In this document: piece after piece, positions 1-64,000 of the stretch | How the letters are laid out: the number at the start of each line of letters is the position of its first letter | How positions within the stretch are numbered: the first letter of the stretch is position 1 | Assembly (NCBI GenBank): GCA_002269645.1 | Contig: NIVC01003487.1 | Span: 1 to 64,000, forward strand | DNA: 64,000 nt | DNA from: Macrostomum lignano | Taxonomy: Eukaryota | Direction: 5' to 3' | Translations under genes and position numbers: made by a program | The notes under the pieces: model-generated | Seen by the model: the letters and a program-made list of their open reading frames with translations, nothing else | Databases searched by the model: none | What the model was told of the DNA's origin: nothing

Positions 1-3000
1 CAACACTACCAGACACCAAACACTACCAGACACCCATACTGCCAGACACTAACACTACCAGACACCCACACTGCTAGACACCCACACTGCCAGACACCAA
101 CACTACCAGACACCCACACTGCCAGACACCAACACTACCAGACACTAACACTGCCAGACACCCACACTACCAGACACCCACACTCAGACCCACACTGCCA
201 GACACCAACACTACCAGACACCCACACTGCCAGACACCAACACTACCAGACACCAACACTACCAGACACCCATACTGCCAGACACCCACACTACCAGACA
301 CCCACACTGCCAGACACCAACACTACCAGACACCCACACTGCCAGACACCAACACTGAGACACCAACACTACCAGACACCCACACTGCAGACACACCAAC
401 ACTACCAGACACCAACACTACCAGACACCCACACTGCCAGACACCAACACTACCAGACACCCACACTGCCAGACACCCACACTACCAGACACCCACACTG
501 CAGACACCACACTACCAGACACCCACACTGCCAGACACCCACACTACCAGACACCCATACTGCCAGACACCCACACTAACAGACACCCACACTACCAGAC
601 ACCCACACTGCCAGACACCAACACTACCAGACACCAACACTACCGACACCAACACTACCAGACACCAACACTACCAGACACCCACACTACCAGACACCAC
701 ACTACAGACACCCACACTGCCAGACACCCACACTACCAGACACCCACACTACCAGACACCCACACTGCCAGACACCCACACTACCAGACACCCACACTGC
801 CAGACACCACACACTACCAGACACCACACTGCCAGACACCAACACTACCAGACACCCACACTGCCAGACACCCACACTACCAGACACCCACACTACCAGA
901 CACCCACACTGCCAGACACCCACACTACCAGACACCAACACTACCAGACACCCTCACTACCAGACACCAACACTACCAGACACCCACACTGCCAGACACC
1001 AACACTACCAGACACCAACACTACCAGACACCAACACGGCCAGACACACACACTACCAGACACCCACACTACCAGACACCCACACTGCCAGACACCAACA
1101 CTACCAGACACCAACACTACCAGACACCGACACTGCCAGACACCCACACTGCCAGACACCCACCACTACCAGACACCCACACTGCTAGACACCCACACTA
1201 CCAGACACCCATACTGCCAGACACCAACACTACCAGACACCCACACTACCAGACACCCACACTGCCAGACACCCACACTACCAGACACCCACACTGCCAG
1301 AAAGCCACACTACCAGACAGCCACACTACCAGACACCAACACTACCAGACACCCTCACTACCAGACACCAACACTACCAGACACCCACACTGCCAGACAC
1401 CAACACTACCAGACACCCACACTACCAGACACCCATACTGCCAGACACCCACACTACCAAACTCACACTACCAGACACCAACACTACCAGACACCCACAC
1501 TACCAGACACCCACACTGCCAGACACCCACACTACCAGACACCCACACTGCCAGACACCCACACTACCAGACACCCACACTGCCAGACAGCCACACTACC
1601 AGACACCCATACTGCCAGACACCAACACTACCAGACACCCACACTACCAGACACCAACACTACCAGACACCCACACTACCAGACACCCACACTACCAGAC
1701 ACCCACACTACCAGACACCCATACTGCCAGACACCAACACTACCAAAAACTTACACTACCAGACACCAACACTACCAGACACCAACACTACCAGACACCA
1801 ACACTACCAGACACCCACACTGCCAGACACCCACACTACCAGACACCCATACTGCCAGACACCAACACTACCAGACACCAACACTACCAGACACCCACAC
1901 TACCAGACACCCACACTGCCAGACACCAACACTACCAGACACCCACACTGCCAGACACCCACACTATCAGACACCCACACTACCAGACACCAACACTACC
2001 AGACACCCATACTGCCAGACACCCACACTACCAGACACCCATACTGCCAGACACCCACACTAACAGACACCCACACTGCCAGACACCAACACTACCAGAC
2101 ACCAACACTGCCAGACAGCCACACTACCAGACACCCATACTGCCAGACACCCACACTACCAGACACCCATACTGCCAGACACCCACACTACCAGACACCA
2201 GCACTACCAGACACCCATACTGCCAGACACCCACACTACCAGACACCCACACTGCCAGACAGCCACACTACCAGACACCCATACTGCCAGAAACCCACAC
2301 TACCAGACACCACACTGCCAGACACCAACACTACCAGACACCCACACTACCAGACACCCACACTACCAGACACCCACACTGCCAGACACCAACACTACCA
2401 GACCCCACACTGCCAGACACCCACACTATCAGACACCCACACTACCAGACACCAACACTACCAGACACCCATACTGCCAGACACCCACACTACCAGACAC
2501 CCATACTGCCAGACACCCACACTAACAGACACCCACACTGCCAGACACCAACACTACCAGACACCAACACTACCAGACACCCATACTGCCAGACACCCAC
2601 ACTACCAGACACCCATACTGCCAGACACCCACACTAACAGACACCCACACTGCCAGACACCCACACTACAGTCACCAACACTACCAGACACCCACACTAC
2701 CAGACACCCACACTGCCAGACACCAACACTACCAGACACCCACACTGCCAGACACCACACTATCAGACACCCACACTACCAGACACCAACACTACCAGAC
2801 ACCCATACTGCCAGACACCCACACTACCAGACACCCATACTGCCAGACACCCACACTAACAGACACCACACTGCCAGACACCCACACTACCAGACACCAA
2901 CACTACCAGACACCACACTGCCAGACACCACACTACCAGACACCCATACTGCCAGACACCACACTACCAGACACCCACACTGCCAGACACCACACTACCA

Positions 3001-6000
3001 GACACCAACACTACCAGACACCCTCACTACCAGACACCAGACACTACCAGACACCCACACTGCCAGACACCCACACTACCAGACACCAACACTACCAGAC
3101 ACCCTCACTACCAGACACCAACACTACCAGACACCCACACTGCCAGACACCCACACTACCAGACACCCACACTGCCAGACACCAACACTACCAGACACCA
3201 ACACTACCAGACACCACACTACCAGACACCCACACTACCAGACACCACACTACCAGACACCAACACTACCAGACACCCACACTACCAGACACCCATACCA
3301 GACACCAACACTACCAGACACCAACACTACCAGACACCCATACTGCCAGACACCCAACACTACCAGACACCCACACTGCTAGACACCCACACTGCCAGAC
3401 ACCACACTACCAGACACCCATACTGCCAGACACCAACACTACCAGACACCCATACACTGCCAGACACCCACACTACCAGACACCACACTACCAGACACCA
3501 CACTGCCAGACACAACACTACCAGACACCCACACTGCCAGACAGCCACACTACCAGACACCCATACTGCCAGACACCCACACTACCAGACACCCATACTG
3601 CCAGACACCCACACTACCAGACACCAGCACTACCAGACACCCATACCCAGACACCCACACTACCAGACACCCACACTGCCAGACACCACACTACCAGACA
3701 CCCATACTGCCAGACACCCACACTACCAGACACCCACACTGCCAGACAGCAACACTACCAGACACCAACACTACCAGACACCCACACTACCAGACACCCA
3801 CACTGCCAGACACCAACACTACCAGACACCCACACTGCCAGACACCCACACTACCAGACACCACACTACCAGACACCCACACTACCAGACACCCACTGCC
3901 AGACACCAACACTACCAGACACCCACACTGCCAGACACCCACACTACCAGACACCCACACTGCCAGACACCAACACTACCAGACACCAACACTACCAGAC
4001 ACCCACACTGCCAGACACCCACACTGCCAGACACCCACACTACCAGACACCCACACTGCCAGACACCAACACTACCAGACACCCACACTACCAGACACCC
4101 ACACTGCCAGACACCCACACTACCAGACACCCACACTGCCAGACACCACACTACCAGACACCCACACTACCAGACACCACACTACCAGACACCCACTACC
4201 AGACACCCACACTACCAGACACCCACACTGCCAGACACCCACACTACCAGACACCCACACTGCCAGACACCCACACTACCAGACACCCACACTGCCAGAC
4301 ACCACACTACCAGACACCCACACTGCCAGACACCAACACTACCAGACACCCACACTACCAGACACCAACACTACCAGACACCACACTACCAGACACCCAC
4401 TACCAGACACCCACACTACCAGACACCCACACTGCCAGACACCCACACTACCAGACACCAACACTACCAGACACCCTCACTACCAGACACCAACACTACC
4501 AGACACCCACACTGCCAGACACCCACACTACCAGACACCCACACTACCAGACACCCACACTGCCAGACACCCACACTACCAGACACCACACTACCAGACA
4601 CCAACACTACCAGACACCCACACTACCAGACACCCAACACTGCCAGACACCCACACTACCAGACACCCACACTGCCAGACACCCACACTACCAGACACCC
4701 ACACTGCCAGACACCACACTACCAGACACCCATACTGCCAGACACCAACACTACCAGACACCAACACTACCAGACACCAACACTACCAGACACCCACACT
4801 ACCAGACACCCACACTACCAGACACCCATACTGCCATACACCAACACTACCAAAAACTACACTACCAGACACCAACACTACCAGACACCAACACTACCAG
4901 ACACCAACACTACCAGACACCCACACTGCCAGACACCCACACTACCAGACACCCATACTGCCAGACACCAACACTACCAGACACCAACACTACCAGACAC
5001 CCATACTGCCAGACACCAACACTACCAGACACCCACACTGCTAGACACCCACACTGCCAGACACCAACACTACCAGACACCCACACTGCCAGACACCAAC
5101 ACTACCAGACACCAACACTGCCAGACACCCACACTACCAGACACCCACACTGCCAGACACCAACACTACCAGACACCCACACTGCCAGACAGCCACACTA
5201 CCAGACACCCATACTGCCAGACACCCACACTACCAGACACCCATACTGCCAGACACCCACACTACCAGACACCAGCACTACCAGACACCCATACTGCCAG
5301 ACACCCACACTACCAGACACCCACACTGCCAGACAGTCACACTACCAGACACCCATACTGCCAGAAACCCACACTACCAGACACCCACACTGCCAGACAC
5401 CAACACTACCAGACACCAACACTACCAGACACCCACACTACCAGACACCCACACTGCCAGACACCAACACTACCAGACACCCACACTGCCAGACACCCAC
5501 ACTATCAGACACCCACACTACCAGACACCAACACTACCAGACACCCATACTGCCAGACACCCACACTACCAGACACCCATACTGCCAGACACCCACACTA
5601 ACAGACACCCACACTGCCAGACACCAACACTACCAGACACCAACACTACCAGACACCCACACTGCCAGACACCGACACTGCCAGACACCAACACTACCAG
5701 ACACCCACACTGCCAGACACCAACACTACCAGACACCAACACTACCAGACACCAACACTACCAGTCACCAACACTACCAGACACCCACACTGCCAGACAC
5801 TCATACTGCCAGACACCCACACTACCAGACACCCACACTGCCAGACACCACACTACCAGACACCCATACTGCCAGACACCCACACTACCAGACACCCACA
5901 CTGCCAGACACCAACACTACCAGACACCAACACTACCAGACACCCTCACTACCAGACACCAACACTACCAGACACCCACACTGCCAGACACCCACACTAC

Positions 6001-6234
6001 CAGACACCAACACTACCAGACACCCTCACTACCAGACACCAACACCACCAGACACCTACACTGCCAGACACCAACACTACCAGACACCCACACTACCAGA
6101 CACCCATACTGCCAGACACCCACACAACCAGGCACCCACACAACAGACACCCACACTACCAGACACCCACACTACCAGACACCCACACTACCAGACTCCC
6201 ACACTACCAGGCACCCACACTACCAGGCACCCAC
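1..6234. repeat. Intronic satellite, 15-16 bp unit CAC(C/A)(C)ACACT(A/G)CCAGA, more than 6 kb, running off the window start
   Basis: Continuous tandem array ending at the minus-strand GT donor (6234-6233). The ORFs annotated here are repeat artefacts. Confidence 0.98.
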
Positions 6235-9200
6235 CTTGCTCCTATACCAGTCCAGCCAGGTGTTGAGGCTCCACCAAGGCCCCACCGGCTGGACGCTGGC
6301 AGACGCGCCGCTGTCCTTGTCGCCCGGCTGTAAAAGAATTGTTGAATTGAAAACAGCTGATGTCGAATGTGCAAAAAAATAAATTAATAATCATAAATAT
6401 TGCTCTTCAACCCTAGCAAAACCATTTTTGAAATTGAGAAACGCTTAGCAACAAAAACCTTGACTTTGTATTAGCCCTTGGTATATATTTGTGAAATATA
6501 CACAAAACTGTGTACAATCAAGGATTACATCCTTAGTAAACAGCAGAGATTAGAGATAGTGACTGCTGGTTTGTACGCTCGTACAAAACAGCGGCCATGC
6601 ATACAAGTGCATTAAAATTTTAATAATGCTACTAATAAATAGTAGATTATACCATTATCTTAGAGCATAGCAGGCAACAAAAAACTTTACTTCATACGCA
6701 ATCAATTTTTCGCTTGGCGAATTCAAACCAAACTCAGGATGTTTTTTCATGCTAAAAAGACAATCGAATTGCACTACTTACAAAGAAATGAGTAGTATAA
6801 TTGGAAAATTAACTTAATTAATTAAAATTCGCATTAAAAAGCGCGTTAAAATGTCTAAAAAACATTTTGAAACCGTGCACATTTAAACTCCAAAAACTAG
6901 AAGCGTCTCAGGCCCAGTGGAATTTCAGGCCCAGTGGATTTGATAAAAAAATGTTTTTCAAATCGTCAAAATTTTCAGCTCCAATTTATTCCTTTTTCTT
7001 CAAGTACAGCTGCACGAAGTCTTTTTTCAGCTGTAATAAAAGATTTTGGGTATTCAGAACGAGTTACGATCGTACATCAAGGATTTAAACTTAATAATTT
7101 ATTGTCAGCATTAAAAAAACAACGCCGATATCTAGAGAAGAAAATAATCAGAAACTCACCTTAAAATAGCTCTCAGCTGGTGTCCAGGGATCGCTGATGT
7201 CATCTGTGTTCAGTTGGATTAGAAACTTCTGCTGCATGCCGCCAGACTTGCGAATCAGAGCATAGCCAAAGCAGGGCCTGCGGGTTCGCATTTGGGATTC
7301 CGGTCTGGGATTTTGGGATTCTGGCCTGGGATTTTGGGATTCCGGTCTGGGATTTTGGGATTCTGGCCTATGATTTTGGGATTCCGGTCTGGGATTTTGG
7401 GATTCTGGTCTGAAATTTTGGGATTCTGTCATGGGATATTAGGATTCTGTCATGGGATATTGGGATTCTGGTTTAGGATACTGGGATTCTAGTTTAGGAT
7501 ATTAGTAGGATTTTGGTTAAGGATATTGGGATTCTGGTTTAGGATATTGAGATTCTAGTGTAGGATATTGAGATTCTGGTGTAGGATATTGGGATTATGG
7601 TTTAGGATATTGGGATTATGGTTTAGGATATTGAGATTCTGGTGTAGGATATTGAGATTCTGGTGTAGGATATTGGGATTATGGTTTAGGATATTGGGAT
7701 TATGGTGTAGGATATTGGGATTATGGTTTTGATATTGAGATTCTGGTTTAGGATATTGGGATTATGGTTTAGGATATTGGGATTCTGGTTTAGTATATTG
7801 AGATTCTGGTGTAGGATATTGGGATTATGGTTTAGGATATTGGGATTATGGTGTACGATATTGAGATTCTGGTGTAGGATATTGGGATTATGGTTTAGGA
7901 TATTGAGATTCTGGTGTAGGATATTGGGATTATGGTTTAGGATATTGGGATTATGGTTTAGGATATTGAGATTCTGGTTTAGGATATTGGGATTCTGGTT
8001 TAGGATATTGGGATTATGGTTTAGGATATTAGGATTCTGGTTTAGGATATTGGGATTCTGGTTTAGGATATTAGGATTCTGGTTTAGGATATTGGGATTC
8101 TGGTTAAGGATATTGGGATTCTGGTTTAGGATATTGGGATTCTGGTTTAGTATATTGAAATTCTGGTGTAGGATATTGGGATTATGGTTTAGGATATTGG
8201 GATTCTGGTTTAGGATATTGAGATTCTGGTTTAGGATATTGGGATTATGGTTTAGGATATTAGGATTCTGGTTTAGGATATTGGGATTATGGTTTAGGAT
8301 ATTGGGATTCTGGTTTAGGATATTGAGATTCTGGTGTAGGATATTGGGATTCTGGTTTAGGATATTGGGATTAAGTTAAGGGCTCTAAATATCTACAAGG
8401 CTTCTCCAAAAAAGCACAGTTGCAATCGAACTCAAAGCAGATATCATCGAATTAAGAACACCCGAGAAAAAGCGAGCTCACCCCTCGCCAGTCAAGTCGA
8501 TGCAGACCTCATTCCCAGTTGGCTTGCTGGGATGCCGGTCGCTGACGATTCGATCCCTACTGGACAGTCCGGGCGTGATCGCCTTCACTATGATGAAGCC
8601 GGGGTGCTTGGCCAGCTCCAAAACACCTGTGTGACAAAGATGGCAGGATATATCAGTAATGTCTGGCTAACAACAAATTCTCATTTACTTGCTTAATGAC
8701 CAGGTGAGTAATAAACATCGACAGGATTTAAACATAATTGGTAGGAAATAAGTAATTGCAATAGCAAATTTAATGATTTGTTGATAAGTTGATAACTTTG
8801 TTGATAAGATGATAAGATGATTTGTCAATTATTTAACATAATTGAACCAAATGTTACACATTTCCATAGTATGATCGTACCATTGCAATTTTAATATATG
8901 GAAGCCTTAGGCAGTTGCAGTTTTAATACTGTATATACCAAGACCATTATGAAATGCATTACTAAGATAGCAATGATATTAGGAGGTCCTAACATTATTC
9001 TACATAATATGTATACATGTACATGTAGTGAACAAATGGTTTAGCATAGATTCATTAGGGTCCCTAAGGATTATGCCACAATAACATAAATGGCAAACTA
9101 CAAAAGTTCTAATGATAATAAAATAGACTAATATCTTAGATTGTTTTAAGTTCTTGAATTAAATAAACTTCATAGCTTGTTGCTCTTAACAATGTTTTTA

Positions 9201-11634
9201 AGTCTGCATTTCATAATCCCTATTCACCTATTGCGCTATTTTTTTTGCCACTATACAATAGATGTCCTAGAAGTAGTATCGAGTAGGAACTAGGAAGCTA
9301 AATTTATTCAATGAAATTTCTTACTTTAGCATGTAGCTACTTCCTGCTTTAGACAGCATGAATTTGCTTGCATACCACTGAGAATATACATATACAAAAT
9401 ATAAATAATAGTTCTATGCTTACACAGAAGAAAGACATAATGGGGCTGTATAAAATGGAATTAGAAAGCAGCCACAGCAGCAGCAATAGCGTAATTTGTT
9501 TCAGACACTGAGGTTAATATTTACTAAGTAAAACAGACAATTTTTGTACTCTGAAGCTTTGGCAACTCTGGCACTCTTGCAATTGCTATTGGGTAGATTA
9601 TGTCTATAAGAATTGGACTATATACTACATATATGCTGTGTGTATATCAGTATATACACTTAGGCATCAGACTCAATCATAATTCTATGCCAATGAAATT
9701 AATATGCTTTGATAATGCTAGTAGAAGTATAGGGTGCTTGCAGATTATGATAAGTTTGCTGAATTGCATAAAAAAATTAAAGGATTATCTAAGTAAGAGT
9801 AAAAAATATTATAAATAAATGCTTACATTGCTTAAATATATCAATTACTTTTGAGTCACCTTGCACATTGTAGGTCTAATACACAACTTGTTATAACTTT
9901 TGTTTCATTTTTTTGTCAAAACTCTAATATCAAAATGTTAGATAGATTATGCTACTTATTATTTTGTGCTTTGCTAATAAAGTGTTCTATTATAATCAGC
10001 TTTATATATAAGTGGTACTACTTTTAGGATATCCTTTTTAAATATTTATTAGAATTAAATGGTAATTATACTATAGCACAAAAATACATTTTCACAAAAG
10101 CCCTCATATATCTGATATAAAAATTATATATTTAATATGTGCCAAATGATATTTGGTGCTTTGAAATGTGTTAATCAAAGTCATTGCCAATCAATGGTAA
10201 TTTTATTTCAATGATGTATAGAAAAACAAATATATAGTATTTAATTTTTAGGTTCTAAAATTAGTAGCTTCAAAAAATGTTGGACCAAAATAATACCAAT
10301 AGTATCAACTTTTGTGAACTAAATGATTTTGTATCTAAAATATTTCCAAAAATTACTTTAGTTAATATATTATACAATAAGACTAGATATATTATACTTA
10401 CATATCAAAAAATAATATATCTAATTTTAATATATCCCAAAAATGTATGCTAATTTATCTTTCAGTACTTCTATACACATAGATTTAGAAAATTCTAGTA
10501 CTGGCAGATAGGTAACAGGTAAGCATAGTTTATATTGTCTACCTTGGCTCTATAGACTATAGTGAATTAATGAATGCTACCAACCTAAGAAATTTTTTGG
10601 TATAGATAGGTTTATATTGATTTATTTATTGTTATTTGCATGCAAGAAAAGAGTATTTATTTTTATTTGGCATATGCTTTGACATAATATACTTTTAAAA
10701 AATAATATGCCCCTTTTTAGTACATCTGTTTATTATATTGATTATTAATAACAAAAACATGTACAAGTACTAGTTCTAATAAGACTAAGAGTCTATAAAA
10801 TCTTAATCTTAAGCACCTAAACAAAAACAAAAACTATATTTTTTTGTGATAAAGGCCTAAGTAAAAATTAAACACAGATCATAGCTGAAGAAAAACATAC
10901 TGATTTGACAAACTCTTTCTTCCATTGCAGTCTTCAACTTAGTGGCTTATACGTGTGGCTTTCATGTATTAATAAAATAATAGCTGATACTAAAATTAAT
11001 TAGGTCTATTTTGCATTCATTGACATAGGATATACCAGAAATTCAAGAATTGCAAAAAGAAGCAATGATTTTTCGTATCAAAGTATTATACTGCCTGTAA
11101 ATAAAAATCAAGGGACTTAAATAGTAATATAATATAGCATTTGCTACCGCTCTAATAGAATGTAAAGTGCACACTACTAAGTACTAATTATACTTAGGAG
11201 ATTTAATCTAAGATGTACTTAGTACTCATACCCACAGTATCTGAACAGGTGCGTTCTAAGGAAGATACAATTCAAAATTGCTATCAATCTAATACCAAAC
11301 ACAGTATAACTAAAACCGAGACATTAACTATACTTAGCGATACAAAAAAGCAAATACAACATTCCATTTATTTTTTTGTTTCAGACATATGATTCTTTTT
11401 CTTTTAAAAATGCTTTAGGTACAATGCAGTTAACAAGGAAATCAAATAAGAAATTTACGAGCTGAATTAACCGACTGTATTTTTGCGACAATAACTCTAG
11501 CACAGAGCTCTAGATTTTGAAGCCCTTTAGGTGTGTCCCATACGATTACATGTACCTCGTATCAGTCGTTTACTTTGAGAGTCCATCTCGTAGAGCTTTG
11601 AGATTGACTTTGCTTTAAACATATGCTCATAAAT
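6235..11634 (-). CDS. Partial multi-exon gene of unknown function; exons 11634-11556 (tentative), 8626-8482, 7277-7160, 6327-6235; continues beyond the window start
   Basis: GT-AG boundaries with matching phases (1, 2, 0) give one open frame: IYEHMFKAKSISKLYEMDSQSKRLIRGVLELAKHPGFIIVKAITPG...GEGPCFGYALIRKSGGMQQKFLIQLNTDDISDPWTPAESYFKPGDKDSG...WLDWYRSK. No family recognised. Confidence 0.7.
7290..8375. repeat. Intronic 21-bp minisatellite (TTGGGATTCTGGTTTAGGATA and variants)
   Basis: Tandem array filling most of intron 7278-8481 and abutting its acceptor. Confidence 0.95.
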
Positions 11635-12524
11635 CTGATAGCTTAACGAATATATTTTATGATGAGCAAGCAAGGATAATAAACCTTTGAAAAGAAAAAA
11701 AACAACTCTTCTACTCATATTAGCTTGAATTCCAGGAGTGCAACGATATTTGATATTAACAGAAAGCAAATATTTTTTCTAGTGCCTTAAATTTGTAGCT
11801 TTAATATTGTCAATTTATTGATTAAAAAATCTGATGCACCATAGGTGCAGTAAAAAATTAACTGAAAGGTATAATTTCATAGTGCATGCTTGACAAAAAA
11901 AGAAATAAAAAATCAAATGCGAATACTAAATCCGATTTGTCCCGACACGACAAGCGATAACGAGCAAAACAAACGCAATAAAAGTAATTGGAAAAATGAA
12001 ATAATTTAAGAGTGAATAAAACTGACTAGCTCAGATACCGTGCTGATTAATGCAGACATTAAACACATAGGCCCTTAATACAGTGCGTGCTGAATTTTCA
12101 ACTCAATAAAGTACAACACGATACAAAGAAATTGATTCAAAAGCACAAAATAAATCGCTCATGCAATCGGACTGCACACACACAGTGCTAATTATATAAT
12201 GATCTGGATAGAAAAAAAACGTAATAAAAAACTAAAGAATTTGGGCGGAAAGTTGCCATTTTTGTTGAATTCTTTCTAGTTGCTGCCTTGAGGATGCATA
12301 TTGTGCGTGCAACACATGCTATTTAATATCCTGAGAATTACACTACAGTGGATGATGATACTGCTGAAACAATTTTAGGACAAACACCAGTCAAAGCTAA
12401 TACGCTTGTTGTTATTAGCTACTACTAGTAACAAGAAAGAATACTTTTTTAAAGTTTATTCAAGCAAAGTCATTGCAGAGCTGAGCTGAGCTGAATCATG
12501 AATCATGCAGGCGGAGCTGAATCA

Positions 12525-12675
12525 TGAATGTGAAGATCATTGTGCTGAATGTGAAGATCATTGTGCTGAATATGAAGATCATTGTGCTGGATGTGAAGAT
12601 CATTGTGCTGAATGTGAAGATCATTGTGCTGGATGTGAAGATCATTGTGCTGGATGTGAAGATCATTGTGCTGAC
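12525..12675. repeat. 21-bp tandem repeat (TGTGAAGATCATTGTGCTGGA) in the probable Pur-alpha 3' UTR
   Basis: About 7 copies, lying between the PURA stop (12831) and a minus-strand AATAAA near 12455. Confidence 0.9.
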
Positions 12676-12830
12676 TGTAAACGCGAATGGATTGACTGCA
12701 AAGAACATGGTATTGATGTGAAGATCAGGCTCACAGAACAAGGAGCGGGGGAGGGGAGGTCGCAATTGTACTAGTAAAACAAAAACAGCTGTAAAGAGAA
12801 CACTAAAGACGGCATCATCATCGTGCCGGT

Positions 12831-15800
12831 TCAGTTGTCCTGATCGGATGAGGACTCATCCTCGCTGCTGCCGCCGCCACTGACTTGTTCGTCATCCTCT
12901 TCCTCGGCGTCGGCCACCGCGACAGCGTCAACCGTGGCGGTGCCGCCGCCGTTGCCAGCCACCTGGTCGATGTACTCCGTCAGGATGTCGCGCAACTGCT
13001 GCCACGACTTCTCCGGCAGCGTGACGGCGGTGCGGAAATTCTGGCGAACCTCCGACATGCGCAGAAAGGTGCCGAGCCGGTTGTAACCGACATCGAAGTA
13101 AAACATCTTGTTCTCCGCGCGGAGGGCCTTCGCCTCGGGCAGCTTGGCGACGCCCTCTGCCGGGGCGGGGGCATGGCATGGGTAATGAGCGGGGAATTAA
13201 GTAATAAGGAAGGTAGAAGTAACAGAGAGGAGAGGCTGCAGGAGATTGAGGGGAGCAAGGGGAGAGGCTGCAGGGGATTGAGAGGAGCAAGGGGAGAGGC
13301 TGCAGGGGATTGAGGGGAGCAAGGGAAGAGGCTGCAGGGGATTGAGGGGAGCAAGGGGAGAGGCTGCAGGGGATTGAGGGGAGCAAGGAGAGAGGCTGCA
13401 GGGGATTGGGGGGAGCAAGGAGAGGGTGTAAGGGATTGAGGGGAGCAAGGGGAGAGGCTGCAGGGGATTGAGGGGAGCAAGGAGAGGGTGTAAGGGATTG
13501 AGGGGAGCAAGGGGAGAGGCTGCAGGGGATTGAGAGGAGCAAGGAGAGAGGCTGCAGGGGATTGAGGGGAGCAAGGAGAGGGTGTAGGGGATTGAGGGGA
13601 GCAAGGGGAGAGGCTGCAGGGGATTGAGGGGAGCAAGGAGAGGGTGTAAGGGATTGAGGGGAGCAAGGGGAGAGGCTGCAGGGGATTGAGAGGAGCAAGG
13701 AGAGAGGCTGCAGGGGATTGAGGGGAGCAAGGAGAGGGTGTAGGGGATTGAGGGGAGCAAGGGGAGAGGCTGCAGGGGATTGAGGGGAGCAAGGGGAGAG
13801 GCTGCAGGGGATTGAGGGGAGCAAGGGGAGAGGCTGCAGGGGATTGAGAGGAGCAAGGGGAGAGGCTGCAGGGGATTGAGAGGAGCAAGGTGAGAGGCTG
13901 CAGGGGATTGAGGGGAGCAAGGGGAGAGGCTGCAGGGGATTGAGAGGAGCAAGGGGAGAGGCTGCAGGGGATTGAGGGGAGCAAGGGGAGAGGCTGCAGG
14001 GGATTGAGAGGAGCAAGGGGAGAGGCTGCAGGGGATTGAGGGGAGCAAGGGGAGAGGCTGCAGGGGATTGAGGGGAGCAAGGGGAGAGGCTGCAGGGGAT
14101 TGAGGGGAGCAAGGAGAGGGTGTAAGGGATTGAGGGGAGCAAGGAGAGGGTGTAGGGGATTGAGGGGAGAAAGGGAGAGAGGGTGCATGGCCGCAGCAAC
14201 AAAAGGAGTAGAATTGTAGAAAAGCGGCAAAATGGGATTAATAAGAGAAATTGGAGGGGATAATTCCGGATGAAAGAATGAAGGGGAGAAAAAACAAAAA
14301 ATGGAGACAAAATCAGATCTAAGTATTGTTAACAAGGCGTCAGCCAACTGAGCCCTTTGACCTCTCTGATACGCAAATTTGAGGACTGGCGATAAAGAAT
14401 TGTACATTTGGCCACACTTGAACAAAAAGCCACACAAGTACCAAGACAAACACTGACGTTCGCGGAGGTCAACTGACTCCCTTGACCCTCCCTGAAAAAC
14501 AGAGAGACAACCAGCCGGGTTATTCAGCGACACTCACCAGCGGCATCGTCAGTGCCGCACTGGTTGATGAGGTCGACCAGGAGGTCGGCCAGCTCACGGA
14601 CGCCCTGCTCGGGCACGACCACCTGGCTGCGGACACCGGAAGGCGCCACCTGCTGGGCAATGCGGAGGTAGCGACCGCGCTGATTCTCCCTCAGGTCGAG
14701 GAAATAGCGCCGATTCTCGTGGGCCATCGTCTCGGATTTGCTTTTGAAGTCGGCGGCGGCGTCCCCAGCGGCGGCGGCAGGCTGCGCGGACAGGTGCTTG
14801 GCCAGCAGGTTGAGCTTGTCTCTGAACGGAGGATGCGGGAATAGCCTCGTTATCAAACAATTATTGTTGGAGTTTCACTTACGATCTGGTCTGGGGATTT
14901 TTGTAAAAAAATTTTTCCATACCCTCCAATCAGAGTTCCCGAATCCGTGCCCTCCAATCAGAACTCCCGAATCCGTGCCCTCCAATCAGAGTTCCCGAAT
15001 CCGTGCCCTCCAATCAGAGCCCCCGAATCCATACTCTCCAATCAGAACTCCCGAATCCGTGCCCTCCAATCAGAACTCCCGAATCCGTGCCCTCCAATCA
15101 GAACTCCCGAATCCGTGCCCTCCAATCGGAGACCCTGAATCCGTGTCCTCCAATCAGAGCCCCCGAATCCGTGCCCTCCAATCAGAGCCCCCGAATCCAT
15201 ACTCTCCAATCAGAGCCCCCGAATCCATACTCTCCAATCAGAGCCCCCGAATCCATACTCTCCAATCAGAGCCCCCGAATCCATACTCTCCAATCAGAGC
15301 CCCCGAATCCATACTCTCCAATCAGAGCCCCCGAATCCATACTCTACAATCAGAGCCCCCGAATCCATACTCTCCAATCAGAGCCCCCGAATCCGTGCCC
15401 TCCAATCAGAGCCCCCGAATCCATACTCTCCAATCAGAGCCCCCGAATCCATACTCTCCAATCAGAGCCCCCGAATCCATACTCTCCAATCAGAGCCCCC
15501 GAATCCATACTCTCCAATCAGAGCCCCCGAATCCATACTCTCCAATCAGAGCCCCCGAATCCATACTCTCCAATCAGAGCCCCCGAATCCGTGTCCTCCA
15601 ATCAGAGCCTCGAATCCGTGCCCTCCAATCAGAGCCCCCGAATCCGTGCCCTCCAATCAGAGCCCCCGAATTCGTGCCCTCCAATCAGAGAGCCCCCGAA
15701 TCCGTGCCCTCCAATCAGAGCCCCCGAATCCGTGCCCTGCAATCAGAGCCCCCCAAATCAGTGTCCTCCAATCAGAGTTCTCGAATCCGTGCCCTCCAAT

Positions 15801-16124
15801 AAGAACTCCCAAATCCATGTCCTCTAATCAGAGCTCCCGAACGCCTTCCAGTTTTCTCAATCAGGTCAGACAAGATTCAGAAAATGATAAAACAAGTCCA
15901 TAAAAGCCAAGTCACCTGAACTGGGCAGTCGAGCTCATGCCCATCAGAATCCGGCTCTTTTGCCCACTGGCGCCGACCTCGGCTAATTTAAAGAATCGGC
16001 CGCGCCGGTTCTGCTTGACGTCAAGGTAAAACCGTTTGGACTGAATCTGCAGCGTCCTCGATGCGATCTCCTTCTCATCGCCGTCCATAGCAGCATTGTT
16101 GTTGCCCCTGCTGTAGTAGCTCAT
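12831..16124 (-). CDS. PURA: Pur-alpha family ssDNA/RNA-binding protein, 272 aa; exons 16124-15916, 14821-14538, 13156-12831
   Basis: Three PUR repeats, one per exon ([23 protein letters not shown]; [22 protein letters not shown]; [25 protein letters not shown]). GT-AG junctions in phase (AG/A, G/AG); 819 nt total. Confidence 0.95.
13224..14180. repeat. 32-bp purine-rich minisatellite in PURA intron 2 (GGAGAGGCTGCAGGGGATTGAGGGGAGCAAGG)
   Basis: Tandem array; the long Pro/Ser/Leu ORFs over it are artefacts. Confidence 0.95.
14920..15840. repeat. 28-bp minisatellite in PURA intron 1 (ATCAGAGCCCCCGAATCCATACTCTCCA)
   Basis: Tandem array; translations cycle through frames as expected for a 28-bp unit. 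Confidence 0.95.
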
Positions 16125-17251
16125 GGTTTTTCTACTATTGCTGATTAATTGGTGAGTTCAGTCAACAGGTCAGCTAGTTGGTGTCAGTAATCTGTCTAAT
16201 GATTTTATAACTGAAATGTCAATGCAATTTATAACATTACAACACTATACATACAATGGTATATGCAGTTTGTTTTTAGTACCATAGAAAAAAACCTACG
16301 TTTATCAGTGCTTTCAAGACTAAGAATAAAACTGTTTACTCTTAATTGTATCCAGTTCAATATTGGAATTTTGTGATATACAATATACATAAATTTAGAA
16401 CTAAGGGTAGCATTTTTACTGATATTATCAAGCTCAAGTCATAGTTATTCCTGCTGTTTACCCAAAATCATAATTATTTTTTTATTACATTTCTTTTACA
16501 GGTAAGTTGCACCTTGCACAGCTGGTGTAAAACAAATACAACAAAAAGCAACTGCAAAAAAATGAAAAAGTTTACAAAAAACATATTTTTTGACTATTAG
16601 TATTTTGTTTCGTATCCTTTTTATGTCAAAAACAGGACTGTGCATCAGTTCTACAGAATGAAACATTTTATTTGCTATACATTTGGCCAAGGAATATATC
16701 AAAGCATGTGAGTGCCAGACCGTTTTACATTTTTTGACATTTACTAATTTTCAATTACCTATTCTATGCATTTCAACCAGACCAGAGGTCAGTTTAGAAA
16801 GTGTACAATGTACTTTTGACTTTGAAATTACTTTTATTTAAAAAGAAACATTATATATAAACAAAAAAACAAAAATGACCAATATACCAATGTAAAAACA
16901 AAAAAGTTACAAACAAAGAGTTTATTGTCTATATAAAGGTAAGAAACATATTTTAACTGCTTAAATATACAAGTTTTTACTTAAAATTTTAATTTTCAAA
17001 ATGCATACATCTATTTATTATTAAAAAAACATAATTTTTATTTTTTTTAATTATTGTAGCTTTCATTTTGAATAACAATGTAATAATAAGTCTGATTCAC
17101 CCTTTTCTGATTTTCTAATAGACGCATCCTACTTATCTATTAGAAAAAGTTGTTTTGTTTGGTAAAAGACAAAAGATGACATATAAAATCATTACATATT
17201 ATAAATATATACTAGGATTTTATATCTTATTATATTTACTTTTATTTTTAT

Positions 17252-18238
17252 TTGTCTAAACTATATTACTGTACTTTTCTTTTGGCATCTGTTAGTGGCT
17301 AGTATGCTAAATTGGTAAGTTGGCTAATAATGATAAGCTACTAGGTGCTAACCAGTGTTGGGCACTTCTGTTACCGAGTAACTTGCAAATGGTAATGCAA
17401 GTTACTTTTTCGTAAAGCGTTCCTTACGCAAGTTACTTTTTTATTTTAGTAACGGAGTAACGGTAAGTTACTCAAATTTCGAAAGTCCATTACAGTTACT
17501 TTGCAACAATCACAATATTTAAATTTAAAACTGAAATGCTTAGCTAGTACGCCGGTTTTCACATGTTTTTGCATTTTTCATTCCTAAATTCAAAATTAAG
17601 TGAATAGTATCATATGGTATTGCGCTTAATTAATGAAGAAATACTTGAAACATTTTTACTTTGTTAATTTTGGTAAAATATTTTCGCCTTTCATTTTCGT
17701 TACTAAAAATATTCAAGTTTGATTCAAACAAACAACCAAAGAAAGAAATTCATCTGTAGCCTCCACAAGTCCCTCCACTGGCACTGCAGTACACTACACC
17801 ATTTTATACAGTTCTATTTATTTTACTTTATTGAATTATTGATATTTGTTTATTTTATCATTTATAATTTTAATTATTGATTGCCATTGCCCATTGGTCC
17901 TTCTACGTGCCCCACATCGTGTCGCCAATTCCTGTCTCTGTCTGTAAATCGGATAATCCCAATGCCCAATGGCAAATTTCGGTAACAACAATGTGAAAAA
18001 ATGTGTAATGTGAAAGAAGCAGAAAATTTTGTTAATAACATGGGTAACGGAAGTGAGTAACAGACAGTAACTTAAAAGTTGCCAGGTTTTTGTCTAAAGT
18101 TACTAGGCTAACGTAAGTTACTTTTTAAAAATTGGTAACTCAAGTTACAGTAACACAAGTTACTTTTTTTGAGTAACTTGCCCAACACTGGTGCTAACAG
18201 GTACCAAAAAGAAAAATACAGTAATATAGTTTAGACAA
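17252..18238. repeat. About 45-bp inverted repeat pair (17252-17295 and 18194-18238) flanking the hAT MITE
   Basis: TTGTCTAAACTATATTACTGTA(C/T)TTTTCTTTT(T)GG..CTGTTAG matches its reverse complement with about 4 differences. Confidence 0.75.
17353..18190. mobile_element. Non-autonomous hAT-type MITE, 838 bp
   Basis: TIR CAGTGTTGGGCA / TGCCCAACACTG; perfect 8-bp TSD GTGCTAAC (17345-17352 and 18191-18198); subterminal AGTTAC/GTAACT motifs. Confidence 0.92.
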
Positions 18239-18897
18239 GTGTAAATGATACAATGAATAGTGTTATCTTTTGTATATTAAAATAAAATAAATTTGCTTTA
18301 ATTGATATTAATATCAATTGGTATATTGCCATTGGAATTGAATATTGCCTAGGCTTATCATTAATAAAAATTAATAGGCCTAAATAATATAATTTATTTA
18401 AATATTTAATTTATATAGTTAAATTTAATATTTACTTTTATAATTATAACATTTAAATAAATAAATTAGCAAGCATTATTATACACAAATCATTTTTTGG
18501 CAGTTTAGAAAATTCACTAGCAAAAAATTTAATAAAAATTTAAATTCAGTGTCATTTTGCTTTGTTTTGTATTACTAGGTCCTATTGCTATTGCTCAGGC
18601 CTAATCATGGAATATAGCTACTATAAAGCAATAGTAGCCATAATTCTAGCCACATTAGTAGACATATAGTGGCCCTATTTGGTAAAACTTCAGTTGCTAG
18701 TTGGTTATCTAATTTTTGACTAGGCCTACCACTTGATACTGGTCCACTTTTTCAGCCATTCAATTTTTAGGCAATGTCCTAGTTTCCCGCATTAAATTAT
18801 TTTGACCTGATTTTTGTCATTTTCAGTACAAATCATGGCTAAATGACCTTAAGCACCTGCAAATATTGTACCTCCTGCTAATTTGCAGCAATCAACT

Positions 18898-20250
18898 GGT
18901 TCCTGGACACTTTGTCATCTTACTACTTCGTCATCCACTCTTATTGTTGGACACTTCATCATCTTACCACTTTGTCATTCACATTATTAATGTGAACACT
19001 TCGTCATCTACTCCCTGGACACTTTGTCATCCACTTTTTGTATGAAAAACTTTGCTATATATATAAGCAACTATATAACTTGTACATGCAACTCGTAATT
19101 TTTAGCTATATGTAGGCACAAAAATCAAAAAGTTCACAAAGCACAAAGAGAATAGCATAAAGACTTATACATTTAAATTACTGCAGAATTAATTCGATCC
19201 TTTCCTTCTAAATCTATCTAGATATCTAATATTTGTTTGTTTGTTTGTTTGTATGTCCATAATGCTTTAAAGCTCGCAATTCTTCACTTATTTTGATTGC
19301 GTTTTTGCCAAAAGATTCAAAATTGTCTGGAAAGAAGACAGTTAAAATCTTTTTAATCTGCTTTCAGTGTTGGGCTGTTTGCTGTTCTTTGCTAACTGGC
19401 TCTGGGCAAAAATGCAGATGTCTGCCATTTTCACTTATAGGAGCCTAAACTAGCTGTTTCTTACATGTATTTGCATTTCATATATGATTTCATGCACCAT
19501 TTTATAATAAAACTCTGGGTGGGAATAGGCTGGCCACTTCAGTCATGAGGGGTAAAGTGACTATCTTTGCACCTGCGACCTGCACCCTTCTTGGATCTGC
19601 CACTGTGGTTAGTTGGTTGGAGAATTGGCACGTTGCACTTATAGACACTAATGCATATATAGCTAATAGCTTAAGCATATTTAGGGAGTGAAAACACTCT
19701 AGCTTAGATTGTATACATGTGAAGGGTTGGTTAAGTCCCTGCAAGTGGAGCAAGGAAAAATCCATGGCCACATACTTTGTTGCCTCCCCTGGGTTGTAGA
19801 AGTGACAATGCCAATTGTAGGCTTTAGCAAGGAAGCAAAAATAATTATTAGAGCTTGGCAAGTTTGAACATAAAATAAAATTACAATGAGCACTAGTATC
19901 TACATGTATGTACTCATACATTAAAGTTGTGCATAGGCCTATGCAAACTGTGTATACATTGTATACATTGGATGCCAATTATAGCAACAAGTTGAATCTC
20001 TAAGTGTGTATTTAATCCTACGAGTATATTTTATGGACTAAATTAATTGAGTAACAATTTATAACAATAACAATCGAATAACAATTTATAGCCTTGCTAA
20101 ATCTTGGAATGACAAAGTGTCTCAAAATTTGGTCACTTTATCATCTAGATTTACTAACAATTTTTTGATATGACAAAGCATCCAAAAACCATGGTCACTT
20201 TGTTTCATCAAGATGACAAAGTGGTTAGATGATGAAGTGTCCAGGAGCCC
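18898..20250. mobile_element. Non-autonomous TIR element (MULE/foldback-like; superfamily uncertain)
   Basis: Ends GGTTCCTGGACACTTTGTCATC / GATGAAGTGTCCAGGAGCC(C); subterminal CACTT(T/C)GTCATC repeats inverted at the two ends; flanking direct repeat ATCAACT (18891-18897, 20251-20257). Confidence 0.7.
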
Positions 20251-20709
20251 ATCAACTGACCTCTGTGACCTTGAGATCAGTCATTGCAATCTGGTACTAT
20301 TGATAGTTGATGCTAAGTTGACTATGTTTATGCATTGGCTGGCAACCATCATCTAATAGGCCTAGCAAACTCATGGAACTACAGCCATTGTCAGGAACCT
20401 CCAGCTATGCGGTTTCAATGTTGGGGTGGAGCTGACTATATAGACGGATATGCCTAGTCTTGTCCTATCTGTTGAACGCAGAGTTCTATCCGAAAGGGTA
20501 GCTTCTTTGAAAAAAAAGCCACCTGACATTGCGCCAGCTGGTTGACTTTGTGTATGGGTGGTTTGTGTACTGGTTTGTTTGTTTGTTTTAAATTTTCGGA
20601 CAAAATAGGCCCCCTAATTTAACGCGGGAAACTAGGAAATTGCCAATTTTTACAATTTTGAATGCAGTCAGGCCTACTATATGGCTATATAAGTCTGATG
20701 AAAGCTCGA

Positions 20710-20961
20710 GCACGCGAAGGTGTATTCAGCACGCCAGTGAAGTATGAGACAGACCAGGCCTAAGGGCTACGGTCTGCGATGCTTCACGCCTGCCCCTATA
20801 TTCAGCAGGTCAAGGCTGGAGAGGGAGGTCTGCACCCGCTATTTGCCACTGGCAGCCGCAGACCCCCCCCCCTCACGCTGTTTCACAAGTCGACCCAGGG
20901 TACTCGTCCCCGCGTGTGTTCAAGGCAGACCCTAGGGCTGCTGGACAGACTGGGCTCCGAC
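20710..20961 (+). ncRNA. HDV-like self-cleaving ribozyme at the LINE 5' end (predicted fold)
   Basis: P1 GCACGCG (20710-16) / CGCGUGU (20911-17) with a G.U first pair; P3 GGG/CCC around L3 UACUCGU (20901-07); P1.1 AC/GU; P4 20920-20945; catalytic C20946; P2 GUCG-A-CCCA / UGGG-CUC-CGAC. Confidence 0.85.
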
Positions 20962-21119
20962 GCTGGCGACCCATCCAGTGGCTTCGGCCGAATTTGGGTA
21001 TGCGGGTCTGGCTTGCCAGCCTGCAGGCCGTGGTACTGCTTAACGTACCCCCTAATGCCTAAGGTGTTTGACCGTGCCGATGGGCTGGAAGGCCGGGGGG
21101 TTGTCCGGTCGCTAGCGGT

Positions 21120-21182
21120 CCTTTTCTTTTTCTTCTTTCCTCTTTCTTTTGTGACTCAGCTCACTCCTTCCCGCTTTCAGCT
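21120..21182 (+). promoter_or_regulatory. Polypyrimidine tract plus CAG splice acceptor immediately upstream of LINE ORF1
   Basis: CTTTTCTTTTTCTTCTTTCCTCTTTCTTTTGTGACTCAGCTCACTCCTTCCCGCTTTCAG followed by CT-ATG. Confidence 0.55.
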
Positions 21183-22649
21183 ATGGCGTCATCCGCCTCT
21201 TTAACCCCCGCTGAAGCCGGGGCCCCGGCAACTCCGGCCGGTGACTCTGGCACCAGCGCCGCCCCACCGGGGGCAGATGGGCTTGCCGCCGGCTCGGCTG
21301 GTGACATGCCCGCACGCGCAACCGGGCCCTCCGCTGAAGCCCGACGCACCCGCAACCAACGCCGCAACGAGCGGCGACGGCGACTACGGGGTACTGCGGG
21401 CCGGCCACCGGCGGAAGGGGAACCTAGGGAGGGCGAGGCTGCTGTTGGGCCGAAAGGAACCACAGCAACCCCTGCCCCCCAGGATACAACCCCCGCTGGT
21501 GAGCCACCCAGTATACCTGCTACAAGCGCGGCCGGGCCTTCGGGAACCGCCGCCACCAACTACGCCTCAAAGGTCAAGCTCCAACCGGCGGTCATCGTCT
21601 TCGGGGAAGAGCAGGACCTCACGGCCGACGAGCTCGACAGTGCCTGGCGCACCATCGATGCTGCGCTCATCGACCAGCTCCTGGCGGGCCGCCCTGTGAG
21701 CGTGGTCAAGTCTGCCAAGACCGACGGCTGCATCTTCATCTGGTGCAGCTCGGAGGAGAGCAGCCGCAATCTACGCGAGCTTCTGCCAAAGCTGAACTGG
21801 CCCAAGAAGCTCGGCAAGCTCGTCTTCGCCAGCGAGGGCGAACGACAGAAGACCCAGCGCTTTCGCGTCTGGATCCCGGCCGGCAGTGCCATTAAGTCCG
21901 GAGATCAGCTTAGGCAAATATTGCTAAAGCTGCACCCCGACCTTAAGGTCAACGGGCTCCTACACCACGCCACTTCCCGCAAGGAGAAGGGGGCTACGGT
22001 GATCCTAGGGCTCTCTGATGACTGGGCTAAGCGCTTGCCGCCTAAGTCCACAATTCATATTGGTCTGACTCAGCTGACCATCCTCCGTTGCGAGGAGCGG
22101 AAAGCTGATGAAGCCAAGAATGCCAAAGCTTCCGAAACCGGAACTGGGGCCCAGGCTCCTCCGGCAAAGAAGCCGAGGCAAACGGCCGATCCTATGCCCG
22201 GTAAGGCAGTTCGCGCTGCTGAAACCGGAAATCGCAATCGCAGACCCGCCAGGAGCACCCGGAGGTCCGGCCTGATCCAGCGCGCGCTGGACCAGGCCAA
22301 GAACCTTCGTGCGCATCGTGAGCGGGCCCGCGCTTCTCGCGCTCCACCCCAACAGCCAGAAGGCCAGACTCTAAGCGGGGAGGCTCCGACCGACTGGTTC
22401 GAGTCTGTGACTCACCAGGAGGCTGGCGCCACCCGCATCGACCTGACCGACGAGGCAGAGGGGACGGGCAGTGACAGCACCGAAGCACGCAGGAGAGGCG
22501 ACGGTAACGTCCACGCTGGGCTCACGTCCGCGGAGGACTCCACAGCCACCCTAACTGCTGAGGACGCTGAAACTCCCATGGAGGTCTGCGGGTCACCCAC
22601 CACTGAAAAGGAGGAGGATGACCTGCTCAACGATTCCCCAACTGCGTGA
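21183..22649 (+). CDS. LINE ORF1 protein, 488 aa; central region resembles the DUF4780-type ORF1 of LOA elements; no CCHC knuckles
   Basis: Intact ORF directly upstream of the pol ORF; RVWIP...LHPDL...GATVILGL...IHIGLTQLTI segment. Confidence 0.85.
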   Translation: MASSASLTPAEAGAPATPAGDSGTSAAPPGADGLAAGSAGDMPARATGPSAEARRTRNQRRNERRRRLRGTAGRPPAEGEPREGEAAVGPKGTTATPAPQDTTPAGEPPSIPATSAAGPSGTAATNYASKVKLQPAVIVFGEEQDLTADELDSAWRTIDAALIDQLLAGRPVSVVKSAKTDGCIFIWCSSEESSRNLRELLPKLNWPKKLGKLVFASEGERQKTQRFRVWIPAGSAIKSGDQLRQILLKLHPDLKVNGLLHHATSRKEKGATVILGLSDDWAKRLPPKSTIHIGLTQLTILRCEERKADEAKNAKASETGTGAQAPPAKKPRQTADPMPGKAVRAAETGNRNRRPARSTRRSGLIQRALDQAKNLRAHRERARASRAPPQQPEGQTLSGEAPTDWFESVTHQEAGATRIDLTDEAEGTGSDSTEARRRGDGNVHAGLTSAEDSTATLTAEDAETPMEVCGSPTTEKEEDDLLNDSPTA

Positions 22650-22651
22650 TA

Positions 22652-25600
22652 ATGATCAGCAACCAGGGAATCCATTGCCTGCAGATTAATCTGCAGCACT
22701 GCGTCGCAGCCTCGGTCAACCTTATGCGTTACGCCGAGCTCGACAAGCCGGGGCTCATCCTCGTCCAGGAACCCTGGACTCTCAGAGGTAAGCCTCAAAA
22801 CGCCCCTGCTGGCTACAATTGTTTTTATACTTACCCTCGCGAGGCCAACCAGCCTCCCAGAGCTTGCATCTTTGCGAGCAAAACGCTCAGTGCGTGGCTC
22901 AGATCGGACCTGTCCAACAGGGACATCTGCGTCATCCAATCCGAGGACCTTCTTCCTGGGAAGACCACCCTCATTGCCTCGGTTTACCTACCAGGCGATG
23001 CTGCGGTCGTCCCCAGAGCCCTCGCTACGCTGGTAGAGCTCTGCTCTGCCAAAAACTACGAGCTCATGGTTGCCGGCGACATCAACGCCCACCACACTCA
23101 CTGGGGCAGCACTGGCATTAATCAGAGAGGCGAAGACCTCCTAGCCTACGTTGCCTCTACGACCCTCGAGTTCTGCAACTCTGGGTCCACCCCTACCTTT
23201 GACAACGGACGGTGGTCGGAGGTGATCGACGCTACGCTCGCAACGCCCAGACTCTACCAGAGTATTGGGGCGTGGCGGGTGCTTCCAGTGTCCTCACTAT
23301 CGGATCACAAGTTCATCTCCTTCAACCTAATGGCCGCGCGTAGCGCAACTCGTGTTATGTGGAGACGGAACGCCAGAAATACTGATTGGGAAACCTTCGG
23401 GCTCGCCCTGAAGGAATTCCATCGGTCTCCTGGCCAACCATTCACGATCACGTCGTGCCGAGAGGCGGATGAGTGCGCGACTGTTTTGACAGAGACGCTA
23501 ACCGCCGCCTTTGAGGCGTCCTGCCCTTTAAAAGCCTATAAAGGGAAAAAATCGGCGCCGTGGTGGAATCCCGAGCTCGGCAACCTCCGTCGCAGGGCTA
23601 AGAGACTCCACCGCAGAGCAACTAAAACTAAGAGCCCTGCAGACCAAACCGCCTATCATGAAGCAATTCATGAGTTTAAAAGGCAGGTTAGGAATGCAAA
23701 GGCTCAAAAATGGCGACAATACTGTGAGGAGCTAGAGGGCTCACGCCCCACCTCCAGAGTTGTGAAAGCGCTCACGCTGGACAAAATGTCTAAGCTCTCC
23801 TCGGTCAAACGCACCGACGGTACGTCCACGGACAACCCAGGGGAAACGCTTGATGTAATGCTCACTGCGTTTTTCCCTAACGAGCCAGCTAACCAGACCA
23901 CTCCGGATCACTCGGAGGGAGGTCACGCGCTGGCTGCATCTATCATCACGGAGGACCGCATTGTGAGAGCGGCAAATTCCTTCAAGCCTTTCAAAGCCCC
24001 AGGACCCGACGGCATTGTACCGGCCCTTCTAAGAGAGGCGGTTAAATGCCCAGGCTTCCTGCGCAAACTTTGCAGCCTTCTTCGGGCATGCATCACGCTT
24101 GGTTATGTCCCGCAGGCATGGACCGAGGCAAAGGTGATCTTTATCCCTAAGCCAGGCCGCCCGGACTACCATTCTATCAAATCCTTCAGACCGATCAGCT
24201 TGACCTCCTCCCTGGTCAAGCTGATGGAGAGACTGGTGCTTTGGCGCCTTCTCTCTGTTGAGCTGAAGAACAAACCTCTCAGCGAGAACCAGCACGCTTT
24301 TCGGGCGGGTCGCTCCACTGAAAGCGCGCTGCACGTCCTGGTCGATAAACTCGAGAAGGCCGTGCTTGGTAGTGGCTTTGCTCTGGGGATCTTCCTGGAC
24401 ATCATTGGCGCCTTCGATAACGTCCTCTTTGAGGCGTTCCGAAGAGCTCTTTGTGAGAGGCTAACGCACTCACATCTCACCAGATGGATCATGTACATGA
24501 TCAGCCATCGCACGGCCACCGCCAGTCTGCTGGGCTACCAGAGGACGGTCCCCGTCTGCAAAGGTAGCCCGCAAGGTGGGGTGCTGTCTCCAGTTCTCTG
24601 GAATATGGTCATCGATGAGCTCCTCCGGGATGTTCGGCCTGACCCCATTCTGAAAGTTGGATATGCGGACGATGTCACCGCGGTGGCATCTGGTCCGTCC
24701 CCTGATACCCTCAGGGACCTTCTTCAGAACTTCATCTACGCTGCTGAGCAATGGGCGGACCGCTGTGGTTTAAGGCTCTCTGAGACTAAGACCGCAGCGA
24801 TCATGTTCACCAGCAGGACCAAGTGGCAGATTCGGCCGCTCACGCTTTACGGAAGGGAAATCCCCTTCTGCAAGCAGACTAAATGTCTGGGTATTACCCT
24901 GGACCACAGGCTGAACTGGTCTCCCCACGTTCAAACAAAAGCCAAAAAGGCCTTCGCAGTCCTCGCGCAATTGCGCAGGGCCGTCGGCACCACCTGGGGG
25001 CTCACCCCCAAGCGCCTCTGGTGGATCTACACTGCAATGGTTAGGCCCGCTATCTCGTATGGCGGCCTGATCTGGGCTAGCGCCCTGCAGATAAAGACCT
25101 GTTAGAGGCTCTCAGGAGAGCGCAAGGGCGCGCTTGTCGCACGATCATGAGCGCCCCTCCGTCTGCTCCTTACGATGGCCTCAACGCCTTCCTCAACATT
25201 CCTCCGCTGGACATCTTTGTCCGCAGGGAAGCGGCTAAGACTGCCCGCCGTCTAGCTGACGCTGGCATTCGAATCCAGCCCCATAGGGCCATGGCTAAGC
25301 GCAAGCTTCTGCCCCACGCTGACCTCTGCCTCAAGGACTTGAGAGACAGCGGCGGGCTCCACGTCCTATCTGACGGCGAACCCCGCACTCTCAACCTCTT
25401 TCAGCGCTACAAGGTCACCATCCCCTCTAGGGATGCTGCCAATGACCACTGGAATTTCCAGGAGGTCCATTGCTACACGGACGGATCCATCAAAGACGGT
25501 CGCGCCGGCTTTGGGGTCTGCATCATCATCAACGGCCGCGTAATTGCCACGCATGCCCAGCACACTGGTAGACTCTCCACAGTCTTCCAGAACGAAGTCC

Positions 25601-26355
25601 TTGCCATCAGCTCTTGCGCTGCAGAGCTAAACGCCAAGGTTACGAGAGGAAAGACTATTGTCATCCACTCCGACAGCCAAGCGGCCTTACAGGCCCTTTG
25701 CCACACCACAACGAACTCCCGGACAGTCGCCGACTGCGCCCGGCAGCTCAACCTCCTGGCCAGAAGCAATACTGTCAGGCTGAAGTGGATCCCAGGGCAC
25801 GCAGGGTTTCCGGGGAACGAGCTGGCAGACACCCTCGCCAAGAGGGGCGGCTCTGGCTCTTTTTTCGGCCCTGCCCCCCTGGTCCCTATGCCCTTGACAG
25901 TCATCAATCGTCAGATCGACGACTGGGCTGACTCCCTCCACAGGGACAGATGGGCGGGCACCCAAAACTGCCGGCAATCTCGTGCCGCGGTTCCTTGCCC
26001 GTCTCACAGGCTCAGAAACATCCTTCTGAACCAGAATCGGAAGGATATTCGAGCCCTTGTCATGACCCTTACCGGCCATGGCTACCTCGCCAGGCACTGC
26101 TTCCTCCGAGGCGACCTCGAGAGCGAAATTTGCCCCTTTTGCGAGTGCGACAATGAAGATGCTCAGCACTTTGTCTGTCACTGCCCTTTCTTTAACAGAG
26201 ACCGGCTACGCTACCTCGGGCCGAACCCGTCCATTGACGAGGTTTGCCAGCCCGACAGCATCCCACGGCTCATCCAGTTCCTTCGGGCGACTAGACGAGC
26301 CAGTTTCTTCCCAACGGAAGATCACGCTGCAGGACGGACCGGCGGACCACCCTGA
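22652..26355 (+). CDS. LINE ORF2 (AP endonuclease, reverse transcriptase, RNase H, C-terminal Cys/His finger), split by one frameshift near 25100
   Basis: APE: INLQH, VQEPW, AGDINAHH, SDH. RT: GSPQGGVLSP, GYADD. RNase H: YTDGS, HSDSQAAL, WIPGHAGFPGNELAD. C-terminus CPFC...HFVCHC. Confidence 0.92.
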
Positions 26356-27289
26356 CCGGCCCCACGCCTCTGCCTGTCTGCGGGCCTTCAGGGGCTAGCG
26401 GAATGGGCGACCCTCGCCTCCCCGCTGTGTCTACGGACCACCCTGCAGCTAAGTCAAGTTAAGATGAAAGCTCGAGAGAAAGGTAAAGCAAGTGTAGAAA
26501 ACACTTGTACTTTATATTTTAATAGTATTTTTAATAGCAGCTAATGTCCCAAAATGTGCTCGCATACCTCATACTTACTTACATCCCCGGCATAAGCTTA
26601 TTTGCCTTGGCAACGAGCCGACGAAAACTAATAATATAGCTAGAGAAATATAGAAACAGAGATAGACTTAAGCTACATCATTTTACCTCCAATTCTGAAC
26701 AAAGTCGAAGTCAATTCAGCCTATCAGCAATTCAATTGAGAAACTCGAAAGACGATTGAGGACAAGGCCTTAGGGAGAAGTTTTTGGAGCGGTTATTTTT
26801 AGGGTTTGAATCGTTGCTGAATTTCCGACAGTCCAAGTCAGTTTAAACAAACAAACTGTGAAGAAAGCGCCGACTGCTGAGTTCCTCAGGCTCAGGGGGA
26901 GGGTAGCTATGGTCGTTGCTGAGCGGTCGAAGAGAATGCCGTGCTTCAGAACGCCGATTAAACAGGATTTGCTGGTGATTCGCTAAGGAGAATTTGTAGA
27001 ATATACAGACTAGTTGATTTACATATGCCATTAATGTATTCTTTTGTATTAAATATGATTGTTTGCCGGATGTCTAGACAACTCTTCTGTCTGTGGCACT
27101 TTGAAAGAGCAGTAAAGAGAATCAGTCAATCATTTATGGTAATTGGAAAGGACAGTGAAGACGATTAGCCTGTCATAAATTAATTCTTTAGTGGATTTTG
27201 AGCTTTATTTCTAAATACATGTACCAATAGAAAAAGGAGCTATGATTCCTGGTGGAGAAATATATATGGAATCTCCACGGACGAGTTGG

Positions 27290-27880
27290 CTTTTGTCATC
27301 CGAGAGTCGCGCTATCGCTTTGTTCAGGAGATTAACAATTTGAATGCGTCGTCCTGTACCGAAGTGCTGCCTGAGCTAACTAGAGAAGATCTTCAAATGC
27401 TGGACCCACGGATTGAGAAAGAATCTGTGCCGAAATCGACCGAGACTCAGCAAAAACTTCACGTGGCAAGGTTCCGCCAGTTCCTTAATGAGAAGGGACT
27501 CTGCCAGAGTTTGAGCATGTATCAGATCGAATTTTTAATGATATCTGAGGCTTTTTTATTCGTCTCTTCGAAAGCAGGATGGAACACTACTATACTCGCC
27601 GAAGTCTCTCATCTGTTTTCGTGCGGACATTCAACGGCACTTTGGAATCTCCGTCGGTCAATCGCCATGCAGGTAAATAAAAATTCATTATCGGAGAATC
27701 ATTCAGCTGCGTTGCAACGGAGTTCTTGTCGCCGTACGACGTTGGACCATGTTTTGATTCTTTTCTATAGCCGAATGCATCCGTTAATTTCCGGCAACAA
27801 TCTACAGCCGGCAAACATACCATAATAACATCTGACGCTAACGCGGTTTGCGGCTGATCCACAGCAGTAGCACGGTTGGT
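27290..27880 (+). pseudogene. Degenerate Crypton-like (tyrosine recombinase transposon) fragment
   Basis: VPKSTETQQKLHVARFRQFLNEKGL, then in a shifted frame FYSSLRKQDGT..YSPKSLICFRADIQRHF, typical of Crypton/DUF3504-type N-terminal regions. Multiple frameshifts. Confidence 0.6.
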
Positions 27881-28377
27881 ATGAATTAGGTATGCAAGAG
27901 GGCAAAGAGGAAGTATGCAAGAGAGGATTCAGTTGAATATTACTGAGTGGAAGTGCAGGATGGTCAGGGGGCAGTGATCGAGTCAGGGAGGGGACGGCGA
28001 CTCAGGGAGGGGATAGGCTCCGGAGGGTGCCAGTAGTAAGTCAGGGAGAGGACAGTGAGTCAGGGAGAGTACTAGCTGTGGGGTAGTATTCCTAGCGTAA
28101 CAGCTTAAGCGCTGTTAAACTCTTAAACTGTTTGTTTAAGACTTCGTGACCGCGGATTGCATTATCTGATCCTTTGCGATCTGAACTAAGAAGAGTTCTT
28201 AGGCTAATTCGACCTATGATTACGTCTCAGGACTTTTCTACTACAAAAAGCTTCTTTCACGGCAGCAATTATTTTACTAAGCTTCAGCCGCTACGCAGCA
28301 CTTCATCTTACGCAACTGTTGCCGAAAAAATCTGTATATCGTTACATTGGTCAGGGTGAAAACAGTGGAGCAGTGAG

Positions 28378-28790
28378 GGTGCTGTAGCCTAAGTGGTCTG
28401 GCGCGGTACTCTGATGACTGTGATCGAGCGGCCTAGACTCGATTCCAATTGTGCAGTCATATTATAAATTTGGGGTTAAATGAACATCGCGGCTTAGGTC
28501 TGTTGATGCAGTTAACGCCCTGGAGGGCCAACCCTAAGACACGGTGAGGTTGTTCACGTCTAAGGATAAAAAAGTTACGGCCGCTGTGCACTCCTGTGTG
28601 CGCCCATGCGAATGACTGCGTACGTATCCGCTCGCTTGCGTACCTGCTCGGTGGAGCTGGCGGAATGGACAGGTTACACCAGTTTGGCAGCATTCTTGTC
28701 AATTTACTAAACTGGTTGTACATACCGAAGCTGAACTGGGTAGACTATACTCGGCATCATGTATCTACAGTAATAATGCTTTTGTAAGCT
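28378..28790 (+). mobile_element. Possible tRNA-derived SINE
   Basis: Box A-like TAGCCTAAGTGG and degenerate box B ACTCGATTCC at tRNA-like spacing; ends in a short TAATAAT. No TSD established. Confidence 0.35.
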
Positions 28791-29229
28791 GCAAGCCAAT
28801 CCCATGTTTCCTGAACAGATAACGATTTGCTGAGCGCTTTGCATTGACTACATTTACGTGTACATCTATGGCTTGCATGTAAGTCATGACTTATCTTAAC
28901 ACTAAGTTATTACTAATAACTTAGTTATAATAATTAGTTATTACTAATGCTACTTGGGTTGCTCATCTATGTAGTTTGTTTTACACGAAGGACCTACATG
29001 TGCATGTTATTAAGCGTGCTTAAATGATCTCGTGCGAGGGTATTGACAAGAGTCACTTAAAACCACTTTCCGCCCAAGCTTGGTTCTGTCAGATCGCTTA
29101 AAAGCCCGAAGGCCTGCAGAGCAGGCCATAGACAAATGTCTTTTTTGCTGAATCAGGTGCACCACCTAAAATGATTAAAGTGAACTACGAGTACTTTTAA
29201 TACGGACATACATTTGCGCATCACCACGT

Positions 29230-30950
29230 ATGTTCACTGGCCACCTCGCTGGCCACACACTGGAGTCGCACCTTCGAGTCGTGGATAGGCACCTTGTCTG
29301 GACACAGCACTTTGCCGCCCGGAGTCTTCATGGCGAGTATAACAAGGTCGGCTGTGCTGACTGTGGCTACATTGAAACTCTCGGCGTCAAGACTCAATGG
29401 CGTCCCCGGTGGCAGCCTCAGATCATTTGGCAGCGGGGGCGGTGGCGCATTGACGATGGCGGTGAAGAACTCGCGCAGCTCATTTCTGCGCTCATCCGGA
29501 GTATCGCCAGCCAGGTTGTGTGGGATGCACCGCTTTCACTCGGTCAGAGCGCTGATGGCGGACTAGGCCACGCGCCCTTTGGCGTAGGGTCCAGCGGTGG
29601 TGACCTGGATGGCGTCGTCAACAGCGGCCTGTTGTAGCTGCAGGTAGACAGAGTTGGCCAGACGGAGCCTCTCCAGCTCTGTCCTCGCTTGCCGAATTGC
29701 AGGGTCATCCTGCCAGACCCGCTGCCTACGTTGGGCCGGTTGCTTCAGCAGGAATGCTTGCTCCGATGCAGTTCTAATCGCGGCTTTTACCTCCGTATAC
29801 TCGGCGCGCCCGCACCTGTCGCCAAGCGCGCTAACGAAGGCGCTAGCGAAGGCGCCGCTTCGGCGGACGGTAAAGCGGATCGCGTACACACAGGTCGCAG
29901 ATGAGGAGCCGATGGTCGGACCGCAGAGCCAGCGGCGTGATGTTGCGGCAGTTGGCGTCACGGCAGCGCTCACGAAAGCGCACAAGCACGTGATCGAGCT
30001 GTGCCTGCCTCCGCGTCGCATTCCGGCCGCGTGCATTCCTCCGCCTCCGCTTGCAGCCCACGAAGGTTGCGAGCCTGCCGGGTAGCTTGCGGAAGCGGGT
30101 GTTGGCCGAAACCTGCATTTCCTGTCTCTCCAAGAAGTCCTCAGGAGCTCCGGTGTTTGCCGTTCTCGCGCGGTGTAACAAGCACCGACCACTCGGACCT
30201 ACGAAAAACCGCGTTCAGTCTCAGTCAGGACGACCACTGTGTCACGCTGTGCCGTCTCCTCCACCCGCGCCGAGAGCTGCTCGAAGAAGACTTGAGCCTC
30301 GTCAGGTCGGATGGCAGGAGGCGCGTACATCCAGAACAGACGAGCGTTCCGGCTGCGAAGCCGGACGTCGACCCGAAGCAGCCGGCCAGACAACGAGATG
30401 CAGCGACAGCTCTGCTGCAGCCTCGGTCCGATCAGCGCTCCAACTCCCCTCGTTGGTCCGCCGACGTGTACCAGAAGGTCCAACCGGCGCCCAGGTCCTC
30501 ACAATGAATTCCGGGTCGGCTCTGATAGACACCTCTTGCACCGATATGACATCGCATCTAAGGTCGAGCGATAGCTGCGCTAGCAGCCCTCTCCACCAGG
30601 CGGCCTTGAGAGTGCGGCAGTTTAGCGTCCCGACTCGAAGTGTGGGACGAGTTCGTACAGCTGGGGCTCAATGACAGTGAGCATCACGTTCTCCGGCGCC
30701 ACCTGGAAGATCCAGTTGGCCAAGGATGGCAGCAGCTCGACGGACGGAACCTCGTTGCCGACCTCGTAAGTTTCGCTTACGCCGACTTTCAACTCGCCGA
30801 CGCTTGGTCTTGCCGTTGTTGGCCACCGCAGCAGTTAAGCGCGTTTCGGTGACTTTGCGGAAATGCAAGCTGGAATGCTGAGACGGTCACATAGAAGTTG
30901 GCGCCGTCACAGGCTTCTTGTTACAGATTCAACAGGGATCCTTTGTGACG
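29230..30950 (-). mobile_element. Decayed RTE-like non-LTR element: 5' region, APE domain and start of the RT linker only
   Basis: LRVGTLNCRTL...VISVQEV; GVGALIG; YAP; LRSDHRLLICD motifs across several broken frames. Confidence 0.75.
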
Positions 30951-31670
30951 AAAATAACAGCGTACTAGTCTACTCAGAGTAATATGATGGAAACGTAAGC
31001 TCAATGGTGCGAGAAGGGTCCTGCATTCAGGAGTGGGGATGCTTCCCGGGCTTTCAAATCCTAATAGCTACCTCGTAGATCTCTCTGCTCAGGCTCTCAC
31101 ACTCGCGGCACCCCCAGGAGCCTGTTCACAGCCGTCCACCGCTTCCCCATGCTTCACTGCCCGAGGAAGTGACTTAGCAAGCTATTATGATTGATTAACG
31201 AGGGATTTGATTATTTAGGCGAATAAATTTAAACAGCTTAATAAGGATAGTAAACCCTATGATTACTTAGTTCGCTATTGAGTAAGTAAATGACCAAATA
31301 CGGTCGGCGCAGACTCAAGTATCTAATAATATGTTAGCAAAATGGGAATTTGTGAGGGCGCAGGCCTGGAGGCGGCTGATGACAAACTGATCCGCAGATT
31401 ATGCTGGCTGCTAATGCTGATGAGGCAGTCTTACGCTGTCTTACGCTGTAGCTTGGTAAAGCCGTATTGTCTCCAGTAGGATCGAAGACGCGTTGATGGC
31501 GAAGCTGGTATTGTTCCCATGCCAGTTGGTTGGATCGGTGGCTTTAGAAGACGCTGCTGGTAGAAGACGCTGTCGGTAACTTGTGTGCCTACGACTGCCT
31601 ACCTCATTGAGGGTCAAGTGAAGAGAAGAGACTGTGCTAATGTTTTACTCAAACTACACTGCAATTTCAG

Positions 31671-33373
31671 GCACTACTATGCTACAAATACATCAACTCG
31701 GCGGCTCATGCAACAGCTGAAGATAGTCAACTAACACATAGCTATCCAATCTCTTCTCATGGAGTTCAACAGGGTGCTGCCAATCACAGACAAGAAAATC
31801 CCCCAGCTGCCTTCGACATCCCTAAAATTCTGCGGGACTCCGATGCCAGGGCTCTCATCTCCAAGGAATATCCTCAATACTTGAAGACTTACCTGAGCTT
31901 CAAATACAACCTGCAGTACTCCGATGCCGTTCGATACGTCATCCTGCACCGGTTCGGAGGTGCTGCACTTGCACTTTTTATGGAGTCACAAAATGTGGTG
32001 CATCCAAGATCTCCACCAAAATGCTCATATCTTGGTCCGAATTCTCCCAGATCTCCATCAGAATCCTCACAGATCTCCATCATAATCCTCCCAAATCTCC
32101 ATTAGAATCCTCACAGATATCCATCAGAATTTCCCAGATCTCCATCAGAATCCTCCCAAATCTCCATTAGAATCATCCCAGATCTCCATCAGAATCCTCC
32201 CAGATCTTCATCAGAATTCCCATTAGAATCATCCATCAGAATCTCAATCAGATCTCCATCAGAATCTCAATCAGATCTCCATCAGAATCTCAATCAGATC
32301 TCCATCAGAATCCTCTCAGATTTTCCTATCAACTGTTGCTTTCTTTCAGGCATCTACCTGGACATGGACGTCGAATGCGTGAAGCCGTTCGGACCAAGCC
32401 TCACCCAGCAGGCGGCCTTCATCGACCAGGAGCGGCTGGAGCTGACCAGAATCATTCATGACGCCAATTTCAGCGCCATGAACTCCCTGATAGGCTCGGT
32501 GCCGGGGCATCCCTTCTTCAGATCCATGATGCACAAAGTGCTCGCCAAGAGGCTGCCCGGTACAGCTATCGTCTCCACTGGCCCGATGGTTCTCACACAG
32601 GTGTACAAGAACTATAGAGACAGCCGGTCTGCCCGCAGCTGGCCGGTGACGCTGCTGCCACCCAGCGTGGCCTCCCTGCTGATGACTGACAGACCAACTG
32701 GACGAGTGTCTGCCGCGGAGCCAGTGAGTCTCCAGCTTGGTATTCTGCATGCAGAGAGCAGATAGCTGGAATTGCCGGGGCAATGCGACTTTCAGTTTAT
32801 TATACGTAATCTCACCGCTTGCCTCTCTCTCTTTCTTCCTCCTATTCCTAGTCATATATCTCATATTATTATTTCCTGCTTGTCTCCGCTTTCTTTCCGA
32901 TTATATACATTTCTGCTCCGATCTCCGCCCATACCCGCTAATCTCCGCTCTCTACCCGCTGATCTCCACTTTCTAACCGCTAATATTCGCTCTCTTCCTA
33001 ATCTCTCCCCTCTCACTCTTGTCCACACTTGTATCCCACTGTCTCCGCGATCTCCCCTGTGTAGATCTCTCTTCTAGATTCGCATATCCTTTCCCAATCC
33101 CTAATTAGTTCGCTCTCTACCCCCTTTCTCCGCTGATCAAAAAACGAAACGCTCCTCTTTGCAGAACCGCCCGAGAGAAAGAATCTTCTTCGCTGGCTGG
33201 ATCGCGGCTGTCGCATGCTGAAGTTGAAGAACTGGAGCATGGATGACTCTGACAACAGCACTGTGGCTGTGCACCGCTTCCTGCACCTGGGCTATGATTA
33301 CATGAGGAAAAGCTGGAAGCCGCTGTTTAATGTCACTGAGACTTTCAAGCCTAGAGTGAGATACTACAGCTAG
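31671..33373 (+). pseudogene. GT32 (DXD sugar-binding) glycosyltransferase with lesions; exons 31671-31959, 32350-32723, 33165-33373
   Basis: IPKI..., [43 protein letters not shown] motifs with phase-compatible splice sites. The conserved HQTW...WT segment is missing and a frameshift near 32690 is needed. Confidence 0.7.
32035..32325. repeat. About 22-bp intronic minisatellite (AGATCTCCATCAGAATCCTCCC)
   Basis: Tandem array in GT32 intron 31960-32349. Confidence 0.9.
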
Positions 33374-33474
33374 CAGGTGCAGTACGTATTTGGCGTGTTG
33401 AACTGGCTGCATTTTTGCTTTGATGGCAAATTAATGCTCCACCAACCATACCATTAATCGCCTAGCCCCAAACC

Positions 33475-33680
33475 CTCAATATCGATCGAGAAGCCCATAA
33501 CCCTCGATATCGACCGAGAAGCCCATAACCCTCGATATCGATCGAGAAGCCCATAACCCTCGATATCGATCGAAAAGCCCATAACCCTCGATATCGATCG
33601 AGAAGCCCATAACCCTCGATATCGATCGCGAAGCCCATAACCCTCGATATCGATCGCGAAGCCCCAACCTCTCAGTATCG
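33475..33680. repeat. 28-bp tandem repeat (GATCGAGAAGCCCATAACCCTCGATATC)
   Basis: About 7 copies. Confidence 0.9.
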
Positions 33681-34110
33681 AGGTTAAAAAACGTTTTCTA
33701 AAAAACTGTTTTACGAGTAATAACCGTTTTCCGAAGACTTTGAAAACTATTTTTGCCAAACCGTTATCGTCTATATCTAAGATTTTCACAGTTTGTTAAA
33801 AAAAGTTGAGTTGTAGTTCCATGGCTAAATATACCCGCAAAAATGGATGCCTTTTCTCGCACTATTTTATTTATTTCAACGTAGGGCGGATAAACAGGGA
33901 ATCTGGCTTAGTGAGGTGAATATTAAAATCTAATCAGTGTACATGTACATGCATCAAATAGTTCTGGCATTAGCAAAGTAAAAGTAAGAAAATGTATGTG
34001 CAATAATGTTAAGACGCTGTAGGTACATGATAGATGACCGCCGCATAGTGGGAGTAACAACTCACTGCGTAAGGGTGCACAAGTCTGCGCTGCTGGTATT
34101 GTACATGAGC

Positions 34111-34520
34111 ATTATTATTATTAAACAGACAGCCACAGGGGTCAGCGAAGCACACGCTGGTGGAAAGCAGCTGAGTCCCGCCTTAGTTGCAGACCGAGGA
34201 GTACGAGAGACCCAGAGCCTGACTCAGCCTGTAAATCAGAGAGAAAAGTATCCGCCAGAGTGGTGCAGCGAGTATGGCTCCGACGGAGTCTTCAACAGGG
34301 TGGCCTGAGTGCAGGTCGGCGAGCGGGGCCCCTTAACATCTGGCGTCGCCTTTGCAAGGTGCGGCCCTGGGCGGCACGCGGGTAGCAGTCAGCAAGTCAT
34401 GGGAACAGCCTCCAGCCCGTAAGGTCAGCACCTCAACTGCCGAGCGGAATATAGAGCGGGGACTAAAAGTCCCCTGAATAGGGCGACCTTCAGGCTGTCG
34501 GTGTCGAGCCGGCAGTTGCA
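34111..34520 (-). mobile_element. 3' fragment of an RTE-like LINE with a (TAA)n tail
   Basis: Minus strand reads IFRSAVEVL..YGLEAVPMT-like across frameshifts; ATTATTATTATT at 34111-34122. Confidence 0.5.
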
Positions 34521-35508
34521 GATAAAGCAGCAAATTAATTTGCCAATATCGAGTTGCATGTAATTTTAATGAAACGAGGTGAGGATAGGACTGCCAGTCC
34601 CTTTTGCAGTTTTCAGTATGTTTGATTCTTCCAAAATGCATTCCCTGCATCTCGGCCGTCTGCAGATGGTTAAGAAACATACACTGCACGAATGCACCTG
34701 TGTATCTGTGTATTGAAGCTTGCAGCTGTGGTCAGCAACAGTGCTTTCTGCATCGGTCGATGACAACAAATAGCAATAGGCCTACCCAATTTTTTACACG
34801 AGTTAAAAAGCTAATTAAGTCGTTTCTCGTATACTTACTTCGCTAGCAGGAATTCGGTCCGATCCACGCTCGATCTTCTAGGCGTACACAACTTCTGTAG
34901 TTCCTTGTCATTGGTTGTGTATAGTGTACGCAAGTTTCACTTCCTTTGTGCAAAAGAAGGTGCTTAATACTGCATTCCTGTTTGCTATCCAGCCGCTACC
35001 TCTTTTTTCACGATCCAATTGGAAATGAAACGTCTGGTTGTAGACTTGTGTGTGGAAGTTCTGGCTGAGGGTTGGAGTTGCAGGTAAACGAAGTTTGGAG
35101 AGGCTTACTGCTGTATGTCGGCAACAGTTGTCAGGTCATTGGCTGGCCTCCGGACGAACTGGAGACGGGAGGGGAATCGGGATCACGTACCCGCGCCTGT
35201 TGCGTAGGAGGATCGCGAGGCAGCCGACATGGGGTTGTTCGACTCGGTTTCGGGCCTTCGTCATGGATTGCGCTCCTATAAAAGTGCCTGAACTGCTTCA
35301 GGCCGCGGCAGTAGGCATTTCCGCGTCTAAATATTTCTGCTACTGCTTGCCCTCTGTTTCTATTCCACTAGGATAGTACCAGCTGCCTGCACCTTCTGGA
35401 TCCGTTCAATCCTCGCTGCAATTGTTTATTTGCAATATATACAAGTCAAATTAGGACCAAATTGAAATCCCTATCATTAAGTCTTTAGTCTCGCGGCAGT
35501 AAAGATTC

Positions 35509-38500
35509 ATGCAGGACAGTAACAACAAACAGTGCAGACATCAGCATCATCAGCACCGTCACCATCAGCATCATCATCATGGTCAGAGTCAAAGCAGCAG
35601 CCAGCAGCCGCAGCAGCAAAAACAGTCAAATCAGCAACTCTCACAATCGCAATCGCATTTGCAATTCGATCGTTTCTTCGATTTTGACTTTGCTTCGTCG
35701 AGCACCGGCACTGGCACTGCGGTTGTGAAAGTAAGCCCCCAATTATGCATCACTTATTTCAGGGTCAGGAACGTCTGAGGGCACTTATAATAAGAACAGT
35801 ACTAGGAAGTCAGGAACTGTAGTAAGCAACAATTCATTTTAATAGAAAATTTCACGTAACCATACGACGAGTACCATTTAACATTTAACAATACCATACC
35901 ATTATAAACAAAAATATAATCATTACCGTATAAATATTTTTATCCAATGACTATTTTATCATCATGTAGACCCTAACCTAACGTTCGTACGCTACGGGGG
36001 GCTTGATTTCCAGATGACTCACCGCTCGTTTCGTCTATATAGCACAAGCACACGCTGTTTGGGGGGGAGGGGGTCAGCTCTGCTTTCCCCCCCACAGTAG
36101 GGTAAATCATCAGCTGAGAGAGACATCGAGAGGGAGAACAAAGCGGGCGCGCACAAGTGAACGCTCCAACCCCGCGATGTGTACATTAAGATGGGGGTGT
36201 GGGTTTGATATCGACCAGTCCGGGCGAATCCACGCTCAGTCCTTATAGAACTGAAACCCCCCCCCTCGATCCACCTCTCTGCCCCCTCCACTAAAGCCCA
36301 ATTTTCTTACCCTTATCACTTCAACAGCCATCTGTACGAAAAAAGTGTCCTACAAGCGCAGCCACCTCGTGCTTTAATAACAACAACAAGCGAAATTTAG
36401 CAGCCAGCGATAGTGCCAGTGGCGGCGCTGAGCCTAGTAGTGTCTCCATATCAGCGGCGCAGCCAGATAACTGTCACAGGCACAGCGATATCCATTTGCA
36501 CCGGCCTCCAAATAAGGCAAAACAAGCGCAACAGCAACAGGAAGAAGAGTCCGACTGTATTGCTTTGCGTCGAAGTTTCTCTCAGATAGCGCAACGCTCC
36601 CGGCCTAATAGCTGTGCTATTAAGCTGCGCTCCTATTCCCAATCTCAATCTCAATCTTCGGCATTCGACGGCGCAGCCGATGCCGCCGCGCCTGATCCGT
36701 TCGCTTATCAGGATCGATATCCCTACAATAGCAGTGCCTGCGGCGGCGACTCCAACTTCAACAAGAGAATGAGCGCGGCTAACAATTCCAGGCGTAGCTC
36801 GCGGATTAAGCTACCCAGCACCCGGGCCGAGTCCAGAGACGAAGGCAATTTCTTTTATCCGGCCGACAGTCTCAGATTGTACGGCCACGCGCAGCTTGTC
36901 AACTGCGAGCTCGACGATGAGTCAGACTCTGGCGCATCCAGCCTGCCTTCGTCTAATGGTTCAACATTGAACTCTTCCTGCGCTTCCATTGATCTGGTGC
37001 GATGCAATCGGACCGCATTTGAAGGTGGGAAACTGACTGCGTGATTACTGAATTGATATTGATTCTGACTCCTCAGCAGAGACTGACTCCTTTGACAGAG
37101 ACTTGTACTTCTACTCGCTATACATGGCTTGACTGACTTGACTAGTTTGACTTGCCTCACTCCGTCGTCAGATTTTAACTTTAATTATCTGAACTTATTA
37201 AGTCTCCTCAGAGACTTGCTCCCCTCTTCAGCGACTCGTTCCCTTACCTTAGACTTTTTCCCTCCTCAGAGACTCATTCCCCTCCTCAGAGACTCGTTCC
37301 CCTCCTCAGATACTCGTTCCCCTCCTCAGAGACTTCTTCCCCTCCTCAGAGACTCGTTCCCCTCCTCAGAGACTCGTTCCCCTCCTCAGAGACTCATTCT
37401 CCTCTTCAGAGACTCGTTCCCCTCCTCAGATACTCGTTCCCCTCCTCAGAGACTTCTTCCCCTCCTCAGAGACTCGTTCCCCTCCTCAGAGACTCGTTCC
37501 CCTCCTCAGAGACTCATTCTCCTCTTCAGAGACTCGTTCCCCTCCTCAGAGACTCGTTCCCCTCCTCAGAGACTTCTTCCCCTCCTCAGAGACTTCTTCC
37601 CCTCCTCAGAGACTCATTCCCCTCCTCAGAGACTCGTTTCCCCCCTCAGAGACTCGTTCCCCTCCTAAAAGAATTGCACTGTACACTAAAATTAGGCATG
37701 ATGCAGTACTGCAATTCGCGCATGTTGCACAGGCTTGACCACTCACTGAACTGTCAGTCTTGTCTCAGTTGTTTGTAGCCACAGTCACGACAACCAGGCA
37801 TGACTGACAGCTGCAGAACATGACATGAAATTTATTTATAGCAATGCTGCATTGCTTTGATCATTTGTTTGTTTATTCTGTGCTGCCTGCTTTCACTTAT
37901 CAGGAAATTGGCATTAATAGAAGTTATCTGGAGTACACGACAAGTATTTGCTCGCACTCTTATTTAAGCTGCTCAAATTTTTATGGCTTGAGAAATTATG
38001 AAAACCGGAAAAGATAATACCAGACAAAAATAAGACAGAAGTTTGATGCAAACTGATGCAAAACTTCTGAAATCACTGACGACTAGGCTGAAGAGACAAT
38101 CCAGGGAACATGATGAATAATTGACTTGAACATTTGCACTGGCCTAATGTACATCCTCAGTAGGTCCTGTACATCGCCAGTAGCAGTCCGCTAACATTCG
38201 CTAGCAGAGGGCAGGGAAGGAAGGGTGAGGCTGGCCCTGCCCTACAATCCCGGACTTTTTTGTACGCTCCATCCAAAACTGCTCCGTCAGGGCCTTTATA
38301 GTCTAGCCTGACTAACCCAGCTTTGCATAGCCTTTGAAAATCCTTTCCCCTGCGGGGGGAACAGATCAGATGAAGGATTTGGGAAAGGGGAAGAGAGGGG
38401 GAATCGGGTGCGAGAGAGAGAATGAGGTCGGTCCGATCCGAGTGCAAAATTCTATTTGCGAGTAGATGAGGATAATCCATAGGCCTGGAGGCGTCTTTTT

Positions 38501-41500
38501 ATGATGGCGGTTTTTGTCACTAACACCGCTAGGGACCATCGGGCAGCATCGTCAAATGGCTCAGCTAAAAACTTTCAGCCAGATGGATTTAGTTCAGTTT
38601 AGATGGATTTAGTTCAGTTTAGGCGGGTTTAGTTTATTTTATATGGATTTAGTTTAGTTTAGGTAGTACCTAATGGGTAGGTTTATTTCAATTTAGGTGG
38701 GTTTAGTTCAGTTTAGATGGATTTAGTTCAGTTTAGGCGGGTTTAGTTCATTTTATATGGATTTAGTTTAGTTTAGGATAGGTAGTACCTAATAGGTAGG
38801 TTTATTTCAATTTAGGTGAGTTTAGTTCAGTTTAGGTGAGTTTAGTTCAGTTTAGATGAGTTTAGTTCAGTTTAGATGAGTTTAGTTCAGTTTAGGTGAG
38901 TTTAGTTCAGTTTATATGAGTTTAGTTCAGTTTAGATGAGTTTAGTTCAGTTTAGGTGAGTTTAGTTCAGTTTAGATGAGTTTAGTTCAGTTTAGGTGAG
39001 TTTAGTTCATTTTAGATGGATTTAGTTCAGTTTAGGTGGGTTTAGTTCAGTTTATTAGGTGGGTTTAGTTCAGTTTAGATAGATTTCCTTTACATCAGAA
39101 ACATTTTAGTTCAGTCCCGTGTTGGGGAAGCAACAAAGAAAATATTAATATTATTTTTTCGAATGAACTGTACAGAAGCCTTGTACAGTCACTATTGGTG
39201 ATTTCTTGAAGAAAATAGTCTGATATCAGCAATGTCCCTTGAGCCTTGCGTACTGTTTTTAAAAGTTGATTTTTAATCTTTCCAACACCTCCCACTTTCA
39301 AGCAGCTTCCTCGGGCTCTCCGCAGCATCGACGAATCTCCAGCAGCGAAGACCAGCCGGCTGCCTCTCAGCATCCTCAACCTCATCACCAGCATCCTACT
39401 CAGCAGCCGCACCTGCTGGCCGAGTTTAGCAAGTTCAAGAATGACAGCGGCACCTTCACGGACTCCGAGATGTCACCGGAATTCCGCGGCTGCACACCTG
39501 ACAAGGTTGGTCACTTTTTAATCTTGACCAGATTCCTAGGACTAGTTCTCCTTGGTCAGCTTTTTATCTCACTCTGTCGTTGGGTCAGTCTCTGTCTGGG
39601 GGTTGACTCATCCTCAGCGCTGAGTGCACAGTTGGGTCTCGCTCAAGTTTTACAATTCACAGTCATTGACAAGCCTGCCCAGGCTCTATCATGATTCATT
39701 AGTCTGAGTTCCATGCTGGCAGTGTCCAAGTGCATGTGTGCACTATCTGCAATAGCGCTTGAGGGCTCGGTCTTGGCTGCAAAGTGGCTTTACTTGTGCG
39801 CTGCTCAGGCTCAGGTTCTCAGTTGCTACATTGGCTATACCGTAGAGCTTTCGGCTTGGCTTACTGTTATTACAGCGCTAAATTGGCCAAATTGCACCTG
39901 CCACTATGGGCTTACTATAAGGCTTTAACTATTTATTATAACTAACTATGCAGCACAACCAGCCAAGTATAAAACACAGTTTCCACACGGCGCGACTGGC
40001 TACAAAAAGAATTAATTAAAAATCATACTTGTGTAGCTTGTGTATTTTCCATAGTGTTAACTGGATCTGCCGGTTCCAGCCCAATTCGGAATACACTTCC
40101 TTTTTTTAGCGTAGTTCGCAGCCGTAGTTTCCCCTGCGCATGCTGCGTTGGTGCTGCATTCTACAGCTGGAATATGATTTGCATTTAGTGCCCGCAGCCA
40201 GCGCCACACTGCTGGATGGCTGCGCAGTTGCCAGTTTTCTCTTCGCTTAGCCTACAGACCGACTCAAATTTCACGGCATTATGCGTGCCTTCATGGCTAA
40301 CTGATTTCGGGGGGGGGGGTATTTCTTCTTCAAATTGACCTCCCAAGACTGGTTTAACCAGCCAGCTCGTCTGTTCAAGTGTTGCAGCTGTGGGCTTGCT
40401 GGTCATTCTCACGAGTTTCTCCAGTTTCCTGGCTCTTTGCACAGGGGGCAGGTTCTATAACTCTGCAATCTCATAAATCTGGGAGCTCAATAATCAGTCC
40501 AATTTGACCTAACAAAGAGTTTTACCTGGATCTGACTTTCATGAACGTTTCTCGCTTTGCTACCTCTGACTCTCCCTTCTCACTCCCTACTCCTTAGTTC
40601 TACATCCACCTAGCCTGACTCTATCCCTTCTCACTCCCTACTCCTTAGCTCTACATCAACCTAGCCTGACTCTATCCCTTCTCACTCCCTACTCCTTAGC
40701 TCTATATCCACCTACCCTGACTCTATCCCTTCTCACTCCCTACTCCTTAGCTCTATATCCACCTACCCTGACTCTATCCCTTCTCACTCCCTACTCCTTA
40801 GCTCTACATCAACCTAGCCTGACTCTATCCCTTCTCACTCCCTACTCCTTAGCTCTATATCCACCTAGCCCTAGCTCCGCCTCTCCCTTTACTTCCTCCC
40901 CTCTGCCTCCCTCTACCCTCTGCCTCCCTCTCTACCTCCCTCTCCCCTCTGCCTCCTCTGCCTCCTGCCCTTTCTGCCTTTCTCTCCGAATCTACGTGTA
41001 CTCATCTCCCCTTCCCTTCTCACTCTTCGGAGAGGGGCCTCTCTTCCCTCCCCACAACATAGCGTCAGCCCCGATAGCCCCAATATAAAGCTATGGAAGT
41101 TCAAGCCGCTGCAATTACACAGTCTGCCTCCAAGTTATCGTAATTATAAAAAACCATTTCGTGGTTTACTAGTAAGAGCCTTATTTACGAGTAAACCCAG
41201 TTAAATTTTAAACTGTTCGACTGGTAATCTATACGCCTGTCTAGGCCTAGCTGCTGTTGAGAATGTACATGCACTATAACATTGATAATGAGTTCTAATG
41301 TTAAGGTTAGAAGTGGCGCTTAAACTCAGTCACATAGTCTGATTGGAGTCGGCTGGCTGCGTGTCTGCGAACTGGCTTGTCATGTATCCAGGCGGGGTTG
41401 GCGAGACTATCCCCTATATTATTTATAGTTTATATTCTATAATATTTTGTGTGCCAGACCCAGACAAGGTGTCACCATTTTAACAGTCCAGGCACCCGAT

Positions 41501-44500
41501 AACATGTGCTTTTGTATCCGTGATTCCTGTGATCGGGGAACAATAGAGATCAAAATCCTTTGGTTTCCAATAGGGATCAGAATCCTATGGTTTCCTATAG
41601 GGATCAGAATCCTATGATCTTCAATAGGGATCAGAATCCTATGGTTTCCAATAGGGATCAGAATCCTATGGTTTCCTATAGGGATCAGAATCCTATGATC
41701 TTCAATAGGGATCAGAATCCTATGGTTTCCAATAGGGATCAGAATCCTATGGTTTCCAATAGGGATCAGAATCCTATGATTTCCAATAGGGATCAGAATC
41801 CTATGATTTCCAATAGGGATCAGAATCCTATGATTTCCAATAGGGATCAGAATCCTATGATCTTCAATAGGGATCAGAATCCTATGGTTTCCAATAGGGA
41901 TCAGAATCCTATGGTTTCCTATAGGGATCAGAATCCTATGATCTTCAATAGGGATCAGAATCCTATGGTTTCCAATAGGGATCAGAATACTATGGTTTCC
42001 AATAGGGATCAGAATCCTATGATTTCCAATAGGGATCAGAATCCTATGATTTCCAATAGGGATCAGAATCCTATGATTTCCAATAGGGATCAGAATCCTA
42101 TGGTTTCCAATAGGGATCAGAATCCTATGATTTCCAATAGGGATCAGAATCCTATGATTTCCAGTAGGGATCAGAATCCTATGGTTTCCAATAGGGATCA
42201 GAATCCTATGGTTTCCAATAGGGATCAGAATCCTATGATTTCCAATAGGGATCAGAATCCTATGATTTCCAATAGGGATCAGAATCCTATGGTTTCCAAT
42301 AGGGATCAGAATCCTATGATTTCCAATAGGGATCAGAATCCTATGATTTCCAATAGGGATCAGAATCCTATGATCTTCAATAGGGATCAGAATCCTATGG
42401 TTTCCAATGGGGATCAGAATCCTATGGTTTCCAATAGGGATCAGAATCCTATGATTTCCAATAGGGATCAGAATCCTATGATTTCCAATAGGGATCAGAA
42501 TCCTATGATTTCCAATAGGGATCAGAATCCTATGGTTTCCAATGGGGATCAGAATCCTATGGTTTCCAATAGGGATCAGAATCCTATGGTTTCCAATAGG
42601 GATCAGAATCCTATGATTTCCTATAGGGATCAGAATCCTATGATCTTCAATAGGGATCAGAATCCTATGGTTTCCAATAGGGATCAGAATACTATGGTTT
42701 CCAATAGGGATCAGAATCCTATGATTTCCAATAGGGATCAGAATCCTATGGTTTCCAATAGGGATCAGAATCCTATGGTTTCCAATAGGGATCAGAATCC
42801 TATGGTTTCCAATAGGGATCAGAATCCTATGATTTCCAATAGGGATCAGAATCCTATGATTTCCAATAGGGATCAGAATCCTATGGTTTCCAATAGGGAT
42901 CAGAATCCTATGATTTCCAATAGGGATCAGAATCCTATGATTTCCAATAGGGATCAGAATCCTATGATCTTCAATAGGGATCAGAATCCTATGGTTTCCA
43001 ATGGGGATCAGAATCCTATGGTTTCCAATAGGGATCAGAATCCTATGGTTTCCAATAGGGATCAGAATCCTATGATCTTCAATAGGGATCAGAATCCTAT
43101 GGTTTCCAATAGGGATCAGAATCCTATGGTTTCCAATAGGGATCAGAATCCTATGATCTTCAATGGGGATCAGAATCCTATGATCTCCAATAGGGATCAG
43201 AATCCTATGCTTTCCAATAGGGATCAAAATCCTATGATCTTCAATGGGGATCAGAATCCTATGATCTCCAATAGGGATCAGAATCCTATGGTTTCCAATA
43301 GGGATCAGAATCCCACCCATAACAATAGGGATCAGAATCCCGGCCCTCGTTTCCAGCACACCACACAACTTAAAAAGCATGCTCACGGAGCAGAGACGAG
43401 ACTCACTGTCCTCACTTACCCCACTGCACCAGGACGCCACCCCACCAAGCAGCAGCAGCAGGCGGAGGAGTCTCCTGAACCACCCGGCGACCTGTCCGAT
43501 GCGTCAATCAAAAGCCGCAGCACCTTGAACAGCATAGTCACCGTCATCGAGAGGACGCATCGACGCTCCAGCAGCGGCCAGCAGCAGCCGCAGCAGCAGC
43601 TCGTCCTGCTGCCCGACTCCGACAGCAACGGCGAGAGCGACGGCGAAGAAGGCGGCAGTCCGCGCTGCCAGCTTCGCCGAAGCCAGCAGCAAAGCAAGCA
43701 GTCCGGGCAAAAGCAGCGAAAACAGCAGCCGCAGCCGCAGCAGTCCTCGGGTGACCGGTCGTCTTCGTCGACGCTCGACGGCGACGAAGAGGTGCCGGCG
43801 TCGCCGACCTCCCCTGAAGAGGCCGGAGCTGCCACCGCCGCATCCGCTGAGGACTTCGATGATAAAGATGGAGCGGAGTCTGAGGTAGGCTTGAAGGGTC
43901 TGTCCGTGTGTGTCTGTCTGTCCGCATGTGTCTCTGTGTGTCTGTCAGTCCGTCTGTCCGCATGTCTGTCTGTCTGTCAGCCCGTCTGTCCGCATGTCTG
44001 TCTGTCTGTCAGTCCGTCTGTCCGCATGTCTGTCTGTCTGTCAGTCCGTCTGTCCGTCTGCCTGTCAGTCCGTCTGTCCGCATGTCTATCCTAATTCCTG
44101 TCCGCCTGTAGGCCTCCGACCTCACCAGCATCTCGGCGGCCGGAGCCTGGGACTACAGCCTCATCCGCTCGCAGCTGCAGTACGAGTTCAACACCTGGGA
44201 CCGGCCGGCCATTCGCACCTTCGGCATCCGCGTCCGCGAGATCCAGTGCCCGCCCTCCGAGACCGTCATCGCCGGCTGGACGGACGAGGAGCTGCTCGCC
44301 AGGGTCCGCCAGCTCGGCCGCCTCCGCGGCGCCGCCGTCCGCCTCAACCCGGCGACGCGGCAGTTCAGCGGCCGGGTCCGCGTGCACGTCAACCTGATCC
44401 GGCCCATCCGGCTCGGCCGCTCGGAGCTGCCGCAGCTGGTGCCGAGGGGTCAGAGCCGCCTGCTGCAGATCACCAGCGCTGTGCGCAGCCAGGAGGTCGT

Positions 44501-47500
44501 GCAGGCGCTGCTCACCGCCCTGCAGGTCAAGGAGCAGGCCTACAAGTTTGCCCTGTATGAGCACTCCATTGAGGGGGACAAGTCGGGTGAGTGGAGACTG
44601 GGATTCAGGATTTCTGGACATACATGCGCAACCTCCAAAATTCGTTCGGCCGTGCGACTTAGTTTTAACAAAAATGCGACGTAGTTTTTGGCCAAAAATG
44701 CGACTTACATGTAAAAAACCCTAAAGCAAATTTAACGCAACTTTGGGTAAACGGCAGGAGTAACTATGACTGCCTTATTAAGCCAAAATGCCTCGTCAGC
44801 TACTTAGTACTACTTCTTGGTTATTTTTTCGGGATGGCATTTTTGCGACTTTCTTGGTTGGCTGCCAAATCGGTCGGCCGAATCGGCCGACTCGGCCGAC
44901 TGTTGCGCATGTATGTTTCTGGATGCTGGGGATTCGGGATTTCTGGATGCTGGGGATTCGGGATTTGTGGATGCTAAGGATTCGGGATTTGTGGATGCTG
45001 GGGATTCAGGATTCGGGATTTCTGGATGCTGGGGATTCAGGGTTCGTGATTTGTGGATGATGGGGGATTGGGATTTGTGGATGCTGGGGATTTGGGATTT
45101 GTGGATGCTGGGGATTCGGGATTAGTGGATGTTACATACATGCGCAACTGCTGGCCGAGCTGGCCGATCCGGCCACCGTAAATCATGGCTGACCAGGGGT
45201 AAGTCGCAAAATTGAGTCGACCAAAAACAGAAAAACACAAGAACCAAGAAAGAAAGGCAACAGGAAAGCGAAAAAAAGAGCAGTTCAAGGAAAAATGGTG
45301 AAGGAAAAGAAAAACAAGTCGCATAAAAAGCAAACTAAGTCGCAAAAAGGATCAGGTAAGTCGCAACAGGAGCAACTAAGTCGCAAAAAGGATCAGGTAA
45401 GTCGCATAAGAAGCAAACTAAGTCGCAAAAAGGATCAGGTAGGTCGCAACAGGAGCAACTAAGTCGCAAAAAGGATCAGGTAAGTCGCATAAGAAGCAAA
45501 CTAAGTCGCAAAAAGGATCAGGTAAGTCGCAACAGGAGCAACTAAGTCGCAAAAAGGATCAGGTAAGTCGCATAAGAAGCAAACTAAGTCGCAAAAAGGA
45601 TCAGGTAAGTCGCATAAGAAGCAAACTAAGTCGCAAAAAGGATCAGGTAAGTCGCAACAGGAGCAACTAAGTCGCAAAAAGGATCAGGTAAGTCGCATAA
45701 GAAGCAAACTAAGTCGCAAAAAGGATCAGGTAAGTCGCAACAGGAGCAACTAAGTCGCAAAAAGGATCAGGTAAGTCGCAAAAAGGATCAGGTAAGTCGC
45801 AAAAGGAGCAACTAAGTTGTAAAAAGGATCAGGTAAGTTGCAATAAGAGCAGCTATATTTAGAATTCAGTTATGTCGCCGATTTATAAGTTTTTAACTAA
45901 GCAAAGCAAGCCAATAACAAGATAGCAATTTAGCAAAATATTAAGTATATTGTGATTATGTAATGTATCTTATCAGACGTCAATTTCAAACTAAAAGAGT
46001 CCACTCTGTAAGATATTTTTTTCTGCTTCGTTGTCATTTGTAACTCGTTCCTGTCGACCTCCAGGAGCATCAGATCGCCAGTGGCTTTTGAGCCAATCAT
46101 TTACATATGCATCAGGCTTGAAATTAGCCAACGGAGGTCCATTTATACGAATCCGCAGCAAATTCTCCAAAGTTTTAGGCGTGAGGCGTGACCTTCTATC
46201 ATAGGCTATGTGCTTATAGATTGAAAACCCCCGTTCAGCCTCTGCAGATGATATAGGCAGTGTTAGGACAACCAGGATCAGTTTTTTTATTTTAGGCAGC
46301 CATTCAACTGTCCTTTTTTCCATAAAGTGACTCCAAAATTTTACGGGGCCTCTACTGCGGTAGGCACAAAAGTCAAACTTGTGTGAAGTAACCAGGCTGT
46401 TTATTAGAATAGAAAACTGCCCAGATATTGTCCTGATGTTGTCTCTAGAATCTGATTCTGAATCTGAATCAGAGTCTCCTGAGACAGGGCTCTCGTCTTG
46501 CATACCAAAGCGTCTAGCCAACGGAATTATTCTTGAGCTGTAAGTGAAAACTGTATGTAATGTCTCAGCCGTAGGCAATGATTCCGGATTGAGTACATCA
46601 AATATTGAATAATCATCCTCAGGAAAATATTTACGCAGTTGACTGACAATGCTATCAATAATGACAAGCCGGATTTCGCTCAGTGCTGGATACGGTCCTA
46701 CATCAGTAGCATCAGTACTGCATCCCCGGCGTCTTAGTCGACTACATGGCTGTTTCAACTCAAACCTTTGTGTTGAATCGTCAGTACCAGCAGGGCACAC
46801 AAAGTCCGAATGAGATAGGTCATTTGTATGACAACGTACACGGTATTCTATATCTGCAGTAGGTCCCACAACTCTGCGGCATCTGCACGAATTTAAGAAA
46901 TCCATAACTCGAGGACCATTGTTTGTCTTTAACATTTCTAAGGAACGGATCAAGTCATTGTGGCGTTTTTGTAATCCTATAAATGTACCTCTGGCACTTT
47001 GAAACTGCAAAGATTCAAATTCCAAAAGCTTTAGAATGTCAGTGAGAAATAGGTGCAAGGAATAATATCGTACATTTTTCAATGTCTTCAGCAATCCGGA
47101 GGCAGTAGCTTTACTTTCATCATCAAAATCTGATGAAGTTGAGATGATATTTTCTAGATTTGTGAGAAGAAGGTAGTATGACTTCCTAATTACATCCAGG
47201 GCGGACACTTCTGATGCAACCCATCTTATGCGATAGATTCTTTTAAGTTCATAAAAAACTTTGTCCAATGCTTCTGAAGTTTCAAGTAATGAAGCTTTGC
47301 GCTTTGTAGCATGTCGCATGTAAAATTTGTATAGAGAATTTATGCTTGTATCAAGGTGCTGCATATATGGGAAGTTTTCAAAAGCATGATAAATTGAAAG
47401 TTCCAACTTATGGGCTGCACAGTGATGCTGGAAGAAATTGTTCTTAGCCCAAGGCCTGAGTCTGCTCACCAATCCTGCTCGATTTCCTGTCATGACTGCT

Positions 47501-50500
47501 GCACCATCAGTTGTCACACCCCATAGTCTTTCTTTGATACCTTCCAGAATATTGTCTTCAGTGAACATACCAATAAGCATTTCATAAATTCTTTGTCCTG
47601 TTTCTACTTGAGCAAGGCGTTTGAACCGATAGAAAAACATCATAGGGTTGCTGTTTTCAAGAATTCTGAAGTAGATCATCAAATAACTATTAGAATGGAT
47701 GTCAGATGTTGTGTCTAATACAATTGAAATTGGAAGATCTTTAGAATTTTTTATATACTTCAGTAGCGTTTTATGCATGGTCATACTGATTGATTCAGCC
47801 ATTGCAGTAGCACTTTTACGATGCCTGTGATGACTGCCCATATCCAAGCCATTCTTTATTTGTAAATCAACCATCAGATTATGTGCACTAAATGGAACAT
47901 TGGCTTTTACTTCAGCATATACAGTCGTTAAAACCCTGGCAGTTATTTCATCTCTTTTGGTTTGTGCTAGTTTAGCCGCCCTATTCATCTCGTTAATTTG
48001 CCTTGCAAGTATGGAGTGGTGTTTCTCTTTCATCCAATTGATGGCTTCAGAGTGAAATAAACTTAATGAATGTCTTTGTAGTTTTCTTCGTACACTATCC
48101 TTTGCATGTCCATTTGGAACATAACCTGATTCGGTCACAAATGTCATGCCACGTTTACTTGCTTCATTTGCTGCTGAGGGAAGTGCATTGGCATACTGTT
48201 GACAGATTCGGCACTGTATTCCAGATCGCGATAGATCATCGGTATTTTGAGTGTATTGAAACCATGTCTTCATTTCATTGGTTACAAATTTCCTCGAAAA
48301 GTACCTAAAATAAATTATTTAGATTAGAGGCAGGCAGTAGATTTAGTAGTAATAGACTAAAAAGGCATTTAATTAAAAGAGAAAAATAAATGCATTAATT
48401 TTTCTTACGCTGACTGATGTGTTTCCAAGGAATCCAGCCACTGCTCTTGAAAACTAGATGTATCTTCCCAATCCTTTCTTAGGACTTGTTCGGTTCTTGC
48501 TTCTCCTGTCCCTGATGGTCCTGATCCTAATGCTGATGTTGCTAAACATGCATCTGCAATTGTACTTATGCATGGCCTTTTTCTTTCGGAAGGTCCTGCA
48601 ATTACAGAGTCACTAATTTGAATATCAACGTCTGGATCACACGAATTGGACGCATCAGCATCTATATCAACAGCTGAAGGCAAAGGCCTACGTCCATGAC
48701 AACAAGATCGCTTTAAGGATTGCCTTTGAACATTTATTTGCCTAACAATTTCTACTTCTAGATCAATTGTTTGCTGGTCACTTTCCAGCACCTTATCCAC
48801 TTCCTGCTCTTGTAGACTTCCAGCTGAGCAAAAGGCACTTTGTTCCGCATGCCCTGCTGTTTGCGCAGTTTGAACAGCTTGATCTCGATTGGCTGCTATT
48901 TCCTGTGAATATTCTATAGCCTTTGCCAGTTCGTTACGATGTGAGCTTGCTGAGCATGCAGATGGGGGTGGCCTTTCACTTCGTGATGGTGAGCTAGGAG
49001 AACTTGTTGGTGAATTAACGATAGTTCCAATATTCTCCTCAAAAATCCAATGTGCGCCTGAGCAGTCATTTTCTTTACCTGGAGTCAATTTGCCAAGTTT
49101 CCACCTTGTAAAAAGCAAAGGCTTTTGTACTTCACTGTTGGATGTAGGACACCGGTTTATGGAATAGTCTTCATGGCCAACTTCATCCCATTCTCTTGCT
49201 GGATTTAGGATGTAGTTAGGCTTATCTCTTAAGGTTGAGTAAATTGATTCAAAAAATGTGCACCTGTTATTGTGTGTACTTCGAGCATATATTATCATGT
49301 CATGTACATTACGCCTTATTATTTCAGCCAAGGAATCGTCAATTGTAAGCTTGTCTAAAAAAATAGGCCTTCTTTGGGTTAAATGCATCTTAGCTAGCCG
49401 CAGTTTTCCAATGCTACCTCTTGAACTAGCATCATCAGTTCTAGAATAGTCTCTTTGATGCAAGAGGATGATGGCCATTGCACTTTTACCATTTCCATTT
49501 TTTAATGCATTTGGATCAGTTGGCAGTGTCCTACTAGCAGACTTGAAGAAACTAGCAATAGACAACTGTGATGATCCTGCAGAGGCAGGAGCTGTTCTTG
49601 GTAGCCCATGTCCAGCTTTTCCTTGGTATCCAATAGAGGAGTCAGTGAAAAACATATCTGCTGTTCCCAGTTTTTCCTTTGATGCTATTACAAACAAACT
49701 ATTTCTCTCTTTGAAGCTAGTTCGATAGAAGTCAGCAGAAAATGTTATCACTGGCTTTCTAACATCACCACTATATTCTTGGACACCAATCAAAAGAAAA
49801 TCACGCAGTCGTACAGATTCTAAAGTTGAGGCAGTAGCACTACTTGGACAAACTTTTTTTAACTCTATGAACTCTGCATATTCCTGCGATCCAATATTTG
49901 GTTCATCTGTATTAAGCTCATTAATGACAATGGAGCACTCTTGAGCTAGGCAGTTATTAAAAAGTAATATGAGCATCATGCTATGCAGAACACTCAAACA
50001 ATGAGTGCAAGGCATGATCCTTTCTTTGTCTTTCATTCAAAGACGAAATTTCTGGCTACAATGTTAAGGAATTTTTTTGTTAGGGATAGCTGTGATCAAA
50101 TAGTAATGATACAACTGGTATAAAATGAAAATAAACTCAATAACATATTTTTTGGGAACTTACCTTTGACGTGTAATTACTAACTGAATATAATAGTAAC
50201 ACCAAGGATTCCACAAAGGCTACTGGATTGAAGTTAAGTTTAAAGGGCTAAAAGTCGAAGGTTAAATAAAATGAGATAACCTGTAAAGCAAGAGAAAGAT
50301 ATTCTTTTTATGGGCAAAGCAAAGTCAGCGCGGCAAAGGTAGCATGGGCAAAGGTAGAGTGAAGTAAAAGAAAATGCCAAAGAGCTAAATATGTACAAGA
50401 AAAGGTCAACCAACTATGCTAGTTGGATTTTTATATGATAAGATTAAGAACAAAAAGAGCCTTGGAAATGGTAAGGACAGCGGCTGCACATGTATGCTAA

Positions 50501-52053
50501 TGGTAGCTGGTGCTTGGTAGCACAAGGAGTATGTTGACATTTGGAAATTTAGCACAGGGGAATGAAGTATTCAACACTAGCACTATTGTACTTAGGATGG
50601 CTATGTTCAAGTTTAGTATATTTGGACTATACATTTTAGGATTTTATTTTTTCCGAAAGGGTAAGTTTGACAAGTGTACTGTTTGTATGTACTTTTATAT
50701 ATTCCTTTCGATAAGGACAACATGCTACATGTATTACCACATTCATTTTTCACTCATTTCTATAGCAAACTATTCATGCATACAAAAACTATTTATATGT
50801 AGATTGTAGACATTGTTTGTTTATGGCCCATGCATCAATGCTGTGCAGCAATATAGCATTGTTGCACTGAAAAAAAGTTATATACTATTACTCTAAAATA
50901 ATCTCTAAAATGATGTTAAAATGTCCAGTTTCCTAAAAAATAGCAATAGAGGCCTGCATGAATGCACAGCAAGCTTGCCAGTGAGTAAAAACCTCCGTAA
51001 CTCTGTTGGCCTTCTTTAAGTCCCATAAAAAAGGCGTAGCGCAAAGGGTAGTCGGGTGAAAATAAATTTAATGGAACAATATGACACTTTAGTTCATAAC
51101 TTCATACCATAGACATAAGTATATATATAATTATAGACACTCATATTATTAGCATTGCTATACTCCCAGCCATGCTTGAGTGCCTCATTAATGCATAGTT
51201 TAGCAATACTCGTTAGTCGTTATAATGGATGTATAAAAACAAACAAGTAAATTTTAGAAATTCAGTTTTTCAACATTCGTGATTCGTAATATCTTGTTTT
51301 GCAAAATGTTTTGTAATGTTTTATAATGTCTTGTTTTGTAATATTTCGTGAAAACATTGAAACTTAACTTGAAGACAAGCTATATATTTTCTAGAAAAAG
51401 CTTCTACTAACGAAAAAACTAAGTCGCAAAACTAAGTCGCATTTTTGGTCAAAACTAAGTCGCACGGCCAGCGTAATTTCAGAGGTTGCGCATGTATGGG
51501 ATGTTAGGGATTCAGGATTGGAGGTGCTGGATAGAGTGCTTTAAGTTTTAAATTATTTAATACTTTACTTCGAAGTATATTCACTATTCGAATGGGTTCA
51601 TCATTCTGAGCCCTTAGTGTTCACGACGGTTGACCTGTCAAACCTTTCCATTATTATCTTCGAATCAAAGGCCAATTGTACTCGTATGATTTTCGTGTGT
51701 TCACGAGTTCTGGTCCCGCGCCACCCCTTCACAGTGACCTTCCGTCGGCTGCACCCCACCGAGAGCCCGCTGGCCCTGGTGCTGTCCTGGCTGCACGGCA
51801 CCTCAGCGGTAGCGGACGGCTCCTCCGAAGACGATGGCAGCTCCGTGTTCGAAAGAAAGAAAATCGTGCTGCAGGAGAACGACTCGGGCCTGGTTAATGT
51901 GAGTTCTGGGCACCGCCTGTGCATTGCGGCTGCAATAAGACAGACAGACAGCCAGGCAGACAGACAGACAGACAGACAGACAGCCAGGCAGACAGACAGG
52001 CAGACAGACAGACCAGCAGACAGACAGACAGACAGTCAGACAGCCAGCCAGGC

Positions 52054-52094
<41 letters not shown>

Positions 52095-52208
52095 GGCAGG
52101 TAGGCAGGCAGGCAGGCAGACAGCCAGGCAGACAGCCAGGCAGACAAACAGACAGACAGGCAGGCAGGCAGACAGCCAGGCAGACAAACAGGCAGGCAGA
52201 CAGCCAGG

Positions 52209-52239
<31 letters not shown>

Positions 52240-52360
52240 CCAGGCAGACAGACAGACAGACAGACAGGCAGGCAGGCAGACAGACAGACAGACAGACAGG
52301 CAGACAGGCAGGCAGGCAGGGAGACAGCCAGGCAGACAAACAGACAGGCAGACAGCCAGG

Positions 52361-52391
<31 letters not shown>

Positions 52392-52449
52392 CCAGACAGA
52401 CAGACAGACAGGCAGGCAGACAGACAGACAGACAGACAGACAGCCAGGC

Positions 52450-52502
<53 letters not shown>

Positions 52503-52600
52503 GGCAGGCAGACAGCCAGGCAGACAAACAGACAGACAGGCAGGCAGGCAGACAGCCAGGCAGACAAACAGGCAGGCAGACAGCCAGGCAGACAGCCAGG

Positions 52601-52635
<35 letters not shown>

Positions 52636-52798
52636 GCAGACAGACAGACAGACAGACAGACACAGACAGGCAGACAGAGAGACAGGCAGACAGAGAGACA
52701 GACAGACAGGCAGGCAGGCAGACAGCCAGGCAGACAAACAGACAGACAGGCAGGCAGGCAGACAGCGAGGCAGACAAACAGGCAGGCAGACAGCCAGG

Positions 52799-52855
<57 letters not shown>

Positions 52856-53069
52856 CAGCAGACGCAGCCGGCAGCCCCCCCCCCCCAATCCGCAGTGGTC
52901 GGCCTTCTCCGTGCCAGAGCTCAGCAACTTCCTGCACATCCTGCAGCGGGAGGAGTCAGAGTACCGCGAGTCCATCCAGCTCAAGTACCTGCTTGTGAAG
53001 CGGGAGATGCGGCGCCGCCTGAGGCAGCTGGACAAGCAGAAGCAGGCGCTGGAGGAGGACTGGCCGTAG
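35509..53069 (+). CDS. RASSF: RASSF1/3/5-like Ras-association + SARAH protein; exons 35509-35730, 36328-37024, 39303-ca.39505, ca.43433-43884, 44112-44586, 51735-51898, 52896-53069
   Basis: RA domain (FSGRVRVHVNLIRPI...EVVQALL...KFALYE...FRRLHPTESPL...IVLQEND) and SARAH (VNWSAFSVPELSNFLHILQREESEY). The last three exons are secure; the exon 3/4 junction phase is ambiguous. Confidence 0.85.
37205..37666. repeat. 20-bp intronic minisatellite (CCTCCTCAGAGACTCGTTCC)
   Basis: Tandem array. Confidence 0.95.
38575..39085. repeat. 20-bp intronic minisatellite (TTTAGTTCAGTTTAGATGAG)
   Basis: Tandem array with an internal larger duplication. Confidence 0.93.
40560..40870. repeat. 51-bp pyrimidine-rich tandem repeat
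   Basis: CTATCCCTTCTCACTCCCTACTCCTTAGCTCTACATCAACCTAGCCTGACT, about 6 copies. Confidence 0.9.
41560..43340. repeat. 27-bp intronic minisatellite (AATAGGGATCAGAATCCTATGGTTTCC)
   Basis: About 65 copies; stop-free on both strands in one frame. Confidence 0.97.
43900..44085. repeat. (TCTG)-derived microsatellite filling the short RASSF intron 43885-44111
   Basis: Direct reading of the sequence. Confidence 0.9.
44619..44915. mobile_element. 297-bp hAT MITE (element A), same family as element B, opposite orientation
   Basis: 14-bp TIR CATACATGCGCAAC; perfect 8-bp TSD TTTCTGGA (44611-44618, 44916-44923). Confidence 0.92.
44745..44808 (+). other. Degenerate eukaryotic 28S rDNA fragment inside MITE A (not an rRNA gene)
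   Basis: GGGTAAACGGCAGGAGTAACTATGACTGCCTTATTAAGCCAAAATGCCTCGTCAGCTACTTAGT versus the recalled conserved LSU sequence GGGTAAACGGCGGGAGTAACTATGACTCTCTTAAGGTAGCCAAATGCCTCGTCATCTAATTAGT. Confidence 0.85.
45330..45850. repeat. Subterminal 41-42 bp tandem array of element B, two AAGTCGCA motifs per unit
   Basis: AACTAAGTCGCAAAAAGGATCAGGTAAGTCGCA(A/T).. repeated about 11 times; probable transposase-binding sites (inference). Confidence 0.9.
45991..50036 (-). CDS. hAT transposase with a long N-terminal extension; exons 50036-48409 and 48304-45991; 1313 aa if spliced
   Basis: DDE core: VLDTTSD, TTDGAAVMTG, HCAAH, RWVAS, LPISSAEAERGFS (ZNF862/DUF4371-like). N-terminal CxxC...H zinc finger. The GT-AG intron 48408-48305 joins the two ORFs in frame. 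Confidence 0.88.
51938..52860. repeat. (CAGA)n/(CAGG)n tetranucleotide array filling the last RASSF intron
   Basis: Direct reading; the overlapping long ORFs are artefacts. Confidence 0.97.
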
Positions 53070-53664
53070 GCGGCCGTTGCAAGCAGCAGCTGATTCAGCA
53101 ATTTCCTGTGTAAAAATGCGCATCTCCCTCAGCCTCTACTCGGCATCGTCCGAAACTCTTTCAAAGAGCTCGCATGCTGTTTCCAGTTCTCAACTTCCAC
53201 ACGCCTCATCTGAGTACTTTTATTTAATTGCGGCTGCCTGCAACAGGTGAGCGGATATTGGCTGCCCAGCCGCCATTTTGATTGGCTGCTCAATGCTGAC
53301 GGTTTCTGTATGAACTGAATGAACTTGTATTTAAAAAATTATAAATCGTAGCCTATGTACGCCACTGTGACTACTTACTGAAAGTAGCTTAAAACAAAAT
53401 ATTTTTGTGTCTGCTAAATTAAAAGAATCTTTTTTTCTGCCGTTCGCCCCTGCAACCGGTTTCTGCTAATTAAGTTCTTCTGTGTGCTAAAAATTTAACG
53501 TTATAACTTAAGAAATATATTGCCCACCGGTTGAGTACTTCGGAATTGGATAGCTCAAATCACTGCATCCTCTTGCTTGCATTTCTCGTTACTCAGTAAT
53601 ACTACTTGTAAATGTAAGTAGTATCAGGATTTTTAACCGATCAGGTTCCGCCTACGATGATAGG

Positions 53665-53672
53665 TAGATACC

Positions 53673-53709
<37 letters not shown>

Positions 53710-53710
53710 G

Positions 53711-53755
<45 letters not shown>
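53665..53755. repeat. (GATA)n microsatellite
   Basis: Direct reading. Confidence 0.97.
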
Positions 53756-53924
53756 GCATGTAGCTAGACAGACAGTTAAGACATACATTCGGTATGCAGA
53801 TAGATAGATTAGGTGCATGTATGTCCTAGGGCTTACTTTTGTCTTAATAAAATAATCCTACTAATGCCACCAAAGTTGTCCTCTGGGTTTTGGCTCTCTC
53901 TTTGTCTGAGTCTGGGTAGCGTTC

Positions 53925-54020
53925 TTAGTAATGTTCTGGTAGCGTTCTTAATAATGTTCTGGTAGCGTTCTTAGTAATGTTCTGGTAGCGTTCTTAGTAA
54001 TGTTCTGGTAGCGTTCTTAT
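53925..54020. repeat. 23-bp tandem repeat (GTTCTGGTAGCGTTCTTAGTAAT), about 4 copies
   Basis: Direct reading. Confidence 0.85.
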
Positions 54021-54436
54021 AAATTTTCCGGTAGCGCTTTAGTAAACTTGGCCTGAGCGGTCTTACTGGTATGCATGTATGTACTATTCTCCAGTCTGGG
54101 CGTTACCGAGATTAGAGGGTCACGGCGCTTACTCTAAACGTGTACTTCTAATGCATGTACTCCATTGGTCTATACTCCTGATCACCTCGGCGAGTTTCTC
54201 CGAATACTTTACTGCAAAATGATTGATAAATCTGAGAACGATCTTTATAGCGAACACGTTTTGAAGCCTATAGTAAGCGAACGAATTATCCTTTCTTCCC
54301 ATAAATTCGCTCCTTATACTAAATCACAAAGATTATAACAAAAGAATATCAATTTCGCGCTAATTTTAAAGCAACATTTTCTAGAAATACCGTTCAGTAA
54401 CGCTATTACATGCACATGTAGGTACATGCGTATATA

Positions 54437-55715
54437 TTAGGGTGAGCCAAAAGTTTCCGGAATTTTTAGAATCGAACTTTTAGTTAATTTTTGTCTATGG
54501 AAAAGCTTAAAAGCAGCAACCATCTACTATGCTGTTGGCCAGCCTTATCATCACTCTTTAGCTTAACATTGCTCAGTTTCCCGACCCTGCCTACTTAAGC
54601 CAGCAAACGCATCCAATGGAACTGCCAAGAACTGAATGGCGAGCATGCAATTCTGCTCAACCACTTTCATGCGGGACGCAACGCAGCAGAGGCACATCGC
54701 GAGTTGTTGCAGCTGATGGACCCACATGCACCCTCCAAGTCGTCGGTATACGACTGGTTCTCTCGCTTTGCTGAGGAGAACTATGAGCTGAAGGACAAGC
54801 CGAGGTCAGGCCGACCCCCTGCTGCTGATGGCGATGCCGTTCTCCAAGCCCTTGAGGACAATCCGGACTACAGCGTGCGCAAGCTGTCAGCCGCTACTGG
54901 GGTGTCCTATGGCACGGTCCGGCGAAGCCTATGCAGACAATTAAGGTGCCGAAGAAGCTAACTCTGATGCTCCATGAGCTGACACCCCAGCAGTTGAGAG
55001 CCAGGGTGGATGTGGCAACTTCGAATCTTCGCCAGGCCGGTTCGCCAAACTTTCTCAAGTCGATAATCGCTCAAGACGAGAAGTGGGTCTGCTATGAGAA
55101 CCCAAGCACATCAGCCGTCTGTGTCGATGCTTCTGAAGAACTACCCAGCTGCCCAATGCGGAACCCCCACTGCGGCAAGGAGCTGCTCTCTTTCTGGTTC
55201 TGCTCGTCTGGCCCTGTTTTCTGGGAGGTCATCCCGCATGGCATGGCTGTGAACGCGGAGGTGATCTGCAGCGAACTGGAGCAGGTCGCCCGTTTGCTGC
55301 GATCCGTGTGCCCGGGACACTGCGACAAGGTGCTCCTCTTCGACAATGCGCGGCCTCACAAAGCAAGACTCACCCAGGCCAAGCTGGCAAGCCTGGGCTT
55401 CAGTGTTTTGCCCCACCCACCATACTCGCCAGACCTCTCGCCATGTGACTACCATGTGTTCAGGTCTCTCCAGAGCTTTTGTGATGGACAGCGGTTCGCC
55501 AACAAGCAACATGTGGAGCAGGCAGTGCAGAAATGGATTGATTCAAAGCCTGCGAGCTTCTGGAGGGAGGGGATTGAGGCATTGCCAGCAAGATGGGAGA
55601 GGGTCAGGGCCTTGAATGGCAACTACATCACATCGCTGTAAACTGTTTGTTCTTGACACTATATTTGTTATAGTTTTAAAATGTTCAAATTCCGGAAACT
55701 TTTGGCTCACCCTAA
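54437..55715 (+). mobile_element. Full-length mariner (DD34D), 1279 bp; transposase 54616-55641 disrupted by two frameshifts
   Basis: 29-bp TIR TTAGGGTGAGCCAAAAGTTTCCGGAATTT with TA on both sides. QDEKW, FDNARPH and HPPYSPDLSPCD with 34 residues between the last two Asp. Frameshifts near 54648 and 54940. Confidence 0.95.
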
Positions 55716-57977
55716 TAGTTAGATAGAATAAGTTAAGGTAAATAACTTTTTAGTGATGAGGACGCATTTTTTTCAATCTTAAAACCGCACAATTTGCTCC
55801 GATGCGCTTTTTCCCCTACTGTCAGTAGGCTAGCTTAGTACTTTCTCTCTATTCTCTGATCTAGGCTGGGTTCTATATTAATTTATGACATTATTATTAA
55901 TTCTTTTAGATACTCAATGTACTTCCCTTAGGATTCTATTTTTGGGTTGTTTACGCATCTTTGAAGGTCAGGCTGTCTGGGTCTGAGACGGGTTGACCTT
56001 TAACAGTCTAGACAGGCGACACTAAGTCTGGGAGGAATGTTTTTAATATCCTTCTGGCCCCCTGATTTGTGACTTTTTCACTATTTTTAGTTATTTATGA
56101 CGGTCTAGCTGTCATGTTTGGCTCCAGCCTGTCTGGGTCAAAGAGGTCTTTCCAGCAATTTCTCCCCACTCGCTCTGTTACCTTCTCCTTTGATTTATGG
56201 GCGTTTTGCAGTCACTTTTGGCTCCAGGATGTCTAGACAAGTGACTTTTATTTTGCTTTGCACGTGATTTATGACCGCACCTGTCAACTTCCCTGGGGTC
56301 TGAAGGCCACCTGGTTGGGGTGGGTTTTGGGGTCTTGAGCTCAGCCAATCAGAGACGACCTGACTGCCCCTGCTCGTCCAATCAGAAAATTCGGCGCCTA
56401 TTTTAACAAAAGCTCTCAGCCAATCAGAAAATTCGGCGCGCGTTATAACAAATCGGCCGCATGAGAGCTAAAAGGCGGCAACTCGACCCGCGCTCAAAAA
56501 GGCTCGGCCTGATACTGCCTTCAGGCTCTTCTCCCTTCGGTCCTGCCGACCTGATCCCCCTTCCCCGGCAGTTTTGGCTTCAACAGCTAAGTTCCCCCTG
56601 AGAAGCATCAGATCAATACATGTATCTCCCGGCAGTGATCTAAGAGCAGCAACGACAACCGGCAAGTGAAGAGTACCGGCGGCACCCGTCAGTTAAGATC
56701 AGCAGCAGCATCCCATCCGAGCGCTTCGGTCTCTGCGGATCCCTTGGCTACCGGCAGTTAGGTCCTCTGATTGGTTTGGTGAGAGGCTCTCTTGACCTGC
56801 TTAACTGGGTGCGCCTTTGTTTGACCCCTTCCTGGGTAGTCTGATAGGATTTGCACTTTTGCTTACTTGCTTTTTGCGTGCCAAACTCGAGGCAGAAGTG
56901 TCATTTAATACTAAAAGTAGCCATTTGCTCTGACTCAATCAAAGGCGTTTAGGATTGCGGATTAAGTAAGAAAGTTAAATCTAGAAGTTAAAGACTTAGT
57001 GTTTTCTTTCTTTTTCGCAATGCCAGCTGAGATGAGTGGCTAGATCTAGGGGCAGAGGTCACAGTGGACCGGAAGCGGCACAGTTCCCAGTCAATTAGTC
57101 GATCTACTAAGCATTCATAATAAGCATGCAACCTAAGTGCCAGACTGGTGCTTTCGCGCAGTCTCAGGCAGCTAAGCGGCTAAAGCGAGTTAAATGTTAG
57201 TCTAAAGATCTCCAAAGGCGGCAATACACCTACATAATCGCTATCTGTCGACGCGTTAACACATTTAGTGCCAAAGGTGTGCAGTTACGTGTACTTGTAC
57301 ATGTACTTCTGGGAATTCGGTAATGAAATAGTACATTCAGTAGTGTATAGAGGCTCGCCAGCGCAAGAACCCCCTGCAGAAGTCCTCTCTGTCCCTGCAT
57401 GGCCAATGCGATCTTAGTCCCTGCAGCGTCCCTTCTATTCGGCTATGACTTCGAGATTGACAGCTAAAAGACACTAGTTGGCAGGTGAGTGCTGTGCTCT
57501 CTAGTCGGAAGTCCGATTTCGATAGCTCCGGTTTGGTGAGCCGGGGCGCACGGACTGGGGGCAGCGGGTTAGTTAATCTGCGGATTAGCTAATCTCTACC
57601 TTTCAAATTCCCCCTGCTTGTCTCTCGCTGTCTTCTCTTAGCTATAGGACCTTGCTGCTCGCCCACAATCTAGCTACCACGGGGCTGACCATCTGACAGG
57701 AGTGAGAAGCCAGAGCTTTAAGTGATTCATTTCTGAGTTCCGAGGGCCGAAGCTACAGGCTTAAAAAGGCCGAACCCATCATTAGCAGGATATTTAGCAA
57801 CTAGTAGATTGGATAAAAACGCAAATGTGTATTTGTACTTCATAGAAGCAAAATAACTTTGGCATACATGTACTTGTAAGCATCGATCATGAATTTTTCA
57901 AATAAAGCTGTGATATTTTGCCATCCCTACGAGCGTACATGAAATCAAATTTGTCAAAGCAATGATGCAGCGCAGCA

Positions 57978-58991
57978 TCAGCCCTGAATGTAGTAATCGC
58001 CGAATCGAACCCGGGGCCTTCGAAATCCGCGACCGCCCATTGTGTTGCGCAGCTGCTCGTCGGGCGAGTACTTCGGCTTGGGCCGCTCGAATTTCACCTC
58101 CGGGATGTCCGGATTGGACCAGATGTCCTTCAGGTCGTTGAGGTTCTCCGGGGTCATGGTGGGGTCAGGTATCACCGGCTCCTCCGCATCGACCTCAGCT
58201 GATCCTCCGGTGTCGCCGCCGCTTCCGCCTTCGACATCACCGGCAGGGTCGGGCAGCAGGTCGTCCAAATCGTCGTCGCTGTTTTCAGCGGAGGCTTCAA
58301 CAGGAGGGGGTGAAATTTGAAGTCAGAGCAGCGATGAAACACCGGAGCGCAGATAGGGGAGTGAAATTGGGATGAGTTTAGAGACTCGAAATTCAGAGTG
58401 ACATTGAAATTAGAAATGGTGGCGCAATAGAGTGCCATTGAAGTTTGAGTGACACGTACAGAACTGTATTAGAGTGACACAAGTGTATTGGAGTGACACA
58501 AGTGTATTGGAGTGACACAACTGTATTGGAGTGACACAACTGTATTGGAGTGATACAATTGTGTGTATTTGGGTGACACAAATGTATTGGAGTGACACAA
58601 CTGTATTGGAGTGACACAACTGTATTGGAGTGACACAACTGTATTGGAGTGATACAATTGTGTGTATTTGGGTGACACAAATGTATTGGAGTGACACAAC
58701 TGTATTGGAGTGACACAACTGTATTGGAGTGACACAAATGTATTGGAGTGACACAAATGTATTGGAGTGACACAAATGTATTGGAGTGACACAAGTGTAT
58801 TGAAGTGACACAACTGTGTATTGGGGTGACAAATGTATTGGAGTGACACAACTGTATTGGAGTGACACAACTATTTTAGAGTTACACAAATAAATAATTT
58901 TACCTGGCATGCCCATCGACTGAGACTTGAGCAGCAGCGCCGCAGTGAGAAGCAGGAGACTCAGGTTCGAGGCAGAAAACACGAGAAACAT
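57978..58991 (-). CDS. Small putative secreted protein, 134 aa; exons 58991-58904 and 58294-57978
   Basis: Hydrophobic leader MFLVFSASNLSLLLLTAALLLKSQS; phase-1 junction CCAG/gtaaaa ... ttgaag/CC; acidic middle; basic C-terminus GGRGFRRPRVRFGDYYIQG. Confidence 0.65.
58465..58880. repeat. 19-20 bp intronic minisatellite (GTATTGGAGTGACACAACT)
   Basis: Tandem array within intron 58295-58903. Confidence 0.95.
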
Positions 58992-59409
58992 TTTCTTCGA
59001 AGTGGCAAAGCAAACACAAGTCTGTAAACTTTATCTGGTCGCTTTCCGGGTCTGTCGCAGATATTCATGCATGCTCAGCGACTTGCGATGACGAGTTTTT
59101 ATAGGCAAAAAGATCGGAAATTGGAAATTGGTCAGTCTGGTGCAGTGAGTAAATTTGGCAGACTTCTTATCTTGGGCCTGAGAGCGTTCTGGGCGGGGGC
59201 AGTTCAGAATGCCTGCGTGGGCTTTGGGTGCCTAAAATTTGAAAGAATTACATGTACCTGCGGGTTATCACGAAGACACGGAAAATAATAATTACCAGCC
59301 ATCACGTGACCACGCAAAACTCGCGGCTTCATTTTGGTCATCGAAATAAAGCATAACAAAAATACATGTACAGTGTATGAGTATTAGATAGCTTATCTAT
59401 GCACCACGG

Positions 59410-61045
59410 ATGGCTAATCTAGCTCATGGGTTGCTAATCCATAGGTTGATAATCTAGCTCATGGGTTGCTAATCCATAGGTTGATAATCTAGCTCATGGG
59501 TTGCTAATCCATAGGTTGATAATCTAGCTCATGGGTTGCTAATTCGTAGGTTGATAATCTAGCTCATGGGTTGCTAATCCATAGGTTGATAATCTAGCTC
59601 ATGGGTTGCTAATTCGTAGGTTGATAATCTTGCTCATGGGTTGCTAATCCATAGGTTGATAATCTAGCTCATGGGTTGCTAATCCATAGGTTGATAATCT
59701 AGCTCATGGGTTGCTAATCTAGCTCATGGGTTGCTAATCCGTAGGTTGATAATCTAGCTCATGGGTTGCTAATCCGTAGGTTGCTAATCTAGCTCATGGG
59801 TTGCTAATCTAGCTCATGGGTTGCTAATCCATAGGTTGATAATCTAGCTCATGGGTTGCTAATCCGTAGATTGATAATCTAGCTCATGGGTTGCTAATCT
59901 AGCTCATGGGTTGCTAATCCATAGGTTGATAATCTAGCTCATGGGTTGCTAATCCATAGGTTGATAATCTAGCTCATGGGTTGCTAATCCGTAGATTGAT
60001 AATCTAGCTCATGGGTTGCTAATCTAGCTCATGGGTTGCTAATCCATAGGTTGATAATCTAGCTCATGGGTTGCTAATCCATAGGTTGATAATCTAGCTC
60101 ATGGGTTGCTAATCTAGCTCATGGGTTGCTAATCGGTAGGTTGATAATCTAGCTCATGGGTTGCTAATCTAGCTCATGGGTTGCTAATCTAGCTCATGGG
60201 TTGCTAATCTAGCTCATGGGTTGCTAATCTAGCTCATGGGTTGCTAATCCGTAGATTGATAATCTAGCTCATGGGTTGCTAATCTAGCTCATGGGTTGCC
60301 AATCCGTAGATTGATAATCTAGCTCATGGGTTGCTAATCTAGCTCATGGGTTGCTAATCCGTAGGTTGATAATGTAGCTCATGGGTTGCTAATCCGTAGG
60401 TTGCTAATCTAGCTCATGGGTTGCTAATCTAGCTCATGGGTTGCTAATCCGTAGGTTGATAATCTAGCTCATGGGTTGCTAATCTAGCTCATGGGTTGCT
60501 AATCCGTAGGTTGCTAATCTAGCTCATGGGTTGCAAATCCGTAGATTGATAATCTAGCTCATGGGTTGCTAATCTAGCTCATGGGTTGCTAATCCGTAGG
60601 TTGATAATCTAGCTCATGGGTTGCTAATCCGTAGGTTGATAATCTAGCTCATGGGTTGCTAATCCGTAGGTTGCTAATCTAGCTCATGGGTTGCTAATCC
60701 GTAGATTGATAATCTAGCTCATGGGTTGCTAATCTAGCTCATGGGTTGCTAATCCGTAGGTTGATAATCTAGCTCATGGGTTGCTAATCCGTAGGTTGAT
60801 AATCTAGCTCATGGGTTGCTAATCCGAAGGTTGCTAATCTAGCTCATGGGTTGCTAATCCGTAGATTGATAATCTAGCTCATGGGTTGCTAATCTAGCTC
60901 ATGGGTTGCTAATCCGTAGGTTGATAATCTAGCTCATGGGTTGCTAATCCATAGGTTGATAATCTAGCTCATGGGTTGCTAATCTAGCTCATGAGTTGCT
61001 AATCTAGCTCATGGGTTGATAATCTAGCTCATGGGTTGCTTATCT
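59410..61045. repeat. Two-module satellite (CTAGCTCATGGGTTGCTAAT with optional CC(A/G)TAGGTTGATAAT)
   Basis: Irregular alternation of a 20-bp and a 15-bp module. Confidence 0.95.
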
Positions 61046-61699
61046 AGCGCGTTCAGGATTTAATCATCCTGGGCTTTAAAATAGCTCAGCTCGAACTCCT
61101 GAAAAATAAATTAACGATGTTAAACGAACTTTTCAGATTTAAAACAGTAAATCTATAATTAATTTCAATATTTATTATTGTCCTTTTTTGTCACAAACAA
61201 CAAATCACCCGCAGCTCATAAAACAGAAAATTTACGTTCTTTTACTCAATAGGTACAGAATCTGTCTGAAATTTCACGCACAGAATTTAACAATTAGCAC
61301 GGAAGACGTGGCCACCAAGCTCAGTTTATGGCACATGCGCGCGTCCGTTACGGATTTATCAAAAATGCACAAATTTGTTTAAATCGGAGAGAGAGTTATT
61401 ACGAGCGTATTGGCCCGACTCAATCAAAAGGCGTAAAAGTGAGAGCACTGCGACCGCTTCAACACTGCTTATCTTGCACTGAGAATGTTCTGATTTTTAA
61501 CAATTTTTTCTAATACGACTAGTGTTGCGGTGGCTACTTGTACTTGAGTGAGTAGGCAAGTAAGGAGTTTTACATTTGAAACATAAACATTTGAATGTTT
61601 TAATGAGTTTTAAAGAAAATTTGCTCTTAACTATACTTGAGCACATGTAGTTACTGGCCTGCTCCTTAACACGACTGGCTGTTCAAATTTGCATTCAAA

Positions 61700-61995
61700 G
61701 CTGCAACTTGGAGAGGGGAGAGGAGAGGGAAGATAGAAGAGGGGAGAGAGGAGAGGGGAGAGGGGAGAGCGAAGATGGGTGAGAGGAGAGGGGAGAGGCG
61801 AGAGGCGAGAGGGGAGAGAGGAGAGGGGAGAGGCGAGAGGGGAGAGAGGAGAGGCGAGAGAAGAGAGGGGAGAGAGGAGAGGCGAGAGAAGAGAGGGGAG
61901 AGAGGAGAGGCGAGAGAAGAGAGGGGAGAGGCGAGAGAGGAGAGGCGAGAGAGGAGAGGCAAGAGAGATAAGGGGAGAGAGGAGAGAAGGGAGAA
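61700..61995. repeat. Polypurine (GA-rich) low-complexity tract
   Basis: Direct reading. Confidence 0.9.
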
Positions 61996-62417
61996 GAACG
62001 CTGAGAAGAGACTTATTAAGTCTTGATCAGATCAGATTGGTATTGTGAAGTTTCAAACGACCCGAGGGAGGGCCTTTGATAGAGAGACTTTGCGGGCCGT
62101 AGTTTGGCGACCCCTGCTCCATTTGAAGCATTAGTTAAAGGCTCAATGTTCTGTGCGAAAATGCATCATTGAGATGGGAAATTTCAGTTTTTAAGCACTA
62201 ATCTAAATATACTAAATCTCTAAGGTTTGTATGTTTGTCCATAACGCTCTAGAGATTGCAATAAATTTACTATTCCTGAATGTTTTGGACTGACGACATT
62301 TTTGGCCTTGTACTATCTAGCCAATAAAGCAGCCTGCAATTGAATATTCGCGTCACCTCGTGTTGCCAGTCCGGTCCCCGAGCTGCGGGAGGGCCAGTCA
62401 GTCACGTGACCGGGGGC

Positions 62418-62851
62418 TCAGCCGAAGCAGATGCAGTCCAAGCAGGCCGCCAGCTTGAAGCACAGCCAGTAGCGCAGAAGGGCGAAGCACAGGGCGCCGC
62501 AGGACAGCAGGCAGATGGCCCACCACAGCCCGGCAAGGCCGGGGTCCTCCGACTGCAGTGACTCCTCCACCGCGTGCACCAGCCGCTCGCGCTCGGCGCG
62601 TCGCTCGGCCAGCGACAGCCTCGGCCAAGTCGGCAGAGCAAGCGGCGGCGGCGGCGACGGTGGAAGGTCGCGAGCTCGACGCCACTGTTGCCAACCGCGC
62701 AGCAGGGAACGCCGCAGGCTGGGCGGTGGCGGCGGCGGCGGCTGCCGTCTCGAATCCGCGGCGTCGGCGGACACCGGGATGAAGTCGTAGGCGTCGTGAA
62801 GCAGCAGGGCGACGACAGCGTGGTTGGCGTGACTGTGCCAGCGACAGCCGT
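62418..62851 (-). CDS. Probable terminal exon of an unidentified single-pass membrane protein
   Basis: Acceptor cccgcag/AC; GC-rich open frame GCRWHSHANHAVVALLLHDAYDF...GLWWAICLLSCGALCFALLRYWLCFKLAACLDCICFG-stop. Upstream exons not identified. Confidence 0.6.
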
Positions 62852-63289
62852 CTGCGGGCGGGTGGGGGGGTGATCGGGTGCTGACACAGGTGAGTCAGGG
62901 TGATTAGGTGCTGACTGAGGTGAGTCAGGGAGGCTAGATCACTTAATTATTGCTCCAGACTCAGGGACAAGCAGATGCCGCATATTTTATTCACTTCGGT
63001 CATCATTTTTTATCGCTGATAACAAATTTTAAATATCCATTTTTGTTTTTTTCAGCAGAAGTTTCTGTTTAAGCTGTACTTAAGCAGTTCCTGCTTTGCT
63101 CTCACCTGGTCACCTCGACTCACCTCTGCCGATAAGATAAGAGTGCGCGCTGCGGCAGGGCGAGTGAAGAGACTTATCTCTTGGATTTCAGAAGAGTTTA
63201 CTTAAGGCTGCTCCAAGTGAGGCACTATCTGGTGGGTCTTGCTTGACCATCTGATGCATGTAGACTCGGTTTTGTCCCTCTAGCATAGT

Positions 63290-63670
63290 TGTGACGCCAC
63301 TATCCCAGTTGTGACGCCACTATCCCAGTTGTGACGCCACTATCCCAGTTGTGACGCCACTATCCCAGTTGTGACGCCACTATCCCAGTTGTGACGCCAC
63401 TATCCCAGTTGTGACGCCACTATCCCAGTTGTGACGCCACTATCCCAGTTGTGACGCCACTATCCCAGTTGTGACGCCACTATCCCAGTTGTGACGCCAC
63501 TATCCCAGTTGTGACGCCACTATCCCAGTTGTGACGCCACTATCCCAGTTGTGACGCCACTATCCTAGTTTTGACACTACTATCTCAGTTTCGACGCCAC
63601 TATCCCAGTTGTGACGCCATTATCCCAGTTGCGACGCCATTATCTCAGTTGTGACGCCACTATCACAGTT
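63290..63670. repeat. Highly homogeneous 20-bp minisatellite (GTGACGCCACTATCCCAGTT)
   Basis: About 14 identical copies followed by degenerate copies at the right end. Confidence 0.97.
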
Positions 63671-64000
63671 TCAATGACACTTAAATGATGAGTCAGACGC
63701 CTTGGCCCTCAGCTGTTCAGTCCCTCTGCCATTTTGACAGACCAAAACTGATTTCCTCGCCCCCAGCAACTGCTTCGCCCTGTGATTTTCGATTGCTACT
63801 GTAACAACGTCATAAATCAGCCAATATAGCCTGAAATGCGGGTCACTGCAACATACCAGGCGCGCTCAGGCTGACTGAATGCCTGCATCCTGATGTGTGC
63901 AGATGAAGGCTGTTCCAGTCATTAATTATGCAAATTGCCATTCAGAGCGCAGTTACAGCCAGGTACTTATTTGCCAGAGCAGGCAATTTAAGACTGCAGA

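What the first reader, a model, noticed from the sequence alone, without database searches (positions are those of the whole stretch)
48405..50036. hAT transposase fused to a signal-peptide plus lamin-tail-like domain
Seen in the sequence: inside the TIR/TSD-bounded element B, an intact 543-aa ORF is joined by a canonical 104-nt intron (TCAGC/gtaaga ... ttttag/GTAC) in frame to an intact transposase, giving 1313 aa. It starts with a signal-peptide-like stretch (CLSVLHSMMLILLFNNCLA-QE). The following Cys-bounded region of about 300 aa carries IVINELNTDEP...EFIEL at its start and EDYSINRC...LTPGKENDC at its end. From memory, that motif pair characterises lamin-tail-like (LTD) repeats of secreted animal and bacterial proteins. 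Inference: a captured secretory-type module on a nuclear DDE enzyme, kept free of stops over 1.6 kb. I know of no description of this architecture in hAT elements. It could be cargo with its own function, for example in host interaction, element spread or regulation.
Basis: partly seen in the sequence, partly recalled or inferred. Interest (0 to 1): 0.9.

Follow-up and report, generated by a model that had tools for sequence, protein, structure and literature searches.

The report
hAT transposase with lamin-tail-like head
An apparently active cut-and-paste transposon of the flatworm Macrostomum lignano encodes a transposase whose front end is a secretion-type signal sequence plus a lamin-tail-like (LTD) domain; this layout is shared by a large, apparently undescribed clade of hAT transposons, and it is puzzling because a transposase has to work in the nucleus.

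Summary
ORF1 (48405-50036, minus strand, 543 aa) joins through a 104-nt GT..AG intron to a 760-aa hAT transposase. The resulting 1313-aa product is identical to GenBank PAA51197.1, an M. lignano hypothetical protein. The element spans 45135-51498, with 19-nt TIRs and an 8-bp TSD. A 297-bp MITE of the same family lies 220 bp away.

The LTD assignment is supported:
- A family profile matches the LTD repeats of an amphioxus surface protein (hhalign 99.7%, E 1.8e-25).
- Relatives give sub-threshold Pfam LTD hits.
- The AlphaFold model of a compact relative has human lamin B1 tail as its best PDB match.

A signal-peptide-like segment precedes the LTD in 73% of 63 relatives, against 2-8% in controls.

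The "captured cargo" reading is not supported. The module is ancestral to a large hAT clade (233 clusters at 50% identity). At least 31 relatives carry LTD and transposase in one ORF. The LTD is about as conserved as the catalytic core.

How a signal-peptide-bearing transposase reaches DNA is unresolved. I found no published description. Rating: new variant of a known kind, interest about 0.6.

The parts
45127..45134 (.). Target-site duplication GGATGTTA, left copy
   Evidence: Identical 8-mer at 51499-51506.
45135..45153 (.). Terminal inverted repeat at the 3' end of the element relative to the gene: CATACATGCGCAACTGCTG
   Evidence: 19 nt, 89% complementary to 51480-51498.
45316..45855 (+). 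Subterminal tandem array carrying about 22 copies of TAAGTCGCA (41/83-nt periods). Probably transposase-binding subterminal repeats.
   Evidence: TRF. The motif occurs 28 times in the window against 0.4 expected. The binding role is inferred by analogy with other hAT elements.
45991..48304 (-). Exon 2: last base of codon 543, residues 544-1313 and the stop codon. It holds the hAT transposase: BED-like zinc finger C574/C577/H621/H627 (48052-48213), catalytic D740 (47713-47715), D809 (47506-47508) and E1233 (46234-46236), CxxH 838-841, RW 903-904, and the hAT dimerisation region (46150-46347).
   Evidence: Pfam Dimer_Tnp_hAT 4.2e-8. Hermes alignment over the SSAEAERGFS motif. These residues are invariant in 12 full-length relatives. 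Coordinates checked.
48305..48408 (-). 104-nt intron, GTAAGA...TTTTAG. If it is retained, the frame stops at TAA (48405-48407), which overlaps the donor.
   Evidence: The GenBank model PAA51197.1 uses the same junction. The donor sits at the same place in the locus of relative P0001.
48409..49025 (-). Poorly conserved, Ser/Pro/Gln-rich linker (residues 338-543). It has a basic RKR at 485-487 and the conserved WEDTxxF motif at 523-529.
   Evidence: Only the last ~30 residues are conserved among relatives. No transmembrane segment.
49026..49943 (-). LTD-like beta-sandwich domain (residues 32-337) with two long insertions. Invariant residues: E40, E58, L59, D246, C296, P319, N323, C325.
   Evidence: hhalign against amphioxus LTD repeats: 99.7%, E 1.8e-25. 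Pfam LTD sub-threshold in 5 of 16 relatives. AF2 pLDDT 83. Lamin B1 tail is the top PDB match for the model of a compact relative. Invariant residues.
49944..50036 (-). Signal-peptide-like N-terminus (residues 1-31): basic n-region MKDKER, hydrophobic core LSVLHSMMLILLF, then NNCLA|QE.
   Evidence: Predicted helix 11-28. An equivalent segment is present in 73% of 63 relatives, against 2.3% of control windows and 6-8% of simulated random ORF extensions. No SignalP was available.
50037..51479 (-). 5' non-coding part of the element (promoter/5' UTR presumed). Three TAAGTCGCA motifs at 51420-51464 and an internal TIR-like sequence at 50475-50496.
   Evidence: The promoter role is inferred only.
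51480..51498 (.). Terminal inverted repeat at the 5' end of the element: CAGAGGTTGCGCATGTATG
51499..51506 (.). Target-site duplication GGATGTTA, right copy
44619..44915 (.). 297-bp non-autonomous (MITE) copy of the same family, with the same 14-nt termini and its own 8-bp TSD TTTCTGGA (44611-44618 and 44916-44923).

Best explanation
This is an autonomous hAT transposon of Macrostomum lignano that looks recently active. It belongs to the DUF4371 / FAM200-ZBED5 RNase-H-like type, i.e. the Buster/Charlie-like branch.

Shown:
- Its single gene (two exons) encodes a 1313-aa protein.
- In front of the usual zinc finger, DDE core and hAT dimerisation region sits a conserved N-terminal module. The module is a secretion-type signal sequence, one LTD beta-sandwich of about 300 aa, and a variable linker that ends in a WEDTxxF motif.
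- The module is not cargo of this copy. It is ancestral to a large hAT clade and about as conserved as the enzyme.

Inferred origin: the 5' end (signal peptide plus first LTD) of an animal cell-surface LTD-repeat gene of the amphioxus LOC118427361 type.

Inferred mechanism (about 45% likely):
- The LTD works with the transposase as an accessory interaction module, in partner or substrate binding or in assembly of the multimer on the many TAAGTCGCA subterminal repeats.
- The signal sequence diverts the primary product to the ER, so nuclear activity must come from molecules that escape targeting or lack the signal.
- In this element a bypass exists. Exon 2 opens with its own in-frame ATG (M554, MKTWF...), and the GenBank model of a sister copy starts exactly there.
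- The signal-plus-LTD head would then act as a built-in limiter or regulator of nuclear transposase rather than as an independent secreted product.
For: Architecture and splicing. The product is identical to the RNA-seq-based GenBank model PAA51197.1.

Transposon status:
- TIR and 8-bp TSD.
- A MITE with its own TSD.
- Several copies at 90% identity or more in the M. lignano genome.
- DDE, CxxH, RW and zinc-finger residues invariant.
- hAT dimerisation domain and Hermes match.
- Relatives carry PF14291, PF27073 (FAM200-ZBED5_RNase-like) and PF05699.

LTD homology:
- hhalign 99.7%, E 1.8e-25, over the whole 184-aa amphioxus repeat.
- That amphioxus protein scores Pfam LTD 7.5e-95.
- Sub-threshold LTD hits fall at the right place in relatives.
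- Lamin B1, B2 and A tails are among the top PDB matches.

Ancestral and constrained:
- 233 clusters at 50% identity.
- 31 relatives with both parts in one ORF.
- Identity of the LTD parallels that of the transposase.

Signal sequence:
- Hydropathy statistics and null simulation.
- In the amphioxus protein a signal peptide likewise directly precedes the first LTD.

Bypass: M554 starts exon 2, and PAA88322.1 starts at MKTWF.
Against: - No signal-peptide predictor could be run, and the window's own hydrophobic core is one of the weaker ones (KD 2.21).
- About 27% of relatives lack the segment, including several full-length ones. It is therefore dispensable in some lineages, or their start codons are mis-called.
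- No stop-transfer segment lies between LTD and transposase. An efficient signal peptide would put the whole enzyme in the ER lumen, which conflicts with the LTD being selected through transposition.
- Pfam LTD does not reach its threshold on any family member, and finds nothing in the window protein itself.
- Foldseek with the window's own model gave only weak antibody-like matches. The lamin match for the relative has E 6e-3, which is not formally significant.
- The sister-copy model that starts at M554 may only reflect a broken ORF1 in that copy.
- Most relatives lack the intron, so the bypass cannot be general.
- Nothing here shows what the LTD binds.
Confidence: 0.55

Rival explanations
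1. Two-product model, the first reader's 'cargo' reading. ORF1 is made on its own by intron retention, because the frame stops at the TAA that overlaps the donor. It is secreted as an LTD protein with its own role, for example host interaction or regulation. The transposase is translated separately from M554 on an alternatively started or SL trans-spliced mRNA.
For: - The stop codon sits exactly at the donor, both here and in relative P0001.
- Exon 2 opens with an in-frame ATG, and a sister-copy model starts there.
- About 39% of M. lignano genes are trans-spliced (PMC5730564).
- The signal-like N-terminus and the Cys pair shared with extracellular LTD repeats.
Against: - A phase-2 GTAAG donor gives TAA automatically.
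- At least 31 relatives have LTD and transposase in one uninterrupted ORF.
- The RNA-seq-based model joins the exons.
- A product that does not serve transposition would not stay fused, and as conserved as the enzyme, across a deep clade.
Confidence: 0.15
2. The hydrophobic N-terminus is not used as an ER signal. The full-length protein is nuclear, and the LTD acts there as a DNA-, chromatin-, nuclear-envelope- or protein-binding domain, or as an oligomerisation domain, of the transposase. The N-terminal helix is structural or a leftover of the domain's origin.
For: - The LTD is retained in lineages without the hydrophobic segment, with the Cys pair still invariant.
- The basic RKR in the linker could serve as a nuclear localisation signal.
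- This reading avoids the topological problem.
- From general knowledge, lamin Ig-fold tails are reported to bind DNA and nuclear proteins. This was not tested here.
Against: - A leftover would not keep n-h-c signal-peptide organisation in 73% of relatives that share only 25-40% identity, with no sequence conservation in the segment itself.
- The closest non-transposon relatives are extracellular repeats, not lamins.
Confidence: 0.25
3. Annotation or assembly artefact, or a non-functional transduplicated host fragment that merely lies upstream of the transposase.
For: Pfam finds nothing in ORF1. Most relatives come from unannotated metagenome or SRA contigs.
Against: - 543 open codons.
- The product is identical to an independent GenBank model.
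- Homologues down to 24% identity have invariant residues and the same domain order.
- Confident AF2 models.
Confidence: 0.02

Closest known systems
Buster/Charlie-type hAT transposases and their domesticated relatives (DUF4371 PF14291 + FAM200-ZBED5 RNase-like PF27073 + Dimer_Tnp_hAT PF05699; for example TcBuster, human ZBED5 and FAM200A, named from general knowledge)
   Same: Zinc finger, DDE RNase-H-like core with CxxH and RW motifs, C-terminal hAT dimerisation region, 8-bp TSD, short TIRs and subterminal repeats.
   Different: A ~550-aa N-terminal extension (signal-like segment, LTD, linker) that I find described for no hAT transposase. The two TSDs seen here do not fit the nnnTAnnn consensus recalled for Buster elements, but two sites are too few to judge.
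Animal cell-surface LTD-repeat proteins (Branchiostoma floridae LOC118427361, XP_035693005.1; C3ZWX4_BRAFL 'LTD domain-containing protein')
   Same: - The whole 184-aa repeat unit aligns, including INExNxDxP, E(F/Y)IEL, GYFxIG, LVDxxVY, SxxRC and PTPGxxNxC, and the conserved Cys pair.
- A signal peptide directly precedes the first LTD.
   Different: One LTD instead of 8-9 tandem copies. Two long insertions (about 40 and 30 aa). No C-terminal membrane anchor. Fused to a transposase.
Bacterial surface or secreted nucleases with signal peptide + LTD + nuclease (Vibrio cholerae Xds, PMC6746945)
   Same: The same order of parts: signal peptide, N-terminal LTD, then a DNA-cleaving enzyme.
   Different: - The enzyme is an EEP exonuclease with an OB fold, not a DDE transposase.
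- The proteins are bacterial and truly extracytoplasmic.
- In Xds the LTD was dispensable for nuclease activity and for localisation, so it gives no function to borrow.
Nuclear lamin tail Ig-fold (human lamin B1, PDB 3JT0; lamin B2, 2LLL; lamin A/C, 7CRG)
   Same: Best PDB fold matches for the model of compact relative P0013 (3JT0: probability 0.98, TM 0.54 normalised to the target, 18% identity).
   Different: E-values of 6e-3 or weaker. No direct sequence match. Lamin tails are nuclear, carry no signal peptide and lack the conserved Cys pair.
P-element truncated repressor made by intron retention (from general knowledge)
   Same: A retained intron would here also give an N-terminal, catalytically dead product (ORF1, 543 aa).
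   Different: No evidence here that such a product is made or that it represses. The superfamily is different.

Membership tests
hAT superfamily transposon | Short terminal inverted repeats flanked by an 8-bp target-site duplication | tested here: met
   19-nt TIRs (89% complementary) at 45135-45153 and 51480-51498. The TSD GGATGTTA is perfect. A second case is the MITE with TSD TTTCTGGA.
hAT superfamily transposon | DDE catalytic triad in an RNase-H-like core with the CxxH and RW motifs | tested here: met
   D740, D809, E1233, C838/H841 and R903/W904 are invariant in 12 full-length relatives. The region around E1233 aligns with the Hermes SSAASERTFS motif. Catalysis itself was not assayed.
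hAT superfamily transposon | C-terminal hAT dimerisation domain (PF05699) | tested here: met
   E 4.2e-8, 33.3 bits against a cut-off of 21.4.
hAT, Buster/Charlie-like branch | DUF4371 (PF14291) and FAM200-ZBED5 RNase-like (PF27073) regions | tested here: inconclusive
   Precomputed hits exist on close and distant relatives (P0159, P0160, P0043, P0161, P0083). The Pfam copy I could scan did not report them on the window protein itself. No hAT phylogeny was built.
Lamin tail domain (LTD, PF00932) | Pfam model at or above its gathering score | tested here: not met
   No hit on the window protein. Five of 16 relatives hit below threshold (best 21.3 bits against 34.3, E 3.7e-4), always at the start of the domain.
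Lamin tail domain (LTD, PF00932) | Profile-level homology to bona fide LTDs over the whole domain | tested here: met
   - Family profile against 8 repeats of amphioxus P0126: hhalign 99.7%, E 1.8e-25, columns 2-184 of 184.
- P0126 itself: Pfam LTD 7.5e-95, 8 stretches.
- hmmsearch of 1.84 billion proteins with the family profile finds P0126 at 2.8e-11.
Lamin tail domain (LTD, PF00932) | Ig-like beta-sandwich fold like the lamin tail | tested here: inconclusive
   - Window model (pLDDT 83): only weak antibody V-domain matches, best E 0.044.
- Compact relative P0013 (pLDDT 87): lamin B1 tail is the top match (E 6.3e-3, probability 0.98, TM 0.54), and lamins B2 and A also appear, but nothing reaches E 1e-3.
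Secretory (Sec-type) signal peptide | N-terminal basic n-region, hydrophobic h-region of 7-15 residues, small residues before the cleavage site | tested here: inconclusive
   - The pattern is visible in the window protein and in most relatives.
- 73% of 63 relatives have a hydrophobic 9-mer within 40 aa before the first strand, against 2.3% in control windows and 6-8% in simulated ORF extensions.
- The median distance from Met to the first strand is 23 aa.
- No trained predictor (SignalP, DeepTMHMM) was available.
Secretory (Sec-type) signal peptide | Actual ER targeting and cleavage | not testable with these tools
   This needs expression or in-vitro translocation experiments.
Domesticated (host) hAT-derived gene | Single-copy orthologue without TIRs or TSD | tested here: not met
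   TIRs, TSD, a MITE and several near-identical copies in the genome.

The most novel reading that the evidence does not exclude
The signal peptide is functional and essential. Under this reading, this clade of transposases truly passes through the secretory pathway, for example to be delivered from expressing cells to other cells (germ line) or to other hosts, or to reach chromatin by an unconventional route from the ER or nuclear-envelope lumen. The extracellular-type, disulfide-bonded LTD would serve as the uptake or docking module. That would be a new way for a cut-and-paste transposon to spread or to be regulated.
Probability: 0.1. Interest if true: 0.9.

Novelty: new variant of a known kind. 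Interest (0 to 1): 0.6.

Why it matters
hAT transposases are textbook nuclear enzymes, built from a zinc finger, a DDE core and a dimerisation domain. Here a whole, deeply branching clade carries an extra N-terminal module of extracellular type, a signal sequence plus an LTD. The module has been kept about as well as the catalytic core, and I found no description of it.

- If the signal sequence works, it raises a directly testable question: how and where does such a transposase meet its DNA? Answers could include dosage control, isoform switching or an unconventional route.
- If it does not work, the LTD is a new accessory domain of eukaryotic transposases. It would also be a rare case in which an LTD function could be assayed, by measuring transposition with and without it.

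M. lignano has transgenesis, so the experiments are feasible. An apparently intact autonomous copy with a matching MITE could also interest people building transposon tools for flatworms.

Tried and rejected
- **Direct Pfam scan of ORF1:** no family, even at E up to 1.
- **Sequence search of ORF1 against PDB chains:** nothing at E up to 10.
- **Foldseek of the window's own 345-aa model against the PDB:** only weak antibody-domain matches. I therefore modelled a compact relative, which did bring up lamin tails.
- **TIR/TSD search around two distant full-length relatives (L005, L006):** only AT-rich noise, so their ends remain undefined.
- **Taxonomic range of the clade:** cluster look-ups gave no organism names except M. 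lignano and Branchiostoma.
- **dN/dS:** not attempted. The closest relatives with DNA in hand are only 53-62% identical in protein, so dS would be saturated. Other M. lignano copies were available only as proteins.
- **Literature searches:** LTD + transposase, LTD domain + transposon, hAT transposase + signal peptide, transposase + N-terminal signal peptide + DNA transposon, and Macrostomum + hAT. None turned up a description.
- **Rejected explanations:**
  - Random ORF extension as the source of the hydrophobic N-terminus.
  - A membrane-anchored topology with a stop-transfer segment.
  - A domesticated host gene (TIR, TSD and MITE present).
  - A recent capture by this copy.
Full report
**1. 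What is in the sequence**

The finding lies on the minus strand. ORF1 runs from the ATG at 50036 to a TAA at 48405-48407 and is 543 aa long. A second ORF of 760 aa (48273-45991) follows it.

The donor ...TCAGC|GTAAGA (exon end 48409) and the acceptor TTTTAG|GTAC (exon start 48304) delimit a 104-nt intron. Splicing gives one open frame of 1313 aa.

That product is identical, residue for residue, to GenBank PAA51197.1 (BOX15_Mlig009210g1, 'hypothetical protein', Macrostomum lignano). The window is therefore flatworm DNA. The same junction was used by an annotation built from RNA-seq transcript assemblies (PMC5730564).

**2. The element**

- The gene sits in a 6364-bp element at 45135-51498.
- The element has 19-nt terminal inverted repeats, CATACATGCGCAACTGCTG and its imperfect complement.
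- It is flanked by a perfect 8-bp duplication, GGATGTTA.
- The motif TAAGTCGCA occurs 28 times in the window against 0.4 expected. About 22 copies form a tandem array just inside the 3' end, three lie near the 5' end, and two lie in the MITE described next.
- 220 bp to the left lies a 297-bp non-autonomous copy (44619-44915) with the same termini and its own perfect TSD, TTTCTGGA.
- Both copies are inserted in a 24-bp-unit satellite inside an intron of a RASSF-like host gene on the plus strand. That gene has an RA-like exon ending near 44590 and a Nore1-SARAH exon at 52896-53066 (E 1.8e-13).
- The same 90%-identity protein cluster holds three further M. lignano gene models.

This is a young, multi-copy hAT family, not a domesticated gene.

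**3. The transposase part**

- Pfam finds the hAT dimerisation domain (4.2e-8).
- The SSAEAERGFS stretch aligns with the Hermes segment that carries its catalytic Glu.
- In an alignment of 12 full-length relatives, these residues are invariant: D740, D809, E1233, C838/H841, R903/W904, and a C574-C577...H621-H627 zinc finger.
- Relatives carry precomputed PF14291 (DUF4371), PF27073 (FAM200-ZBED5 RNase-like) and PF05699. This places the enzyme in the Buster/Charlie-like part of the superfamily. I did not build a tree.

**4. Is ORF1 an LTD?**

Direct tests on the window protein fail. Pfam gives nothing and a sequence search of PDB chains gives nothing. Indirect tests are strong:

- (a) A profile of four close homologues, searched against 1.84 billion representative proteins, found 233 proteins at E ≤ 1e-3. 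Among them is one non-transposon protein, the amphioxus LOC118427361 product (2.8e-11, nine matched stretches).
- (b) That amphioxus protein is a signal peptide, tandem LTDs and a C-terminal membrane anchor. It scores Pfam LTD at 7.5e-95.
- (c) hhalign of a 72-sequence family alignment against eight of its repeats gives 99.7% probability and E 1.8e-25. The match covers the whole 184-aa unit and shows the transposon domain to be one unit with two insertions.
- (d) Five of 16 relatives give sub-threshold Pfam LTD hits, always at the domain start.
- (e) The AlphaFold model of the window domain is confident (pLDDT 83, pTM 0.82). Its Foldseek matches in the PDB are only weak antibody-like sandwiches. 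The model of a compact relative (P0013, pLDDT 87) has human lamin B1 tail as its top match (probability 0.98, TM 0.54, E 6.3e-3), with lamins B2 and A also listed.

I conclude that residues ~32-337 are a divergent LTD. It is closest to extracellular animal LTD repeats, not to lamins. The formal Pfam threshold is not met and the fold test is only suggestive.

**5. Is there a signal peptide?**

No trained predictor was available, so this rests on pattern and statistics.

- The window protein begins with a basic stretch (MKDKER), then a hydrophobic core (LSVLHSMMLILLF), then NNCLA|QEC. AlphaFold draws residues 11-28 as a helix.
- Among 63 relatives whose first LTD strand could be located, 73% have a 9-residue window with mean Kyte-Doolittle hydropathy ≥ 2.2 in the 40 residues before that strand. 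The figure is 2.3% for random windows of the same proteins.
- The median distance from the initiator Met to the strand is 23 residues.
- A simulation of random upstream ORF extension at 25-40% GC gives a Met in only 17-23% of cases, a median length of 8-11 residues, and a hydrophobic window in 6-8%. Chance therefore does not explain the pattern.
- The segment has no conserved sequence, only conserved character, as expected of a signal peptide.
- In the amphioxus protein a signal peptide likewise abuts the first LTD.
- About a quarter of relatives lack the segment, including some full-length ones.
- No hydrophobic stop-transfer segment lies between the LTD and the transposase in any of 13 full-length proteins.

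**6. Capture or ancestral?**

- Of the 158 relatives retrieved, 31 contain both the LTD and the same transposase in one predicted ORF of 1000-1250 aa. Most of the others are short contigs or first exons.
- Against 13 full-length relatives, identity to the window protein is 24-37% in the LTD, 21-36% in the transposase, and essentially nil in the linker except for its last ~30 residues (the WEDTxxF motif).
- Eight LTD residues, including the Cys pair C296/C325 shared with the amphioxus repeats, are invariant.
- The intron is lineage-specific. It is shared with the 62%-identical P0001, whose locus has GTAAGT at the same place. It is absent in P0003, P0005, P0011 and the long proteins.

The module was therefore acquired once, long ago, probably from the 5' end of a surface LTD-repeat gene. 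It has since evolved as part of the transposase. 'Cargo captured by element B' is not supported.

**7. How it may work**

Shown: the architecture, its age and its constraint.

Inferred: because a transposon protein is selected only through transposition or colonisation success, the LTD most likely serves the transposase. Candidate roles are partner or substrate binding, or help in assembling the multimer on the many subterminal repeats.

The signal sequence creates a real puzzle. By ordinary rules it would send the entire protein into the ER lumen.

My preferred reading (about 45%) is that it diverts much of the product away from the nucleus, and that the active molecules escape targeting or lack the signal. 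In this element exon 2 opens with its own ATG (M554), and the RNA-seq-based model of a sister copy, PAA88322.1, starts exactly at MKTWF. That sister copy may simply have a broken ORF1.

Rival readings:
- The segment is not used as a signal and the whole protein is nuclear (about 25%).
- ORF1 is made alone by intron retention and secreted (about 15%).
- The enzyme truly uses the secretory route for spread (about 10%).

The bacterial parallel, Xds of V. cholerae (signal peptide, LTD, then a nuclease), does not help. Its LTD was dispensable for both activity and localisation (PMC6746945).

**8. Novelty and verdict**

- The protein sequence is public but unnamed. Its sister copies are annotated only by their hAT or DUF4371 domains.
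- Five full-text searches found no paper that links LTDs or signal peptides with hAT or other DNA transposases (one candidate paper was checked and was irrelevant).
- I rate it a new variant of a known kind: an ordinary hAT core with an unusual, conserved, extracellular-type head.
Its 'capture/cargo' inference should be replaced by 'ancestral N-terminal module of a large hAT clade'.
- Interest is about 0.6. The finding is surprising to a transposon specialist and directly testable in a transgenic-capable flatworm, but every functional statement is still inference.

Noticed in passing
window 44619-44915: A 297-bp MITE of the same hAT family, with the same CATACATGCGCAAC termini, two TAAGTCGCA motifs and a perfect 8-bp TSD TTTCTGGA. 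It lies 220 bp from the autonomous copy in the same satellite, which suggests local hopping or a target preference for the satellite.
   Followed up: partly
window 44916-45131 and 51507-51540: A satellite with a 24-bp unit (TTTGTGGATGCTGGGGATTCGGGA) into which both the MITE and the autonomous element are inserted.
   Followed up: partly
window ~44100-44590 and 52896-53066 (+): GC-rich exons of a RASSF-like host gene: an RA-like domain (PF21989, 2.8e-5) and a Nore1-SARAH domain (PF16517, 1.8e-13). The hAT element lies antisense in the intervening intron(s).
   Followed up: partly
window 51938-52855: A 918-bp (AGAC)n microsatellite of about 230 copies. It creates long spurious ORFs in several frames just upstream of the SARAH exon.
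   Followed up: no
window 50475-50496: An internal sequence, GGACAGCGGCTGCACATGTATG, that is 82% complementary to the left TIR. It could be an old or alternative element end, which would make the outer ~1 kb (50497-51498) a later addition or a nested piece.
   Followed up: no
window 21183-26355 (+): A GC-rich non-LTR retrotransposon with three consecutive ORFs. ORF2 has endonuclease (Exo_endo_phos) and RVT_1 domains, and the next ORF has RNase H.
   Followed up: partly
window 54931-55641 (+): A mariner/Tc1-like transposase fragment (Transposase_1, 5e-10; DDE_3).
   Followed up: no
window 1-6000: Strongly strand-asymmetric repeat (GC skew about -0.69, AT skew about +0.67). It is made of roughly 20-nt units such as CCAGACACCCACACTG/CCAGACACCAACACTA.
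   Followed up: no
relatives; window 45994-46014 for the C-terminal residues ...NILQSGLF: Many full-length relatives end in a conserved C-terminal tail, (S/R)x(L/I)F (for example QSGLF, YSRLF, RSLLF, RSELF, NSALF), just before the stop codon. Its function is unknown.
   Followed up: no
M. lignano proteins of the P0160 cluster: A second M. lignano hAT family whose transposase is 73% identical, with 18 gene models. Whether it also has the LTD head was not checked. Logan fragments P0004 and P0006 (64-73% identical to ORF1) may belong to it.
   Followed up: no
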